The notes under the pieces are model-generated. The model ran no database searches and was not told the origin of the DNA. It saw only the letters and a program-made list of their open reading frames with translations. From positions 38,046 through 102,045 of IMG/VR virus record IMGVR_UViG_3300025280_000024: a stretch of DNA of 64,000 bases; one strand, written 5' to 3'. Below are positions 1-64,000 of this stretch, piece by piece. Each line of letters opens with the position of its first letter. Position 1 is the stretch's first letter. The position numbers and the translations under genes were made by a program. The stretch comes from a virus.

Positions 1-997
1 TGCTAGGTTGAAACTTTACAGCCTCACCATTATCATATTCCAGAGTATACCAAGAACCAGCAGTCGTCACTCGATCAGAGTTTTTGATTGCATCAAGTAA
101 ACTTTCATCATCCATAATGCCAACGTCGGTACCACCCCACAAAATTTTGAAGTTACATGTACGCCCCTGTGAGCCAAACCTTGACTTCTCAAGTTTTGCT
201 TTGACTTCCGAACCAACACGGAATCCGTTATCATCAGTTACAAAAGATGATTTTGCCTTTCTGCCTGTGAGCCAGATACGCAGGGAATATGCATATGCTA
301 CTGCTTTTCCGCCAGGAGTTACATAAGGTGTCGTCATCGCCACAACATGAGCATTGATACCAGTCGGAATGTTGGTCTTCAACTGGTTCAAGATCAAAAG
401 CGCTGATCTTGAGTTTGCAATCGGGACTGTCAGTTTCGACATTCCCTTTGCCAAGATTCTTGCTTTCAACGCTACGCTTGATTGAGGATTGAAATCTCCT
501 TCAAGATCCGAGATAGCAGGGGTGTTTGCCAAGCTGTCCCAAATAAACAACATTTTGTTTTCATTGGATTCAAGCAGTGTTTCAATTGTCTCTAAAACAA
601 ATTCCACACTAGTTGCCTGAATATATAACAGTTTTGACAAATCACACCCTGCTGCCTCGATGAAGGTAGGATCCATGGCTGACTCTGAATCAAAGTAGAC
701 AACATCAATACCCATTTTTTGAGCATTGCTAGCAATTTGTACAGCCATGTACGATTTACCAGTTGACTCTAAACCAGCGATCTCCGTGATCTTTCCGACA
801 GGTATGCCGGCGAGCCGGCCTTTGGCTATGATACTATCAAGCCATCTTGAGCCGGTAGGAATCCATTCCTTAACTAAGGTGGGACAATCTTCATCCTTGA
901 GATCGTGGGCTACTTCCATACCTGCCTTTTTGTTGATGATCGAGCGTAGATCTTCTATCGATAGTTTGCCAACTTTGGTGCTCTTTCGTTTGGCCAT
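1..997 (-). CDS. recA: RecA/UvsX-like recombinase (3' end runs off the window)
   Basis: Not in the ORF track; translated by hand from ATG at 997 with GGAGG upstream: MAKRKSTKVGK...IPTGSRWLD...EIAGLESTGKS (Walker A)...YFDSE...FIWDS (Walker B)...LNQLK...TPGGKA. Confidence 0.93.
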   Translation of the reverse strand, partial: MAKRKSTKVGKLSIEDLRSIINKKAGMEVAHDLKDEDCPTLVKEWIPTGSRWLDSIIAKGRLAGIPVGKITEIAGLESTGKSYMAVQIASNAQKMGIDVVYFDSESAMDPTFIEAAGCDLSKLLYIQATSVEFVLETIETLLESNENKMLFIWDSLANTPAISDLEGDFNPQSSVALKARILAKGMSKLTVPIANSRSALLILNQLKTNIPTGINAHVVAMTTPYVTPGGKAVAYAYSLRIWLTGRKAKSSFVTDDNGFRVGSEVKAKLEKSRFGSQGRTCNFKILWGGTDVGIMDDESLLDAIKNSDRVTTAGSWYTLEYDNGEAVKFQPS

Positions 998-1017
998 TGG
1001 ATCCTCCTACAAGTGTG

Positions 1018-1752
1018 TTAAGCGTTAAGCAGTTCGTTGAATGAACTTTCGATTGAAGAATCTCCAGAATTCGAATCTGCAGCAGAATTAGCAGGATTGT
1101 CGACAATGAGGAATTGGTCGAGAGTTTCCTGAACTTCCGCAGAAGACTTGCGCTCAAAAAGCGCACCAAAGTCTGGAATGTTATCAATTGCAGCCTTGAT
1201 CTGGTCTTTATCATCGAAGAGTGCTGTCTTATGCGGACGGACTCGAATTTCTGTCATGGGGAATCGACGACCAGCAGGCTTGCTATAAATAAGTCGAATG
1301 TCGTTTCCTTCCATAACATCAGTGATATCACCATAATCTGGATCAAACACCAGGTTGAGCAACTGTTCATACACAGTTTTGCTATAACCCCAAACCTTCG
1401 GGGTATCATGTTGTTCACGGATAATTACAGGTGAGAAGAATCGTTGCTTTGCGAAAAGCTTTTTGGCTTCTTCGCCGGCATCTGCGTCTCCGTTGGTATG
1501 AGAATTCCACAGTTGTGAAGCAAAAGAACAAACAGGGCATTCATCCCCAAAGTTACGCTTCGGACAGAGAAATCCCCGAGCCTCTCCCACGCCATAGTGA
1601 AACCAGTAATCCTTAAAAGGATCACCGTCTTCCATGGGAACAATACGAATGACTTGTTCACCCTCTTCGGGTTTCCAAAAGTCATTGCCATTCCCGCCTC
1701 TGCCCTGTAGAGAAGCTTGTCGTTGTTTCATTTTTTCTAGGTCTAGTGCCAT
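1018..1752 (-). CDS. single-stranded DNA-binding protein (T4 gp32-like)
   Basis: FWKP, IRIVP, HY...CP...CPVC Zn ligands, YGDITD...G.D, acidic C-terminal tail; next to recA. Confidence 0.85.
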   Translation of the reverse strand: MALDLEKMKQRQASLQGRGGNGNDFWKPEEGEQVIRIVPMEDGDPFKDYWFHYGVGEARGFLCPKRNFGDECPVCSFASQLWNSHTNGDADAGEEAKKLFAKQRFFSPVIIREQHDTPKVWGYSKTVYEQLLNLVFDPDYGDITDVMEGNDIRLIYSKPAGRRFPMTEIRVRPHKTALFDDKDQIKAAIDNIPDFGALFERKSSAEVQETLDQFLIVDNPANSAADSNSGDSSIESSFNELLNA

Positions 1753-1778
1753 TGATTCCTCCTTAATTGGTAGTCACT

Positions 1779-1807
1779 ATTATAACAGTTCTCTTCACAA
1801 TTGTAAA
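1779..1807 (-). promoter_or_regulatory. sigma70-like promoter upstream of ssb
   Basis: Minus strand TTTACA-17 nt-TATAAT. Confidence 0.65.
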
Positions 1808-2640
1808 GCCTTTTTTTCTGTTTCTCGAAGTTGGATCAAAGAGGAATGCGCAACACAATACACATAATCTTCATCATATTTGGTCGAATATATACCATAT
1901 GACGTTTTGATATCGTGATTTTCGATGTTGTCAGTTATCATCTTGAACAATGCCGTATCTGTCTTGAGCCTTTCATCATTGATACCATAATAATACACCA
2001 TTTCACGCACGTTGTCAAGTAAAAAAAACATTTTTTGTTCGTTTTTTAGAGAAGAAATTCCAAAGGTCGATATTCTTGCTATTTCGTGCGGTTCAGAGAA
2101 ATTTCCTACAATAAAATCAGAATGATTGAAAACATTAATCATATGAATAGTGGAAACAATCAGTTCATTCAATTTATCATAGTATCCCATGACGGCGACA
2201 CCACCTAAAATTTCTTCAAGACAAGGGTTTGAAACCAAATACAATCGCTTAATCAGACCAGACCTAGCATATTCCTGCAATACATAATAAACCAGTCTTT
2301 CTTGCTGCCTCTTTTTCTCTCCCAAAAGCGCGATATTCGGCTGAATATACAGCACATTAGCCTGATGAGACCCGAGTTGCTCAAGCAGTCGTAAAGCCCC
2401 TCCACTGACGTTTCCTGACCCTCCCAGGATAAACAGTATATCAGTATCTATCTTATTGAAAACGTTTGTATAGTCGCTTAGATGGTCCTCGTACTCTTCC
2501 GGTGTTTCAAAACGAGGCAGAAAATAACAATTCTCTCCATAGATGTCGACGTCGAATTTTATGATTTTATACTGAGGGTGCTTTGCGAATCTGTCTGCTA
2601 TGTTGCAGCCGGCAGATCCCAGACCAATTATAGTTTCCAT
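1795..2640 (-). CDS. tubulin/FtsZ-family GTPase-like protein (divergent)
   Basis: N-terminal IIGLGSAGCNIA (GxGxxGxN loop), degenerate signature loop LGGSGNVSGG, P....G...and LVSN; ~280 aa. Confidence 0.7.
   Translation of the reverse strand: METIIGLGSAGCNIADRFAKHPQYKIIKFDVDIYGENCYFLPRFETPEEYEDHLSDYTNVFNKIDTDILFILGGSGNVSGGALRLLEQLGSHQANVLYIQPNIALLGEKKRQQERLVYYVLQEYARSGLIKRLYLVSNPCLEEILGGVAVMGYYDKLNELIVSTIHMINVFNHSDFIVGNFSEPHEIARISTFGISSLKNEQKMFFLLDNVREMVYYYGINDERLKTDTALFKMITDNIENHDIKTSYGIYSTKYDEDYVYCVAHSSLIQLRETEKKALQL
1990..2018 (-). promoter_or_regulatory. sigma70-like promoter inside the tubulin-like gene, facing ssb
   Basis: Minus strand TTGACA-17 nt-TATTAT. Confidence 0.55.
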
Positions 2641-3665
2641 TCTTTCATCTCTCCATAGTTTTTGCCGATCTTCACTAAGATCGGAAAATCTCCAAAAATT
2701 GTCTGAGAAAAATTTTCGCGAATCTCGTTTATTTGATTTAGATCTCGTTTGTCGAAATCAATGACCAAACTGTCATGTATTAAGAATGCTATATTTGATC
2801 TCTCAAGAAACTTATGAAGTTTGACTGCTTGTTGCATAAACAGGTCGCTGGCAGTGCTCTGTACGATATAATTGAAGGCATGGTAATCATCTGATTCTAT
2901 CTTTCTGTTGAAGATCGTCTTGACTTCGCCATTGGAATAAAAGCGTTCCTTTATTTTGCCTCGATCATAATAACGGTTCGTTAATTTGTCTTCTGAGTTG
3001 GGGTTATAGAGCCACGCAAACACTCTCTTCTTGGCCTCTTCTCTTGTCCCTAGGCCTCGGTATATATTCTCGACGTTCCACTCGTGTAGGTCCATTGAGG
3101 GCTGCTCCTGGCCCATTAGAGCCAGCAAAACCCGAAGCTCAAAAGCATTGAAATCCATTTCCAAGAAGCAGTCCTTTTGGGGCTGAATAATTGAACGATA
3201 TTCTTTGTTCAAAGTCAATATAGGAAAGCTGCCTGGTTTGGTCGTGAGTCTCCCTGTTTTGGTTCCGAACATATTATAATTGACAATTGGACTGGTTTTT
3301 CTAATCTTCTGCAAAAACTCACGATTGCTTGGTGTAAATTTTACGCGTGTTGCGTCAATTTGAAGCTCTTGCTGTTTTATATCACCGATAAGTCTGTCGA
3401 GATCACATAAAAAATCATAATTCTTTGGTTTTTCACAGTTTTTCAAAACGTGATCCTGAATTTGATCCTTTACTTCTTGATATTTAATGTATAACTTCTC
3501 TGGAAGGATATCTTGAATAGAAAATTCATTTAGAGACAGCTTTGCCTCTATGAATGCTCTCTGATGGGCAGAAATTTCATCAGAGAGGCTCTGCCATTTG
3601 TTTTTCAGTTCTTCCGGACAAAATTCCGTAGGTTGCCTGCCCCGACAATATAGATTAAGCTGCAT
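2628..3665 (-). CDS. family A DNA polymerase, polymerase domain only
   Basis: TKTGRLT, motif A EMDFNAFELR, motif B REEAKKRVFAWLY, AFNYIVQSTASD, motif C IHDSL; no exonuclease domain visible. Confidence 0.85.
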   Translation of the reverse strand: MQLNLYCRGRQPTEFCPEELKNKWQSLSDEISAHQRAFIEAKLSLNEFSIQDILPEKLYIKYQEVKDQIQDHVLKNCEKPKNYDFLCDLDRLIGDIKQQELQIDATRVKFTPSNREFLQKIRKTSPIVNYNMFGTKTGRLTTKPGSFPILTLNKEYRSIIQPQKDCFLEMDFNAFELRVLLALMGQEQPSMDLHEWNVENIYRGLGTREEAKKRVFAWLYNPNSEDKLTNRYYDRGKIKERFYSNGEVKTIFNRKIESDDYHAFNYIVQSTASDLFMQQAVKLHKFLERSNIAFLIHDSLVIDFDKRDLNQINEIRENFSQTIFGDFPILVKIGKNYGEMKEWKL

Positions 3666-3673
3666 TCACCCTC

Positions 3674-4834
3674 TTACACAGTTGGAACCAGTTGTCCCAA
3701 AAACTTACTATTAATATACACTATTGCTCTGCGAATGTCAAGGTATTTCCGAATATTTTTTGCTCTTTCTACAACTCTGTCAAAATCCAGCTTATTTAGC
3801 TTGTCAACCACCTCACTTTGTCTAATTTTGGCATACAACCAGATCCAATAATCAGTATTGTATCTTCTTTCATATTCTGCATCAGTTAACACAGATCGAT
3901 TCAACGTTGTATCATCTTGAAACCTGATTGTAGGCCGAGAAGAAATAAAAGAATTATAAAACTGCCTAAAATAAATCCTCAAAGCTGGAATGTCGTATAA
4001 ATAAGATTTAATATAATATTGTCTATGTAAATTGTCTGGTGAGGCTCCATATCTACTCATATACTGTTGCATATATTGAGAATCCAAGTCTGCAACCAGT
4101 CGCCATGGCGCATTTTTATCAACAAAAAAACCATTCTTTTCTGCTGCATCTAAATAACCATAATAAAACTTACTTTTAAAAATATCGTTGTGCTTATTAA
4201 AATCAACAGAATAATCTTCAAGTGCAAACTCAACACAAAGCCCAGAAATATTTGGCGTACACCATAAGTTGGATATAATGCCGGTTCTAGTCATTGGAGA
4301 CATGGTACCAACCAGATCAAAAAATTCTAAAAACTTTTCTACAAAATCACCAAAAGACACCACTTGTTCCGATCGAGTTGAATTATTTCGAAGATACTGA
4401 TCAACAAACGCTTTATATGTGTTTGAAACTTGGTTGTGAAACATTACATTAACGCTGGTCCAACCTTTCTTTGGTATAAGCTCTGTAGGAGAAAGGTATT
4501 TTTCTTTCAAAAACTCAGGATCGTTTCGATATTTCAAAGTAAATGTATCAATAAAATTATCATATGCATCAACAACAAAATTTAATGCATAAACTCCTTC
4601 ACTACCTCTAAATTCTTTAAAGTTGGTTTCTGTGGGATATATAGAATTTCCCCGAGAATCAATTCTTCCATATAAAGTTTGTTTATACCAGAAATCAATT
4701 GTGTTCTTTTTCTCACTATGTGAAAGTTTATATAGACTTCGTTGTTTATATAGATCTTTAGATTTTAATTCATTTGTTCCTAATGGAATCTGCTGCCGTT
4801 TAAGCATTTGTAATATTGAATTTCGACTTGCCAT
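3674..4834 (-). CDS. hypothetical protein
   Basis: 386-aa ORF co-oriented with neighbours; no motif recognised. Confidence 0.6.
   Translation of the reverse strand: MASRNSILQMLKRQQIPLGTNELKSKDLYKQRSLYKLSHSEKKNTIDFWYKQTLYGRIDSRGNSIYPTETNFKEFRGSEGVYALNFVVDAYDNFIDTFTLKYRNDPEFLKEKYLSPTELIPKKGWTSVNVMFHNQVSNTYKAFVDQYLRNNSTRSEQVVSFGDFVEKFLEFFDLVGTMSPMTRTGIISNLWCTPNISGLCVEFALEDYSVDFNKHNDIFKSKFYYGYLDAAEKNGFFVDKNAPWRLVADLDSQYMQQYMSRYGASPDNLHRQYYIKSYLYDIPALRIYFRQFYNSFISSRPTIRFQDDTTLNRSVLTDAEYERRYNTDYWIWLYAKIRQSEVVDKLNKLDFDRVVERAKNIRKYLDIRRAIVYINSKFLGQLVPTV
3713..3741 (-). promoter_or_regulatory. sigma70-like promoter upstream of the polA-like gene
   Basis: Minus strand TTGACA-17 nt-TATATT. Confidence 0.65.
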
Positions 4835-4853
4835 ATTAATGTATCATGGTTCC

Positions 4854-7589
4854 CTAACGATCGGTGCAGGGATTCGCTTGGTCATCAAAACAACCTGGCT
4901 CGCCGGCACCAACCCACAAAGTATTTAGTATTGTTTCATAAGTATTATCACTTATTGCACTATCAACAGTAATAATTTGATGATATCCACCTATTCCCAA
5001 GACAGATGACAAATGTGTTGCAAAGCCCGGAGATTGTAGTCCAACAACAGTGGGATTAAGATAAATTAATTGGCCGGGTTGAAAAAGGCCGTTTCCAAAC
5101 AGTGTTATGTCGGCATTATATTTATCTCGCAATTGTCCCAATCCAATCGATCCCTCTCTTTCCATTCTTGCTTCGCGCATTCCAGGTTGATCATCTTTTT
5201 TGAATTTGATACTTTTTACTATGCCCCGGGGGTTTCCGATGTTTAACCAATATATTCCTTCTTGTGCGTCCCATGTGGGGGATTCTGGATCCATAGCATT
5301 ACGACCAGCAGAATTAAAATTGTTCGCTTGTAGAATGAGATAGTGAAACAGTTTACGATCAGAAAGACGACCGTTATAAGTCGCTATTGGTACGATGTCT
5401 TGATCAAATACTCTCGGCATTCGGTTATCCCACCGACCCTGATCATCCCGGTCGACGTCGGGGCCCGATCCAGGACGAACACGATTTTCATTGTTTTCAT
5501 CTCCATAAGCACTAACGTGTAATATATCAATATTTGGTCGAACAACTCTAGAACGTTCAGCACATTCCGTGCCCATGGATGGGTATATCAAATAAGAAAA
5601 AAGTTCTTGTAAAAATGTTCTAAAGGTCCACTCAGTTCTATTTCTGGCAATAACCCTGTCAGTAAAAAACTGAAAAAATAAATTCAAAGATATTGGTAAA
5701 TCAGCCATATTCATCAACGCTGTTGGGGCTGCTAAGGCGAAGGCTTCTCGATCAGCCTCTCGGACTTCGGCGCCGAACCGCCATGGCCGTTCGGGTGCGG
5801 CCCGAAACTTTGGCAAGTGCAAAAAAATAGTACCAAGCAGCATATTAATATCTCCAAATTCTTGAGGATTGCCATCTCTTTTGAGAATATTTAAAGCAAC
5901 ATCTAACAAATCTCCCAAATAAAAATAATAAATTCTTTTTTGATCGTCACCAATTGTCGGCGTCTCGAAACCGGCGGGCTCTCCGGCGTCGTCATCAGCT
6001 AACGCCTCAGCCATGGCCGCGTTATAGGTAGCGGTGCGTTCGAACCCGGCAGCTGCGCCGCGCCCTCTTTGAATCTGGAATGTCTGATTATCTAAACCTC
6101 TTTGGTACCTAGAAAATGCGCTGCGGACGGTGCCGGGCTCGTCGGAGAAAATAGCGTCCGGTACATCAACATAAAAAATTCCGGTGCCGCCTCTCAGATT
6201 AATCAATCCCCTAAGAAATCTGGAGTATGTCTCAGACACTATTCTATTTCTTAAGCTGTTGACCGCGACTAGATCTGCTTCTACTAATTGTTCGATATCG
6301 AGCCCAATTCCGAACCAACCCCCAATACCGGTTTCTTCACTTACGCGTACGCGTTCGGGGTCTTCTTCACAGTCGGATTCTGTTGACATATCGGGCGTGG
6401 GGCCCGATTCGCCTGCAGCTGCAGCGTCTTCGTCGTCGATTCGAACGGCTTGTAGTTCGTTTTGTAAATTTATCAATTCGCTATCCAACAAAGCCAACAA
6501 ATCATTTGCGCTAAGTCTGGGAATATCGGTGGAGTCGAGACCGGCGTCGACGAGTATTCTGAAGACTGGGTGGGCCGGGTTCAGTATGCGGACGCCTCCG
6601 GAATATTCATCGGTGTCGGCTTGCAACAAATTACTGGCCGGCCCTGTTAACATACTTTCAACTGCAGCATGATATTCTAAATCTAATTCAATTGTTCCGT
6701 CTTCTCTAAAATCAATAGAATGACTCAACAAACTCAAAAGCAAAGTTGTGCCAACAGAATTAATTTTATCAGCCAACCGAGCAGTAAATAATTTACCAGG
6801 GCCTATTATGTTTTTATCAACAGTCCACCCAAGAACAACTTTGATTCGATAGTATCTCTCGTTAAAATCGCCGGTCTCGCCACCAAACTTTTGAGAACGA
6901 AAAATTAAATCTAAATAGTTTGCCTCATCATAAGGCAACGCGGCATCTAGATTCTGATTTCTTTGACACAGAGTAAAAGTTTCCAAAGATTCAGCACTAA
7001 TCAAATCTTTGAAATTTTGAAAATATAATTTTAAATTTGCTTTAATATTGTTATCAACTTCTGCAGTGTTTGTACCCAATAATTCCCACTCAAAACTTTT
7101 TAATGCGACACCGCTGCCGCGGCCGGCGCGATTCTGCGTCATCTCTTTAATATTCTCTGGATCATAAGATCCATCAAAAATAAATTCAACATCTTTAGAT
7201 GGACCGTCTTCACCTTCAAGGTATACCATTTTAAAAATTCTAATTTTTGGCATTACAGCCGACATTTGATCTGGTCGAAGATTAAAAAACTCGGCCAATC
7301 CCTCATCTGTAACCAACCGACCAATCAACGAACTTGGATTCGATGTCATGACACAAGTAAAATTCTCATACATTTTTGATCCGCTAGCAAGATTAAAATC
7401 CTCGATTTCGATATTCCGCACACGGCGGAATTCCTCGCGAATTCGCTTTAACATCACTTCTTCGGAATCAGGTTGATTCCACTCGCTTCCCGCTTCTTTG
7501 TTAGCTTCTGCAAAAAGATCGACAAACGAAGACAAAAAACACTGTTCCCGAGATCTTGCGTCGTTTCCACTTATAAAACTCCGAGCCAT
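4854..7589 (-). CDS. putative baseplate hub protein (gp27/gpD/VgrG-like)
   Basis: C-terminal ADITLFGNGLFQPGQLIYL...GIGGYHQIITVDSAI...YETIL pattern typical of hub proteins; lies after tape measure and LysM-like genes. Confidence 0.55.
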   Translation of the reverse strand: MARSFISGNDARSREQCFLSSFVDLFAEANKEAGSEWNQPDSEEVMLKRIREEFRRVRNIEIEDFNLASGSKMYENFTCVMTSNPSSLIGRLVTDEGLAEFFNLRPDQMSAVMPKIRIFKMVYLEGEDGPSKDVEFIFDGSYDPENIKEMTQNRAGRGSGVALKSFEWELLGTNTAEVDNNIKANLKLYFQNFKDLISAESLETFTLCQRNQNLDAALPYDEANYLDLIFRSQKFGGETGDFNERYYRIKVVLGWTVDKNIIGPGKLFTARLADKINSVGTTLLLSLLSHSIDFREDGTIELDLEYHAAVESMLTGPASNLLQADTDEYSGGVRILNPAHPVFRILVDAGLDSTDIPRLSANDLLALLDSELINLQNELQAVRIDDEDAAAAGESGPTPDMSTESDCEEDPERVRVSEETGIGGWFGIGLDIEQLVEADLVAVNSLRNRIVSETYSRFLRGLINLRGGTGIFYVDVPDAIFSDEPGTVRSAFSRYQRGLDNQTFQIQRGRGAAAGFERTATYNAAMAEALADDDAGEPAGFETPTIGDDQKRIYYFYLGDLLDVALNILKRDGNPQEFGDINMLLGTIFLHLPKFRAAPERPWRFGAEVREADREAFALAAPTALMNMADLPISLNLFFQFFTDRVIARNRTEWTFRTFLQELFSYLIYPSMGTECAERSRVVRPNIDILHVSAYGDENNENRVRPGSGPDVDRDDQGRWDNRMPRVFDQDIVPIATYNGRLSDRKLFHYLILQANNFNSAGRNAMDPESPTWDAQEGIYWLNIGNPRGIVKSIKFKKDDQPGMREARMEREGSIGLGQLRDKYNADITLFGNGLFQPGQLIYLNPTVVGLQSPGFATHLSSVLGIGGYHQIITVDSAISDNTYETILNTLWVGAGEPGCFDDQANPCTDR

Positions 7590-7590
7590 A

Positions 7591-7923
7591 TTAAATTCCT
7601 AAATATCTCAGCATCATTTCTAAAGGTTGAGGAATGAAGATGATGTCTCCCAACAAAACATGAGATTCGGTTGGTCTTTTATTGTACCAAGCTATTGCCC
7701 ACCAATATTTCGAATCACCATAGTGTTCATGTGCTAATTTATAAAATCGATCTCCAATCTTCCAAACATGAGGAATTCTGCTTAACTTGCGAATTTGAGC
7801 AGGGTTAATGTGTTTTAGCCTAGGAGTACTGTATTGTTCTATTTTGTTTAAATCTCTTTTCTCCAAAACCTCTTTGTAGGTTTCAGAAGTATTAGTAAAA
7901 ACTGATCGTATTGAATATCTCAT
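7591..7923 (-). CDS. LysM-like baseplate wedge protein (gp53/gpX-like)
   Basis: HVWKIGDRFYKLAHEHYGDSKYWWAIAWYN...GDIIFIP. Confidence 0.75.
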   Translation of the reverse strand: MRYSIRSVFTNTSETYKEVLEKRDLNKIEQYSTPRLKHINPAQIRKLSRIPHVWKIGDRFYKLAHEHYGDSKYWWAIAWYNKRPTESHVLLGDIIFIPQPLEMMLRYLGI

Positions 7924-7963
7924 TTAAATTTCTTCCTTGTGTTATCAAGCACAACTGGTAGTC

Positions 7964-8842
7964 TTAATCCCCCCCGTATCCCTGCGCCGGCGAGTAGTAT
8001 CCATCCCCAAGAATTTCTGCGCTTTCAGCAAAGACTTCCTGTTGCACGTTTGGCGGGAGCTGCAGCAACAGATCCATCGACTGGCTATAAGCCACGTCTG
8101 CCGCTCGTTGGGCGGCCGGCGTGCCGTCGTCTGCGCTGACGATATCGACGAGGGGCAGAAGTTGGCGGTTTATGTAGGTCCCCAGTTGTGCATCCGTCAT
8201 AGTATTTTTATACGGATAATCACTCTCACTTAACCAAACCCCATGTTGATCCCATCCTATATCATGCGTATGCAAAACGGTAAAAGTACAAGACATTTGC
8301 ATTGCTTTGGGAAATATGCTTGAACTAGTTTCTATAAAACCTTCATCCAATATTGGAGCGTGTGTAAACCCATCAACGTATCCCAATAACCCACTATCAC
8401 TGACACTCGATCCCACGCCTCCACCACCTTTTGCATCCCTTATCAAATTCATGAACTTCAACTTTAACAATGGAGGACCAGATATATGAGTAGTGCTGGG
8501 ACGGGCTGGACCACTGGCGCGGGCACCGCCAGTATTATAAGAAGGATAAAGCATTCGAATCAACTTTGAAATATCCTCCAAATTTTTTGCAGCGCTAGTT
8601 GAATCTTCAGCTATGATTTCCCATCCCAAACTAATATTACGAGTTGTTCTTTTAAAAGTAGATATTGGATCCATTCGACCAAAAGCTTCTTCTGTGTTCC
8701 AATCAGAACTAAACTTGTCTTCAAATTGAGTAACGAAAGCACGAAACGCTACACTGGTTCCACTTACCAAATGAAAAAACTCAATATATTGGCCATTGTT
8801 CGATAAACCACTGGGTATTGAACCGTCGTTCCAAAAAGGCAT
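7964..8842 (-). CDS. baseplate tube-initiator protein (gp48/gp54- or CIS tube-initiator-like)
   Basis: FEDKFSSDW...FGRMDPISTFKRTTRNISLGW and PPLLKLKF; lies between TMP and LysM-like genes. Confidence 0.6.
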   Translation of the reverse strand: MPFWNDGSIPSGLSNNGQYIEFFHLVSGTSVAFRAFVTQFEDKFSSDWNTEEAFGRMDPISTFKRTTRNISLGWEIIAEDSTSAAKNLEDISKLIRMLYPSYNTGGARASGPARPSTTHISGPPLLKLKFMNLIRDAKGGGGVGSSVSDSGLLGYVDGFTHAPILDEGFIETSSSIFPKAMQMSCTFTVLHTHDIGWDQHGVWLSESDYPYKNTMTDAQLGTYINRQLLPLVDIVSADDGTPAAQRAADVAYSQSMDLLLQLPPNVQQEVFAESAEILGDGYYSPAQGYGGD

Positions 8843-8857
8843 CTTTATTTTCTCCTA

Positions 8858-11848
8858 TTATGAGGCATTTAAATTATATCTCTCATTAACTAGATCAACA
8901 ACCGTTCTTCCCAATTGTCTTCTGTCTAATTCTAGTACTACGGTTGTGCCACCGCCGCCGGCTGCAGCGCCGGCAGTTGGGGCGGTGGCGCCCTTTAAGA
9001 CTCTTATCAAATTATCAATAGCTTTGTCCCACATTAACACACTAGCAAAACCTATTTTAATAGAAGCAACTTCTTTGATTACATCTGTCATTTTCTTTGC
9101 TGATTCTACTGCGGCTGGTGTGGCAATCGTTGCGACCTCTGCCATTTTTTCCATTGTGTGAGCCAGGGCAAGACTTTTAAATACAGGCACATCGTCTATT
9201 GAGCCGGCAATTTCTTCTATTCCTTCTCCGACCATCCACAAATTAACGCCCACGTTTTTATCCATATCTTTCATTTGACTTGTGAATCTTTCAAATGCAG
9301 CAATTTTTTCCAAAGACATATCTTTGAAAGCCGCACCAATAGCATAGAGGCCGGCAGCGAACACAGCCAAACCAACGCTGACAAAAGGCAGCATCATAAT
9401 AAAACCAATAGCTGCGAAAGCCAAAGCCAAGGCCACCAACGCTATAGCTAATGCAAACAATTGTGCCGGTTCAACTGATACCAAGCTATCAAGCATCGCT
9501 GCAATGCCCTGGGCGGCTATCCAAACTCCAAGACCCATCAGAGCTACGGCGGCACCAACCATAAGAGCGGCAAGACCAAATATTAACATTGGTGGGCCGG
9601 CCCCACTAGATGCAGCTGCAAGAGCCCACATACCAGCTGCAAGAATAAAAATACCAATATAGAGGGGCGGCGAATGCATGGATGCCATGATTGCTGCGCC
9701 TATGGCCAACAATATCGAAACTATTAATATGGCTTTACCCAGTGCCATCTTTTGGGCCATGGCATATAAGAGCCAAGCAGCGGCTAGGGTAGCAATTATT
9801 GCGGCGAGTTCTGGGCCCAATTTTTTAAACACCATAAAAACAGCAATTAGAACACCAGCAACTAATAAAGTTCTAGCCATGACTATCTGCAAGCGCGCGT
9901 GAGCGAATGTTAATTTAGTTGTTGACAACACCAGCTGAATATTTTGTAGGTTCCAGATCGCCAACGCAAAAGCCTGCAGCTTACTTAAAAATAAAGATAT
10001 TTTTGCTATCTTGGTGAAAGCATAGAAGACACCAATTAAACCAAACATAGTCGGTATAAGCATATTGCCTAAAACACCATTAACTTTTAAAAGACCCTTC
10101 ATTATTAAATTAAACCCATCGACAATCGGGCCAATCACAATTGCCAGTGATTCGAACATGATCTTCAAAGATTCTTGTGCTGAAGCATTGAGCAGAGCCC
10201 TTTCTTCCATATCTTCTTGACTCATTGCGCTGGCTTCAGCAGCGGCTTGTTGTTGATCATAAGCAGACAAACTTTGGCTAAACAATTGATTTGCTGCTGT
10301 CATATCTGTAATGCCGGCAGCACTGGCCACAGCTTGACGCTCAAACCTTCCCATAGCTTCCCAACTTCTACCAGAAAGTTCTATGGATTGGATCAACATT
10401 CGAATTCTTTCATCATCAGAAGCATTCAGAAGATCCACAGAGTTTAACAAATCCCCACCCAATATGGCATTTAAGCGACCAGCAGCTTCAGCAGCACCTT
10501 GGAATGTATCAAACTGACCAGTAATACCAAGCAGTTGACTAATTTCTAAACCAGTTACTTTGGCGGCCGCGGCGAGACCCTTGAAAACATCAATTGCTTG
10601 ATTGCCAAACTTGGCCAGTTGTGGCATTGCTTCATTAAACCCAGCCACCAACTCTTCGATCGGTCGACCCAAAGCTGCAGCCGTGGCAACTAGTTCTCTT
10701 TGTGCTGTCATGGCGCCGGCGGTGGTCATATTCAATGATTTTGTTGCAAGGTTCATGAACGTGGCCGTTGTTTGCGAAGCAACTCCCAAGCGACCCATGG
10801 AAGCTGAAAATCCGGCCAGTTCTGTTTGTGCTTCTTCACTCATGCCGGCAAAGTCGCGCATGCCGACATACAATTCTTGTGTTGCTTCCACAGCTTCAGC
10901 AAAAGAAACTCCCAACCCTGCTGTGTTGGTGCGAACATCTAACATGACATCATCCATCGTGCCCATGGCGCCGGTTGTTCGATTAAAAGAAGCAAAAGCA
11001 GAATCTGCAGCGAGAACCATGGCTATTGTTGATTCTTTAACTTTTAATAATGTCCCCTGAAACACATTGGCAGGATGAAACGATTTAGCAAATTGAGAAG
11101 CAATATCTCCCAAATAATTTGTAAAGCTGCCGGCTTCTTTAATGTTTTGCTGCATCTGACCGATCCAGCCCTCACTGAATTCACTGGCAAGACCGGTTAA
11201 TTTCGTTATTTTGGATGCTGTCTGTTCTTGAACCCTGTTAAACGCACGCTGGCGCTTAACTTTTTTTGCGTGAAGTTTTTCTGCGTCTCTTGCATACCCG
11301 TCGGCGCCCATGGCGACTATCTGGGCCTGGTTGTCAACGTTTTTAAGTGCATCAATTTCGGCCTCTAATTCAGCGCTGGGACCGGCGCCGTCAGGTGCTG
11401 ATAATTTTTTTTGTAATTTTTCTAATTTCTCCAGCGCTGCTTCTTTTTCTTTAGCTATAGCTAATGCTTCATCGGCAATTTTTCTCGCGGCAGAAGCTAG
11501 TGCTTCCTGTTCAACGACTTCATTAGCAATCGCCCTTGCTCTATCATCTAGGTTGGCAAGTAGTTTTTCGCCGGCAAGAGCGCGTCGATGTTCTTCATCA
11601 GCAATCGCTTTGGTTTTAATTGCTGTCGCCGCTACAAGATCCCCTATATCCTTTTGAAGACGTACTTCTTTTTCTTTTAGATCGTTTAAACGTTCCAGGG
11701 CCTTTTCTTGGGTGCGCGCAGCCGCAGCAGCGCGGGCGTCGGCGGCGGCGGCCTTCTCGGCGGGGGTCAGGGTCTTCGGCGCGCTTGCAAACGCAGGTAT
11801 ACCCAGAAGTGTCGCGAGAATTATAATTATAAGGACGGCTGCTAGCAT
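8858..11848 (-). CDS. tape measure protein
   Basis: 996 aa, Ala-rich helical/coiled-coil with many hydrophobic segments; downstream of tube and chaperones. Confidence 0.85.
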   Translation of the reverse strand: MLAAVLIIIILATLLGIPAFASAPKTLTPAEKAAAADARAAAAARTQEKALERLNDLKEKEVRLQKDIGDLVAATAIKTKAIADEEHRRALAGEKLLANLDDRARAIANEVVEQEALASAARKIADEALAIAKEKEAALEKLEKLQKKLSAPDGAGPSAELEAEIDALKNVDNQAQIVAMGADGYARDAEKLHAKKVKRQRAFNRVQEQTASKITKLTGLASEFSEGWIGQMQQNIKEAGSFTNYLGDIASQFAKSFHPANVFQGTLLKVKESTIAMVLAADSAFASFNRTTGAMGTMDDVMLDVRTNTAGLGVSFAEAVEATQELYVGMRDFAGMSEEAQTELAGFSASMGRLGVASQTTATFMNLATKSLNMTTAGAMTAQRELVATAAALGRPIEELVAGFNEAMPQLAKFGNQAIDVFKGLAAAAKVTGLEISQLLGITGQFDTFQGAAEAAGRLNAILGGDLLNSVDLLNASDDERIRMLIQSIELSGRSWEAMGRFERQAVASAAGITDMTAANQLFSQSLSAYDQQQAAAEASAMSQEDMEERALLNASAQESLKIMFESLAIVIGPIVDGFNLIMKGLLKVNGVLGNMLIPTMFGLIGVFYAFTKIAKISLFLSKLQAFALAIWNLQNIQLVLSTTKLTFAHARLQIVMARTLLVAGVLIAVFMVFKKLGPELAAIIATLAAAWLLYAMAQKMALGKAILIVSILLAIGAAIMASMHSPPLYIGIFILAAGMWALAAASSGAGPPMLIFGLAALMVGAAVALMGLGVWIAAQGIAAMLDSLVSVEPAQLFALAIALVALALAFAAIGFIMMLPFVSVGLAVFAAGLYAIGAAFKDMSLEKIAAFERFTSQMKDMDKNVGVNLWMVGEGIEEIAGSIDDVPVFKSLALAHTMEKMAEVATIATPAAVESAKKMTDVIKEVASIKIGFASVLMWDKAIDNLIRVLKGATAPTAGAAAGGGGTTVVLELDRRQLGRTVVDLVNERYNLNAS

Positions 11849-11860
11849 TCTTTAGATTCC

Positions 11861-12196
11861 TTATTTAAAAGGCCATTTGATTCCTGTATCTCTTTCAAAC
11901 TGAGAAGTCGCTTTTGTCAATTCAGACTTGGAACGAAAAGTTCTGGGGTTGTCTAAACCATATTTCTCAAGAGCTGAGATATAGTTCCTTTCTCCTCCCA
12001 AAGCACGCGTAAAAGATCGAACATCAGACGAAGTGCCCTTTACTTGAACTGGAAATGAAACATTCCCAAACATTGCTTTGAGAATCCCTTTAATATTTTC
12101 TCCAAACATTCTCAACCAACTTTCATCAATGTTATTTTTCTGCGTTAAGTCAATAACGATTGGAGCTAACTTATCTTCTTGTATGGTGTTTTCCAC
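11861..12196 (-). CDS. hypothetical protein (likely GTG start at 12196)
   Basis: GGAGG-type SD before GTG GAA AAC; ACTAATTATA motif upstream. Confidence 0.6.
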   Translation of the reverse strand: MENTIQEDKLAPIVIDLTQKNNIDESWLRMFGENIKGILKAMFGNVSFPVQVKGTSSDVRSFTRALGGERNYISALEKYGLDNPRTFRSKSELTKATSQFERDTGIKWPFK

Positions 12197-12245
12197 AATC
12201 TTCCCTCCAGAACATACAGTTCTTTTATAATTAGTCGAATGACAC

Positions 12246-12273
12246 AAAAAAAGGCCGGGAATACTCCCAGCCT
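12246..12273 (-). terminator. intrinsic terminator after the tail chaperones
   Basis: AGGCTGGGA-GTAT-TCCCGGCCT followed by a T run on the minus strand. Confidence 0.8.
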
Positions 12274-12303
12274 AATTTTGTGAATCAAGTGATTTACTAG
12301 TCT

Positions 12304-12493
12304 TTACTTTTTGTTTGCTTTTTTCATTTGTTCGTTTTCATCTTCGATCTGTTTTACCAATCGTTCAGTAAACCATGTTCTCAATCCAATCGGGAGATTG
12401 TATGCTTCTGTGAAACTCCAGCCGCCGTGATATTTTAAGAAGAAGAATTGTTCATAAACATTCTTCATATAGTCATTGCCTAGGCCAAAAAAA
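12304..12493 (-). CDS. tail assembly chaperone, second part (probable frameshift extension)
   Basis: Overlapping frame FFGLGNDYMKNVYEQFFFLKYHGGWS... entered at the T7 run at 12487-12493. Confidence 0.6.
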
Positions 12494-13330
12494 CTCCGCT
12501 GAAAGCGGGACCTCCATTGCTGCTTCATAGTCGCAGCTGTTACAATAAAATTTCTGACTCATATCAACGTTTGGAACAACACTTTCGTAAACTGTTCTCA
12601 AATATCGAGAATCGCTTGCCGGCATATTGTTTACAAAGTCGTTAATCGCTTGTTTTTCTGTGTGTCCATTCAACGAAACAATAAAAATTCTAAACTGATC
12701 AGTCAAAGAAGAATCTGGTAAATTGTTTTTACGCTTCATTGATGTAGCGTCTGCAAGAAACTTTTCATCTTGGCCGTTTAACAATCGAACCTCAACGTGA
12801 ACTTTGGTTTTGGGAAGAGTGATAATAAAATTATTTCCTTCTTCCCTAATTCCCTCTTCGATGTCTTCAGCGTATTTAACTCCAAGCTCTTCGAGATTAA
12901 AACCATATTTAGAATTATTCATACAAGCAGGGCAAGTAACCTGAGTTTCATAATCCGCTCCATAAGCAGAAATACGCGCTGCAATAATGATTGCGTTTTT
13001 ATCTCCAATAAGAAGTGTGTCTACATTAACACTATTATCAACAATAATGTTCTGTAACATTCTGTTGATTGCTAGACCTTTCTTGAGAAGACTCCTAGAA
13101 GTAAGAATATCTTCTTCTTTTGCAGTCATGTGTCTAATTTCAATTGTTTCTTGGCCACACAAAGGGTGGCCCTTGTCGTAATATTTCCCTTTGGAGGGAA
13201 GCTCAACAAACTCTGTTGGTACTACATATGAAAAAATGGAAGTTGAAGTGTCCTGTTGGACTTGCGGGATAGGCGAAGAAACATCTGGGTTTGTTGCCCC
13301 CAAACGTTCTTCGTTATTTCGAATCGACAT
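12473..13330 (-). CDS. tail/baseplate assembly chaperone (T4 gp26-like)
   Basis: VELPSKGKYY, IRHMTAKEEDIL, GDKNAIIIAARISAYG, two CxxC, ends FFWP; between tube and TMP. Confidence 0.75.
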   Translation of the reverse strand: MSIRNNEERLGATNPDVSSPIPQVQQDTSTSIFSYVVPTEFVELPSKGKYYDKGHPLCGQETIEIRHMTAKEEDILTSRSLLKKGLAINRMLQNIIVDNSVNVDTLLIGDKNAIIIAARISAYGADYETQVTCPACMNNSKYGFNLEELGVKYAEDIEEGIREEGNNFIITLPKTKVHVEVRLLNGQDEKFLADATSMKRKNNLPDSSLTDQFRIFIVSLNGHTEKQAINDFVNNMPASDSRYLRTVYESVVPNVDMSQKFYCNSCDYEAAMEVPLSAEFFWPRQ

Positions 13331-13354
13331 TATTCCTCCGTGTCGTGTTGTGGT

Positions 13355-13951
13355 TTACCCTTCGGTTGAGAATACCGAACGTCCATCTGTAATGCGGCCT
13401 GGGCCCGTAGTGGTTTCGCCAACATAAGGCGTAGGATCGAAACCGCCGCGACCACCCTTAATTGGCATGGTAACGAAATCATATCTGATTTCTATAGATA
13501 TATCTAATAGATTATCGCTTTCATAATCAAGCTCACCAAAATCTGCTTTAGAGAGCCAAGCGTTCACAAATGTAAACTGATCTACTATATCTCCTTCAGC
13601 ACCAATTTGCGAAATTAAAACATTTCCCAAGGCTGCAGTGGCATTCTTCTTAGAAATAGTTTGCCTTGAATTAGCATCGGTAGGAATCATATATCCTGCA
13701 CCCTGTAAAATCCCCATCATGATAGCAGTAGCATCCGGATCAATAGGATCAACAAGAGTAATAGAACTCTTCTCATATTCTACCCTACCTGGATAATAGA
13801 AAGTGTGATTTAAATATTTATGAGTTGCTTCCGTAATATTATATCCGGGTTTCTTCACTTTTTTGATGAGCCATTGCGGAACACCACCCATGTTCATAAC
13901 CCATCGATATTGTCTCTTAGGAGATACTCCTGGTGACGACCAAAATGCCAT
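13355..13951 (-). CDS. tail tube protein (gp19-like)
   Basis: PKRQYRW, YYPGRVEY, ITLVDP, NAWLSKADFGELDY...IRYD; directly after sheath. Confidence 0.85.
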   Translation of the reverse strand: MAFWSSPGVSPKRQYRWVMNMGGVPQWLIKKVKKPGYNITEATHKYLNHTFYYPGRVEYEKSSITLVDPIDPDATAIMMGILQGAGYMIPTDANSRQTISKKNATAALGNVLISQIGAEGDIVDQFTFVNAWLSKADFGELDYESDNLLDISIEIRYDFVTMPIKGGRGGFDPTPYVGETTTGPGRITDGRSVFSTEG

Positions 13952-14009
13952 GTTTTCTTTTCCTCCGTATTCTAATTAGTTATTACTTTAAAAAAAACTA
14001 TTAAACTTA

Positions 14010-16952
14010 TCAATCTTCAAACGATGCACCGGAATTTGTAATCGTGAAATCCAATGCGATAAACTCAATTGCTCTAGCTGGTTTCAAGAAAATTTTAGCA
14101 TACAAGATATTCCGATCAATCAGGTCTGGAGTTGTCGTTGTTTCATCCAACACAACCTTGAAGGCAGTTAAACCAAACCTAATTTTGATATCTCTCAAAA
14201 ATGGTTTAACCATACCCAAGAAACGATTCCAGGTAGCCTGAACGTTTTGGTCAAAAAGGACCCGGGTAGCCATTCTGGAAATTTCCTTCTTAACATGAAT
14301 CATCAATCGACGAACGTTGATTCTGTCAAGAGCAGACGGCGTTACCTGCAGTGTCTTCTGTCCAAAGATTACAATACCTTCTGCCGGAAATGTAGCAATA
14401 GGATTAATATTGACTGCATATAGCGTATCTCTATTATCTGCAGTCAATCTGTCAGCCACATTAACAACCGGAAGTCCCGCAGAACCTTCAGTTAAGCCAC
14501 CCCGATTAAAACCAGCCGGAGCAAACCACAATTCCGCTTTCTTCTCAGAACTCGCCATGGTTCCCAAGGCAACAACCGAGGGCGGCACCCAAACATAGTT
14601 GCCGGCCTGTGGATCACGTACCTGAACCCAAGGATAATAGCAACAACCATAACTTGTGTTGAGCGCTCTATTTTCGAGATTAGTAACTACATCGAGTACG
14701 GTTCCTTTTCTGTTTTCTGCAGTATTACTATTCTCTGTAAATGGTTTGTAATCACCTTTTAAATCAATAATAGCCATGGCATCGCCGCGATCTTCACAAA
14801 CGTTTATCATGTGTGATGTAAGACCTTCGTGGGTAATACCAGGTGCTAGCATTAAATTGTATTCTGCCACTTCCGGATCGGACACTGTATCGATAGCTCT
14901 TTTAATAGAGTTGTATGCATAGTTATTGTGTTCAACCGGTGTCAAACCACTCGATAAATCCAAAAACCTATTACTAAATGGCTCTTTCTCTCTAATGTCC
15001 AACCCATCAAATCCACCGTGTAAACTCATCGTAAATCTATCGACGCCGGTTTTTAACAATACGTCGAGTGAAGCAGATGTTGCACCAGTGGGAATACCAT
15101 CTCCTGTCGCAGTGCCTCTAAAAGAGGTTCCTAGGGCGCGAGAACCAGAAATGTAGTGCAAAACTCCACCGCCGGCGCTTGTAGGTAAACTAGCACTAAC
15201 ATTATCCAATGTAAACACATAAGAATCTTCAATTCCAGTTCCGCTTCTATCGCCACTACTAGGGGCGGCACCGCCTAAAATGCGAGTCATGTCGTAGTAA
15301 CTTGGATCAAAGGCCGAAGAGCCCGATCTGAAAGTTGCAATACCCCAATAACAATTCTTCAAACTTGGCGGGGTGCCCTCTGAAGAATCAACTCTTAACT
15401 GCGGAGCGGGAAACACATATTTATCAATAGTTCCAGATCCGGCACAAACTTCATAATTCGCGTGTAAGATTGAAGCCGATAAGGGAGCCGACGAGGCCGA
15501 AAGAACGAAGGTTGCATCGCTCGTTGGAGACACGTTTGTTTGCGTACTATAAACACTAACTTGCGCTTGACCAAATGTACCCGCAGCTGAACCGGTAGAT
15601 ACAACTGCAAATCTCTTAAATCTTGGCGCGCCAAAGAATCCAAACGGTACCCAGGATGAATTTCCTGCGCCATTATCTAGATCAACATTCATATCCATGC
15701 GAATGTATTTTGAAACACTAGGAAATTTACCATACCATCGGTGTCGACGATCGGTATCACTCCAAACAGAATATGTATCACCAATTCTTTTCGAAATATA
15801 ATCTGTAGAATTTGGATTCAAATTAACGTTTGAATATCTCTCAACTATTGCTGGAGCATTGTCACTATCATTAGCCATACGAATAACAACTGTAAACGTG
15901 CCATAGGGATTGTCTACAGAAGTTGATTTCTTGATATCCATAATTGAAATCTTAAGATTTTGCTGTTCCCATTCGCCATTCTCAAGAGCAATGAATCTAA
16001 AAAGTTTAGACATCGCCTCGGGATTATAGCTGGAAGTATCCTCTGTAGTTAAGTGTTGATGAATTACCCATCCAGTTCGAGAGGGATTCGCGCTGAATCT
16101 TTTGTTCGCAGCATTGACCGTTGATAATTGCAACGCTGCTATCCAAGCGTGCTGCGAAGAGGCGGCTGTACTAGTGACATACCTTTTTACGGCGCCCTCA
16201 TAACTTTCGCCAAGCCAATATGTTTCTGCTGTTCCCGCAGTAATATTGCTATTAGTCTTAGTCGGATTTGTATTCAAGACTTTTCTGATATAGAAAGGAG
16301 AAGTATCAGTAAAGTTAATACGATGATTTTTTGCACCAGAAGAATCTGAAACAACCAGGATAAACTCTTTATCTGCAACATTTTTAACATATGTTCCAGC
16401 TGCGGGAGTAGTGGCAGAACCACTTGCTCTCGTACCAGAAAGAGCAAAAGCGGTGCCCTGTACAGCATAAAGAATAGCCGCTAGAGTACCAGTTTGAGCG
16501 GACGTGCCGCTGTTGGCCATAAACAGGCCGTAAGCGCCACCGTTTGCAGCAACAGTCGCGGCTGCAGCAGTAGCTACACCGGTGTTCCAGCCGGCTTGTC
16601 CATAAAGGGTTGTAGATGTAGTCTTATTTGTATGTTCGTATCCCATAAGACGAACAATTGTTGCGGCATTATTGTTTTTCAACCACGCTTGTGCTGCATA
16701 TGCAGCATATGTTGGTGCAAGATAGTTACCATTTCTCCAAACATCAGTAGAATCTCCACCAGGAACGGGATTCCCAAAAACTTCAACAAATTCTGAAAAC
16801 GAATTAACCTTCACGGCTTGCATCGCTGGGCCGCGTTGTGTTCTACCTATAATAACCGGCCCAATATCTCCAGGAACTTTTGGTAATTGTGAATTGTCTA
16901 TCTCATCAATAAAAACTCCAGGTGAGACAAATTTAAACTTTCTTTCTGACAT
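14010..16952 (-). CDS. tail sheath protein (gp18-like)
   Basis: FVSPGVFIDEID N-terminus; WFAPAGFNRG, INPIATF, FGQKTLQ, LDRINVRRL, AIEFIALDF. Confidence 0.95.
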   Translation of the reverse strand: MSERKFKFVSPGVFIDEIDNSQLPKVPGDIGPVIIGRTQRGPAMQAVKVNSFSEFVEVFGNPVPGGDSTDVWRNGNYLAPTYAAYAAQAWLKNNNAATIVRLMGYEHTNKTTSTTLYGQAGWNTGVATAAAATVAANGGAYGLFMANSGTSAQTGTLAAILYAVQGTAFALSGTRASGSATTPAAGTYVKNVADKEFILVVSDSSGAKNHRINFTDTSPFYIRKVLNTNPTKTNSNITAGTAETYWLGESYEGAVKRYVTSTAASSQHAWIAALQLSTVNAANKRFSANPSRTGWVIHQHLTTEDTSSYNPEAMSKLFRFIALENGEWEQQNLKISIMDIKKSTSVDNPYGTFTVVIRMANDSDNAPAIVERYSNVNLNPNSTDYISKRIGDTYSVWSDTDRRHRWYGKFPSVSKYIRMDMNVDLDNGAGNSSWVPFGFFGAPRFKRFAVVSTGSAAGTFGQAQVSVYSTQTNVSPTSDATFVLSASSAPLSASILHANYEVCAGSGTIDKYVFPAPQLRVDSSEGTPPSLKNCYWGIATFRSGSSAFDPSYYDMTRILGGAAPSSGDRSGTGIEDSYVFTLDNVSASLPTSAGGGVLHYISGSRALGTSFRGTATGDGIPTGATSASLDVLLKTGVDRFTMSLHGGFDGLDIREKEPFSNRFLDLSSGLTPVEHNNYAYNSIKRAIDTVSDPEVAEYNLMLAPGITHEGLTSHMINVCEDRGDAMAIIDLKGDYKPFTENSNTAENRKGTVLDVVTNLENRALNTSYGCCYYPWVQVRDPQAGNYVWVPPSVVALGTMASSEKKAELWFAPAGFNRGGLTEGSAGLPVVNVADRLTADNRDTLYAVNINPIATFPAEGIVIFGQKTLQVTPSALDRINVRRLMIHVKKEISRMATRVLFDQNVQATWNRFLGMVKPFLRDIKIRFGLTAFKVVLDETTTTPDLIDRNILYAKIFLKPARAIEFIALDFTITNSGASFED

Positions 16953-17024
16953 TAGTTATTTCTCCTTGTAACAAAGAACTATTTTCTCTTATAAATAGTG
17001 TATTAAACACCCAAAGGGAAAAAA

Positions 17025-17900
17025 TCATTCTTTATAAAAACCTCGTTTATCGATATGTTCTGGGATATCTCCAAATACAACTCTTTCACGGGGAAATTTC
17101 ACTTCTACAGCGTTTTCTCTTATAACAATTTTTGGTTGTTCTGCGTTCTTGTCCTCGCCATTAATATATCCGAGAACTTTTACATCAATTTTTGATTCAT
17201 ATTTTCTATATTCAGTTTCCATAGAAGCAATGTTATTATCCAAGCCAACATCTCCTTGAATAAACGCTTCATACATATGATTTTCATTTTTCATAACAAA
17301 ATAATTTAATCCATCTGTTTTTGTCATAAAAGGTGTAACCAAATCATTCATTTGTTGCTGATATTCCGTTTTAATAATAATGCTATATGTAATATCCAAA
17401 TAAACTGGCAGGGGCATTGTTATCGTTTCATAAACAATCTTTTTATTCTCAATGAGACGCCCAAGAGAATCACGTTTTGGATAAGTTGATTGTTTGTTGC
17501 CGGCAACCCCTCCTCTTAACCTTCTGGAATCAGCATTGGCAAAATTTGAGGTTTTATCTTGTTTTATTCTTCTCGCAATTGTTATCGAGCCGCCTTTTTC
17601 GTCGTTGATCCTTTGTATGTTGCCCCAAACAGAGCCTTTTTTGGCCAGATCTTTCACCACACTGGTCCTATCTATTATAATACGTGGAAAAATAAGCGTA
17701 CCATCTTGATCTCTCAAGGTATTATCTTCTTTTGATTGAATAGCGCGTTCAGCTGTTGCCCAAATAATCGGAACCTTCTTCCAGCCTTTATTTGTTGTAG
17801 TGTGAATATCTAATTCTTCATTCAACCAATTATGTACAGCATAATCAATCGTCTCAAGTGTTGAAGGCATGAATGGTATTTCTCTTAGTTTAGCTACCAT
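17025..17900 (-). CDS. tail terminator/completion protein (gp15-like); likely start at 17900
   Basis: VPIIWATAER, PVYLDITYSI; lies between neck and sheath; ATG overlaps the end of the upstream gene. Confidence 0.55.
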   Translation of the reverse strand: MVAKLREIPFMPSTLETIDYAVHNWLNEELDIHTTTNKGWKKVPIIWATAERAIQSKEDNTLRDQDGTLIFPRIIIDRTSVVKDLAKKGSVWGNIQRINDEKGGSITIARRIKQDKTSNFANADSRRLRGGVAGNKQSTYPKRDSLGRLIENKKIVYETITMPLPVYLDITYSIIIKTEYQQQMNDLVTPFMTKTDGLNYFVMKNENHMYEAFIQGDVGLDNNIASMETEYRKYESKIDVKVLGYINGEDKNAEQPKIVIRENAVEVKFPRERVVFGDIPEHIDKRGFYKE

Positions 17901-18378
17901 CAAATAGTCCCTTACGTGCTCTAATACATTTTGCGGAAATTTCCATTTTGTGATCAACTTGGCCAAAAATCTGTTTTGTCTCGTTCAATGTCACGATTTC
18001 ATAATAATGAGATCCATATAACACAAAATCACCCTCTCTGACGAACAAATCTTGATCTTCGGTCAATCTTCTTTTGTGAAAATGAACAGTGATGCTTGAC
18101 CTTCGATCAATTCCAGCACTAGTGTTCGTTGTTTCATGGCCTTCCCACTCAACTAGAGCATATACCCTAACCGGTGGCAGAAAGGTCTTCTCTATTGCCT
18201 CTCTATAAAGAGAATGAAAATCTGTATGATCTTTGCTTATTGGATAATACAGCACTTGTTGGCCAACAACTCGCTCAATGAGTTCATCATTGACCTGTTT
18301 AACTAGATTTCTCTCCTTCTCTCCTAAAAACAGAGGAGGTGGAGGATTTGCTGGTTGTGACCATTTGTTGTCAGCCAT
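17890..18378 (-). CDS. neck/head-closure protein (gp14-like)
   Basis: GQQVLYY, LYREA, EGDFVLYG..YYEIV; follows the adaptor gene. Confidence 0.6.
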   Translation of the reverse strand: MADNKWSQPANPPPPLFLGEKERNLVKQVNDELIERVVGQQVLYYPISKDHTDFHSLYREAIEKTFLPPVRVYALVEWEGHETTNTSAGIDRRSSITVHFHKRRLTEDQDLFVREGDFVLYGSHYYEIVTLNETKQIFGQVDHKMEISAKCIRARKGLFDGS

Positions 18379-18384
18379 TGTCTA

Positions 18385-19665
18385 TTACCCCACAAATATT
18401 CCACCCGGAATTGAAGAGTTGACCTTATTGACATTTTCTGTTATTGTTGCCTCTTGTTCAGCTAGCTTGGCATAAACCATTTCATCGAGAACTGTTTTAA
18501 GTTCTTCCCTGAGTTTTTCTTGCTCTTCTTTTGCCTGCGAAAGCAGTTCAGAATGGTTTAATGTAACTGATTCTCCCGGTATTGGTATAGTGGAAAACTT
18601 TCCTCTAACTTGTCCCAACGTTTCCTTTGAAAGTGCCAGAGCAAACCTTCGAACCCACTGCTTACCAATAGAGTTGATATTCTTATATGGAAGATTCTCG
18701 AATGGAAGAGTGTTCATATTGTTGATGCCTTTGACACTATCACGATATGCTGCATTAGGCTCCCAAGGATCTTCATCAATTGTAAAATTTATCCACATCT
18801 TCTTTGGATGAGATATAGTAACATCTGGAAACAATCTTAGTTTATTGTTTTTGATCTCGAAAGAGTAATGTGAAGTCCTAGTCCACAAGTTTGATTCAAA
18901 AGCCATGGCTTGAAGTTTGTTCTGCCAAGCCGGCACCAGTTCAAAATTGGCATCATCGGCAAACTGACCATATTGGTGAAGATTTCCTACGGTATTTAAA
19001 CCTCCGTAATATCCATAAAACCTCCACATAGCGTGCGGAGTCTTATAAAATACTTTTCGAATTGTTATTCTTCGATCTGTCACATTTCCAAAATAAGGAA
19101 CGGCGCTGTCAGTAGCTGCAGAAGATGAAACTATTGACTGCAAATCATAATCCTGTGTACCAACCGAAGTATTAAAAGACGCCGAATATATAGTTTGTTG
19201 TCCACCAATACCGACTTCAGTAGAAGTAGCATCTCCTACGCGTTTGGCAAAACCAAATTGAAATTTAGGAAATGCAAGAGCAATGTTACTTCCGGATAAT
19301 CCATCTCCTGAGAGAAGTTGACCTTGGTGATCAAACGAACCAGTGGTTCTACCCAACAAAGTATCCAATACATTTTTAGATTGATGAGAATTGACTAGGT
19401 AACTATATTCCAACACTGACTCTTCATAAGAAGCATAAACGTTTTGTGTTGTTATCTCTATATCTAAAATGTCTCCACCAAGTTTCCTATATGTATAGGA
19501 TACTTGCTCAACTGCTCCAGAGACAAAGTTTGTGTCTGCTAGCGCACCATCGGTAGCATAATAACCAAATGGTAAATTTGCTAATGTAACGTCACCATGC
19601 GTACCTGTAGATGGCAACTTGATAGCGCTAGTTGTGCTTGATGGTGTTAAGGTTGGAACCGCCAT
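18385..19665 (-). CDS. neck/head-tail adaptor protein (gp13-like)
   Basis: RKLGGDILDIEIT, WVRRFALALSKETLGQVRGKF..IP....LN..EL. Confidence 0.75.
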   Translation of the reverse strand: MAVPTLTPSSTTSAIKLPSTGTHGDVTLANLPFGYYATDGALADTNFVSGAVEQVSYTYRKLGGDILDIEITTQNVYASYEESVLEYSYLVNSHQSKNVLDTLLGRTTGSFDHQGQLLSGDGLSGSNIALAFPKFQFGFAKRVGDATSTEVGIGGQQTIYSASFNTSVGTQDYDLQSIVSSSAATDSAVPYFGNVTDRRITIRKVFYKTPHAMWRFYGYYGGLNTVGNLHQYGQFADDANFELVPAWQNKLQAMAFESNLWTRTSHYSFEIKNNKLRLFPDVTISHPKKMWINFTIDEDPWEPNAAYRDSVKGINNMNTLPFENLPYKNINSIGKQWVRRFALALSKETLGQVRGKFSTIPIPGESVTLNHSELLSQAKEEQEKLREELKTVLDEMVYAKLAEQEATITENVNKVNSSIPGGIFVG

Positions 19666-19710
19666 TAAACTATATCTCCTCGGGTATAATTAGTTGCCGG
19701 CGTTACAAAA

Positions 19711-20013
19711 CTACTTATCTTTCTTTATAGTAGTTCGTTTGGATCTTTTTCTGGTTTTACGAGTTGTGGATGTTTTCTTTGCGATCTTAGGAACGGGTTT
19801 TTCTGCCACTGGTTTTGACTCGACAATCGAAGCCTTTTCAACAATTGTGGATGTTTTCTTTGTGATCTTAGGAACGGGTTTTTCTGCCACTGGTTTTGAC
19901 TCGACAATTGATTCTACTTTTTCGTGGCTTTTCAACCTCGCAATTGTTGCTCTCAAACCGGCATACTTCTTAGCATACTTGGGGCTTGTCAGTTTTCTTC
20001 TTCTCTTTCCCAT
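19711..20013 (-). CDS. small Lys/Arg-rich basic protein with an internal duplication (start at 20013)
   Basis: MGKRRRKLTSPKY with GGAGG SD; two IVESKPVAEKPVPKI.KKTST units. Confidence 0.65.
   Translation of the reverse strand: MGKRRRKLTSPKYAKKYAGLRATIARLKSHEKVESIVESKPVAEKPVPKITKKTSTIVEKASIVESKPVAEKPVPKIAKKTSTTRKTRKRSKRTTIKKDK
19764..19911. repeat. 81-bp-period direct repeat (2 copies)
   Basis: ttgtggatgttttctttg(c/t)gatcttaggaacgggtttttctgccactggttttgactcgacaat at 19764 and 19845. Confidence 0.9.
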
Positions 20014-20053
20014 AATACCTCCTGGGTTGTATAATAAATAGTTGATTTTCAAT

Positions 20054-20086
20054 AAAAAACCCCACGCCGTTGAAAACGTGGGGTTT
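20054..20086 (-). terminator. intrinsic terminator
   Basis: AAACCCCACG/CGTGGGGTTT stem followed by T run on the minus strand. Confidence 0.8.
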
Positions 20087-20112
20087 GATATTAACAAGGT
20101 TTTTAATTATTA

Positions 20113-20556
20113 TTAAGCATTAGTGGCGGCGTCTGCAAATAATGTATCAGACGCATCGATTATGAAGCCGTGGGCAACATATCTGTCCCCCAGACAAACG
20201 ATTCTCACCAATTCACCAGAAGTACCGGCGGTCTTCCATCCAATAAAATTATTGCTCGTTCCATTGCCGATAGAGCCGCCCCCGCCGTCAGCAGCACAGA
20301 GAATTCCAGTAAAAAAAGTTCCATCTCCTACGGTTACATTAATATTATTGTCCATAGTATCGCCATCTTCTTCGTCTGCCATCACTTCGCACCACCAGCC
20401 TTTGCCAGCATCGGCGGCAGCTGGTAGTGTCAAAGTCACATCAGCTGCAGGATTCACGTTAAAAAGCGTTCCACAATCAGCTATTGTGATAGTCTTAGAC
20501 GCGGTTAATTCTTCAATCTTAATCCGGTTAGCTGCATATCTTCCTGATTTACTCAT
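20113..20556 (-). CDS. putative capsid decoration/virion protein, paralog 1
   Basis: MSKSGRYAANR...CGT.F...TLP....GKG.W; downstream of MCP. Confidence 0.5.
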   Translation of the reverse strand: MSKSGRYAANRIKIEELTASKTITIADCGTLFNVNPAADVTLTLPAAADAGKGWWCEVMADEEDGDTMDNNINVTVGDGTFFTGILCAADGGGGSIGNGTSNNFIGWKTAGTSGELVRIVCLGDRYVAHGFIIDASDTLFADAATNA

Positions 20557-20607
20557 CTTTTTTAAATCTCCTTTTGATTTAGGCTATTCGCCTTAATTTG
20601 TTTCATA

Positions 20608-21072
20608 TTAACCGTCCGAACCAGTTATAGCTCCACTACCACTCACAACACCATTAGCGATCCACCCATCGAGGCCGCCATACTGGGAGTTTGGAATTGC
20701 CACCAATTCTAATGTATCCCCTAGGGCCCCTTTGGCAACAACAAACGAAGCAGTCGCGTTCCCCGGGAAGTTCTGTCCAGCCGGATTGCCTTCGAGAGCG
20801 GAGGCGGCAACCGAACCCAAAATATAATTAGTAGTAGCCTCCGGCGCAACGCGGATATTCACGTTCCCATAGGCGCTCTCAAAGGCCGTCAGGATAAATT
20901 TATACCAACAACCTTTTCCAGCAGTGTCGATGTCTGGCAAAATAACACTATATGCTGTAGAGGATGCTGAAAGTTCAAATATTGTTCCACATTCTGAAAC
21001 CTTAACAGTCTTTGCTGCGGAAATAGTTTTTATCTTTTTTCTATCTGCTGAATATCTTCCTAACTTGCTCAT
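20608..21072 (-). CDS. putative capsid decoration/virion protein, paralog 2
   Basis: MSKLGRYSADR...CGT.F...LP....GKG.W; similar to 20113..20556. Confidence 0.5.
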   Translation of the reverse strand: MSKLGRYSADRKKIKTISAAKTVKVSECGTIFELSASSTAYSVILPDIDTAGKGCWYKFILTAFESAYGNVNIRVAPEATTNYILGSVAASALEGNPAGQNFPGNATASFVVAKGALGDTLELVAIPNSQYGGLDGWIANGVVSGSGAITGSDG

Positions 21073-21151
21073 CCTTTTAATTCCCCTTTTGATTTAGTTA
21101 TTCGTTTCATATTAAATAGTCGTGACTTGTTTAAACTTCCAAAAGAAATAC

Positions 21152-21181
21152 AAAAAAAGCCCGCCCTGACGGGCGGGCTTT
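21152..21181 (-). terminator. intrinsic terminator after the major capsid gene
   Basis: AAAGCCCGCCC-4 nt-GGGCGGGCTTT perfect stem plus T7. Confidence 0.9.
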
Positions 21182-21201
21182 AATTGTTAGTTAGCTATTG
21201 T

Positions 21202-23019
21202 TTAGCTAGCTCCACTCTCTCCGAGCAAGCCGCGAACAACAACCAGACCATACATATCAGGTCTGACCATCTTCTTAGCATAACGAGTCATCACGCCCTT
21301 GCGAGGCACGAAGTCTTCGATACCGAAGATCGTCGGAGTAACCTGCAGCGGTACATAAGGAGCATAAACATAGCCGCTCTCAAGGAACGAACCACCCTTA
21401 CGACCAACCAAGACGAGGTTACGAGGGAAATAGGGGTCAACATAGACGTCCCACTTCTTACTCATAGCGCCAACCTTGACAGTTCCGACAGTGCCACGAT
21501 CGTCATCAGCAGTCACACTAGCTCGAAAGCCAGAGGTAAACTCAAGGACGTTCGCAACTTCAGGAGAAGTAACAATAAAGTTAGCTCCACCACGAAGTGT
21601 CTTACGATGAATCTGTGCAGACACATCATTAATGGTCTCAGCAAGAGTCTCATACCACTCACTAACTGTACCCGTGAAATCGGGAGCAGCTGCTGTAGCA
21701 CCAAGCTCGGTGCCGGTTGCTCGATTAACGAACAGACCAGGCGAGCGCGACCAGTAATACGTTCCAGCAGTAGCCAGTCGTACAAGATCATTAAGAATCT
21801 CCCGGTCAATCTCAAGAGCAATCTGCTCAGAGAGAATACTCGTAAGTTCAACCTCTGCATCCAAGTTGTGATAAGCGTTGAGATCCTGGCCAAGTTCCGG
21901 AGTCCACTTCGCTTTCAGCTTCTTAGTTACAGCAGTGACACTCACCGAATCGACCTTGATGTCGATCTCGGGAATTTCTGTGTTATTCTCTAGACCCCAC
22001 GTAGTGGTTCCAGCAATAGCACCAATAGCATTGGCGTCACCAGCAGCTGCAGTACCATCAAAAGCATCCTTTTCCGGATAATGAACTGTAATTGCCACTG
22101 CTGTATCCGCAGCTGCAGCTGTTGAATCACCGTGCATAGTAAACTCAACGGTAGCTACATCAACACGTCTAGTCAATCGACGAACTGGGCGAATATCTTC
22201 ATTTGCATCCAGACCAAATGCAACGCCAGATCCGCTAGCCTGTGGGCGAATATCAAGGAGAATCATGTTTTCCATATTGATATTCGCCTGTTGAGCGGCA
22301 GTAAGAGTAACATGTACCTGTTGAACTTTATCAGTACTCTCGGCGTTCAAAAGATCCGGATCAAAACGCAAGTCTTTCTTCTGAGCTTCCGACAGCGCGC
22401 TGATTGCAGTAAAAGCTGCCAAGTTAGCGGTTGCACCCGGGAAGCCGTTTGCAGCAGTAACTGCGGCGGCAGGGGCAATTGCGCTAGCTGCAAGAGGAAG
22501 CGTTCCAGATGGCGAAGAATAACCTTGGTTAAGGTTGTAAAACCCCTTATCAGCATTATCTCCAGTAGAGGTAACACCCGCATCACGAGCTTCTTGACTA
22601 AGGTCCACACCACCAGTGATCTCCTGGCCAACCCTTCCACCACCGTATAATGAATCATTTGCACGATAATCATATCTCGCAGCCGTATACTGAAAATCAA
22701 GGAAGAAGATCAGTCCAGAGGGCAAACTCATGGGCTGAACACTTACAAGATCATTTGCAATAAGTCCACCGAACACTCGACGGACGATCGGAAACGCGAC
22801 GGCCGCGAAACCCTCGACGTCACCACCAGCCATAGACGAAGCTTCCTTCAGAAGCTGCTTGGCCTGGTTTTCAAGAAGGCGTGCCATAGTAGACTTCTTT
22901 CGATCTCCTCCGAGACCTTCAAGAAGGCCAGTTGCCTCCCACTTATTAAGAAGGGCATCGCCCTCCTTTTGAAGATCTCGATCAACGATACCTTCAGTTA
23001 ATTTTTCTAAAATACTCAT
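21202..23019 (-). CDS. major capsid protein (T4 gp23-like)
   Basis: KWEATGLLEGL, LLENQ, VSVQPMSLPSGLIF, KLKAKWTPELGQDLNAYH.LDAEVEL, YAPYVPL, GVMTRY. Confidence 0.97.
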   Translation of the reverse strand: MSILEKLTEGIVDRDLQKEGDALLNKWEATGLLEGLGGDRKKSTMARLLENQAKQLLKEASSMAGGDVEGFAAVAFPIVRRVFGGLIANDLVSVQPMSLPSGLIFFLDFQYTAARYDYRANDSLYGGGRVGQEITGGVDLSQEARDAGVTSTGDNADKGFYNLNQGYSSPSGTLPLAASAIAPAAAVTAANGFPGATANLAAFTAISALSEAQKKDLRFDPDLLNAESTDKVQQVHVTLTAAQQANINMENMILLDIRPQASGSGVAFGLDANEDIRPVRRLTRRVDVATVEFTMHGDSTAAAADTAVAITVHYPEKDAFDGTAAAGDANAIGAIAGTTTWGLENNTEIPEIDIKVDSVSVTAVTKKLKAKWTPELGQDLNAYHNLDAEVELTSILSEQIALEIDREILNDLVRLATAGTYYWSRSPGLFVNRATGTELGATAAAPDFTGTVSEWYETLAETINDVSAQIHRKTLRGGANFIVTSPEVANVLEFTSGFRASVTADDDRGTVGTVKVGAMSKKWDVYVDPYFPRNLVLVGRKGGSFLESGYVYAPYVPLQVTPTIFGIEDFVPRKGVMTRYAKKMVRPDMYGLVVVRGLLGESGAS

Positions 23020-23052
23020 TTCTTTTAAACCTCCTATTGTTTTAAAAATAAA

Positions 23053-24051
23053 CTATTTAATTCCCGCAAGCTTTCGCATGCGATCTCGGACCGGATTTGG
23101 TAAGCCGGAATCACGCGTCTTTTGACGATTAACCCTAAGCACAGAATTCCTTCTTTCCAAAGCTTCGTTCAGTGATTTTGGTTCTTTTTTTCTTGAAAAG
23201 TTGGAACCCACTGCACTTTGAAGCGTTTCGTAAAGAACTCTAGCTTCTTCTACCGTATCCGCTTTTGAAATAGCTTCGACAATTTTTCTTTTTTGTCGCT
23301 CATTCAGGGAGGTGCTACTTAAAATCTTGTTTGAATAAAGCAATCTAGCGTTTGATGATACCATTTCTTCGAGCTTTTCTTTAAGCATCATCACTGCTTT
23401 CTTGTGTTGCTTCGTGTTACTAACTAGTTGTTTGTTTGTCTTAATTACTTTTTTAAGACTTTCTTTTAATTCTTCGTTTTCTTCTTTGTATTCAGAACTT
23501 TGCATTCGGGCGAGATCTAAATCTTTCTCAAACTCCAATTCTGCTTCGGGCCTGCCTGCCCACCCACTCATTTGAGGAGACATATCAACAAGAAGCTTTT
23601 CAATCAATTCTTCATCGATCTCGATATCTTCTTCTAATGCAAAAAGTTCTTCGTCTTCTTCTGGCATCTGCAACCCGGCAGTCACTTCAGCAGCTGCTTC
23701 TTCCTCTGTCTCTTCTGGTACACCCTCTTCTTCACTTATAGCTTTCTGAAGAGCGCTCAAATCCATGGTCACGATGGCTTCATCATCTGGACAAGGACAA
23801 AGATCTTCGCCGGCGGTGGCTGCATCGGCAACATCTACATCATCAAATGTTTCTCCTCCACCTTCTAATGGTGCTAATGGTGCTGCTTCTCCTCCCAACA
23901 ACTCTTCCTCTTCGGGTTGTTCTAGAAGAGATTCGACTGCCTCTTTAATATCGGCAGAATACTTTTCAATAATTGTTTGTTCTGCGTTTTTGACAGCGGC
24001 TTCTTTTAATGCACTAGCATCGACAATCGCCTGTTCTAACATTGATGACAT
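23053..24051 (-). CDS. prohead core/scaffolding protein
   Basis: Acidic coiled-coil protein directly upstream of MCP; C-terminal RMRKLAGIK. Confidence 0.75.
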   Translation of the reverse strand: MSSMLEQAIVDASALKEAAVKNAEQTIIEKYSADIKEAVESLLEQPEEEELLGGEAAPLAPLEGGGETFDDVDVADAATAGEDLCPCPDDEAIVTMDLSALQKAISEEEGVPEETEEEAAAEVTAGLQMPEEDEELFALEEDIEIDEELIEKLLVDMSPQMSGWAGRPEAELEFEKDLDLARMQSSEYKEENEELKESLKKVIKTNKQLVSNTKQHKKAVMMLKEKLEEMVSSNARLLYSNKILSSTSLNERQKRKIVEAISKADTVEEARVLYETLQSAVGSNFSRKKEPKSLNEALERRNSVLRVNRQKTRDSGLPNPVRDRMRKLAGIK

Positions 24052-24178
24052 ATATAACTCCTTGAATACATTATTAATAAATAGATGTTCACAAATAAAT
24101 AGTATTTAGTTCTTTAAAATGACTATATGTGTTGATTTTCTGTTATCTCCGACTTTCATATAGTTACTCTACTTTATC

Positions 24179-25387
24179 CTATAGCTCAATAAAATCTGGT
24201 GAAGGACTGAAAAATATCAAATCTACATCAATTGAATGTCCTATAACTCTGACAACTTCTCCAGAACCCGATGGTATTACAGTTGTATATTGACCGGCAA
24301 CAAAGCTGGCATATACTTGTCCTCCAATATCAAAGGCGCCTGGGCCAGCAGATCCAGTAATAAGAGAGCTTGTTAGTTGACACAACCCACGAGTAAGAAC
24401 TCCTTTGGAATGTGGTGGAGCAGTGTCACCGACAATTGCAATAAAAGCTGCATCGCCGGAACCAGTTGCAGCTGCATTAACTAAGCTCCATTGTTTTGTT
24501 GAATCTAAATAAACCAAATGGCCGGCGGCTACTCCAGCTGCGGAACCAGTGCCTGCAAATAGTATATCACCAGATTGATCGTATGCGCTAGTGAACGATG
24601 AAGAGTGAGTCTTAAGACCAACCCCGAAACCAGGCGAGAATATAGCTGCATTACCTATGGTCACATTGCCGCCACTCATTTCAACACTGCCAGTAAATTG
24701 ATAATTGGCACTTTCTCTAAAGATTATGCTTCCAGTTGCTCCAGTGCCGTCTCCGACACCGCCGATTAACACAATGTCTCCACCATCATCATTTGTTACA
24801 CTGGCTTCCGACCCTTGAATCTTAAATTCGCCAGTGGTCATGCCAAATAAAGCGGCAGGCTGAATTTTAGTCTCAGTGGGTCCAGCCTTAAGCTTGAGAA
24901 GATTCAGGCCTCCAGCAGTATTCCTCCCGCCTATTGCGATCTCGACTCGGTGATCAGCAGCAGGAAGTATTGAATTGTTTCCGAAAATATATATTTCTTC
25001 TGGATTGGCCGAAGAGGTCATTCTAAAATGAGCCCCTTCAAAGTCGGCATCGTATTCCAAACTGGTCTTGACTCCAGCTTTATCTATAGACAAAGTTGAA
25101 GCACTTATTTCAACACTGCCAGTAAATTGGTGAGTGTCGCCGGTGTCATTACCAAATTTTGTATCACCTAAATAAGTGGTTGTAGTGATCGTTTCGAACG
25201 CATATGATGTAATTGTTCCAGAAACATCTAAACCTCCAGAAAGTACAAGTTTATCGTTGGTATAATCATATGTAAAGTTGCTAGATCCACTAAGAGTAGA
25301 TCCTGAATTGAATTGAACGTGTGTGTCGGCGCCACCCACAGTTGCAGCCGCGGCACCCGATATATATGCCCATCCTAAATTTGGCAT
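24179..25387 (-). CDS. putative fibre-like virion protein
   Basis: Gly/Ser/Thr-rich; VQFNSG, FGNDTGDTHQFTGS and a repeated QFTGSVE. Confidence 0.55.
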   Translation of the reverse strand: MPNLGWAYISGAAAATVGGADTHVQFNSGSTLSGSSNFTYDYTNDKLVLSGGLDVSGTITSYAFETITTTTYLGDTKFGNDTGDTHQFTGSVEISASTLSIDKAGVKTSLEYDADFEGAHFRMTSSANPEEIYIFGNNSILPAADHRVEIAIGGRNTAGGLNLLKLKAGPTETKIQPAALFGMTTGEFKIQGSEASVTNDDGGDIVLIGGVGDGTGATGSIIFRESANYQFTGSVEMSGGNVTIGNAAIFSPGFGVGLKTHSSSFTSAYDQSGDILFAGTGSAAGVAAGHLVYLDSTKQWSLVNAAATGSGDAAFIAIVGDTAPPHSKGVLTRGLCQLTSSLITGSAGPGAFDIGGQVYASFVAGQYTTVIPSGSGEVVRVIGHSIDVDLIFFSPSPDFIEL

Positions 25388-25540
25388 TAGATATTATTCT
25401 CCTATAATAACATAATTAGTTCGTAATCAGTTATAAGCTATATCGATTGTCTAAAATTAGTTCCAAGTTGAAGATTGATGATTGGCAGAGTTCACAGAGG
25501 ATAGTGAATATCTGATTTGAATTATTGTTCATTCGTCATG

Positions 25541-25990
25541 TTAAAAAGTGGAGCATGCGGCAAAGATATTAACTTCACCAGAATCTTCGTGAACAAAAGC
25601 AACCCTATCTATTCCCACTATATGATAAACTCGATATTCTCTGGCGCTTGGAACTTGACTCGCCACAGCGACTTCGGAATCAGCCACTGTTATAGAAGCA
25701 GCTGTTGGATTGGTGTTGTCACCAACTGGAAAAGGAGCTGACTCTGGTATCTCAAACCACCTTAAAAAAGCATGACAATATCCAAATATAGTCAACGCAG
25801 CTGGCGTGGTATCATGCGCATCTTCAACAAGGACATGCAAATATCTTTGATTTTCTGTAGCATAACCCTCAGTTGATGCAGTAATACCTTGTAAGTTGTT
25901 TGTATTCGCCAAAGGTGTAACCGTCCCACCTTGACTGCCGGCTAAATTCTTGGGGCTTCTTGTTCTTCCCCAACTATTATATAGTGCCAT
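25541..25990 (-). CDS. hypothetical protein
   Basis: 149-aa ORF with GGAG SD in the head module. Confidence 0.6.
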   Translation of the reverse strand: MALYNSWGRTRSPKNLAGSQGGTVTPLANTNNLQGITASTEGYATENQRYLHVLVEDAHDTTPAALTIFGYCHAFLRWFEIPESAPFPVGDNTNPTAASITVADSEVAVASQVPSAREYRVYHIVGIDRVAFVHEDSGEVNIFAACSTF

Positions 25991-26000
25991 TGTTTATCTC

Positions 26001-26219
26001 CTAATCTCTCATCTTTTCTTCATATTGTTTTCGAAGCTTTTGAAGAACTTTTTCTCTTTTCTTTTTCTTCATTCTTCTTTTTTCAGAAGACTTCTTAAAC
26101 CTTTGTTTTTCTATAACTTCTCTTAAAAAACCTTCTCTTTTGCATTTTTTAACGAAGCGCTTAATTGTTTTTTTTGGATCTTCTCCTCTTCTTGAAAAGA
26201 TCTCAACGTTAATCCCCAT
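26001..26219 (-). CDS. rpsU: ribosomal protein bS21 homolog
   Basis: 72 aa, V..R.GE....IKRF.KKC..EG.L.E......F.K.SE.RR.K pattern of bS21. Confidence 0.8.
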   Translation of the reverse strand: MGINVEIFSRRGEDPKKTIKRFVKKCKREGFLREVIEKQRFKKSSEKRRMKKKKREKVLQKLRKQYEEKMRD

Positions 26220-26240
26220 ATCTTCCTCTAATAATTAGTC

Positions 26241-26624
26241 CTAAATTAACTTACTCCAATTGGAATTAAACATTCCACTAATATCTACGCCGGCATCTCC
26301 AGGTTCAATATTTGCCAATGGAGATTGCTGATTACTTTCTGTCAATGGTTTTGTTCCCTCAAATATGTCTATACCATTAAAAGAGCCTCTCCCAACCGCA
26401 TCCAACATTTTCTTTTTTTGTTCTTGCAATTGTTTTTTGGCATGCCCATTGGTTGGTTTACTGGCAACCTTTTGTTCTCTCTGTTCTCTAACAACCGGCG
26501 CAGCATTGACGCCTTTCATTACTTCACTAATAATTCCGGAAAGAACACCTTCTTCAAAGATGACTTCTTTGATACATTGTTTGATTAGTGGTTTGAGAAT
26601 CTTTTTGAATTCGTTTGTTTTCAT
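26241..26624 (-). CDS. hypothetical protein
   Basis: MKTNEFKKILKPLIKQCIKE N-terminus loosely like the MKITK leader. Confidence 0.6.
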   Translation of the reverse strand: MKTNEFKKILKPLIKQCIKEVIFEEGVLSGIISEVMKGVNAAPVVREQREQKVASKPTNGHAKKQLQEQKKKMLDAVGRGSFNGIDIFEGTKPLTESNQQSPLANIEPGDAGVDISGMFNSNWSKLI

Positions 26625-26666
26625 TTATCTCTCATTTTTGTTTTCTCTTTAAGCTTTCTACCGCAA

Positions 26667-27107
26667 CTAAACCTCTGGTTCTGGTTTTGGAGCGTGAGGG
26701 CTTGCATAATTTGGATCTAAAATTCTACCTATGCGAGTAACGACACTTTTAGCTGCACTAAGTGCTTTTTTCATTTCTGGATCTGCTAGTAAATTAAGCT
26801 TTTTAGCATCATTAATCATATTTCCAACAATTCTGTCAACCTTTTTATGGTGTGAACGCATTAACGATTTTGCTTCTTCAGTGGCGCCGGTTGCTTTCCG
26901 TTCAGCAGCCTTTTTAGTCAATTCACCGGCAGCAGTTTCAGCACCTAATGCGCCAGCAGCCTTCGCTCCCAGGCCACTTGCAGCACCTTTGAGGCGGCTT
27001 TTAACACCCTTTCCCCGGGCTTTTAGTCGATCCAACCAACCTTCTTCAATTGCTTGATCAATCTCTTCCTGGATAATTTGATTTAATTGCTTTTCAGTTA
27101 TTTTCAT
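26667..27107 (-). CDS. MKITK-leader family protein
   Basis: Starts MKITEKQLNQIIQEEI; directly after the prohead protease. Confidence 0.65.
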   Translation of the reverse strand: MKITEKQLNQIIQEEIDQAIEEGWLDRLKARGKGVKSRLKGAASGLGAKAAGALGAETAAGELTKKAAERKATGATEEAKSLMRSHHKKVDRIVGNMINDAKKLNLLADPEMKKALSAAKSVVTRIGRILDPNYASPHAPKPEPEV

Positions 27108-27119
27108 TTTATTCCTCCT

Positions 27120-27731
27120 TTATGTTAACACATGTAATATGCTATATAGCGCTCGATTAATTCGATCTGCTTTTGTCCACAATGTTTTTTGTCTGCTCTC
27201 CGAAAGATTCAAATATGCATTTGTCGTCGAGGGCTCAGACACAATATCAAAACAGATTAACTGAAAATCGTCTTCAACAATCGTTCCATCTTGACCTTCT
27301 GTGACAGAACCCAACCCTCGTGAAGAAATACCCAGTGAAACACCAGAATTGGCAAGCGATATCAGAATGTTACCAGATGGAGTGTTCAAACACTGAATCT
27401 TTCCCATGACGTTACTGCCATCCCACCACAATCTCTTCATCATGTGTGAGGCATTGCGAAGATTAACAACTGAATCTTCTGGATGATCTAATTCTCCCAG
27501 TGCTCTGTTCTCGTTTATGATCTTTTGATAGTTATTGACTTCTCGTTTTAGAATGTTTTCAGAATATATTCGGCCGTTGCCGTTCTTTTTGCCGGCACAC
27601 TGTACAATACCGGTAAGAAAGACAGTACCATCGTTATTAACCATTCGCTTTTCAGCTTCAGTTAAATAATCTTGGCAAATACCACCTTCGCATAATTCAT
27701 AATATTCTCTGAGTAATACTTTCTTGTTCAT
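27120..27731 (-). CDS. prohead protease (T4 gp21-like)
   Basis: NGNGRIY, ALGELDHP, SH, TPSG, GISSRGLGS, FDIVSEPST. Confidence 0.95.
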   Translation of the reverse strand: MNKKVLLREYYELCEGGICQDYLTEAEKRMVNNDGTVFLTGIVQCAGKKNGNGRIYSENILKREVNNYQKIINENRALGELDHPEDSVVNLRNASHMMKRLWWDGSNVMGKIQCLNTPSGNILISLANSGVSLGISSRGLGSVTEGQDGTIVEDDFQLICFDIVSEPSTTNAYLNLSESRQKTLWTKADRINRALYSILHVLT

Positions 27732-27732
27732 C

Positions 27733-27816
27733 TCAAATCCTTAATGCAGGCGCAACCTGCACGAATATGCTTCCTCGGCAGCAATTAGCAACTCTTGGAA
27801 TCATGTAACGTTTCAT
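27733..27816 (-). CDS. 27-aa Cys-Cys peptide MKRYMIPRVANCCRGSIFVQVAPALRI
   Basis: Below the ORF-track cutoff; GGAGGA SD, ATGA overlap with the upstream gene, fills the gap to the protease gene. Confidence 0.5.
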   Translation of the reverse strand: MKRYMIPRVANCCRGSIFVQVAPALRI

Positions 27817-28133
27817 TCTTGTCCTCCGAAATCAACTTTTAATCCATTATCATTAAACAACATTGATAATACATAGCTTGTTCCAGAACTCAACCATCCC
27901 AGAAGCAAAGCATTGATCAAATTATAATCAAATGTAAATAGTTCTGTATATCCATTTACGCAGAACAAAAATACACCAACCCAAAACCCCATACAAGCAG
28001 GGCAGTGAAAGAAACAATGCTTTGGTCTGATGTGATCAAGAATCTTTCCATAAACCAGTATTGATGTTAAACCGAAAGAACAGAGAATAAAGTATAATAG
28101 CCCTAGCATACTACTCTCTATATCCATAAGCAA
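27813..28133 (-). CDS. small membrane protein with CPACMGFW motif
   Basis: Three hydrophobic segments and CxxC; true start may be a few codons inside. Confidence 0.6.
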   Translation of the reverse strand: MLMDIESSMLGLLYFILCSFGLTSILVYGKILDHIRPKHCFFHCPACMGFWVGVFLFCVNGYTELFTFDYNLINALLLGWLSSGTSYVLSMLFNDNGLKVDFGGQE

Positions 28134-28659
28134 AGTTTAGTCCATAGGGACTTCTAATATACATTGGTCTGAGAACGCCTTTCTTTTCGGCATGTCGAGT
28201 TGGATCGAAATCAGTAGATTCTTCATCAGATGGTTCTGTAAACCGATCTTCTTCTATCTGCTCAAACTTCTCTAAGTATTCAAAGTATGGTTTTTCAACT
28301 TCAAGCCACTTGGCGATACCCAAAAGAACATATTTGGATGAATTGTTTTCTTCAGTCACAGGAATCTTTGCTTCCATAGAACCAAAAACGTTCCCACCTT
28401 GAATGCTGTCTCTGTCGACGACACCGCGCTTAACTAAAAAGTCAAATAGCTTATCTTGTGTTTGATATGTTTCTTCTGTCAAAGAATCTTTTGAAAACGC
28501 AACAACTTTCATTTTCTCAGGCATCACAACAACATCGATATCTGGATGATCTCGAATAACAATGTCGCCTTCAAGAGTTTTTCTTGCGTTTAACTCGAAA
28601 GTTAATCTATTTTCTTCCTCTTCTCCTTCATCGCCTATTGTAATTGTGATATCAGCCAT
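28111..28659 (-). CDS. hypothetical protein
   Basis: Acidic 182-aa ORF in the head operon. Confidence 0.6.
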   Translation of the reverse strand: MADITITIGDEGEEEENRLTFELNARKTLEGDIVIRDHPDIDVVVMPEKMKVVAFSKDSLTEETYQTQDKLFDFLVKRGVVDRDSIQGGNVFGSMEAKIPVTEENNSSKYVLLGIAKWLEVEKPYFEYLEKFEQIEEDRFTEPSDEESTDFDPTRHAEKKGVLRPMYIRSPYGLNFAYGYRE

Positions 28660-29474
28660 TAGCTCTGAATCTCCCGGGCAAGACCTTGTATTTTCAAAAC
28701 CTGTCTTATCGTGCTTTCATTAATCGGTTTAAGTTTGATGCCGGCAATGAGATTCAACACTTTCTTTGTTGAATCAGTCATATTTGTATCTTCTTTAATC
28801 TCGTCCAATTCTAATGAAGAGTCCACAATCTCTATTAATCTTGTTATTTCTTCATTTAAATAAATTTTCAAATCGATGCTATCGTTGGAAAACGAAATAA
28901 TATAATGGTTTAGTAATTGCTTCTGTTCTTCTAACAATCCTTCATACTGTGAATTAAACTTCTCAATAAAAGTCTTATAGGCCAGATTTCCTATTGACTT
29001 CATTACTTTCTTCTCTTTTGAAGTTGAAATGAGATCAGCAATAATTTTCTTTTCCAATAAAACCCTATTTTTAACCGTTACATCTTCATCAAACAATTGC
29101 GACAGTGTAGCCAAATCTTTATAATTGGGAACAAAATTGGAAAAAACAGATTTTGATAAAAACTTGTTTATCTTCGATATGACTTCACTTTGTTCTCTAA
29201 AGACTTCTCCTTTATCAAGTCTTTGATGGGCTGCTTTTGTTTCAAAAATGTATTTCTCGGCAGTGTGAGGGTCCATTTCTTCGCTGGTTAAGGTGTCTTT
29301 GTATAATTGTAACTCTTTTTGGAGAATTGTCCCTTTCTTAAAATGTTCTTTAAGAATAGAAAGAACGTTGGATTTTCTTTTTTTATTCTTCTTTATTATA
29401 CTTTTGGTCAATTCTCTAACCAAAATTTCGTATAAAAACACCGTATTGCGTTTTTTATTGTGTTTCTTCGACAT
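28659..29474 (-). CDS. hypothetical protein (likely start MSKKHNKKRNT)
   Basis: ORF directly after portal. Confidence 0.6.
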   Translation of the reverse strand: MSKKHNKKRNTVFLYEILVRELTKSIIKKNKKRKSNVLSILKEHFKKGTILQKELQLYKDTLTSEEMDPHTAEKYIFETKAAHQRLDKGEVFREQSEVISKINKFLSKSVFSNFVPNYKDLATLSQLFDEDVTVKNRVLLEKKIIADLISTSKEKKVMKSIGNLAYKTFIEKFNSQYEGLLEEQKQLLNHYIISFSNDSIDLKIYLNEEITRLIEIVDSSLELDEIKEDTNMTDSTKKVLNLIAGIKLKPINESTIRQVLKIQGLAREIQS

Positions 29475-31389
29475 TATCTTTTTTCTCCAATTCTGCAATC
29501 AAATCTCTAATACCTTGATTTACTTCAATTAGAAGCTGTTCTTCATTATTATAATTAGATTCGTTGTCCCCAGAAAGACTTTCGCTTAGATTAATTAAAC
29601 TCGGAGCTTTCCAAACGTTTCTTGTAGTAGGACGAGCAGTCTCGTCTGACCAAGAACCTTTTGTTCGCCTGTGGTTTGCTCCTATACCCCTTTTATCACT
29701 TTTAACCGGAAAATATACTTTTCCTTTTGAACCCGGAGTTACATAACCAGTACCACTATCTCGATGGCCTGGAGCGGCCAAGAGTGTTTCTTCTTCGCCG
29801 GCAAGCTCTTCCTCACCGCCAAGCTCTTCCTCACCGCCAAGTTCTTCTTCTCCGAACTCTTCTCCACCGAATTCTTCTCCTCCGAAGTCATCGCCTAATT
29901 CGCCCATTTCGCCGGCGCCGAGACCACCTTCCATCTCCTCTTCGCCGGCAGCTGCAGCTTCAAGAGCAGCAGCATATTTACGATCATAAAACTGTTCTCT
30001 CTGGTTGCGCAGGAATTCTTCTTCTGAAAGACTAAATATGTGTTCTGAAACCCAACGCTTGCTGAAATAACCTTCAGTGGCTGACCCAGCCGTATCAAAC
30101 TTTGTTTTCCAATGCTCTAATTCTTGAATCTCAGCAATTCTCGAAGGATTGTTCAACTTAAGTTTAAAAGATATTAAATCGTTTGTTCGATATCCCAACG
30201 AATATAAGTGAACAATGCCGATCTTCTCAAGCTCTGACACAACTGATCTTTGCAATCTCTGAATAGTTCTGGCAAAGCGAATATCTTTTTGAGCCAACGT
30301 TGTTTTGTCTTCTTCTGCTCCTTCTCCACGAAACAAATACGATTGAGGAATCTTCAAAGCAGCAAACAATTTGTCCTTTAAATATTTGACATCATCAATA
30401 TCTCCAGTATAAGAACCACCTGGAAGAGTTTCAACTCTAGAATTGATGCCGGCTCTCACCGGAATGAAATAATCTTCTTCAACAGAAAGAGGATTATATC
30501 GCAAATCCACACGACCAGTAGTGGGATCAACCAATTGGTTTCTCTTCATATTGGTGATTGTTTTTTGCATAAACTGTTCAATATCTTGAGGAGGAACATT
30601 GCCGGTGTCAATGTAAAACACACGACGTTCTGGCGAACGAACAATACGATAAGCCATCATTGCATCTTCTAGAAGAACCAGTTGGCGCCAGATACGCCGG
30701 GCACCTTCCAAAACTGATGTTCCATATGGAGCATACTTATCATTTCCCAAAATACGAATGTGCGCAACTTGCCAGTTCTCAAAAGTCAACCCACCGGAAT
30801 TCCACTGAAATTGAACATAGTTTGGATTCGTCTTATCTTCTCCTTCGATCCTTTCTACTTGATCATAGGGTAAAGCAATGACATTTTTGACGCCATAATC
30901 TTCATTGACGTCAATATAAAGAAACATGTCACCATATTTGCACATCGTTCGACACCAACCAAAAAGATTGAATTCAATGTTCATTATATTATGATACAGA
31001 GAGTGCAGCACAGCTTTGATTTCTTCATTGGGACAATCGATTTTCAACAAAGGCTGTAAATCAGAAGACGTGGTCATTTCATCTGCATATATGTCCATTG
31101 CCGAATTAATAATCGGTTCATATTCCATTTGATCAAAATCAGCATATCGCTCCACGCGATTCTGATTTGCAATCATGCTTGTTTGAAGATTCTCAAATGG
31201 ATTGTGAGCGGTCCGCTTAAAAGGTTGACCACTCAACGATTTAAACGTATTCGCAAACTTATCTAATTGATGCCGGCGATACTTTCGAATCGTTTGAGCA
31301 CGATAGTCAATAATAGGCCCAGAAAAAACCCTTGTTAATTTTTTAAATAACCTAGAATCTGGGTTTTTGGGATTATTTATACTTGCCAT
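29455..31389 (-). CDS. portal protein (T4 gp20-like)
   Basis: KYGDMF, PYGTSVLE, LLEDAMMAYRIVRSPERRVFYID.GN, EDYFIP.R, TLPGG, DIRFARTI; Gly/Glu-rich tail. Confidence 0.95.
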   Translation of the reverse strand: MASINNPKNPDSRLFKKLTRVFSGPIIDYRAQTIRKYRRHQLDKFANTFKSLSGQPFKRTAHNPFENLQTSMIANQNRVERYADFDQMEYEPIINSAMDIYADEMTTSSDLQPLLKIDCPNEEIKAVLHSLYHNIMNIEFNLFGWCRTMCKYGDMFLYIDVNEDYGVKNVIALPYDQVERIEGEDKTNPNYVQFQWNSGGLTFENWQVAHIRILGNDKYAPYGTSVLEGARRIWRQLVLLEDAMMAYRIVRSPERRVFYIDTGNVPPQDIEQFMQKTITNMKRNQLVDPTTGRVDLRYNPLSVEEDYFIPVRAGINSRVETLPGGSYTGDIDDVKYLKDKLFAALKIPQSYLFRGEGAEEDKTTLAQKDIRFARTIQRLQRSVVSELEKIGIVHLYSLGYRTNDLISFKLKLNNPSRIAEIQELEHWKTKFDTAGSATEGYFSKRWVSEHIFSLSEEEFLRNQREQFYDRKYAAALEAAAAGEEEMEGGLGAGEMGELGDDFGGEEFGGEEFGEEELGGEEELGGEEELAGEEETLLAAPGHRDSGTGYVTPGSKGKVYFPVKSDKRGIGANHRRTKGSWSDETARPTTRNVWKAPSLINLSESLSGDNESNYNNEEQLLIEVNQGIRDLIAELEKKDNVEETQ

Positions 31390-31391
31390 AT

Positions 31392-32966
31392 CTATCCTTT
31401 ATATATCCATGCATATTGCTGTGTTTCTTTTTGTTTTTCTTTGTTGTGATGTGGCACATACCCTTTCATTCCCGGGATTGTCGTATTCATAGTATAGTCG
31501 ACTTTTTTCATTGAATTCAAAAAAACCTTAGAATACTCTATACCTTTCTGATTAACAATTAGCGCAGTGTCTCTCACCCAGCAGGCGATTGCCAAGGCCA
31601 TCATGAGGTCATCGTTATATCCTCGCATTGCTTCTGGTTTATTGTTGTTCCATACAAAGGTCTTTATTTCGTTGAGAAGGCGAGGAGAATATATCTTAAT
31701 TATCTTGTTTCTAATAAATTCTTCCAATTTTGCAATAATCATTGGGCGAGTTTTTCCAGAAGTCGTGAATCCTGGAACACAATCGTTCCTGCCTTCTGTC
31801 GCAAATTGTTCAATATATTCGTGTGTTGACTTGATTGAATGATATACGTTTGTATATCCCAAATCTTTTATTTTCTCTACGACTGTGTATCCAATATTGT
31901 TGTTCTCGACAACAATCATGCAGTTTCCATATTCTTTGCCGACGTTATATACATATTCTGCATATATATCGGGCGTCGGTTTTCCTTGATACTCAGCAAC
32001 AATTTCCATTGTGTTGAGATTTAATATGTGAAAAACGGAATAGTCCTTTCCATCTCCTCGGGCAACATCAGCAGACAAAAGATAGGTGCAGGCAGAATCG
32101 TATTCTTTCCAAATCCAAAAATTTCTATCAAACCCTGTCTTATATTTGGGCTCACAGATTTCTTCATTGATTCTTTTAATATCATCGGGATGAATGACGG
32201 TTTCACCGGAAGCATTAAAGTTGCACATATATTCTTGTGCAATTTGTCTCTTAGACATGTTCTTTGTTTCTGAATCAAACCATTTTTGATCACGATCGGG
32301 GTGGCGATCCCACATTAGTTTAACATTGCTGAATGAATTTAGTCCTAAGTTAGACTCAGTGTATGTCTGATGGAACCAGTTTCCAACACCGTTTGGTGTG
32401 GAAGCTACAATACAACGACCACCAGTTGAAATGGTTGGTGACAAACCTGTCCACAATTCATCTAGTCCTTCAACGTGTGCAGCTTCATCAATAATGAGAA
32501 GAGATAACGCTTCTGAACGGCCGGCATCAAACGCGGTAGAAGCGGCTTTTATTTGAGATCCATTTCCCAATTCGAAAGATGTCCTGTTATCAACTGAAAT
32601 ATTTGTTAGTCGTATCCAGCTTGGCAATGCTTTAATAATCGCTTTCACTTTTTTGACCAGCGTTGAAGCCGTCTGAAACTTGGTTGCCATCACGAGAATG
32701 TTTTTATCTCGATGAAATAGCATCATCCAAGAAATATAACCCGCCATTATTGTCGTAATGCCCATTTGACGAGCCTTAAGTATAACATTAAATCTGTGAT
32801 CATTAAAACTTTCTAAAAGCTCTTCTTGATAATCATATGTTTTAAAGGGAATTAAACCGCGTACAGGGTGAGATATTCTAACATAATTGTTAATAAAATA
32901 GTTTGGATCTTTCCCAGATTTTACAATCTCTTGAACTAATTCCTTTTTGGATAATTGATAACTCAT
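31392..32966 (-). CDS. terL: terminase large subunit (T4 gp17-like)
   Basis: LKARQMGITT (Walker A), IIDEAAH (Walker B), STPNG, ADVARGDGKDYS, VENN, DDLMMA. Confidence 0.96.
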   Translation of the reverse strand: MSYQLSKKELVQEIVKSGKDPNYFINNYVRISHPVRGLIPFKTYDYQEELLESFNDHRFNVILKARQMGITTIMAGYISWMMLFHRDKNILVMATKFQTASTLVKKVKAIIKALPSWIRLTNISVDNRTSFELGNGSQIKAASTAFDAGRSEALSLLIIDEAAHVEGLDELWTGLSPTISTGGRCIVASTPNGVGNWFHQTYTESNLGLNSFSNVKLMWDRHPDRDQKWFDSETKNMSKRQIAQEYMCNFNASGETVIHPDDIKRINEEICEPKYKTGFDRNFWIWKEYDSACTYLLSADVARGDGKDYSVFHILNLNTMEIVAEYQGKPTPDIYAEYVYNVGKEYGNCMIVVENNNIGYTVVEKIKDLGYTNVYHSIKSTHEYIEQFATEGRNDCVPGFTTSGKTRPMIIAKLEEFIRNKIIKIYSPRLLNEIKTFVWNNNKPEAMRGYNDDLMMALAIACWVRDTALIVNQKGIEYSKVFLNSMKKVDYTMNTTIPGMKGYVPHHNKEKQKETQQYAWIYKG

Positions 32967-32978
32967 TCATTTCCAAAT

Positions 32979-33524
32979 TTAGTCTTTCTTTCTTGTTACG
33001 TTTTTAGGTTTGGGAGACTTCTTGCCAAGTTCCAACCACTTCTTAAAAGACTTCTCCAGCCGTTCTTCACTTGCTTCAGCAACAGGCTCAACGTCTCCAA
33101 TTCCACCAATCTTATACCATTTATAAGCTTGAACCCAAGAACGAACCCTGGAAGTATTTTGAACAATAGCTTCCATTTCTCCTTCAGCAGTCAAAGTCAG
33201 GGCATCGCCGGTTACTTTCTTGTATTCTTTCTTAAGAAACTTTGCGATATCGTTAATCATGCTTTCTGTATCTGATTCGAAGTTCTTGTCGTGAACGTCT
33301 TTTAGCTTTACTTCAGAATGATAGTGGATACACAACAAATTTCCTGAAAACTTGACCTTAAAGCCATCCATCACACGAGAATCAAGAATTGAATCTCCTT
33401 CTTCTCTCTTCAAGCCAAAGGTATGTGCTTCGCCGTCATCCGTATAGCGAGCGTCGTGCCCTCCGTCATACGCATAAGTCAAAGCTTGCGATATTCCTCT
33501 GATAATCTCTAATGTTGTAGCCAT
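32979..33524 (-). CDS. hypothetical protein
   Basis: 181-aa ORF directly upstream of terL. Confidence 0.6.
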   Translation of the reverse strand: MATTLEIIRGISQALTYAYDGGHDARYTDDGEAHTFGLKREEGDSILDSRVMDGFKVKFSGNLLCIHYHSEVKLKDVHDKNFESDTESMINDIAKFLKKEYKKVTGDALTLTAEGEMEAIVQNTSRVRSWVQAYKWYKIGGIGDVEPVAEASEERLEKSFKKWLELGKKSPKPKNVTRKKD

Positions 33525-33525
33525 T

Positions 33526-33915
33526 TTATTCTCCTTGTGGTCTCCAGCCAGAACGCCAGCGTTCTTCCCGGTTTTCTACATACTGTATATAGCACTTAAA
33601 ACAACAATTATATTTATTCATATAAACATCATCCTGTGTTTTAAACGAATAAGTTTCACAAACCGGGCAAGTTCGTTCTTTTCCCTTAATAAGTAGTTTC
33701 TTGGGAATGAAAACTCCACTCACTTCTACTTTCTCGGATTTGTCTCTGATCTTGTCTCGCTTTTTATAAAACTCTTCAATTTGTTCTTGATATTCTTTTT
33801 CTTTTTCTTCATTCCAATCTTTTTTTGGATTTTGAATTGCCTCTTCGCCATACTTCTTTGCTATGGCTTTTTCGACTTTGACGATGTAGTGTGGATCTTT
33901 GTGTTCTTTAATCAT
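33526..33915 (-). CDS. hypothetical protein with Cys-rich (Zn-binding-like) C-terminus
   Basis: CPVC...CCFKC. Confidence 0.6.
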   Translation of the reverse strand: MIKEHKDPHYIVKVEKAIAKKYGEEAIQNPKKDWNEEKEKEYQEQIEEFYKKRDKIRDKSEKVEVSGVFIPKKLLIKGKERTCPVCETYSFKTQDDVYMNKYNCCFKCYIQYVENREERWRSGWRPQGE

Positions 33916-33919
33916 AATC

Positions 33920-34780
33920 CTACCTTGGTTGAGAAACTAGTTGTACTGGACCTTCATAAAATTCATCAGGCGCGCCGAGAATTGTTCGTGTAAATCGACC
34001 AGATTCAACACTAATCCGTTCGCCAATTTCAGCAAGCTCGCGGAGGTCCGACCGCCCCATCTCTCCACTGTCTATCATCTCATTTATGGATTCATAGGCC
34101 CACCGAATTATGTCAGCGCCTTCTTCTGATGAGTTTTTCAAGTCAACAAGTTCGTCCATTCCTTGAGCGTGTTCCAACCACTCAACTGCTTGAGCGAACA
34201 TTCGCGACTCCCGGGAGCCTCCTATTTCAGATGGGAATTCATCTTGCGCAACAGACAAAAACCCTTTGATCGCATCAAGTCCAGTATCATTTAAAGTAGT
34301 TTCTTCACCGGTGTATCCCCCAGTGCTAATAGCAGCTTCTACTTCACCAGCCAAACCAGCCATTACTGCCGTCACTGCCAACATAACTAAAATAGTTGTG
34401 ATAATCTTACAAAGTGTTTTGTGGGCTGAACAAAACTTTGCAACCTTTTGCATGATGCTCTTTAACACTCCAGCAATCTTATCCAATTGAACGTTTGCCG
34501 TTAACATCATTTTTAAGGCTTGGAATACAAGTTTTTTGAAAAAAGATGCTACTTTCTCAACTGCTTTCGTAAATAACTCTTTTCCCTTCTCGTATCCTCC
34601 CCTGAGAATGTCCAATAAACCTTCATTTAAAACCTGAGAGGCTTCAAATATAACCATTTGTTCCCATTTATTATAGAGTTGTTCTTCCGTTATTAAACCT
34701 TGCTTGTGGTTTTCACAAAGAACTGTAAAGTTGTTTGCTTCCTTCAGAAACTTTCTCCAGTTTTCAAATAACAATTTCAT
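33920..34780 (-). CDS. MKL-leader protein 14; unknown, one hydrophobic segment
   Basis: Starts MKLLFENWRKFLKE. Confidence 0.7.
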   Translation of the reverse strand: MKLLFENWRKFLKEANNFTVLCENHKQGLITEEQLYNKWEQMVIFEASQVLNEGLLDILRGGYEKGKELFTKAVEKVASFFKKLVFQALKMMLTANVQLDKIAGVLKSIMQKVAKFCSAHKTLCKIITTILVMLAVTAVMAGLAGEVEAAISTGGYTGEETTLNDTGLDAIKGFLSVAQDEFPSEIGGSRESRMFAQAVEWLEHAQGMDELVDLKNSSEEGADIIRWAYESINEMIDSGEMGRSDLRELAEIGERISVESGRFTRTILGAPDEFYEGPVQLVSQPR

Positions 34781-35973
34781 TTTAAATACCCCACTATCTC
34801 ATCATAAGTATTTCCAAGCTCACCTCTGTGAATGGCAGACAAAACATCTTTTTCTGCCCGCCCTATCTCTTTGCCCTTAAAGCCCATTTGCATAAGTTCT
34901 TGTCCACCAATCTCCAACTCAGATCCTTTTAATGGGAGATCAATAGCGGACATTATTTTCTCTGCTTGCTGATAATAGCCAAGTTGTCTCAGAACGTTCG
35001 CAATCAATGGCATCTTTTCTTTCTGATCGACGGCATATTCATAGACCTCGCCGGCATCTCGTGAAGCTGCTATGGAAATGTCCAAGTACTTGATCATGGC
35101 GTTTGTTGGCCGCATAGAATTAAAATCACCGCCGTTTAGAAAGAAGGCAACAAAGTTTCCATTTATTTTGTCCTCGGGAGTTCCCTCGATCCTGACTATT
35201 TGTGGATCAAAATCATCACCAAACAACCTTCTTCCAATGCCAGTCTCCTCAAGAAGTGAAACAAGCTTGTCACTATTAACAGAACCCTTTGTCCAGGCCT
35301 TATTGAACTCCATAAAAACCCTTTCAGCAGCAACGGTGTCGATTTTATCGATATTGTTTCTAATCGCTGCGAGCGCAGCGGATTCAATGTCAAAGTCAAA
35401 ACGAACAGCAAACTGAAGCGCTCTCATCATTCTCAGCGGATCTTCTGAGAACCTTTCATTTGGATCACCAACGGCCCTAATGGTTTTGTTTTGTAAATCT
35501 TTTTGTCCTCCGAACACATCTATGATATTGCCGGCAGAATCTTTGGCAAGGGCGTTGATTGTAAAATCTCTTCTTCCTAAGTCGTCTTCTATTGTGGCGT
35601 TGGGATCTGTCGTGACATCGACATCTGTGTGCTTTTCTCCTGTCTTTTCTTCGCCAATTCTTGGAATAGCAAAGTCAAATTCTTCTCCATCAATTATAGC
35701 AGTAATAACACCAAAAGATTTGCCTACCAAGCTAACTTTTCCCAAAGGAGTCAGGGCAGTCGCAATCTGATCTAGTGGCAGCTTCCTTATCAAGAAGTCA
35801 ATATCTTTGGATGGAGGGGTATCCGGTAACAACTCGTCTCTCACAGCGCCGCCGACTATATAACTCTCTCCTCCGGCTTGTTCAATAGTAGATTGGATTT
35901 TCTCTATTGTAGCTGGATCAATCGCTTCGTGAAGTCTTGTGAACTTCCACCAATTTTCAAGTAGAAGCTTCAT
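34777..35973 (-). CDS. cca: MKL-leader protein 13; tRNA nucleotidyltransferase (class II CCA-adding family)
   Basis: VGGAVRD...DIDF, DLGRRDFTINA, RFSEDPLRMMR, ERV..E; no HD domain; starts MKLLLENWWKF. Confidence 0.9.
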   Translation of the reverse strand: MKLLLENWWKFTRLHEAIDPATIEKIQSTIEQAGGESYIVGGAVRDELLPDTPPSKDIDFLIRKLPLDQIATALTPLGKVSLVGKSFGVITAIIDGEEFDFAIPRIGEEKTGEKHTDVDVTTDPNATIEDDLGRRDFTINALAKDSAGNIIDVFGGQKDLQNKTIRAVGDPNERFSEDPLRMMRALQFAVRFDFDIESAALAAIRNNIDKIDTVAAERVFMEFNKAWTKGSVNSDKLVSLLEETGIGRRLFGDDFDPQIVRIEGTPEDKINGNFVAFFLNGGDFNSMRPTNAMIKYLDISIAASRDAGEVYEYAVDQKEKMPLIANVLRQLGYYQQAEKIMSAIDLPLKGSELEIGGQELMQMGFKGKEIGRAEKDVLSAIHRGELGNTYDEIVGYLK

Positions 35974-36416
35974 CTAAAAATCTCTTGCACTTTCCCACAC
36001 ACTTCAAAAGAACCAATTGGTTGAAAATCTTCTTCCACTAGTTCGTTTGACATTTGCGGTTCGCCGCCCGTTTCTGGGTTTGTCGCTATGGTAATGTGTG
36101 GTAGGCCTAATATTTTCATTGGCATTGGCAAGTCTCCCAAATCAACACGAGCGGTCACGACCATATCATTTTGAGCAAGGCCAACAACTTTCAAACAGCC
36201 GTTATAATCCAGCCAACGAGAAGGCAGACGACGCTTCATTTCTGCTGGTGGTAAAATTGTCATATGGTGTGCGAGAGTTTTCCATCCTTCTGGAACATAT
36301 TCTAAAAGTTTTGAATTATCATCTAGTACGAAAGCCGTGTATGAAACATCTTTGGTTGGTGTCCCAAGGGATATTTCATTCAAGAACTTTCTCCAGTTTT
36401 CAAATAGAAGTTTCAT
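35970..36416 (-). CDS. MKL-leader protein 12; 2H phosphoesterase (cyclic phosphodiesterase-like)
   Basis: Two HxT motifs: HHMTI and PHITIA...P..SN. Confidence 0.75.
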   Translation of the reverse strand: MKLLFENWRKFLNEISLGTPTKDVSYTAFVLDDNSKLLEYVPEGWKTLAHHMTILPPAEMKRRLPSRWLDYNGCLKVVGLAQNDMVVTARVDLGDLPMPMKILGLPHITIATNPETGGEPQMSNELVEEDFQPIGSFEVCGKVQEIFR

Positions 36417-37279
36417 TTATGTCTCTCCAAAACGGGAGTCGGGTTCTGCCTTTTCCATTGTCTCTTCAAATTAGCAAATATCCCGTTCTCTGTGTCGAGT
36501 GCTCTCTTGTATATTCTCTGTCTTAATTTGGGCGAAGTTCTTTCCCAACTGCCCGGGCCGTAAAAGTAGATGAACCATTCCATAAATTCTTCAGGGCTCA
36601 TTGCAACAAATTCGCCATCTTTATAAACAGCACTATCCTTAAACGATTTAATGGCTGCAATGACCCTTGCTTGTATTTCTTCAGTGGAGTCAATATATTC
36701 CTGAGTGTCTGGGTTGAATTGTTTTTGTCCTCCAGGGGCTCTATATGGTTTATGTCCCGACCTAATCGCATTCAAATAATGAGTAAGTTCGTGATCAAGA
36801 ATTTCTGAAACTTCAGAAATCGCTTGTTGAATCTGTGCATGTATCTGTTTCGTTGTGAACTCATCAAACTGTTGTTCTTTTAAGCCAATATGGGGAGCAC
36901 TTAACCGCATGCGGCCTCCGGTGCTCATGTCTGCGGCCGCATCGCCGCCTCGAAGATCCCAAACAACCATTACCTCGAATCTTGTTAATGCCTCCTTAAA
37001 TGTCTCAAAATCAGACATAATGGTCTCATCCTGCGTCATCGCTTGATATTCTTCGAACAATTCCTCATCCACAGATTCTGGTCTTGTTTTAAACAAGTAA
37101 GCGAACGTGCCTCCAGCATCTTCATCAGTCAGGTCCAGGGCCCACTTATAATCTTTAATATCATAAAAATTTGACAGTTCTCTAATGAACTTTAAGAAAA
37201 ATTCAGTAATGTTTTCATAAAGAACATCTGTTTTTCTCTCTTTCAAATACTTCCGCCAGTTTTCAAATAGGAGTTTCAT
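36413..37279 (-). CDS. MKL-leader protein 11; HEXXH zinc metallopeptidase-like
   Basis: ILDHELTHY...Y.....EIQA. Confidence 0.65.
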   Translation of the reverse strand: MKLLFENWRKYLKERKTDVLYENITEFFLKFIRELSNFYDIKDYKWALDLTDEDAGGTFAYLFKTRPESVDEELFEEYQAMTQDETIMSDFETFKEALTRFEVMVVWDLRGGDAAADMSTGGRMRLSAPHIGLKEQQFDEFTTKQIHAQIQQAISEVSEILDHELTHYLNAIRSGHKPYRAPGGQKQFNPDTQEYIDSTEEIQARVIAAIKSFKDSAVYKDGEFVAMSPEEFMEWFIYFYGPGSWERTSPKLRQRIYKRALDTENGIFANLKRQWKRQNPTPVLERHK

Positions 37280-38073
37280 CCAATCCTTATCCTAATGGCC
37301 GATGAACGAACCCCATCCAGAGACATCATTAAATCATAAGCATCGTTCTTTAGTTCAGAAAGTTTTGCCAGGTATCCATTTCTTCTTAGCACCTTGAACG
37401 CAAGATTCTCAGCCGAGAACTCACCTCCATCGGTCAGGCCGCATCTTCTCATGTTGCGAATCTTTTCCTTGATTTCGACTGCAGTTTCGTGAGCTTCTTG
37501 ATATTGGCCGGCAGCATACATTTTTTCAGCAGCATCAACCTTCTCCATCATCACTTCTGCTTTCCTGCTGATCGCTTCTTTGTCGAGTTGCACCTTTGTC
37601 TTGGATGGTTTGACCGTCCAATAACCATTCAACACTGAATACATTCCTGTTGAAGCATGTATCTCATTGGCATCTTGAACATAGATTTCAACTTCATGAC
37701 CTTTGATCATAATCTTGTGCATGCGATTCCAACTAGAAGACATATACCTAAAGAACCGATTAACCAAACCAACGTTGTCATCTACTTGAGCCAAATTAAT
37801 AATAATATGCAAATCTATATCTGAATATTTTGTCCAATTGTAGTTTGCTATTGAACCGGTTACTATTATATCAATAATATCAATATTTTTTAACTCTGTT
37901 TTTTCCCAAAAATCTAATGCTATTTCTTTTAACTTCTCTCTAATCTGCGAATTCAATTCGTCGTTCTGCCAAAGGTTTGGTTCAAGAGTGTCTTTTAGTT
38001 GAAGAGTCGAGAAATCAAAATCCTGCAATTCTGTTATATATTTCTTCCAATTTTCAAACAACAGCTTCATCAT
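37276..38073 (-). CDS. MKL-leader protein 10; Pol-beta-superfamily nucleotidyltransferase
   Basis: TGSIANYNWTKYSDIDLHI (GS...DxD) and VEIYVQ. Confidence 0.75.
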   Translation of the reverse strand: MMKLLFENWKKYITELQDFDFSTLQLKDTLEPNLWQNDELNSQIREKLKEIALDFWEKTELKNIDIIDIIVTGSIANYNWTKYSDIDLHIIINLAQVDDNVGLVNRFFRYMSSSWNRMHKIMIKGHEVEIYVQDANEIHASTGMYSVLNGYWTVKPSKTKVQLDKEAISRKAEVMMEKVDAAEKMYAAGQYQEAHETAVEIKEKIRNMRRCGLTDGGEFSAENLAFKVLRRNGYLAKLSELKNDAYDLMMSLDGVRSSAIRIRIG

Positions 38074-40583
38074 GATGTCCTTCTTTTCCTCAACATCTGT
38101 CGCAACTCCTGTTGTTCTGAAGAGGGCGGCGATGACAGCACTATATCGGCATATTTCTCAGCCAATTTTTCATCCTCTGCACTTACCGCCCATGAGTAAC
38201 CCTGTTCTAAATTGAATTTTATTGTTTTAAGCTTATCTCTGAGATCCCAAATATCATGAGATTCTTTTATATATTCGTCTACTTCCTCGAAGGATATTTG
38301 CCCTTTTTTACGAAGAACATCGTGCATACCCAAAATAAGCTTTTCCACTGCTGCGTTTTTTATTCCTAAGCCAGTTTTTGTTTGTTCTTGCATTTGTCTC
38401 TCGAAAAAGATCATTGGTTTTTCCACTTCGGCAATCACATAATGTGGATTTTGTCCCGGCGTCCAAGTTATGTGTTCTAATATAACAGATTTTGCCTTAG
38501 TGTTTATACCTTTATAAACAAAATACGACGGCCAAAGATCACGTTGATCAATTCTTGCATCATAACCCGATGGCGTTGGCCAATGTATTTCTCTTTCTGC
38601 TTCGGAAGTCAAATATTTATAAAGTTCAAATAAACGCTCGCGGCTGTCCATTACGTCGATGGCATCGTGCGTAACAGGAAGTGTAAGCAACGTCCCTCGT
38701 TTGAGAGCCTTAATTTCATCATAACTGGTTATTTTTTCATACTCAACATATTTTAGATTATTGATAAATCCAATCAATTTTTTTATATATTCATTTTTTT
38801 TGTATTCTGGATCCGTCGCGACTTTAATAATATGAGCATAATATAATGTAGCGTTTTTCATTATTTCATAATCCAAGTTATCGTGACCCGGATATCGAAA
38901 CTCGACATATCCCCTACTGTCAATATACTTGATATTAAATCCAAGATTCTTTCCGCCAGAATGCCTCGTTGAATATTCAACAACATCGGAAAGAGTTTTG
39001 TCAAGTATGTCAAAGTTCTTTTCAATAAAATTCCCTAATATTGATTCTCTATTGGGTCTGGAGGAGGGTTTATAACGAGCAACCTCTTTGCTTATCTGTG
39101 TTGTGATTGCTTCAATAACTGTCTGTTTGATGGGGCCGGCCCAACTACTTCCTTGGCGTGTCTCGAAGCCTTTTGTCGCAAAATCACGATTCAAAAACAA
39201 CAATGCTTTCATTAAGTTGTAATCTTTGTTTGATCTTCCTTCATCATCCAAATAACCAACGTTGGTGTGAAGGCCGGTTCTTCGATCCATATAAAAATTG
39301 TCTTGATTATCATAATCTTCAAAAAATAATTCCAAGAAATCCAAAGATTCTTGCAGGCCTTCGATATATGGTGGATTTGACATTGAAAACTCAACATGAG
39401 GATCTGGGCTCAACGTAGGATCCGGTGTATAATCCAATTGATGAGCATATTTGTTCATAAAATTTGGAAGATATCTTTGCATAAGCCCTATCATGCTGCT
39501 CTCGTCGAACTCTTCATCGCCATACTCGTCATAAATATGGCCATATTCCTCCTCATACCGATGTTCAATTTCAAAACCCATATCAGCTAGATAGCTGATG
39601 GGATCTCTGCGATATTCCTCCCACTGGCTTTGGGCTTCTTCTTCCATATATGTTTCGGCTTTGCGCTCAACCATGCTAGCAATCTCTTTTAAATGTTCGG
39701 AATCAGACTCTTTAAAATTGCTTGACAAATTCCAAGCATCGTTCATCACGCCCCACCTCGTGTCTAATTCCAAAATCTCTCCTTCAAGCAGTGAATCGAC
39801 ATCAAATAGCGCATCAGAGAACTCATCTCCCATTTCGATCCATCCGAAAAAGTCTTCCAAAGAAATCAGCATATCTTCGCGCTGTCGCCACAGTGGAAAT
39901 CCCGAAATATCAGATTTAAGATCAAAAACATATCTTCTAAACAGTTCAGCATTATCAATTCCTGATAATATATGAACAATCTTATCAGTTTCCTCTTCAG
40001 GATCCAAATCCAATCCAAGTTGAACTGCTTTCACTTCCGTAAATTCTGCCAGTTCTTCTTTAATCGCAGGGATGCTTAACAACAGCTCAATAAAAGCATT
40101 TGCTTCTGGAGAACCATCTCTTGAAATACTCTCAATCGCCGTATCATATAACTTCCGGCCGTCATCTGAATTCCTAACAGAGATTTCAAATTTTACAATC
40201 TGGTTACTTGCTGCTTCATCGGGCGGATATCCCATATTCGGAGCAATCTCGTCGGCAATATATCGATCAACCAAACCATCACCAGTGGCATCATACTCGT
40301 CAAGAAGAGAGTCCTCCACAAAACTTTCGAAATCTCTTTGTCCTGCGTCTTCAGAAAAATGATCAAAACTTATATAATTGCTAGCATATTCTTCCAAACT
40401 CGGACGTTCAGATTCGGCGCCGCCGAGCACTGCTGATTTATTAGAAAGAAGCTCAATCTCATATGAAATGGTAAACCGATCACTATCAGCCATCAGAACT
40501 TCTTTGTCTGCTTGTTTGAACTCTTGTATTAGTTCTTTTTCTTCTGCGATATACTTTCGCCAATTTTCAAATAATAGCTTCAT
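38070..40583 (-). CDS. MKL-leader protein 9; putative amidoligase (COOH-NH2 ligase-like) with a large acidic insertion
   Basis: TISYEIEL ... PDPTL...VEF ... TGLHTNVG ... YVEFRYPG. Confidence 0.6.
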   Translation of the reverse strand: MKLLFENWRKYIAEEKELIQEFKQADKEVLMADSDRFTISYEIELLSNKSAVLGGAESERPSLEEYASNYISFDHFSEDAGQRDFESFVEDSLLDEYDATGDGLVDRYIADEIAPNMGYPPDEAASNQIVKFEISVRNSDDGRKLYDTAIESISRDGSPEANAFIELLLSIPAIKEELAEFTEVKAVQLGLDLDPEEETDKIVHILSGIDNAELFRRYVFDLKSDISGFPLWRQREDMLISLEDFFGWIEMGDEFSDALFDVDSLLEGEILELDTRWGVMNDAWNLSSNFKESDSEHLKEIASMVERKAETYMEEEAQSQWEEYRRDPISYLADMGFEIEHRYEEEYGHIYDEYGDEEFDESSMIGLMQRYLPNFMNKYAHQLDYTPDPTLSPDPHVEFSMSNPPYIEGLQESLDFLELFFEDYDNQDNFYMDRRTGLHTNVGYLDDEGRSNKDYNLMKALLFLNRDFATKGFETRQGSSWAGPIKQTVIEAITTQISKEVARYKPSSRPNRESILGNFIEKNFDILDKTLSDVVEYSTRHSGGKNLGFNIKYIDSRGYVEFRYPGHDNLDYEIMKNATLYYAHIIKVATDPEYKKNEYIKKLIGFINNLKYVEYEKITSYDEIKALKRGTLLTLPVTHDAIDVMDSRERLFELYKYLTSEAEREIHWPTPSGYDARIDQRDLWPSYFVYKGINTKAKSVILEHITWTPGQNPHYVIAEVEKPMIFFERQMQEQTKTGLGIKNAAVEKLILGMHDVLRKKGQISFEEVDEYIKESHDIWDLRDKLKTIKFNLEQGYSWAVSAEDEKLAEKYADIVLSSPPSSEQQELRQMLRKRRTS

Positions 40584-42820
40584 TGCCTTCTTCCCAAAAG
40601 TATTTTTATTCCTTTTTTTCTCTTCTTGTTTTCATCGAGGCCTAGGGCTCGGGCGCGCTCGGGGAGTTCTTCTTTTTTTGATTCAAGTGTTTTCACAACT
40701 GCCTTGTTAAGTAGTTCGTCTATTGCCTCTTTGACTGCCTCAGAAAGAATATCATAGTTCTCATCAAAGTACTCAACAAACTCTGCTATGACTGCCGACT
40801 GAGTTTCATCCAATTCACCAGTTACTTCAACACTCATCTGAGTTTTGATTTTCTTTTCTTTGAGCGAAGCAGAGGTCATGTATGGATTAAATGTGAATGC
40901 TGTTGCTGGAAGCATCCTTTTTATTTCTGGTGCTTCAATACCTGGAATTTGCAGCTGTTTCTCTGCTTCGGCATAGGCTCGGACCATAAGAGCGTCCAAT
41001 TTATCATAAAGAAGGTCGTCCGCCCTACTGATGAGTTTAATCTTGAAGAAGTATACGATCTTTCTCTGTATATCCTTGTAATGCTCCATAACACGATCGA
41101 TCCAATCCGGGTTCCACTCGCCGGTGTCTTCAGTACCAGACTTCGCAAGATGCTCTAACCCCATCAACTCTATTATTTCTTTAGCTGCCTCATCGAAAAT
41201 AGTAATATTTTCATAAACAAATTGTACAGAAATTTCTACGCGTCTTCCTTCGGCGCTAACCACGAAATGCTTAAACTCTTTCTCTGCGAGTTTTGCTTTA
41301 AGTTGTCCAATAGGTTCGTCTGATATATCTAAAGCCCCTTCTTCAATGAATAACTTGATTAAATCTTCGCGAATATTATCATATTCCGAATCAATTTTAG
41401 ACATGGAATCCACAAAATTTCGAAAACCTTCGATACCCACTGACTCGTACTCGTCTGGATTTATGTCTATTCTCACTTCGTTTTGATAAACCTCCAAGTA
41501 ATCCGGATAAATGTAATAAGCATCCAGCAGCGATCTCATTTCATCTTCTAAATCAAAATCCTCTAAATCCTCAGGTTGGAACTTGGGGCCAAAATCTAAA
41601 TCTCCAAAGTCAAACCCAAAACCACCACTCCAGTATTCATTCTCATCATAATCGCGGTGAATATAGACGTGTTGTAATCCAGCCTCATCCTCAATCCTTT
41701 GGTACTCTTCTTCCGATGGGCCGGCAGGATTCATCTCAAAGTGGTGTTGTGCTTCAGTATCAATAGTGTTCCATATGTCTAATACTTCGTTATCCCAAAC
41801 TTCTTCCAGATCGTCGTCGGGTTCTAATCCAAGTTTATCGAGTGTGGCCAATATCTCTGCCTGCTGTTCTGGATATTCTTCGCGAAAATCATCTTCCAAG
41901 TGTGGTGTCTGAACGTCTCGGTCTTTTTCATACCTTTGAATATACTCAGTATAATTAATAGCAAGTTTATAGGCGTCAACAAAGTCTTCTCCAAGAAGGT
42001 TCATTGCAATAATCTCTGTGACCTCCTCGTTGTCCATTGAATTATCTGCAGCATCATAAGCTTCCTCAAATTCACCATGATCACCATAAACCAAAGCTAA
42101 CTTATGATATTGGCGATAAGAACTGGTCCAAAAATTCTTTTTGTTCTTCATAAAAAGGAAATAGAATCCTTTGCCTTCGGCGGTAATACTGTTGAAATAG
42201 TTCTCTGACTGTGTCGCTGAAATACACCACTTTGTTCCCATGCCCCAATAGCAGGATGCGCCGGTAGTAAGTGGGCGAACCAACAAGAAATTGTCGTCTT
42301 TCATTATTATTTCGGAGTTTTGTATTGCTTCTTGTTTTTGTTGTTCTTTTTTCGCCTTCTCTTCATCTTTTTCCTTTTTTCGGCTTTCGCCATAACGAAC
42401 AACAGCGTTCAAAGTATCTAAATTTGGTACTTTTTGGAGATCTTTGAACTCAGCATTGGCACCTTCGAGGTATTTGCTATACAAATGATACTTCTCAATT
42501 TGATTCGCGACTTTCATCGCGATACCTTCCGAACTAAATTCATTATCTTGTTGTGTCATTATCGGCAGGTTTTCCAACTTGCCAACATCTTTCGCACCTC
42601 CGCTGCGTCTCTCGCTGATTTCTTTGTCCAGGATAAGTGCAGCCGGTATAAGATACTTTTGATTTCCAGAAGGATCCTTTTCAATGAGAATATCAAGCAG
42701 GCCTTTCTTGGTTAACCAGGGATACTTCTTCTTTGCGTCTTGTATTCTGCCTTCTATAAGCAGTTGTTCTTCGTTGAGAAGGTTTATGTATTTTCGCCAG
42801 TTTTCAAATAGGAGTTTCAT
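40580..42820 (-). CDS. MKL-leader protein 8; large acidic protein
   Basis: GASCYWGMGTKWCISA domain related to that in 44638..45894 and 46470..47855. Confidence 0.65.
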   Translation of the reverse strand: MKLLFENWRKYINLLNEEQLLIEGRIQDAKKKYPWLTKKGLLDILIEKDPSGNQKYLIPAALILDKEISERRSGGAKDVGKLENLPIMTQQDNEFSSEGIAMKVANQIEKYHLYSKYLEGANAEFKDLQKVPNLDTLNAVVRYGESRKKEKDEEKAKKEQQKQEAIQNSEIIMKDDNFLLVRPLTTGASCYWGMGTKWCISATQSENYFNSITAEGKGFYFLFMKNKKNFWTSSYRQYHKLALVYGDHGEFEEAYDAADNSMDNEEVTEIIAMNLLGEDFVDAYKLAINYTEYIQRYEKDRDVQTPHLEDDFREEYPEQQAEILATLDKLGLEPDDDLEEVWDNEVLDIWNTIDTEAQHHFEMNPAGPSEEEYQRIEDEAGLQHVYIHRDYDENEYWSGGFGFDFGDLDFGPKFQPEDLEDFDLEDEMRSLLDAYYIYPDYLEVYQNEVRIDINPDEYESVGIEGFRNFVDSMSKIDSEYDNIREDLIKLFIEEGALDISDEPIGQLKAKLAEKEFKHFVVSAEGRRVEISVQFVYENITIFDEAAKEIIELMGLEHLAKSGTEDTGEWNPDWIDRVMEHYKDIQRKIVYFFKIKLISRADDLLYDKLDALMVRAYAEAEKQLQIPGIEAPEIKRMLPATAFTFNPYMTSASLKEKKIKTQMSVEVTGELDETQSAVIAEFVEYFDENYDILSEAVKEAIDELLNKAVVKTLESKKEELPERARALGLDENKKRKKGIKILLGRRQ

Positions 42821-42821
42821 C

Positions 42822-43163
42822 TTATTTCCTCACCAATTTAGGATTCAACACAACAATCGAAGGCTCTTCTCCGTTGGGTTCTATAACTTTAACAATATCA
42901 TATCCTTTAAACATTTCCTGTGGTTGCCAAATTTCTTGAAACTCTTGCCACCAAAAAACTTTGGGATAAACGCTTGCTTCAGACAAATCAATTTCAACTT
43001 CAGATACTTGCCCATCTTTATGTTGTGCTGCATATTTTTCAGCGTATACTCTGTCTTTTGAATAGAATGTTCCAATACGAGTAGATAAAAAGTCTTTTCC
43101 GCCTCCGTGATAATATGTTTCTTCTTTCAAGAACTCTCGCCAATTTTCAAATAGGAGTTTCAT
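42822..43163 (-). CDS. MKL-leader protein 7; ADP-ribosyltransferase-fold-like
   Basis: YYHGG...FYS....A..YA...GYD......E...VVLNP pattern of small phage ART-like domains. Confidence 0.5.
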   Translation of the reverse strand: MKLLFENWREFLKEETYYHGGGKDFLSTRIGTFYSKDRVYAEKYAAQHKDGQVSEVEIDLSEASVYPKVFWWQEFQEIWQPQEMFKGYDIVKVIEPNGEEPSIVVLNPKLVRK

Positions 43164-43831
43164 ATATTTTCCTCTTTGGGCGAATTGTCGTCCGGACCTG
43201 TTAGTTTCGTAATGAAATCAAGTAAGGCATTATCAATGTCATCTGATAAATTATTATCCATCATATCAAACATCATTTGACTAGCCTGTATATATGTTAT
43301 GTCTGATGCTCTATAAAGATTCCAAAGTTTACTATCAAAATCCTCTCTATTTTGGAAGTTTTTAATTAAATCACCAACGCCTGTTTCAAATATTTCCCAA
43401 GCGCCAGGAATAGATTGAAGACTAGCTGGTCGTGGATGGCCTGATCCGACAGCGTCGGACGCTTCGGCCACCGGGTGTCCTTTTTGAGAAGAAATCATAA
43501 TCACAGGCACATCCAGATTACACTTGAGAGCCGCCGTCAATCTGTGCCTACCTTCAACGGTATAATCTGCGTCAAGATCAATTATGATTGGTTTTTTTAT
43601 CTCGCCATCAGCACAAATCTGGTCAATCTGTTCTTGATCGGTCGGTTCACCTTCTCGTCTTACTTTGTCTTTAAGCCAAAATTTTATATCTTCTTTGTTA
43701 GAAGCCAGTATTGTGTCTCGCTCCAATTTAACATCTTCTATGTTTCTACCGAGTTCGTTCAAGTAAGCGCGAACTTCGTCCATTGCATTCTCTCTTAGAA
43801 ATTTTCGCCAGCTTTCAAACAACAACTTCAT
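43160..43831 (-). CDS. MKL-leader protein 6; ParB/sulfiredoxin-like domain (start at 43831)
   Basis: MKLLFESWRKFLRE; KPIII...VEGRHRLTAA...VPV. Confidence 0.6.
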   Translation of the reverse strand: MKLLFESWRKFLRENAMDEVRAYLNELGRNIEDVKLERDTILASNKEDIKFWLKDKVRREGEPTDQEQIDQICADGEIKKPIIIDLDADYTVEGRHRLTAALKCNLDVPVIMISSQKGHPVAEASDAVGSGHPRPASLQSIPGAWEIFETGVGDLIKNFQNREDFDSKLWNLYRASDITYIQASQMMFDMMDNNLSDDIDNALLDFITKLTGPDDNSPKEENI

Positions 43832-43832
43832 A

Positions 43833-44552
43833 TTATCTGTCCCAGTCAATCTCTGCGTGAGGAAAGCGAGACTGCATATAGTAGCGCCAATATTCTCTAA
43901 TCTTACTCATTATCGGACCCAGTTCCTCTTCGGTGTATCCATAATGTAATCCCGTACTATAAATATTCATCAACTCTTGATCTAATACTTCGCCGGCGGG
44001 TTCCTTAAACATCTTTGCTTTCTTATAAATACCAACGACATGAGCTTTTGTTTCTGATTCGTTGGTAAAATATGCTTCTGCGCTTTCAAGAGTGTTCCAA
44101 ACATCTCCCGTAGGAATCTTTTTTTGAATCTTCATCAACATTTCAGTGGGTTGCGTGCTGTGTTCCAGTTCGTGTCTCAATGATTCTTTAATCTCTGGAA
44201 TCAATTCGGAAAATATTGAGTTTTCATAACCTATCGGCAAGATAACATCCACAACAATTTCTGAATTTTTTCTTTGTTCTTCTGTTGCGTCCAAGTCAAA
44301 CTCGTATTTTGCATGAGCATAAACTAGATCTCCTTCCAACATATTAACATAGACATCTTTGACATATTCTAAATTATCCAAAATATGTTCAATATCTAAT
44401 TTAAAATAAGCTTGTTTGGCTTGATTGAAAGCATCTTTGACATCTGAATCTTTCAAAGCGTTTACTATTTCTCTGGAGATTAGGGTCGTATATTGTTCTA
44501 GTTCTCGGCCTTCTTTCAAATATCGTCGCCAACTTTCAAACAGCAGCTTCAT
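43833..44552 (-). CDS. MKL-leader protein 5; HEXXH metallopeptidase-like (start at 44552)
   Basis: MKLLFESWRRYLKE; LRHELEH...YF....E..AH. Confidence 0.6.
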   Translation of the reverse strand: MKLLFESWRRYLKEGRELEQYTTLISREIVNALKDSDVKDAFNQAKQAYFKLDIEHILDNLEYVKDVYVNMLEGDLVYAHAKYEFDLDATEEQRKNSEIVVDVILPIGYENSIFSELIPEIKESLRHELEHSTQPTEMLMKIQKKIPTGDVWNTLESAEAYFTNESETKAHVVGIYKKAKMFKEPAGEVLDQELMNIYSTGLHYGYTEEELGPIMSKIREYWRYYMQSRFPHAEIDWDR

Positions 44553-44637
44553 ATTCTTTCCTCGATCGATACGGTTTTCCGTTGAGAAACCACTGTTGTG
44601 ATCCCTTCGGCTGCATCGTAGGTGGTTTTGTTGTGTT

Positions 44638-45894
44638 TCATTGTTGCTGCAGTTTCCCGTTGAGATACCACTGTTTTTTTCCATTGGCACGTATCACAGC
44701 AGGACCATCTTCACGATGTCGTTTCCCGTTGAGCCACCACTGTTTTGTTCCATCGGGCCCTATCTCAGCAGGCCCATCCTCGCGATGTAGTTCCCCGTTG
44801 AGATACCAGAACTTTGATCCATCAGTATATATCACAGCAGGCCCATCCTCGCGATGTAGTTCCCCGTTGAGATACCAACCTTTTGTTCCATCAGCATGTA
44901 TCAAAGCAGGACCATCTTCGCGATGCCGTTCTCCGTTGAGATACCACCATTTTGATCCATTAGCATGTATCAAAGCAGGTCCATCCTCGCGATGTAGTTC
45001 CCCGTTGAGCCACCACACTTTTTGGGCACTAGTGGACACATACACTCTTCCATCATCATATTCTCTATAATCGTACTGTTCAACTTTTTTCAAAATAGGT
45101 TTGGGCAGGTGCTTATTTCCTCTGAGTCTTGAAACCAGTTTGGCTAATAGTTCACCGTCGATGGCGAGGTCGTCTACGTTCATGTATTGTCTTGAACCAA
45201 AGTGTATCTGAACATCTTCTGAAGAATCTGTTTTGTGTTTGAAGATAATCAGTGGATCTTCTGCAGAGTGGTATTGTTCATAGAAATCTAAACCAGGAGC
45301 AGCAGTACACCATTGTGTTCCTTTTCCAAGCTCGCAAGCAGCACCTTTGTTGGTTGGAATATAGACAACGTATTCTTCATCTTCATGAATCTTGTGTTTT
45401 CCCTGTCCAGCATCTAAATACCGTTTTTTTGCAAGGTGTTTTCCGTAGGGTTCTCTAGCATCGTCGACAATTGATTGAAGTTGATCGATTGAATCAATCT
45501 TTGCCAGTTGTTTAACAGAAAGAAGCCTGTCTAAGTTTTGTTTCTTTATTTGAAAGAAGGTTTCAAGAGCAGCGCGATCATCGGGCGTCAACACTATAAG
45601 GATTTGATAATCGCGAATAAACAACGAAACGAGCCAATTAAGTGCTTCTGCTTTGTCTTTTTCATCAATATCTCTAGGGATAAAAGCTAATAGAGTAACG
45701 GCGGCGGATCCAACTGTTTCTTTTGAGGCGATATCGAAGAGGCGCTCATCTTCAATAACTTGGTTATAGTTTTCCACTGCTCTCTTGAATTTCTTTGATT
45801 CGAAGCGTTTTTTAACATCTTCCATTCGAACTTCTTGAATAAGTTCTGATTGTTCATTCAAGAACTTTCGCCAGTTTTCAAATATCAGCTTCAT
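44638..45894 (-). CDS. MKL-leader protein 4; WC-motif domain plus 23-aa MORN-like repeats (C-terminus disrupted)
   Basis: Paralog of 46470..47855; 5 full WxLNG.xHREDGPA repeats. Confidence 0.75.
   Translation of the reverse strand: MKLIFENWRKFLNEQSELIQEVRMEDVKKRFESKKFKRAVENYNQVIEDERLFDIASKETVGSAAVTLLAFIPRDIDEKDKAEALNWLVSLFIRDYQILIVLTPDDRAALETFFQIKKQNLDRLLSVKQLAKIDSIDQLQSIVDDAREPYGKHLAKKRYLDAGQGKHKIHEDEEYVVYIPTNKGAACELGKGTQWCTAAPGLDFYEQYHSAEDPLIIFKHKTDSSEDVQIHFGSRQYMNVDDLAIDGELLAKLVSRLRGNKHLPKPILKKVEQYDYREYDDGRVYVSTSAQKVWWLNGELHREDGPALIHANGSKWWYLNGERHREDGPALIHADGTKGWYLNGELHREDGPAVIYTDGSKFWYLNGELHREDGPAEIGPDGTKQWWLNGKRHREDGPAVIRANGKKQWYLNGKLQQQ
44650..45030. repeat. 69-bp tandem coding repeats
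   Basis: Recurring ...cccgttgagatacca...gcagg(a/t/c)ccatc..c(a/g)cgatg... units. Confidence 0.9.
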
Positions 45895-46486
45895 TTAATA
45901 TATTCTCCAATTCTTGAATGGTCTTAGCCGTGTCTGTATGCAATATAGCAATTCCTCCTGCTTCAGTCCATGGAACTGTATTCTTTGAGAAATCGTCAAT
46001 TAAAATGTTTGGTTTCCCATTTGTGACTGCCCAACGATATTTGTCGTGTGACATATAAATTTTCTCAGGTGGAGGAGGGTTTAAATTATTATCTATCCAT
46101 TCTTGTTTGCCAATCTCTGACCCATAACCCATTGGAGCAGTCAAAACGTATGGATTGTATGGTGCAATATGATTCCACAACTGTTTGCCATCGGGCATCC
46201 ACTCTAAATCTCTCCAAAAGTTTGCATGATGTTGTAATTCTTTGTACATAAACCTTTTGACAACTTTGTTACCACCAATGTCTTCACCATCAACATAGTC
46301 ACGATCGATTTCTGCTTTTAACTCTTCGGCTTCGCCACTTTGTAGTTTATTGGTTATATAATTTACGGCACCCCCAATAAAATCAACAAGCACACCGTCC
46401 ATATCACAATAAATTTGATATGTCTGAGTTCGTTCAGAGGGCACATAGTTCAGATATTTGCGCCAATTTTCAAATAGCAGCTTCAT
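45878..46486 (-). CDS. MKL-leader protein 3; HAD-family 5'(3')-deoxyribonucleotidase-like (start at 46486)
   Basis: IYCDMDGVLVDF, VLTAP, K..W, ILIDD...N...W...GG..ILH. Confidence 0.85.
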   Translation of the reverse strand: MKLLFENWRKYLNYVPSERTQTYQIYCDMDGVLVDFIGGAVNYITNKLQSGEAEELKAEIDRDYVDGEDIGGNKVVKRFMYKELQHHANFWRDLEWMPDGKQLWNHIAPYNPYVLTAPMGYGSEIGKQEWIDNNLNPPPPEKIYMSHDKYRWAVTNGKPNILIDDFSKNTVPWTEAGGIAILHTDTAKTIQELENILNEADI

Positions 46487-47855
46487 ATTCTTTCCTCGAT
46501 AGACGTTTCCCGTTGAGATACCACACTTTTGATCCATCAGCACCTATCAAAGCAGGTCCATCTTCACGATGCAGTTTCCCGTTGAGATACCACACTTTTG
46601 ATCCATCAGCATATATCACAGCAGGTCCATCTTCACGATGCTGTTTCCCGTTGAGAAACCACTCTTTTGTTCCATTAGTATATATCACAGCAGGTCCATC
46701 TTCACGATGTCGTTTCCCGTTGAGATACCAGCGTTTTGATCCATTGGCAACTATCACAGCAGGTCCATCTTCGCGATGTCGTTCCCCGTTGAGCCACCAC
46801 TCTTTTGTTCCATCAGCACCTATCAAAGCAGGTCCATCTTCACGATGCAGTTTCCCGTTGAGATACCAGTGTTTTGTTCCATTGGCACGTATCACAGCAG
46901 GTCCATTTTCACGATGTCGTTTCCCGTTGAGATACCACGATTTTGTTCCATTAGCATATATCACAGCAGGTCCATCTTCACGATGCAGTTTCCCGTTGAG
47001 ATACCACTGTTTTTTTCCATCAATGGACAAGTATACTCTTCCATCATCATATTCTCTATAATCGTACTGTTCAACTTTTTTCAAAATAGGTTTGGGCAGG
47101 TGCTTATTTCCTCTGAGTCTTGAAACCAGTTTGGCTAATAGTTCACCGTCGATGGCGTAGTCGTCTACGTTCATGTATTGCTCAGAACCAAAGTGTATTT
47201 GAACGTCTTTTGAAGAATCTGTTTTGTGTTTGAAGATGATCAGTGGATCTTCTGCAGAGTGGTATTGTTTATAGTAATCTAAACCAGGAGCAGCAGTACA
47301 CCATTGTGTTCCTTTTCCAAGCTCGCAAGCAGCGCCTTTGTTGGTTGGGATGTAGACAACGTATTCACTATCTTCGTGAATCTTGTGTTTCCCTTGTCCA
47401 GCATCTAAATATCGTTTTTTTGCAAGGTGTTTTCTGTAGGGTTCCCTAGCATCATCGACAATTGATTGAAGTTGATCGATTGAATCAATCTTTGCCAGTT
47501 GCTTAACAGAAAGAAACCTGTCTAAGTTTTGTTTCTTTATCTGAAAGAAGGTTTCAAGGGCAGCGCGATGGAGGGGAGCGAATATTTCCGCAGAGATGGA
47601 TAGGGATCCACGAATAAACAGTGAAATGATCCAGTTAAGTGCTTCTGCTTTGTCTTTTTCATCAATGTCCTCGGGGACGCAACTTAATAAAGTGTCAATG
47701 ATGAATTCAATTGAGAAATCAGTGTTTTGTTCCGCTGCTGCTCTCTTGAATTTCTTTGATTCGAAGCGTTTTTTAACATCTTCCATTTGAACTTCATGAA
47801 TAAGCTCTGTCTGTTCATTCAAGAACTTTCGCCAGTTTTCAAATATCAGCTTCAT
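46470..47855 (-). CDS. MKL-leader protein 2; WC-motif domain plus 7 MORN-like 23-aa repeats
   Basis: GAACELGKGTQWCTAA; WYLNGKLHREDGPA repeats. Confidence 0.8.
   Translation of the reverse strand: MKLIFENWRKFLNEQTELIHEVQMEDVKKRFESKKFKRAAAEQNTDFSIEFIIDTLLSCVPEDIDEKDKAEALNWIISLFIRGSLSISAEIFAPLHRAALETFFQIKKQNLDRFLSVKQLAKIDSIDQLQSIVDDAREPYRKHLAKKRYLDAGQGKHKIHEDSEYVVYIPTNKGAACELGKGTQWCTAAPGLDYYKQYHSAEDPLIIFKHKTDSSKDVQIHFGSEQYMNVDDYAIDGELLAKLVSRLRGNKHLPKPILKKVEQYDYREYDDGRVYLSIDGKKQWYLNGKLHREDGPAVIYANGTKSWYLNGKRHRENGPAVIRANGTKHWYLNGKLHREDGPALIGADGTKEWWLNGERHREDGPAVIVANGSKRWYLNGKRHREDGPAVIYTNGTKEWFLNGKQHREDGPAVIYADGSKVWYLNGKLHREDGPALIGADGSKVWYLNGKRLSRKEYEAAI
46500..47030. repeat. 69-bp tandem coding repeats
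   Basis: Seven and a half units of the same repeat as 44650-45030. Confidence 0.9.
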
Positions 47856-48384
47856 ATGAACCTTCCTTTTCTGCTAATAGAACGACATCTTGTATGCTGG
47901 AAGAATCCCAAATACACCCCGAAGCCACGTCCCAACCATAATACCAATCCGACTTCATTCTTCGGTTCCAGTTATAGGGGCATATTTCTATTCCTCCATA
48001 ACCTTCCTTTTGTACCAGTTCCCAATCAATCAATCGACCAAACGGTGATTGAATACCGAACCCGGCTTCAAGTTCCTCGAAACCAGCATCATCTGATATT
48101 TTAAGAATCTTACCATCTGTTTTAACCTCGTATAGATAACTTGACTCTTCAAGCCAATTCGGCATTTCGCTGCGAACCCACTTGACCCAAGCATCGCCGC
48201 AGCCATACCATAGCCCTTGTGGTTTCATCATAGGGTGTGGGGGCTTTTTCTGTTGAACGTTGCGAAACTCTGTATAAGGTGTCTTAGAAATGAATACTTT
48301 TTGTTCCGGAGTAATGTGATGCCCCCAGAGTTCTGACTGCTCCTTTATCAAGAACTTTCGCCAGTTTTCAAATATCAGCTTCAT
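47839..48384 (-). CDS. MKL-leader protein 1; Trp-rich hypothetical
   Basis: MKLIFENWRKFLIKE; KPQGLWY...WDVASGCIWD; first gene of the array. Confidence 0.7.
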   Translation of the reverse strand: MKLIFENWRKFLIKEQSELWGHHITPEQKVFISKTPYTEFRNVQQKKPPHPMMKPQGLWYGCGDAWVKWVRSEMPNWLEESSYLYEVKTDGKILKISDDAGFEELEAGFGIQSPFGRLIDWELVQKEGYGGIEICPYNWNRRMKSDWYYGWDVASGCIWDSSSIQDVVLLAEKEGSYEADI

Positions 48385-48404
48385 CCAGATACACTACTCC
48401 CTTG

Positions 48405-48414
48405 TATAAATAGT
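48405..48414 (-). promoter_or_regulatory. putative late promoter motif ACTATTTATA heading the MKL array
   Basis: The same motif precedes the sheath, tube, neck, scaffold and bS21 genes. Confidence 0.65.
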
Positions 48415-48436
48415 TATGTTTTTTAGTTGTGGGAGT

Positions 48437-48862
48437 TTAAAAAGAAAGAAGGGACTTTTTGATTACGGCTAGTTCATCTGGTTGAAGTGTTGTGTCCCAT
48501 TCTCCTATCCTATCTATATCGACCCAGGTAAAACCTGTGTGTTCATGACTCAGTTTAACCTGTTCGCCAGAAAACTTATCTGTGGTATAAAAATATACCA
48601 TTCCATAGCTGTGATTGGTTTTTTGTATCAGTGGTGTTAAATCATCTGGATCTACTTTCAATCCGGTTTCTTCGAAAGTTTCTCTAGCAGCTGCTTGTTC
48701 TGGAGTTTCGCCTTTCTCAACGTGGCCACCAGGAGGACCCCACGTTTCTGGCTTCCAGCTGGATTCCCTGCTTCTCAATAGAATAAGAATCTTGCCATCT
48801 TTGACAAGAATGACGTTTGCACCTTTTTTAATTTCTGACATATCGATCCTTATTTTGATCAT
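48437..48862 (-). CDS. NUDIX hydrolase
   Basis: PGGHVEKGETPEQAAARETFEETGL Nudix box. Confidence 0.93.
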   Translation of the reverse strand: MIKIRIDMSEIKKGANVILVKDGKILILLRSRESSWKPETWGPPGGHVEKGETPEQAAARETFEETGLKVDPDDLTPLIQKTNHSYGMVYFYTTDKFSGEQVKLSHEHTGFTWVDIDRIGEWDTTLQPDELAVIKKSLLSF

Positions 48863-49305
48863 CTGATTTCGCTAATTGCAAATGCGATACCAATTGTCGT
48901 CGCAACGCCAATAATAACACCGCCAGCAAACCACCAACTACTATAATCTCCATCGTCTGCCTCCAAAGCTATTTCTGTAAGTCTCTCGATCTCGTCATCT
49001 TTGATTTCCATTATGGAATTATATCGTTCTTGTAGTGCCTGCAGGCTCGCAACGGTGGAATCAAGCGATAAGCTGCACATCGCCTGTTGTCGGTCTTCTG
49101 CGTATTGAATGCGAAGTTCACACTCTATTTGATTTGCTTCTTGTTCAGCGAGCATCTGTGCGACTGCTGCTGGATTTAGGAGGGTTCCTGTGAATGGTGC
49201 CGGCTCTCCCTCTCTAATGTCTGTTATGACTGGCTCTTCGTCTTGTGCCCAGACAAGGGGTTGGAAGGCCATCAAACAGATAAGGAAGGGAATTAGTAGT
49301 CTCAT
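48859..49305 (-). CDS. exported/membrane protein, possibly a spanin-like lysis component
   Basis: N-terminal signal peptide, coiled coil, C-terminal TM segment. Confidence 0.45.
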   Translation of the reverse strand: MRLLIPFLICLMAFQPLVWAQDEEPVITDIREGEPAPFTGTLLNPAAVAQMLAEQEANQIECELRIQYAEDRQQAMCSLSLDSTVASLQALQERYNSIMEIKDDEIERLTEIALEADDGDYSSWWFAGGVIIGVATTIGIAFAISEIR

Positions 49306-49704
49306 TTATTGACCTAGTTCTTGCTGCAGCAGTTCTTGTGAATATAAATTGGTCAATCGTCCCTCTGCTTTTTTAAGCTCCAATCTTTGAAAAATTCCTT
49401 GCAATTTCTTAATACTATCAGGAAATCTCAGGTTAAAATCAACTTCAAATTCTTCAAGTGCTTGATCAAAATCACCAGAATTAAAATTATCTGCAGATAG
49501 TAGTTTGATAATTTTATCAAAATATGCTAATTCCAGTCGTCTTCGCCAGGCTGATGGTGCTGTTCCTGCAGCCTTAATTGCATCCACTAGTTTTTGTCGT
49601 GATCGAGAGCGCGTGTCATAGTTCACCTCGGTCAGATCCGGATCAAATATTTTCTCAAGTTCTTCTTTGATAATCTGTTTTAGTTGTGTTTTTGTGATCT
49701 TCAT
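49306..49704 (-). CDS. MKITK-leader family protein
   Basis: Starts MKITKTQLKQIIKEEL. Confidence 0.7.
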   Translation of the reverse strand: MKITKTQLKQIIKEELEKIFDPDLTEVNYDTRSRSRQKLVDAIKAAGTAPSAWRRRLELAYFDKIIKLLSADNFNSGDFDQALEEFEVDFNLRFPDSIKKLQGIFQRLELKKAEGRLTNLYSQELLQQELGQ

Positions 49705-50117
49705 TGTTCATCCCTAGGAACATATTGGATCCCAAACGCATCTCCCAAAGCTCTTGATAGTGCTTCGGGATTGTCGTGATTTTCCTCAATAAGTTCCTTT
49801 ATTCTTTTCTCTTTTCTTCGATCAACTTCTTGTAAATCGCTTTCTAACTGCTCATCAAGTTGTCCCATAACTTCCTGATGGATACGAATAATCTCATCTC
49901 GCCTGGCAATTTCGCCGGCGTGAGATTCATTGAGAACACCGATTTGTTCTTTATAGGATTCAGATCGAGTTTTCAATAATTTGGTGGCTACGTCCGATTT
50001 CCTGGCAAGGAAAACGGCCAGAACAAAAGCAACGATGACGAGGAGAGGCACATACCAGTGATGCTTGATCCAAGTCCAAGCTTTCTGTAGAAAGTGTTTA
50101 GTTGCCAACCAAGTCAT
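49701..50117 (-). CDS. membrane-anchored coiled-coil protein (i-spanin-like); likely start MTWLATK
   Basis: One N-terminal TM segment then coiled coil; GGAG upstream of 50117. Confidence 0.45.
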   Translation of the reverse strand: MTWLATKHFLQKAWTWIKHHWYVPLLVIVAFVLAVFLARKSDVATKLLKTRSESYKEQIGVLNESHAGEIARRDEIIRIHQEVMGQLDEQLESDLQEVDRRKEKRIKELIEENHDNPEALSRALGDAFGIQYVPRDEQ

Positions 50118-50186
50118 TTCTTCATCTCCTTTTGATAAATTAGCATAGCGGCCCATCCAAATAAGTACAGGATCTTCATACATGTC

Positions 50187-50381
50187 TCAATTAGGGCCGT
50201 GCTTCCATGCTACTGCTGCGTCAATAAATCCTTGTAGACCAACATATCCAAGTGAAATGCTTGCCCATATATCGGCTGTGATAAGCTCACCTAGGAGAAA
50301 CGCCGAAGCCGTAACCCAAACCAACAGTTTACGACTGATAATTTTATTCAGTCCTTTGTCTAATACTTGTCTCATACTCAT
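50187..50381 (-). CDS. putative holin
   Basis: 64 aa, SRKLLV followed by two hydrophobic segments; GGAGG SD. Confidence 0.5.
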   Translation of the reverse strand: MSMRQVLDKGLNKIISRKLLVWVTASAFLLGELITADIWASISLGYVGLQGFIDAAVAWKHGPN

Positions 50382-50442
50382 AATCCCTCCTTAATAAAGT
50401 TGTGGATTTTCGTCCATCTCTGCTTGTAAAGCACCAAGCAAC

Positions 50443-50694
50443 TCACTCAAAAATGGTTTGATCAAAAAAAAGAGCGCGTGGATCCATCAAGGCATCTGCC
50501 AAATAAGCTTCGGGTTTTGATCCCAGGTCAAGTTCCCGATCAAGAACCGTATATACAAAATCGTCAAGAGGGTTCCCCGAGTCGAGGCCCAGGGCAGCGG
50601 CCTCTGCTCGTTCCATGGAACGGGCAGAGGCATCAAGCGAGCCCCCAAGCTCTTCCTTAATGATCTGTTTTAGTTGTGTTTTTGTGATCTTCAT
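50443..50694 (-). CDS. MKITK-leader family protein (may extend to 50391 via the T8 run)
   Basis: Starts MKITKTQLKQIIKEEL. Confidence 0.6.
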   Translation of the reverse strand: MKITKTQLKQIIKEELGGSLDASARSMERAEAAALGLDSGNPLDDFVYTVLDRELDLGSKPEAYLADALMDPRALFFDQTIFE

Positions 50695-50697
50695 TGT

Positions 50698-51297
50698 TCA
50701 TCTCTTTCGCCTCGCGAGTCTTGTTGTTTCGGGATCAAGAACGACCTTCCTTGCTGGTCCTCGCAGGTGAGGAGATACCAAATCAGGAATATTCTGAAGA
50801 AGTTCCTCTACGTGTATTCGCAGTTTTTCGCCAGCTAGTTTGCGTCTGTCGCGGATTGCTTTATATTCTGGACCTCTTTTGCCTTTGATTCTTTCAACTT
50901 CTAGCACTAGTCTATGATACTCATTGACCAGCTCCTCCAACTGATAATCGTTTGCGAGAAGATCGCGGATTTCTTCTCTAGCCTCTCCGCGGACCTGGCG
51001 CGCGTTCTCCCTTGCCTTCCTTGCCAACGCCTTGCCCAACTTACGGTCTATAGTTTTAAAAAGCTTCCAGGTTTTTCGGCCCAGGGTGACGCCTCCATAA
51101 GCACCCAAAATACCGAGAGCAGTTCCCAGCGCGATGGTGCCAATACCAACAGCTTCTTCCAATCCGGGCGGAAACCATTCATCTTCCAGTTCATCTTCTT
51201 CGCCCATTATTGCTTCAAGCTCTTCCTCGTCTTCGCGGATTACTTTTCCAAGCTCTTCCTTAATAATCTGTTTTAGTTGTGTCTTTGTGATCTTCAT
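50698..51297 (-). CDS. MKITK-leader family protein with one hydrophobic segment
   Basis: Starts MKITKTQLKQIIKEELGKVIREDEEEL. Confidence 0.7.
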   Translation of the reverse strand: MKITKTQLKQIIKEELGKVIREDEEELEAIMGEEDELEDEWFPPGLEEAVGIGTIALGTALGILGAYGGVTLGRKTWKLFKTIDRKLGKALARKARENARQVRGEAREEIRDLLANDYQLEELVNEYHRLVLEVERIKGKRGPEYKAIRDRRKLAGEKLRIHVEELLQNIPDLVSPHLRGPARKVVLDPETTRLARRKR

Positions 51298-51617
51298 TTT
51301 AGCTTCTCCTTAATGGGGTCTCATCATATTATCAATAACTATCTTCATTTGTTCTTTGGCGCCATATATACCACGGTTACGAAGATTTGCTGTTTCTCTG
51401 TGCATATGCTTTACCAGAGCGTCGTGGTTGTCAATGTTGAAAGATGCTGCCGCCTGAACCACTCGGGCTGGATCATAGGATAATTCAAGAAAGTTGAGAA
51501 GATCGACGACCGATTTTTCAAATCCGCCTCCAAGCTCTTCCTCGTCTTCGCGGATTACTTTTCCAAGCTCTTCCTTAATAATCTGTTTTAGTTGTGTCTT
51601 TGTGATCTTCATTTTAG
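51216..51617. repeat. 87-bp identical direct repeat (51216-51302 and 51531-51617)
   Basis: Covers the start and first 27 codons of two adjacent genes with unrelated downstream parts. Confidence 0.9.
51310..51612 (-). CDS. MKITK-leader family protein
   Basis: Starts MKITKTQLKQIIKEELGKVIREDEEEL. Confidence 0.7.
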   Translation of the reverse strand: MKITKTQLKQIIKEELGKVIREDEEELGGGFEKSVVDLLNFLELSYDPARVVQAAASFNIDNHDALVKHMHRETANLRNRGIYGAKEQMKIVIDNMMRPH

Positions 51618-51651
51618 TTTCCTCCTTATAAAAGATGCATCTGTAAATAGT

Positions 51652-54600
51652 CTACTGATTTACAAATGCAAACCCTTTTCTTTTCTCAATCGTTATTTGT
51701 TGATCGACGCAATCTTTGAGAGAATCCAAGTGAGAAATAAGGATAACTGTTTTGAAGTAAGATTTGATGAGATCGAGGATCTGAATGAAGTTTTCCATAT
51801 TCTCTTCGTCAAGTTCTGTGCCTGGTTCATCAAGGATGAAAATGTCTGATTTTGGCAGTGACGAAACAGTCAGCAGCGCCAATCTGATAGCAATCGCAGC
51901 GATTGACTTTTCGCTTCCGCTGCCCATCGCGATTGGTCGCGGATCAAATCTTGGATGTTTGATGAAGATATTGAGCTTATTTCCATCATTCTCGAAATAT
52001 ACCTCAAACTCGACAATGTTCGCAAGGATCTTTGCAATCTCGTTGTTGATTACTGGAAGTCTCTTCTTGATAATGTCGTAGGCAATCCCGTTGCTGTGTG
52101 TACACCGCAGAAACAAATCATATGCTGCGTATTCTTCACGAATGTCGTGGAGTTCCTGCTTCTGTTCTCTTGTGGAAGTGAGCTTTTGATCCAGAGATCC
52201 ATGAAGTTTGTAGAGTTCCAGAATTTCTTTCTCGCAGATTTCCAATTGTTCCTCTGATTCTTGAACTAGATTGTTTCCCTGCTCTTTCTCTGCGATTAGT
52301 TCTTCGAGATTCTCAATTGCTTCTTTGTTGTTTTCATATTCCTCAATCTTTTCTTCATAAGAACCAATACTCTCTTCCAGCTTTGAGATCTCCTGCTTTC
52401 TCTTTTCTAATGAAAGCTCTGTTGTGATAATCTGATTCTTTATTTCATCTCTTTCTGTTCCCAGTTGATTGTATTTGTTTATGTAATCCTGAATCTGTAT
52501 GGGATCTATTTCTTCGATCAAAGATTCTGTCTTGGTCTTCTTGGACAAAAAAGTCTCCACTTGTTCGTGAATGTCATCCTTTTTGTTCACAGCCTTATAA
52601 GCATCTTTGATGAACTTGCAGTGACTATATTCTGAACCACACGGAACCTCTTTGAGAAGACGAGACTTGCTTTGAATGTCTTTCTGTTCTCGCTCAACAA
52701 TCTCCAGCTTGTTTGTTACTTCATCCAATTCTTCCATCAACACTTGGAATTCTTCTTCTTTCTCATTATACAAACCAATATCATATCCATCAAGAAATTT
52801 CCCAACTTCAACCAGCACTTCCTCTTTGTTGGATAAATCTTTGGCTTCTTGTTCTTGAGTGGAAAAGAGTTCCCTGTATTCTCGCTCAACTTTCTTTAAA
52901 GATTTGTTCGTGCCGGCAATATCAATGATTTCTGCTGGAATTGTGCCTATTGTTTCCTCGACTTCTTGAACACTTGATTGAAGGGCGATAATATCATCTT
53001 TGATCTGTTCACATTCTTGTTCTTTGTTTTTGGTTATTAGTTCGTTGCCGGCAAGGTTTTGTCTTGCCTCTTCTATTTCTTCGTCAAACTCTTTGCCTTC
53101 AAGTCGCTTGAGTGCTCCTCGCAGATCTGTTGCGTCTTCCTTGGCGAGCTTGAATTTCTTATCAAAAATATGAAGATCAAGAAACTTCGCCAAGATTTCC
53201 TTTCGTCTCGTTGAACCTTCATTGATGAACTGCAAAGATTCTAACTGCGAAGACATAGAAGTCAACAAGAAATCTTCTAATGATCCAAAAACACGACGAA
53301 TATTCTTATCCGTATCGTTTCTTGTGAGACCATTGAGAGATGTAGTTTCTCCTGAATTCTTGTTATATTTGAGGAAATCTACATTTGTTCTCGCCTCTGT
53401 TGTCACAGCGCCTTTAAGTTTCTTGGTATACTTTTCCAGATCTCGCTGAATTATGTAAGTATTGCCGGCAATCTCAATCTCTACGAGACCACTTGCTGCA
53501 TTTTTGTTTTGATTAATGACATTAACATTTTTCCGCTCATTCTTAGAAGTTGAGTTGAAAAGTGTAAAAAGCAGTGAATCAACGACAGAACTTTTTCCAG
53601 AATAGTTTTTACCAAAAATTCCAACAGTTCCACGTAAATCGTCAAAATCGATAACATTGTCTTCTCCATAGTTAAAAAGGTTGTTCCAAGAAAGCTTCTT
53701 CAATTTCCAGTTGATATTTCTGGAAACATCTTCATCTTGCTCGGCTAAAGTGTTATATTTTTCATTTAATTTGAAAACTTTTTTGAGTAGCTCATCGTTT
53801 ATCTCATAGTCCCTAAGATACTCTTCGATCAGTTCTTCCTGAACTTCGAGATCACGAAGATCTTCTGTCTCCAAAGAAGCAGCCAAACCTTCGTCAATAT
53901 TACCTTTTATGCCTCTTGCTCTATTTAAAAACGAAATAGATTCTGGTTTAAAGCGAGATTTCGCAACATCGACTGCTTTGCGCAGCCTGTCGAGAGATAA
54001 ATTATTGTTTGAAACAAGACGAAGGCGGGCACCATCAGGAACTCGTGTTCCCCGGGGCATCCTGCCTTTTGGTGTGAGTACGATAGTGATGAAGGGCTTT
54101 GGATTAGTTAGACGAATGTGCCGGCAAGAATATTCATTTTTATCTTCAATATCCCATAATAAATATCCTTTATCATTTGACTCACCAAAGTTCTGCTGAA
54201 TCATCGAACCTGGATATCTCACTTTGCCGTCATCATCTATGGCTTGATTTGTTTTGTGAATATCTCCAAGAAAAATGTAATCATGACCCTCAAAACATTC
54301 CAGTGGATCATCGTTGTGACTGATTACCCACCCAACATCTGTTTTGGATCCGGCCAAAGCCCCGTGATATAAAGCAATATTGATGGCTTCTGGATCAATT
54401 GGTGCCGACCAGTTTTTCTTATCAAAAATAGAGATTACATTGACCTTCACGGAGAGGCCACTAGCTTCGCCTATAACGGCCTCCTGCGATCTCTTGAGGT
54501 AGTGTAGGTTTGGGTGTGATAAAGCTCTTGCGATTGGCGTTATTGCGTCTTGGCGAGAACTATTTTTGAGGTTTCCGTCGTGGTTTCCTGGAATCAAATA

Positions 54601-54819
54601 TAAAGGTGCTATGTCTGCTAAGTTTTTGAGAAACCCTGCGGCCATTTCGACTGCTTCTGGACTTAGATTTGTTTTATTGTGGAATAGATCTCCACAATGA
54701 ACAATGCAATCCACCTTTTCTTCTTTCAAAGTAGCATATAATTGTTTAAATATCACTCCATATTCGTAGTGATATTTTTTGAGCCGAATATGCGTGTCGG
54801 CCAAATGTGCTATTTTCAT
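51652..54819 (-). CDS. fused Mre11/SbcD nuclease - Rad50/SbcC ATPase (gp47-gp46-like)
   Basis: ADTH, GDLFH, PGNHD, LGDIH; then GKNYSGKSS (Walker A), coiled coil with a Cys pair, GSGSEK signature, LDEP, ISH. Confidence 0.92.
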   Translation of the reverse strand: MKIAHLADTHIRLKKYHYEYGVIFKQLYATLKEEKVDCIVHCGDLFHNKTNLSPEAVEMAAGFLKNLADIAPLYLIPGNHDGNLKNSSRQDAITPIARALSHPNLHYLKRSQEAVIGEASGLSVKVNVISIFDKKNWSAPIDPEAINIALYHGALAGSKTDVGWVISHNDDPLECFEGHDYIFLGDIHKTNQAIDDDGKVRYPGSMIQQNFGESNDKGYLLWDIEDKNEYSCRHIRLTNPKPFITIVLTPKGRMPRGTRVPDGARLRLVSNNNLSLDRLRKAVDVAKSRFKPESISFLNRARGIKGNIDEGLAASLETEDLRDLEVQEELIEEYLRDYEINDELLKKVFKLNEKYNTLAEQDEDVSRNINWKLKKLSWNNLFNYGEDNVIDFDDLRGTVGIFGKNYSGKSSVVDSLLFTLFNSTSKNERKNVNVINQNKNAASGLVEIEIAGNTYIIQRDLEKYTKKLKGAVTTEARTNVDFLKYNKNSGETTSLNGLTRNDTDKNIRRVFGSLEDFLLTSMSSQLESLQFINEGSTRRKEILAKFLDLHIFDKKFKLAKEDATDLRGALKRLEGKEFDEEIEEARQNLAGNELITKNKEQECEQIKDDIIALQSSVQEVEETIGTIPAEIIDIAGTNKSLKKVEREYRELFSTQEQEAKDLSNKEEVLVEVGKFLDGYDIGLYNEKEEEFQVLMEELDEVTNKLEIVEREQKDIQSKSRLLKEVPCGSEYSHCKFIKDAYKAVNKKDDIHEQVETFLSKKTKTESLIEEIDPIQIQDYINKYNQLGTERDEIKNQIITTELSLEKRKQEISKLEESIGSYEEKIEEYENNKEAIENLEELIAEKEQGNNLVQESEEQLEICEKEILELYKLHGSLDQKLTSTREQKQELHDIREEYAAYDLFLRCTHSNGIAYDIIKKRLPVINNEIAKILANIVEFEVYFENDGNKLNIFIKHPRFDPRPIAMGSGSEKSIAAIAIRLALLTVSSLPKSDIFILDEPGTELDEENMENFIQILDLIKSYFKTVILISHLDSLKDCVDQQITIEKRKGFAFVNQ

Positions 54820-54849
54820 CTATACCTGTTCAATAATACTACAGTATAT

Positions 54850-54878
54850 ATTATATTCTATATGTCTCGAAAGATCAA
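54850..54878 (-). promoter_or_regulatory. sigma70-like promoter upstream of the sbcD-sbcC fusion
   Basis: Minus strand TTGATC-17 nt-TATAAT. Confidence 0.6.
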
Positions 54879-55120
54879 GACTTTTTTTGTTTTTTTTGTA
54901 AATATTCGCGGAGTTGTCGAAGTTTTTCTTTCTTTTCTTTTCGCTTTTGCGCCGGCGAATTGTTGTGAGCGTCCAATAGTCGTTCTGCAGTTTCTAACAA
55001 TAGTTTTTCGACTTTATGGCGAGTGCTCTCCCATTCCCATCGGGACGTAGGAAACAGTATTGTTGCGAAAATTCTGGCAGCCATTCTAGCTGCTTTATGT
55101 TTCCTGTCGTTTGGAGGCAT
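54875..55120 (-). CDS. small basic hypothetical protein
   Basis: 81-aa co-oriented ORF; no clear SD. Confidence 0.4.
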   Translation of the reverse strand: MPPNDRKHKAARMAARIFATILFPTSRWEWESTRHKVEKLLLETAERLLDAHNNSPAQKRKEKKEKLRQLREYLQKKQKKS

Positions 55121-55173
55121 GTTTGAAACATTTTGCTACCGGTAGTGTCGGGGGCCCAACCTAATAAAGTGTT

Positions 55174-55500
55174 TCATCCTTCAGAATCGATGGCGCGCGC
55201 CGCGTCGTAGGCCCAATTGAGATCAGCGATCTCTGCGTCGTGTTCTTCACTACTTTTGGGGATATTCGCTTGGAAAATCTTTTTTGTTTCTTCCGGTCCT
55301 AGTTCTTTTGCAGCTGCCTTCACTTGTTCTGCAAACTCGGCCGCACTTGGCGCGCCTGGGTCGACCTCTCGAAACCGAGTGAGACCGCTCTCTGGGCTAG
55401 CAGAACCAGGCACCAGACTAGTACCAGGCTCCCATTCTTGAAGAGTTGTTGCAATTTCTTCCTTGATGATCTGCTTGAGTTGTGTTTTTGTTAGTTTCAT
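55174..55500 (-). CDS. MKITK-leader family protein
   Basis: Starts MKLTKTQLKQIIKEEI; ACTATTTATT motif at 55535-55544. Confidence 0.7.
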   Translation of the reverse strand: MKLTKTQLKQIIKEEIATTLQEWEPGTSLVPGSASPESGLTRFREVDPGAPSAAEFAEQVKAAAKELGPEETKKIFQANIPKSSEEHDAEIADLNWAYDAARAIDSEG

Positions 55501-55512
55501 TCTTTATCTCCT

Positions 55513-56439
55513 TCATGAACTCAAAGTTCGATACAATAAATAGTTATCTGAATTTATAAGGGTTGCTTTTTTCTTTAAATCCAAAAAGTCAGACTTTGTC
55601 ATGGCGCCGACATCTTCATATGACGCTGTGTCAACTTTAAAAACCTCGATACCATATTGCAATAGTTTCTCAATCAATCTGTTTTCTTTTTTCTTTGCAT
55701 CGCGATCAAGTGCAATATATACTGGTGTTTGATGTTTTACAATCTCGCCAAATAATACAGAGTTCTCACTCAAATTTGAACCAAGAATGGGAATAGAGTT
55801 ATCGCCGGCAACAATTGCATCAAATATTCCCTCAACAATTGTCACAGGTTCTTCCCAATCAATTATCAAGTGATTAAACACAATGTCTTTGTTTGCCGAC
55901 GGATTGAGATATTTTCTCCAACTATTATCATAAGCTCTCGCAACAAAATAGTTCACATATCCGCTCAAACCAAACGAAGGAACGATTACACGTTTTGCAT
56001 ATTGACCGTTGGCACAATATCCAATCTTCCATTTAAGAATATCAGACTTTGTGATATCCCTTTTTTGCAAATATCTTATTGGAATGCCGGCAACCAAAGA
56101 TAAGTTTTTGCCGGCAAGAGGCACAAATTCTGCCGGCAACTTAATGATCTGCTCTTCTGGCTCTTCTTTAGCCGAGAACAAATCATCAAATTCTGTTATA
56201 TCAACACGTCCAGTTAGCTCATTCCATGCATGAAGTTGTTCCAAAGTTCCAAACTTCTTAATCAACCGGGCAATCCACCCTTTGCGATCACAAACCCAAC
56301 ATTTGTAATAACCTTTCTTTATATTAACACTTAGCTTTCTCTTGTGATGATTGCAAAAAGAGCAATGAAAAAGATATTCGTTGCCCGTGTGATAACAAGA
56401 ACCTAATACGTTCTTTAAAATTGTAAGCTTTTTTTCCAC
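55513..56439 (-). CDS. DNA primase (Zn finger + TOPRIM)
   Basis: CSFCNH...CWVC; IVEGIFD, LG, ALDRDA, DVG. Confidence 0.88.
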   Translation of the reverse strand: MEKKLTILKNVLGSCYHTGNEYLFHCSFCNHHKRKLSVNIKKGYYKCWVCDRKGWIARLIKKFGTLEQLHAWNELTGRVDITEFDDLFSAKEEPEEQIIKLPAEFVPLAGKNLSLVAGIPIRYLQKRDITKSDILKWKIGYCANGQYAKRVIVPSFGLSGYVNYFVARAYDNSWRKYLNPSANKDIVFNHLIIDWEEPVTIVEGIFDAIVAGDNSIPILGSNLSENSVLFGEIVKHQTPVYIALDRDAKKKENRLIEKLLQYGIEVFKVDTASYEDVGAMTKSDFLDLKKKATLINSDNYLLYRTLSS

Positions 56440-56942
56440 AGTTTATAGCCTGCATGTGCAACAATCCAACTGTCGGCCCTATCATATGAGCCTGGCTTTG
56501 GATTTCCATGTCTAGTATACTTTATTTCATTGCCGTTGTCAAGGAAATATTGTAAGGCTACTTCTTTTGCCTTTTGTCCTCGGGGAACTTTTATCCCACA
56601 GAACTTTCTCGCTGTTGTAGCAGCGATATATTCAGGCTCTCTGTTGAGATCGTGAAAGCAAATCCACGATATTATGCCGTTGAACCTGGCCAGTGTTGAA
56701 AGTGTTTGTGCTGACGAGAAGCCAGAACGGAAGGATTGTAGTGACTGTTCAACGAAAACCCTCTTTACCGGCCAACCAAGATCTAGAATCTTGTTGCGAA
56801 TAAAACGTGCCTTGTGAAAAATTGTTGGGAAATATTTTTTATTTCTTGTGTCCCAAGCTTCACAAAGAATGGTGTCACCTTTTTCATTTAACAGGGTTGC
56901 CCCTGTGATACTTGTTGAGAGGTCTAATCCGAGTATAATCAT
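56415..56942 (-). CDS. RuvC-like Holliday junction resolvase
   Basis: ILGLDLSTSITG, VFVEQ, K, DRADS. Confidence 0.8.
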   Translation of the reverse strand: MIILGLDLSTSITGATLLNEKGDTILCEAWDTRNKKYFPTIFHKARFIRNKILDLGWPVKRVFVEQSLQSFRSGFSSAQTLSTLARFNGIISWICFHDLNREPEYIAATTARKFCGIKVPRGQKAKEVALQYFLDNGNEIKYTRHGNPKPGSYDRADSWIVAHAGYKLWKKSLQF

Positions 56943-56954
56943 ATCACTATTATA

Positions 56955-58115
56955 CTAGAAATCTAACTTTAATTTAAATGTAAAATCTCTATTTTCTGTT
57001 TTTTTGACTGGTTTTGCAACTTTGGCAATAGCAATGAGGTTTTTCTTTTCATCAAAAATACCTATCTTGCTGATGAATGTCTGTTTTTTAAAAGATCCAG
57101 TAGGATCTGGATATGAAGATGAAACAGTATTTTTGATATTTAATTCTCTGTTCTCGATATAGTGTACTGAACTAGTCAACGGAGTAATGTTTTGTCCATG
57201 TTCAACATATGTCGGATTAGCAGAGTAATTGAGTTCAGCGGTTGGAGCATGAGCCAACATAGTGAGAACGGGAACATAATTTGTTCCTTTAAACTCCATT
57301 TCAAAACTAGAATATGGAACATCAACCGAACTACTTATTGATTGACCATAATAAATCCATTTCGGATTATCGTTACCAGAACCGTCATACTGTTCTTGGT
57401 AACTGGAATCTAAATCCCAACTTCCAGTTAATAGAATAAAACCTTCATTGTATAAAACAACGCCGGCAATATTGCCCGTATTAGATCCTGAAACTTCAAC
57501 CAATTCTCCATTTCTTTCTTTATCTTGTAATTCACCAATTAACGTACCAGTGAGATAATATCTCAAATTCACCGAACCCTTCTTAATCGAGGAACCATAA
57601 AATATTGACGGAATACTAATCAATCCCACTGCTTGAGTAGATTTGTCTCCAAAACTAGAAGAATATGCATAGTGCCTGCTTGAAGGCGTGTAATAATTTA
57701 AAGCGTTTCTAAGAGCATCAACCCTGCTCCTGGTTGCGCCGGCAGCATATAAATCCTTTGATATTGAAGCAGACAAAGGATAACTGCCAGTCATTGCATC
57801 CCCATATGAAAACTTTCCGGAATTGTTAAAATCCCCGACAGAAATCGTTTTAAATGAAGCCAGTGTACCGCCTTTCGTCACAAATGGATAAATTAATTCT
57901 CCAGAAGGTCGATCAACGTTTATTTCATACAAACTTATATGACCAATTGGAACATGGGGCACATTTGATGCAAAAATACCAGGTATATAAGGCTTATTGT
58001 TATAAAAAACACTGCCGGCGCCGTGGCTCCCGCTATAAATGAGAAATTTACACTGTGGATGTGTTTTTACAACATTGTTGAATATGTCGTTTGAGCCAAA
58101 TTTATAGAAAGGCAT
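56955..58115 (-). CDS. putative baseplate/tail structural protein
   Basis: C-terminal IGIFDEKKNLIAIAKVAKPVKK...LKLDF shared with 58152..59282. Confidence 0.55.
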   Translation of the reverse strand: MPFYKFGSNDIFNNVVKTHPQCKFLIYSGSHGAGSVFYNNKPYIPGIFASNVPHVPIGHISLYEINVDRPSGELIYPFVTKGGTLASFKTISVGDFNNSGKFSYGDAMTGSYPLSASISKDLYAAGATRSRVDALRNALNYYTPSSRHYAYSSSFGDKSTQAVGLISIPSIFYGSSIKKGSVNLRYYLTGTLIGELQDKERNGELVEVSGSNTGNIAGVVLYNEGFILLTGSWDLDSSYQEQYDGSGNDNPKWIYYGQSISSSVDVPYSSFEMEFKGTNYVPVLTMLAHAPTAELNYSANPTYVEHGQNITPLTSSVHYIENRELNIKNTVSSSYPDPTGSFKKQTFISKIGIFDEKKNLIAIAKVAKPVKKTENRDFTFKLKLDF

Positions 58116-58151
58116 GATTAATCCTCTTTCTATAATTAGTCAACCAGTAGA

Positions 58152-59282
58152 TTAATAGTCGAGACGAACTCTAAGAGTAATTTCGTTTGTTGGATCTTTT
58201 TTGAGTGGCTCTGAAAGTTTTGCGACGGCCAGAAGCTCATTGTCTGCGGAGTATAACCCAACTGTAGTGATATATGATACAGGAGTATCAGTCGGATTAT
58301 TCTTCACTTGAATCCTACTACCAGAAATATAAGTCGGGTTCGAACTATAGTTAAATTCATTATGATTGGCTCTACAAAAATAAACAGTTGAGTTGAGTTC
58401 AACAGTATTATTGAATGAGACATTATAGATACGATTTCTAATTTGATCTGCAACAACGGCGATAGTAGATCCGGTAACAAATTGAAAACCGGTAGCCGCA
58501 GAGGTCGAAGTCATGACACTGGTGCCGGCGTTGGAATTGTGCAAAATGCCGCCCTCGGCCGCATCATTAAAAACAGATCCCGAGATAACAGCAACGCCGG
58601 CCTGATAATATATTAAGCCACAAGCGGGGTTTGTTTCTGGGTTTCCAAGGGTCTCTCCATCAATTAGAGCTGTTCCTGTGGAAGAAGAGGCAAATAAAAC
58701 ACCATATTCGCCGGCCGGCGAATTAACAAAATATCCATTAGATCCACTAGTATCAGTTAACTTGATTCTTTTAGTAAAGACGGCGCCGGCTTGTTCGTAT
58801 GCACTGTTTACTCCCAGTTCCAAAGAAAAAGATCCTTTCTTGATTTCATCTTTAACAAGAAGTCTTGAAAAATTAAGGAAAAAACATTCGAGTGATTTAG
58901 TTCCACCAGTTAAATTGCCATCCTTATCAAACTGTCTAATGGAACCAGTCTGATCATATCCGGCCAGCACTTGAGCCATTTGATTGTAAATGTTGATCTT
59001 TTTAGTATTCTGTGAATTAGAGGATGCAGATAAAGCGGAATCAGAAGCATAGCCGGTAGTAATATCAAAAATATGATTTGCCGATGAGCTTAAATACGGA
59101 TAATCATAAACCGATTCAAACATACCATGTGAATAAGTTTTAATATTTGGTTCACTACCTAATGCGCCGGCTGCGCCATATGTCCCAGAAACAATTGTTC
59201 CAGTAATTGGAATAGCTTCGTTTAAAAGCGTTCTAGTTGAAGTCGTATCATTATTTGTAAGTGTTTTATATACTGTTGCCAT
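58152..59282 (-). CDS. putative baseplate/tail structural protein
   Basis: EFNYSSNPTY...VGLYSADNELLAVAKLSEPLKK...VRLDY, resembling tail-collar/baseplate domains. Confidence 0.55.
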   Translation of the reverse strand: MATVYKTLTNNDTTSTRTLLNEAIPITGTIVSGTYGAAGALGSEPNIKTYSHGMFESVYDYPYLSSSANHIFDITTGYASDSALSASSNSQNTKKINIYNQMAQVLAGYDQTGSIRQFDKDGNLTGGTKSLECFFLNFSRLLVKDEIKKGSFSLELGVNSAYEQAGAVFTKRIKLTDTSGSNGYFVNSPAGEYGVLFASSSTGTALIDGETLGNPETNPACGLIYYQAGVAVISGSVFNDAAEGGILHNSNAGTSVMTSTSAATGFQFVTGSTIAVVADQIRNRIYNVSFNNTVELNSTVYFCRANHNEFNYSSNPTYISGSRIQVKNNPTDTPVSYITTVGLYSADNELLAVAKLSEPLKKDPTNEITLRVRLDY

Positions 59283-59297
59283 GTTCTTATCCTTTTA

Positions 59298-60239
59298 TTA
59301 TACTTGCTTCACAAACCTTAATGGAACGTCAACTCTGTATCCAGTAGTAGCACCAGTTACTCTTACAACAGAATCCAAATATCGATAAGTTCCTGCGGCT
59401 GCACTGGTGCCAGTAATAGTTAAACCACTTGCACCCAGTTTATCAAACAAATAATTATTAGTGCTTAATTCGATTGAAGCCTTAATTGTAAATCGCAATC
59501 TAGTGCCCCGGGGTCCAGCGATTACTTGTGGCAATTCTGTACCATCTTGGTTCGGCGGCGAAAGATCTCGAATAAAAGTCGGTTTATCAGTATTATAAGA
59601 TAAATAATAGCTGGCTATATTATCGTCATCGATAAAAGAAACTTTTGCAGAGGTTTTACCGTTTCTGTCCCATATAGAACCGAACCGATTATCTATTTCA
59701 ATAATATATTGAGTTTCAATTAAATCTCCATCAAGCCGTTCGTTGGCTGAAATTTCTGTTGTATTTAGTCCTTGATCAAGTCTTACCCAGTGATCGGTAT
59801 CTTTTGAAACGGAAAAACCATTTATAACGCCGTCGACAACAGCTCTCGACAGTGCCTTTTCCGTATCAACATCAACCGCAACAAGAAAAGTGTTTTGGCT
59901 GGGCGCGGTTGTGTGCATTTTAGAAGAAGCTCTTAATGTATTTAATACAATTTCCGGTAGATACATGAGAGAAGTTCTCGGAATTGAAATCAGCTTCGAA
60001 TTCATTAAACTAGTGTTGTTTGTAAAAGCTTCCAAAACAGGAGTTTGCAGAATGTCCAAATCGTAATATGCAGAACCGCTAGCGTGATTCTTATCATACG
60101 ATCCATAATTAATTTCATCATCGCCTAAACAAAATTTAGCAATGCGAAAACTACCATCACCCCTGGCCAATCTCATTCTTCCCGTGTCTGTTAGCACTGC
60201 ATCGAGAATTATATCACCAGAATTATCTAAAAAAGCCAT
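59298..60239 (-). CDS. putative baseplate/tail structural protein
   Basis: IILDAVLTDTGR..LA......KF.LGDDEI.Y N-terminus. Confidence 0.55.
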   Translation of the reverse strand: MAFLDNSGDIILDAVLTDTGRMRLARGDGSFRIAKFCLGDDEINYGSYDKNHASGSAYYDLDILQTPVLEAFTNNTSLMNSKLISIPRTSLMYLPEIVLNTLRASSKMHTTAPSQNTFLVAVDVDTEKALSRAVVDGVINGFSVSKDTDHWVRLDQGLNTTEISANERLDGDLIETQYIIEIDNRFGSIWDRNGKTSAKVSFIDDDNIASYYLSYNTDKPTFIRDLSPPNQDGTELPQVIAGPRGTRLRFTIKASIELSTNNYLFDKLGASGLTITGTSAAAGTYRYLDSVVRVTGATTGYRVDVPLRFVKQV

Positions 60240-60302
60240 GTTTACCCCTCTTCATAAAACGTATTATTGTAAATAGTGTCTTATTTCGTTTTACTTCTTG
60301 TA

Positions 60303-62966
60303 TTATTTTTCACCATATTGAGAATCGTCGACACATACTGTGCCGATGGGGCAATCATCGTCCGTTGTTTCACTAAAATCCCCGGGGACACTCTTTTTGG
60401 ATTTTTGTAGTGCAAAAGCTCCTGGATCAAAAAAAGCAGACGGCGCCGAGGTTCCAGCAATTGCGCCGGCAGCATATTTAGTCATAAACCTATCATAATC
60501 ATATGCATATTTAAACTTCACGTTCACATCAAACTTTCTTCCTGTGTTTTTAGATATAAACCTAAATTTAAAATTTTTATCCCATACACTGCCTTCTTCA
60601 GTCAACCCTAAAACAATTTCATCTCTGCCTATTTTCGTAGCACTTTTTAAATTCCTGCCGGCATCTGTTTTATCCATATCAATAATACGATGTGGAAAAG
60701 AAGGAATAATGTAAATGTTTTTATTTATAGTTTTTGTTGGAACTTTGTGACTCGGTTCTTTCAGTTCGGGTGTATCCACTAATAAATAGACTGCTCCATC
60801 TTCTTCTACCATCTCCACTTCAAAAACTGGTGAAGGATAAGACAAATGACCATGTACGTCTGTCGTTCGAAATGTATAATAATATTTTTTATTTGACTCA
60901 ATGTCATCAACGTAAGATACTGCTGATAAATTAGTGCCATTAAATTCTGTAGGAATTTGTTTAATTATGTTACCAGAAAAGTCTCTATAAGATTTGGGCA
61001 TCTTTTCTAGTCGATATATTTCAAAAAGTCGCGGAGGATCATCTGAAGCATAGTTGATTGGATCGCCGCGTGAAACTTTTTGAATTTTTTCCATTTCACT
61101 TATCAGTGCCTCTTCTCCAGGTTCGATTACTTGTGGAACTAATTTATAATCACCCACATTTGCGTTTAAATTAAAAAGTATTCGATCACTCATTCCTCGA
61201 TATGGAATAATATTAACATCGGGTGCCACCGGGGGCCTATCAAGAATTTTGTTGACGCCACTTTCAAAATAAGGAACTTTGACAAGTTTTAAATATGGTT
61301 CCAAAAAAACTTTGAATCGAGGTAGGTCATATATTATGGCCGGGTCGTCATACTTTCCTCTAAGAGTGTCGTCGAAAACATGTCCTGGTTCTTCTTTCTC
61401 ATATCTATATTTTGTTCCAAAAACTAATCGATATGCATAAATCTTGTATCTATACTCAGTATTGTATTTAACCTGTGTGTCAATAAAATTACATATTCCC
61501 AATTCATCAGAATTTGGAATGAAAAAACTTTGAATTGGTTCTACAGATCCTCTTGTAAACTTATCTATTTGATAAAAAACCGATTCCGAATAAGTGGTTT
61601 TGCCTTCTTCAAAAATTTCTTTGAGGTTTCTATTGTTTTGCCTTATTAACGTGCGTATTCGACCCAACAAAACAATTTTTAACAAATTTGCTATTTGAGG
61701 CCGGCATTCATCTAAAATTTTGGTTTCATTGCACTTGTTTCTACCAAATACCACTGTATTCTTTAAACTTGATTCCTCGGCTATCCCGCGCCACCATTCA
61801 GTTATATCCCACGTTTTATATGATTGGTTAGGGAGTATCTTTGAACCTAATAACCTTGTTCCACTTTTTCCTTTTTTTTCCGTTAAAAACTCACGTTGTT
61901 CAACAAATTTAATCTCGCCCCTTCCACTAGAAGCTTGTACGTGGTTAATAAGATTGGCACTTAGTTCCGCTTCTCTTAACATTCCAGCAGCCTGAGTGCC
62001 GGCGCCTGTAGAAAACTTTATATCCATGTGCATCGGAAATAGTTCTTTTTTAGCGCTAAACTTAGTTAAAAAATCAACATCAACTTGAGAAAAAATAAAA
62101 TTTCTGAATTTCTCATTAAGTTTTGCCATTTTTTGTGGGTCATTCTTTAGTTTGTCATAGCCACTCTGCCATGATTTAAAATAATCGGCTATTTGAGTAC
62201 TTCTTTCACCAACTTTTTCACCTTTTTCATTAAGTATATCTTTGTAAACACCAATAATATTACCCATAAGAGATATATGCTTATTGTACCATGAATTATT
62301 TTCATCTAGATATCCACTTTCCTTTTCTGACAAAAAAGAATACAAACAGGGCAATAATTTTTCTTCCACGTTGTCTATCTTATTTTCATACCCATTGACA
62401 TAAAAATTATATTCTGAATCAACATCGGCTACTAAAGTTAGAATATTACTAATTGCAAGATCTAGTGTTTCTTTGTATAAATACGGTACGCTGTATTCAA
62501 AAGGACAATCCTGCCAACTCTTCGAAGGGTTGGCAAGTTCAAGCTCATTATCAACGAACTCAAACCATTTTTCTAAATCGAACACCATGTCTGAGGTGTG
62601 CGCTTCTGCTCCTGTGTACCCAGGCGGGATACTTAATAAAAATCTGTGATTTTCTTTCGGTATTAGTTTTATATATTGCGATATAACTGGAAACAAATCT
62701 CCCCCTTCTTCAATCGGTGGATCTCCATACTCAATTGAAAATGGTGAGTCTCCGGGAATATTATATCCAAAAACGATATTATCATTATGAGATGTCCATA
62801 ATTTTCCAGTATACCACCTTATTGGATCTATTTGATCCGGCGGGGGCCCCATGACCTCGCTGAAGCGGTGGGGGAGCATGAGTGTTGGCTCTCCACTGCT
62901 TTCGTCGAGCGTTGTGGTGGCGTGTAATCCAAAATCTACAGCTGTTCTTTTTTTCCCTATACTCAT
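60303..62966 (-). CDS. large hypothetical protein (probably virion)
   Basis: 887 aa with FN3-like motifs (DTQVKYNTEYRYKIY, YYYTFRT.D.HG..S.PS). Confidence 0.55.
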   Translation of the reverse strand: MSIGKKRTAVDFGLHATTTLDESSGEPTLMLPHRFSEVMGPPPDQIDPIRWYTGKLWTSHNDNIVFGYNIPGDSPFSIEYGDPPIEEGGDLFPVISQYIKLIPKENHRFLLSIPPGYTGAEAHTSDMVFDLEKWFEFVDNELELANPSKSWQDCPFEYSVPYLYKETLDLAISNILTLVADVDSEYNFYVNGYENKIDNVEEKLLPCLYSFLSEKESGYLDENNSWYNKHISLMGNIIGVYKDILNEKGEKVGERSTQIADYFKSWQSGYDKLKNDPQKMAKLNEKFRNFIFSQVDVDFLTKFSAKKELFPMHMDIKFSTGAGTQAAGMLREAELSANLINHVQASSGRGEIKFVEQREFLTEKKGKSGTRLLGSKILPNQSYKTWDITEWWRGIAEESSLKNTVVFGRNKCNETKILDECRPQIANLLKIVLLGRIRTLIRQNNRNLKEIFEEGKTTYSESVFYQIDKFTRGSVEPIQSFFIPNSDELGICNFIDTQVKYNTEYRYKIYAYRLVFGTKYRYEKEEPGHVFDDTLRGKYDDPAIIYDLPRFKVFLEPYLKLVKVPYFESGVNKILDRPPVAPDVNIIPYRGMSDRILFNLNANVGDYKLVPQVIEPGEEALISEMEKIQKVSRGDPINYASDDPPRLFEIYRLEKMPKSYRDFSGNIIKQIPTEFNGTNLSAVSYVDDIESNKKYYYTFRTTDVHGHLSYPSPVFEVEMVEEDGAVYLLVDTPELKEPSHKVPTKTINKNIYIIPSFPHRIIDMDKTDAGRNLKSATKIGRDEIVLGLTEEGSVWDKNFKFRFISKNTGRKFDVNVKFKYAYDYDRFMTKYAAGAIAGTSAPSAFFDPGAFALQKSKKSVPGDFSETTDDDCPIGTVCVDDSQYGEK

Positions 62967-64000
62967 TAATATGTTCCCATTGATCCCATCGAGCCGGCTG
63001 AACCGCCACCGCCTAGGGCACCACCTGTTGTGCCACCGACACCTTCAGTTAAATCGCCAACAGATTGCGGGGCCGCGAACTCTTCAACTATTGGAAGTTC
63101 GTCAGAGCCTGGAGGTATGAGACGATCTCTTTCTCGTGTTGCTGTTCCTGCTTCTTCTAAAGCCTGAGTTTTTTGTATTATAAAATAGTTATCATACGAT
63201 GGTATATCTAGACCCTCACCAGCCCTAACGCTTGGTAAGTTCTGATGTTCAAATCTCCTAAGCCTACAAAGAATTTCTGTGTTTTTAAAATCTCTTAATT
63301 GTTGCATTGTAGCAGTTCGCCAAACTGGTCGTTTTATTAAAACCCCGTCCTCTGTAGACTTAACATATCCAGACAAAAATTCAACCTTCTGCAACAACAA
63401 ATAATTGAATATGAAAGCATTTTCAGTTGCGAGATTTGTTGATAAATTTTGAAAATTGTGATTCACTTTGTCATTGTATCCAGCAGCGTCGGCAAGAATC
63501 GATTTAAGTTGCAGTGGCATAGCCTCAATAATCCGTTCGTTGATTGCTCTCGTGCGAGCCTTTTTCGGATCCGTCGCAACGCCGGCAAGCTCAAGAAGCT
63601 TCTCTATGGTAAACCTCTCTGCATTTCCTAGACGCTGTTGTGGATTTGGTATCGATTCACCTTGATCGCCAATAAAAACCCGGGACATTGGTGCCGGCGG
63701 AATTGTCAACGCAAACCCGGAAACCAATTTTGCCAAAAATAAATTAGGATTTTGAGACTCGTTTGGATCCATTATTTCTTCTTTATATGGTTTGGTTTGA
63801 ACTTCTGCCGGCGCCGTCGCAGCCTTTAATACATCTCCGGTGTTTATAAACCTATCCTCTTCTTTATCTTTTTTTTCGTAAATTAATGATGGTTCAACCA
63901 TGGTAAGATTAAAAGCTTCAAGAGTCTTCAATAAATTATATTTTATTTTTTGTTTGGCCGGCTTAAGTTTAGAAGTTGTTTTTGTTTCATACTTAGAATT
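62966..64000 (-). CDS. hypothetical protein, 5' end outside the window
   Basis: Frame of 62966..63931 stays open to position 64000. Confidence 0.6.
   Translation of the reverse strand, partial: NSKYETKTTSKLKPAKQKIKYNLLKTLEAFNLTMVEPSLIYEKKDKEEDRFINTGDVLKAATAPAEVQTKPYKEEIMDPNESQNPNLFLAKLVSGFALTIPPAPMSRVFIGDQGESIPNPQQRLGNAERFTIEKLLELAGVATDPKKARTRAINERIIEAMPLQLKSILADAAGYNDKVNHNFQNLSTNLATENAFIFNYLLLQKVEFLSGYVKSTEDGVLIKRPVWRTATMQQLRDFKNTEILCRLRRFEHQNLPSVRAGEGLDIPSYDNYFIIQKTQALEEAGTATRERDRLIPPGSDELPIVEEFAAPQSVGDLTEGVGGTTGGALGGGGSAGSMGSMGTY

Follow-up and report, generated by a model that had tools for sequence, protein, structure and literature searches.

A shared N-terminal leader heads fourteen consecutive gene cassettes in a marine T4-like phage and coincides with sites of cassette turnover

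An uncultured marine T4-like ('Far-T4') myovirus carries an array of 14 consecutive gene cassettes, each opening with the same peptide leader, MKL[LI]FENWRK[FY]LxE, and whole cassettes are gained, lost and swapped at these leaders, both between close relatives and within marine populations. We consider it probable, taking the evidence as a whole, that the leader is a 14-residue capsid-loading tag whose DNA is at the same time the seam of this gain, loss and exchange. The array was delimited by leader searches, repeats and junctions and occupies positions 33920-48384 of the 64,000-nucleotide stretch analysed here (the window), which belongs to a 102-kb contig that is 56% complete. All features described below lie on the minus strand.

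A pattern search for the leader DNA returned 13 copies with at most 3 mismatches where 0.06 were expected, and a six-frame peptide search identified 14 leaders, contiguous and on the minus strand throughout, with no copy outside the array in the 102-kb contig. The same family was recovered by independent repeat-finding. The leader ATGs are located at 48384, 47855, 46486, 45894, 44552, 43831, 43163, 42820, 40583, 38070, 37279, 36416, 35973 and 34780. Over 42 nt the mean nucleotide identity of the 14 leaders is 75%, against 30% in their flanks, and the consensus reads M-K-L-L-[F/L/M]-E-N-W-R-[K/Q]-[Y/F]-[L/I/V]-x-E. The analysis thus confirms an earlier note on this DNA, which had reported a shared leader at the head of consecutive cassettes; note that its starting point, 34777, leaves the fourteenth cassette (33920-34780) just outside.

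Cassette 1 (47839-48384, 181 aa) belongs to phrog_8582, a family of unknown function, and its leader shares a 37-nt identity with the leaders of the MORN cassettes. The first of these, cassette 2 (46470-47855, 461 aa), contains MORN-like repeats with a 69-nt period; cassette 4 (44638-45894, 418 aa) is a truncated paralogue, 96% identical to it across the leader and the first 76 nt, and between the two lies cassette 3 (45878-46486, 202 aa), an NT5C/HAD 5'-nucleotidase. The truncated paralogue is followed by a non-overlapping gap of 85 nt (44553-44637), by cassette 5 (43833-44552, 239 aa), which contains the sequence HELEH, by cassette 6 (43160-43831, 223 aa, no family) and by the orphan cassette 7 (42822-43163, 113 aa). 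Cassette 8 (40580-42820, 746 aa) has a phrog_17056 domain in common with the MORN cassettes, cassette 9 (38070-40583, 837 aa) matches no family, and cassette 10 (37276-38070, 264 aa), a nucleotidyltransferase (NTP_transf_2), is the cassette most widely found among relatives. Cassette 11 (36413-37279, 288 aa) contains HELTH and has no family, and cassette 12 (35970-36416, 148 aa), with two H-x-T motifs, may by eye be 2H-phosphoesterase-like, which no profile confirms. The array closes with a CCA-adding/poly(A) polymerase-type nucleotidyltransferase (PolyA_pol; cassette 13, 34777-35973, 398 aa) and a protein with a hydrophobic segment (cassette 14, 33920-34780, 286 aa).

This content bears on the origin of the leader, which might be the best-conserved remnant of an ancestral gene whose tandem duplication produced an array of paralogues. 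True duplication is seen in the two MORN cassettes, and the 746-aa protein has a domain in common with them, but the other cargos (PolyA_pol, NTP_transf_2, NT5C, orphans) are unrelated, and 218 leader proteins from marine viral contigs fall into as many as 106 cargo families, 67 of them singletons. Moreover, the alignment of cassette 13 with its homologues in cultured phages starts no earlier than residue ~6-36, and no leader copy was found in that collection. We regard tandem duplication as a very improbable source of the array.

The substitutions found within the leader are conservative (F/L/M/I at residue 5, Y/F/H at residue 11, L/I/V/M at residue 12), and the synonymous sites of codons 7 and 10-14 are saturated. 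Judged from its sequence, the leader is therefore primarily a peptide attached to unrelated cargo and conserved mainly at the peptide level. Past residue 14 conservation collapses. In 163 of 202 copies an [LIVM]xE motif occupies residues 12-14, and 95% have one no later than residue 19; in the window, 10 of the 14 leaders have it at 12-14, and all 14 have L-x-E at residues 4-6. T4-type head genes are encoded in the window as well (PF03420, PF07230 and PF07068: S77 protease, portal and gp23 capsid protein). The Peptidase_S77 gene (27120-27731), a T4 gp21-type prohead protease, is the proposed leader-removing enzyme and is also present in all five other large leader-bearing contigs tested, and the gp23-type major capsid protein (21202-23019) has [LI]xE sites within its N-terminal 60 residues. 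The gene adjoining the protease carries a second leader of equal length with I-x-E at 12-14. Against a capsid role speaks the position of the leader arrays in other phages, far from the head genes. In the AF2 model of cassette 3, the leader forms a detached helix at residues 3-12, followed by disorder at 13-24 and by the HAD fold from residue 25.

By analogy, the leader is most likely a T4-type capsid-targeting/protease propeptide. Like the T4 capsid-targeting sequence, it would direct its cargo to the scaffolding core of the prohead and then be cleaved by the gp21-type protease behind the terminal [LIVM]-x-E; the cargo, with the nucleotidyltransferases and the 5'-nucleotidase among it, would ride in the head and reach the host together with the DNA. 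A megablast search yielded no match to the array among cultured phages, a tblastn search of the cultured-phage collection with a 21-aa query, short and hence weak, gave no leader, and the nearest cultured capsid relative, Flavobacterium phage immuto, has 0 leader copies. A word-based protein search with the leader region retrieved only 4 close homologues, all of one cargo, and a full-text literature search with the leader peptide returned no relevant paper.

The T4 capsid-targeting sequence is MKTYQEFIAE, with 10 residues as opposed to the 14 of MKLLFENWRKFLxE, and the two are unrelated in sequence: compared by eye only, they are not alignable, agreement being limited to M-K and the terminal hydrophobic-x-E, so that the leader may at best be called an analogue. 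The likeness lies elsewhere. In T4, a propeptide of 10-19 residues that is removed by gp21 is all that the internal proteins have in common (PMC9026906, PMC5694885, PMC12373910), and the polymorphic ip loci of T-even phages are described together with this sequence (Mullaney & Black 1996; Repoila et al. 1994, via PMC9026906, PMC3012670, PMC12373910, PMC2839356). Both cases combine a short N-terminal leader as the sole common part of otherwise unrelated proteins, a leader end in the gp21 motif (L/I)-x-E, gp20/gp21/gp23-type head genes, a hyperplastic locus that differs in content between close relatives, and cassette-border repeats implicated in shuffling. The present array differs in size, with 14 cassettes in a single operon where T4 has 1-3, and in a cargo that includes large enzymes of up to 837 aa, whose packaging and cleavage are predicted. 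In addition, its repeat is the coding leader, whereas the ip-locus repeats of T-evens are promoter/stem-loop elements (PMC2839356).

The array is flanked by conserved genes, a NUDIX gene on the 5' side (48437-48862) and two small genes on the 3' side (33526-33915 and 32979-33524), directly downstream of which follows the large terminase (31392-32966). At 48407-48414, 23 nt before the first leader ATG, lies ACTATTTA, a copy of the motif upstream of the virion genes and the putative promoter of the whole unit; it has no copy inside the array. Sigma-70-like promoters or terminators within the leaders were considered and rejected for lack of enrichment, the array containing 48 promoter-like sites where 39 were expected, away from the leaders, and 13 terminator-like sites against 11.

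The genes of the array look translationally coupled. Overlaps of 4 nt (ATGA) occur at 34777, 35970, 36413, 37276, 40580 and 43160, and also at 38070 if the upstream ATG of ATGATG is the start. At 45878, 46470 and 47839 the overlap is 17 nt, and the upstream proteins end in NEADI, YEAAI and YEADI, respectively, all encoded by the +2 frame of the next leader; gaps of 1 nt are found at 42821 and 43832. All 12 of these junctions are as the earlier note listed them, the 85-nt gap having been missed. The geometry follows from the leader codons: ATG-AAR creates the ATGA stop-start overlap and (T/C)TT-GAA a second off-frame TGA, so that an upstream gene in either alternative frame ends no more than 17 nt past the next start and may be coupled to it in translation. 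Both TGAs, at 2-4 and at 15-17, are present in 14 of 14 leaders, including the one at 35973 with CTT-GAA. The proposal that the leader terminates any upstream cassette thus stands in part. Both stops are used, the first at 42% of junctions and the second at 18 of 175 (~10%), but TGA at 2-4 is an automatic outcome of Met-Lys and terminations at 15-17 are few.

These stops could be by-products of a leader that is a protein tag only and whose homology contributes nothing to the mechanism by which cassettes turn over; stops, overlaps and breakpoints would then result from the Met-Lys and Phe-Glu codons, an AT-rich genome and selection for intact genes. In line with this, the F-E dipeptide is encoded as TTT-GAR in 80% of gene bodies anyway. 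We consider this reading possible, if on the unlikely side, and the comparison with relatives supplies arguments in both directions.

Relatives whose TerL is 66-87% identical carry 0, 1, 2, 3 or 4 different cassettes between conserved flanks, and gene content is thus highly variable and not fixed. At the position of cassette 9, the related contig L084 has a different cassette of 209 aa. Homologues of cassette 8 in L084 and L085 show 46-50% amino acid identity, and in contig L159 the 746-aa cassette is 98% identical at the nucleotide level. There, a homologue of cassette 5 lies directly upstream of it; cassettes 6 and 7 are missing from L159 as from the run contigs X4 and X5, and identity between window and L159 falls to ~77% exactly at the leader. 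The corresponding joint, 42822 to 43840, also occurs in contigs of two runs that contain the window form too. Most other joints in run contigs, with short sides of 24-34 nt at leaders, were rejected as coming from other leader-bearing phages in the sample and not from recombinants. In run X8, some cassettes have zero depth, which was not counted as absence.

As the earlier note had anticipated, breakpoints of presence and absence and of mosaics map to the leader: 17 of 37 non-redundant homology end-points fall within -5 to +55 nt of a leader ATG, where 4.5-9% were expected (p ~4e-9). One cassette loss, that of cassette 14 in run contig X4, joins 33914 to 34789 and is not leader-bounded on its 3' side, as would suit a leader that is a tag only. 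Two observations speak against such a leader. Contigs L025 and L065 differ by an indel of one cassette with a direct-repeat signature, the flanking matches overlapping by 28 nt of leader, and mosaic boundaries lie inside the leaders, at +28 to +50, not merely close to gene ends. Still, breakpoints at gene boundaries could in part be explained by illegitimate recombination, with selection keeping those products whose genes are intact.

With the same ~42 nt at every start and almost no intergenic DNA, the leader is the only sequence common to neighbouring cassettes, and recombination of leader with leader would delete, insert or swap whole cassettes seamlessly. We infer short-homology recombination by the phage's own machinery as the mechanism. 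A recombinase is encoded as claimed, a RecA/UvsX-type gene at 2-997 that runs off the window start, and would be the agent of shuffling. The ~40-bp recombination handle proposed earlier, though consistent with the leader-bounded indels and mosaics, has to be reduced in size, for typical leader pairs are perfectly identical over a median of only ~10 nt. Synonymous similarity of leaders is 0.63 within and 0.58 between genomes, a weak homogenisation, and exchange between leaders must therefore be rare; the handle would accordingly be one of micro- or homeologous homology. Short identity and weak homogenisation, like the saturation of codons 7 and 10-14, are also what a leader acting as a protein tag only would predict.

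The leader-cassette concept has precedents in the T-even ip loci and in the PeSL/PmSL elements of T4-like phages (Arbiol et al. 2010, PMC2839356; Comeau et al. 2014, PMC4122927). Like the leaders, PeSLs are short conserved repeats at gene borders in hyperplastic regions, where close relatives differ by indels, replacements and mosaics; they are proposed to work by homologous recombination that needs no dedicated integrase. PeSLs, however, lie between genes and combine a stem-loop terminator with an early promoter, an SD and a start codon. In the present array promoters and terminators are not enriched, there is no stem-loop, intergenic DNA is all but lacking, and the repeat encodes a peptide with a putative function. 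An integron likewise has promoterless, unrelated cassettes in one direction, a single putative promoter and a repeat per junction, but the junction repeat here is translated, and no tyrosine or serine recombinase was found: the 102-kb contig (56% complete) has no integrase or resolvase match (PF00589, PF00239), in agreement with the integrase-free array proposed earlier. A repeat search gave no imperfect inverted repeats of the attC kind where cassettes end; the inverted pairs it returned were all distant and weak. In CDI/Rhs orphan toxin cassettes, too, a conserved coding motif precedes variable, exchangeable cargo and is thought to aid its recombination; there that motif is part of a single large delivery protein, whereas here every cassette is a separate gene with its own start. 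Should the tag be a capsid-loading signal, the repertoire of injected proteins of a large group of uncultured marine T4-like phages could be read from sequence; >100 cargo families can be seen so far, and many are enzymes that act on nucleotides or RNA. The leader-bounded indels reveal the turnover of this repertoire in natural populations, which resembles the PeSL/ip-locus shuffling of T4 but proceeds through a coding repeat.

The question whether synonymous sites of the leader are conserved beyond protein constraint received a divided answer, as codons 7 and 10-14 are saturated but several other sites exceed both that constraint and the codon, dipeptide and gene-start controls. T15, A18 and the CGN of codon 9 are conserved far above control prediction, of the 43 copies with Leu at codon 5, 41 use CTT (29% expected), and codon 6 is GAA in 98%; the last two values again oppose a leader that is a protein tag only. 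The extra nucleotide constraint at leader positions 4-18 and 25-27 is real and provides a testable handle on whether features of evolvability are themselves selected. Codon usage, gene-start bias, F-E, L-E or W-R dipeptide bias and avoidance of TTCGAA or GGAG were rejected as causes against controls. The nucleotide conservation could also be due to an RNA-level function of the translation-initiation region in place of stops or recombination, this region being either an unstructured A/U-rich start or the operator through which a translational regulator controls all cassettes together. Such a function fits the clustering of constraint in codons 2-6 and 9, near the start, the AAA second codon in 89% of copies, the A/T third positions of codons 4-6 and the retention of GAA even where TGA is lost. 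Yet junction RNA structure had to be rejected, with no RNAalifold consensus and a minimum free energy of -8.3 against -8.7 for shuffles; CTC at codon 3 and CGN at codon 9, although preferred, are not A/U-rich, nor do the starts of other genes favour them; TTA, richer in A/U, never reaches at Leu5 the share that its usage would give, and no RegA-type repressor was matched, in an incomplete contig where the control gave no signal either. We think such a function rather unlikely. Equally doubtful is that the nucleotide sequence, and not the peptide alone, is kept by selection as a cassette seam, with stops in both alternative frames and the identity core YTTGAAAAYTGGCG for recombination; marine T4-like phages would then exchange effector genes delivered by the capsid through a translated repeat, much as integrons do but with no integrase. 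A18 is equally conserved in Met5 variants that lack TGA at 15-17, and a universal terminator can therefore not be the whole reason for the constraint.

All genes of the window lie on the minus strand, and 14 of them, in a row from 48384 down to 33920, start with the sequence MKL[LI]FENWRK[FY]LxE, the 14-residue leader; a gene bearing it is a cassette, and the protein part after the leader is its cargo. A pattern search for the leader DNA returned 13 copies against 0.06 expected, a six-frame peptide search found 14 and none elsewhere in the 102-kb contig, and the family was also recovered independently by a repeat search. The junctions comprise seven ATGA overlaps, two 1-nt gaps and three 17-nt overlaps, in which the C-terminal E-A-D/A-I of the upstream protein is read from the +2 frame of the leader and the stop is TGA at leader positions 15-17. 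Every one of these had been listed correctly in the earlier note, which missed an 85-nt gap between cassettes (44553-44637, minus strand) and the last cassette (33920-34780, minus strand), just beyond the array start it had given. K, R, G and E abound at the cargo C-termini (last 15 nt of each cassette, 33920-48384; e.g. ..GRRQ, ..KRRTS or ..RGKN), as the final codons also supply the purine-rich ribosome-binding site for the cassette that follows.

The array is flanked by a NUDIX gene on one side and by two small conserved genes on the other, beyond which lie genes for the large terminase (TerL), a T4 gp20-type portal, a Peptidase_S77 (gp21-type) prohead protease and a gp23-type capsid protein. 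Since its nearest cultured capsid relatives, Flavobacterium phage immuto, Microcystis phage Mel-JY01 and Rhodothermus phage RM378, are 42-48% identical, the array-bearing phage can be classed as an uncultured marine 'Far-T4' myovirus. The predicted enzymatic cargo includes a CCA/poly(A)-polymerase-type enzyme, a second nucleotidyltransferase and an NT5C 5'-nucleotidase; other cassettes carry two MORN-repeat paralogues, a 746-aa protein and several orphans. A domain of ~100 residues (phrog_17056/28193), common to the 746-aa cassette (40580-42820) and the MORN cassettes (44638-45894 and 46470-47855), is found too in Salicola phage SCTP-2 and Pseudomonas jumbo phages.

Judged from sequence, the leader is primarily a peptide. 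In marine viral contigs it was found at 75 loci, as same-strand arrays of 2-8 genes; sorted by cargo, the 218 proteins that bear it make up 106 families, of which 67 have a single member. Leader substitutions are conservative, and conservation ends sharply past residue 14. The consensus cut site of T4 gp21 is (L/I)-x-E, and residues 12-14 read [LIVM]-x-E in 163 of 202 leader copies, while in 95% the motif is found by residue 19. Related proteases cleave after a hydrophobic-x-Glu motif (PMC5694885), and an S77 protease is encoded by all five large leader-bearing contigs tested. AF2 models the leader of the NT5C cassette as a helix of low confidence (residues 3-12); a disordered linker comes next, and the HAD fold begins at residue 25. 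Alignment with CCA homologues of cultured phages begins only at residue ~6-36; searches of the cultured-phage collection returned neither a copy of the leader nor a phage carrying it. The peptide reading gains further support from a virion-gene motif just ahead of the array and from a second leader with I-x-E at the same residues, both described below. In T4, gp21 cleaves off the capsid-targeting sequence (CTS), a propeptide of 10-19 residues whose task is to bring internal proteins into the scaffolding core, and the T-even internal proteins have only that leader in common (PMC9026906, PMC12373910, PMC3012670). The best explanation for the leader described here is a T4-like capsid-targeting/protease propeptide that would carry its cargo into the prohead scaffolding core and would then be cut off by the gp21-type protease.

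The leader DNA is also a seam for translational coupling and for the gain, loss and exchange of cassettes. The earlier note had regarded it as a plug-in junction that terminates any upstream gene through stops in both alternative frames. Note that TGA at positions 2-4 follows automatically from the Met-Lys codons. Of 175 junctions, 42% use it as ATGA and 10% use TGA 15-17 as upstream terminator; the other upstream genes have their own stops.

Synonymous sites were analyzed in 174 unique leader copies, or 202 after adding the TerL-flank loci and the window, with controls from the same contigs. Phe at codon 5 is TTT in 130 of 132 cases (80% before Glu in gene bodies), and Leu at this position is CTT in 41 of 43 (control 29%). 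Glu at codon 6 is GAA in 98% (64-77%), Arg at codon 9 is CGN in ~90%, against 47% after Trp in gene bodies and 30% at gene starts, and Leu at codon 3 is CTC in 44% (5-9%). Over all loci, leader-specific constraint covers codons 2-6 and 9 (CTC at codon 3, third-base A at codon 4, nucleotides T15 and A18, CGN at codon 9), and none of the controls tested accounts for it. The check proposed earlier, whether leader synonymous sites are over-conserved, thus comes out partly positive: codons 7 and 10-14 stay close to what neutrality predicts. Synonymous identity is 0.63 within contigs vs 0.58 between them; the pattern indicates site-specific selection on nucleotides and not blanket homogenisation. 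T15 completes the off-frame TGA, consistent with a terminator role; however, A18 is conserved as strongly, and GAA is kept in 18 of 19 Met5 variants without TGA 15-17, so that the off-frame stop is not the whole explanation. RNA structure, promoters and terminators were excluded as causes by tests on these. One candidate cause is an identity core for recombination, given that an indel between two related loci, L025 and L065, has GAAAACTGGCGCAA as its crossover tract.

Relatives do differ at leader-bounded breakpoints, as the earlier note had anticipated. Loci with TerL 66-87% identical share a conserved frame, with SbcCD, an Rz-like gene and NUDIX on one side of the array and the two small genes, TerL and portal on the other, within which we find no cassette (L098), one (L082, L086), two (L043, L085), three (L087) or four (L084), with largely different cargo. 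A 3.2-kb marine contig (L159) is 98.1% identical to window positions 42829-39701; identity drops to ~77% exactly at the leader of the 746-aa cassette, and upstream of that leader comes the end of a homologue of the 239-aa cassette, so that the contig is without the 223-aa and 113-aa cassettes (1011 nt). This joint, 42822->43840, recurs in contigs from two sequencing runs that hold the window form as well. L025 and L065, with flanks 92-98% identical, differ by one 115-aa cassette, and their two flanking matches overlap by 28 nt, the leader; an overlap of this kind is the hallmark of insertion or deletion between direct repeats. L035 and L056 alternate between shared and different segments, with four of four boundaries at leaders. 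Of 37 non-redundant internal homology end-points from all loci, 17 fall between -5 and +55 nt relative to a leader ATG, where 4.5-9% would be expected (p ~4e-9). At one cassette loss in the run contigs, joint 33914->34789, a leader is missing on the 3' side.

The two MORN cassettes form a segmental duplication reaching into the beginning of the next leader. The N-terminus of the 181-aa cassette (47839-48384) looks chimeric, because its leader is identical to theirs over 37 nt and the next residues (EQSEL/EQTEL) match as well; the remainder of the protein is unrelated. In a 4.9-kb contig from another marine sample (sequencing run X8), ~509 nt replace the 55-nt junction 38025-38079, which contains the leader of the nucleotidyltransferase cassette; in length, this corresponds to one further small cassette.

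Nucleotide identity among the leaders of the window is 75% over 42 nt, but the median longest exact match is 10 nt, and matches of 37-44 nt occur only within the MORN-related trio. Singer and colleagues are said to have found in 1982 that T4 recombination is inefficient under ~50 bp of homology. Given such short matches, leader-leader exchange should happen seldom and show up only on an evolutionary timescale. The contig encodes a RecA/UvsX-type protein; neither an integrase nor a resolvase was found in its 102 kb (an estimated 56% of the genome), and with integrase and attC-like repeats both absent from this sequence the array falls outside the integrons. Of the integrase-free cassette array proposed earlier, turnover at leaders stands, but not design for that purpose.

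The closest systems are the T-even ip loci, where more than 30 internal-protein variants have only the CTS in common, and the PeSL elements of T4-like phages, which mediate indels and swaps through homologous recombination (PMC2839356, PMC4122927); repeats border the hyperplastic ip loci (Repoila et al. 1994, as cited in these two papers). In PeSLs the repeat is an intergenic promoter/stem-loop, whereas here it is the translated leader itself, and this, together with a much longer array, enzymatic cargo and a new leader sequence, is what sets the present case apart from both.

The motif ACTAWTTA occurs 18 times in the window (5.2 expected) and is over-represented upstream of virion genes; 17 copies are on the coding strand, 13-47 nt 5' of start codons of virion and other genes (e.g. 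48407-48414, 25413-25420, 24096-24103 and 13973-13980). One copy precedes the first leader gene by 23 nt and none lies inside the array. The motif is a candidate promoter of the phage. A second 14-residue leader, MK[IL]TKTQLKQIIKEE, likewise with I-x-E at 12-14 but, in contrast to the first, without a consistent +2-frame stop, is shared by six otherwise different small proteins (minus strand, 55174-55500, 51310-51612, 50698-51297, 50443-50694, 49306-49704 and 26667-27107), and one of their genes adjoins the prohead protease.
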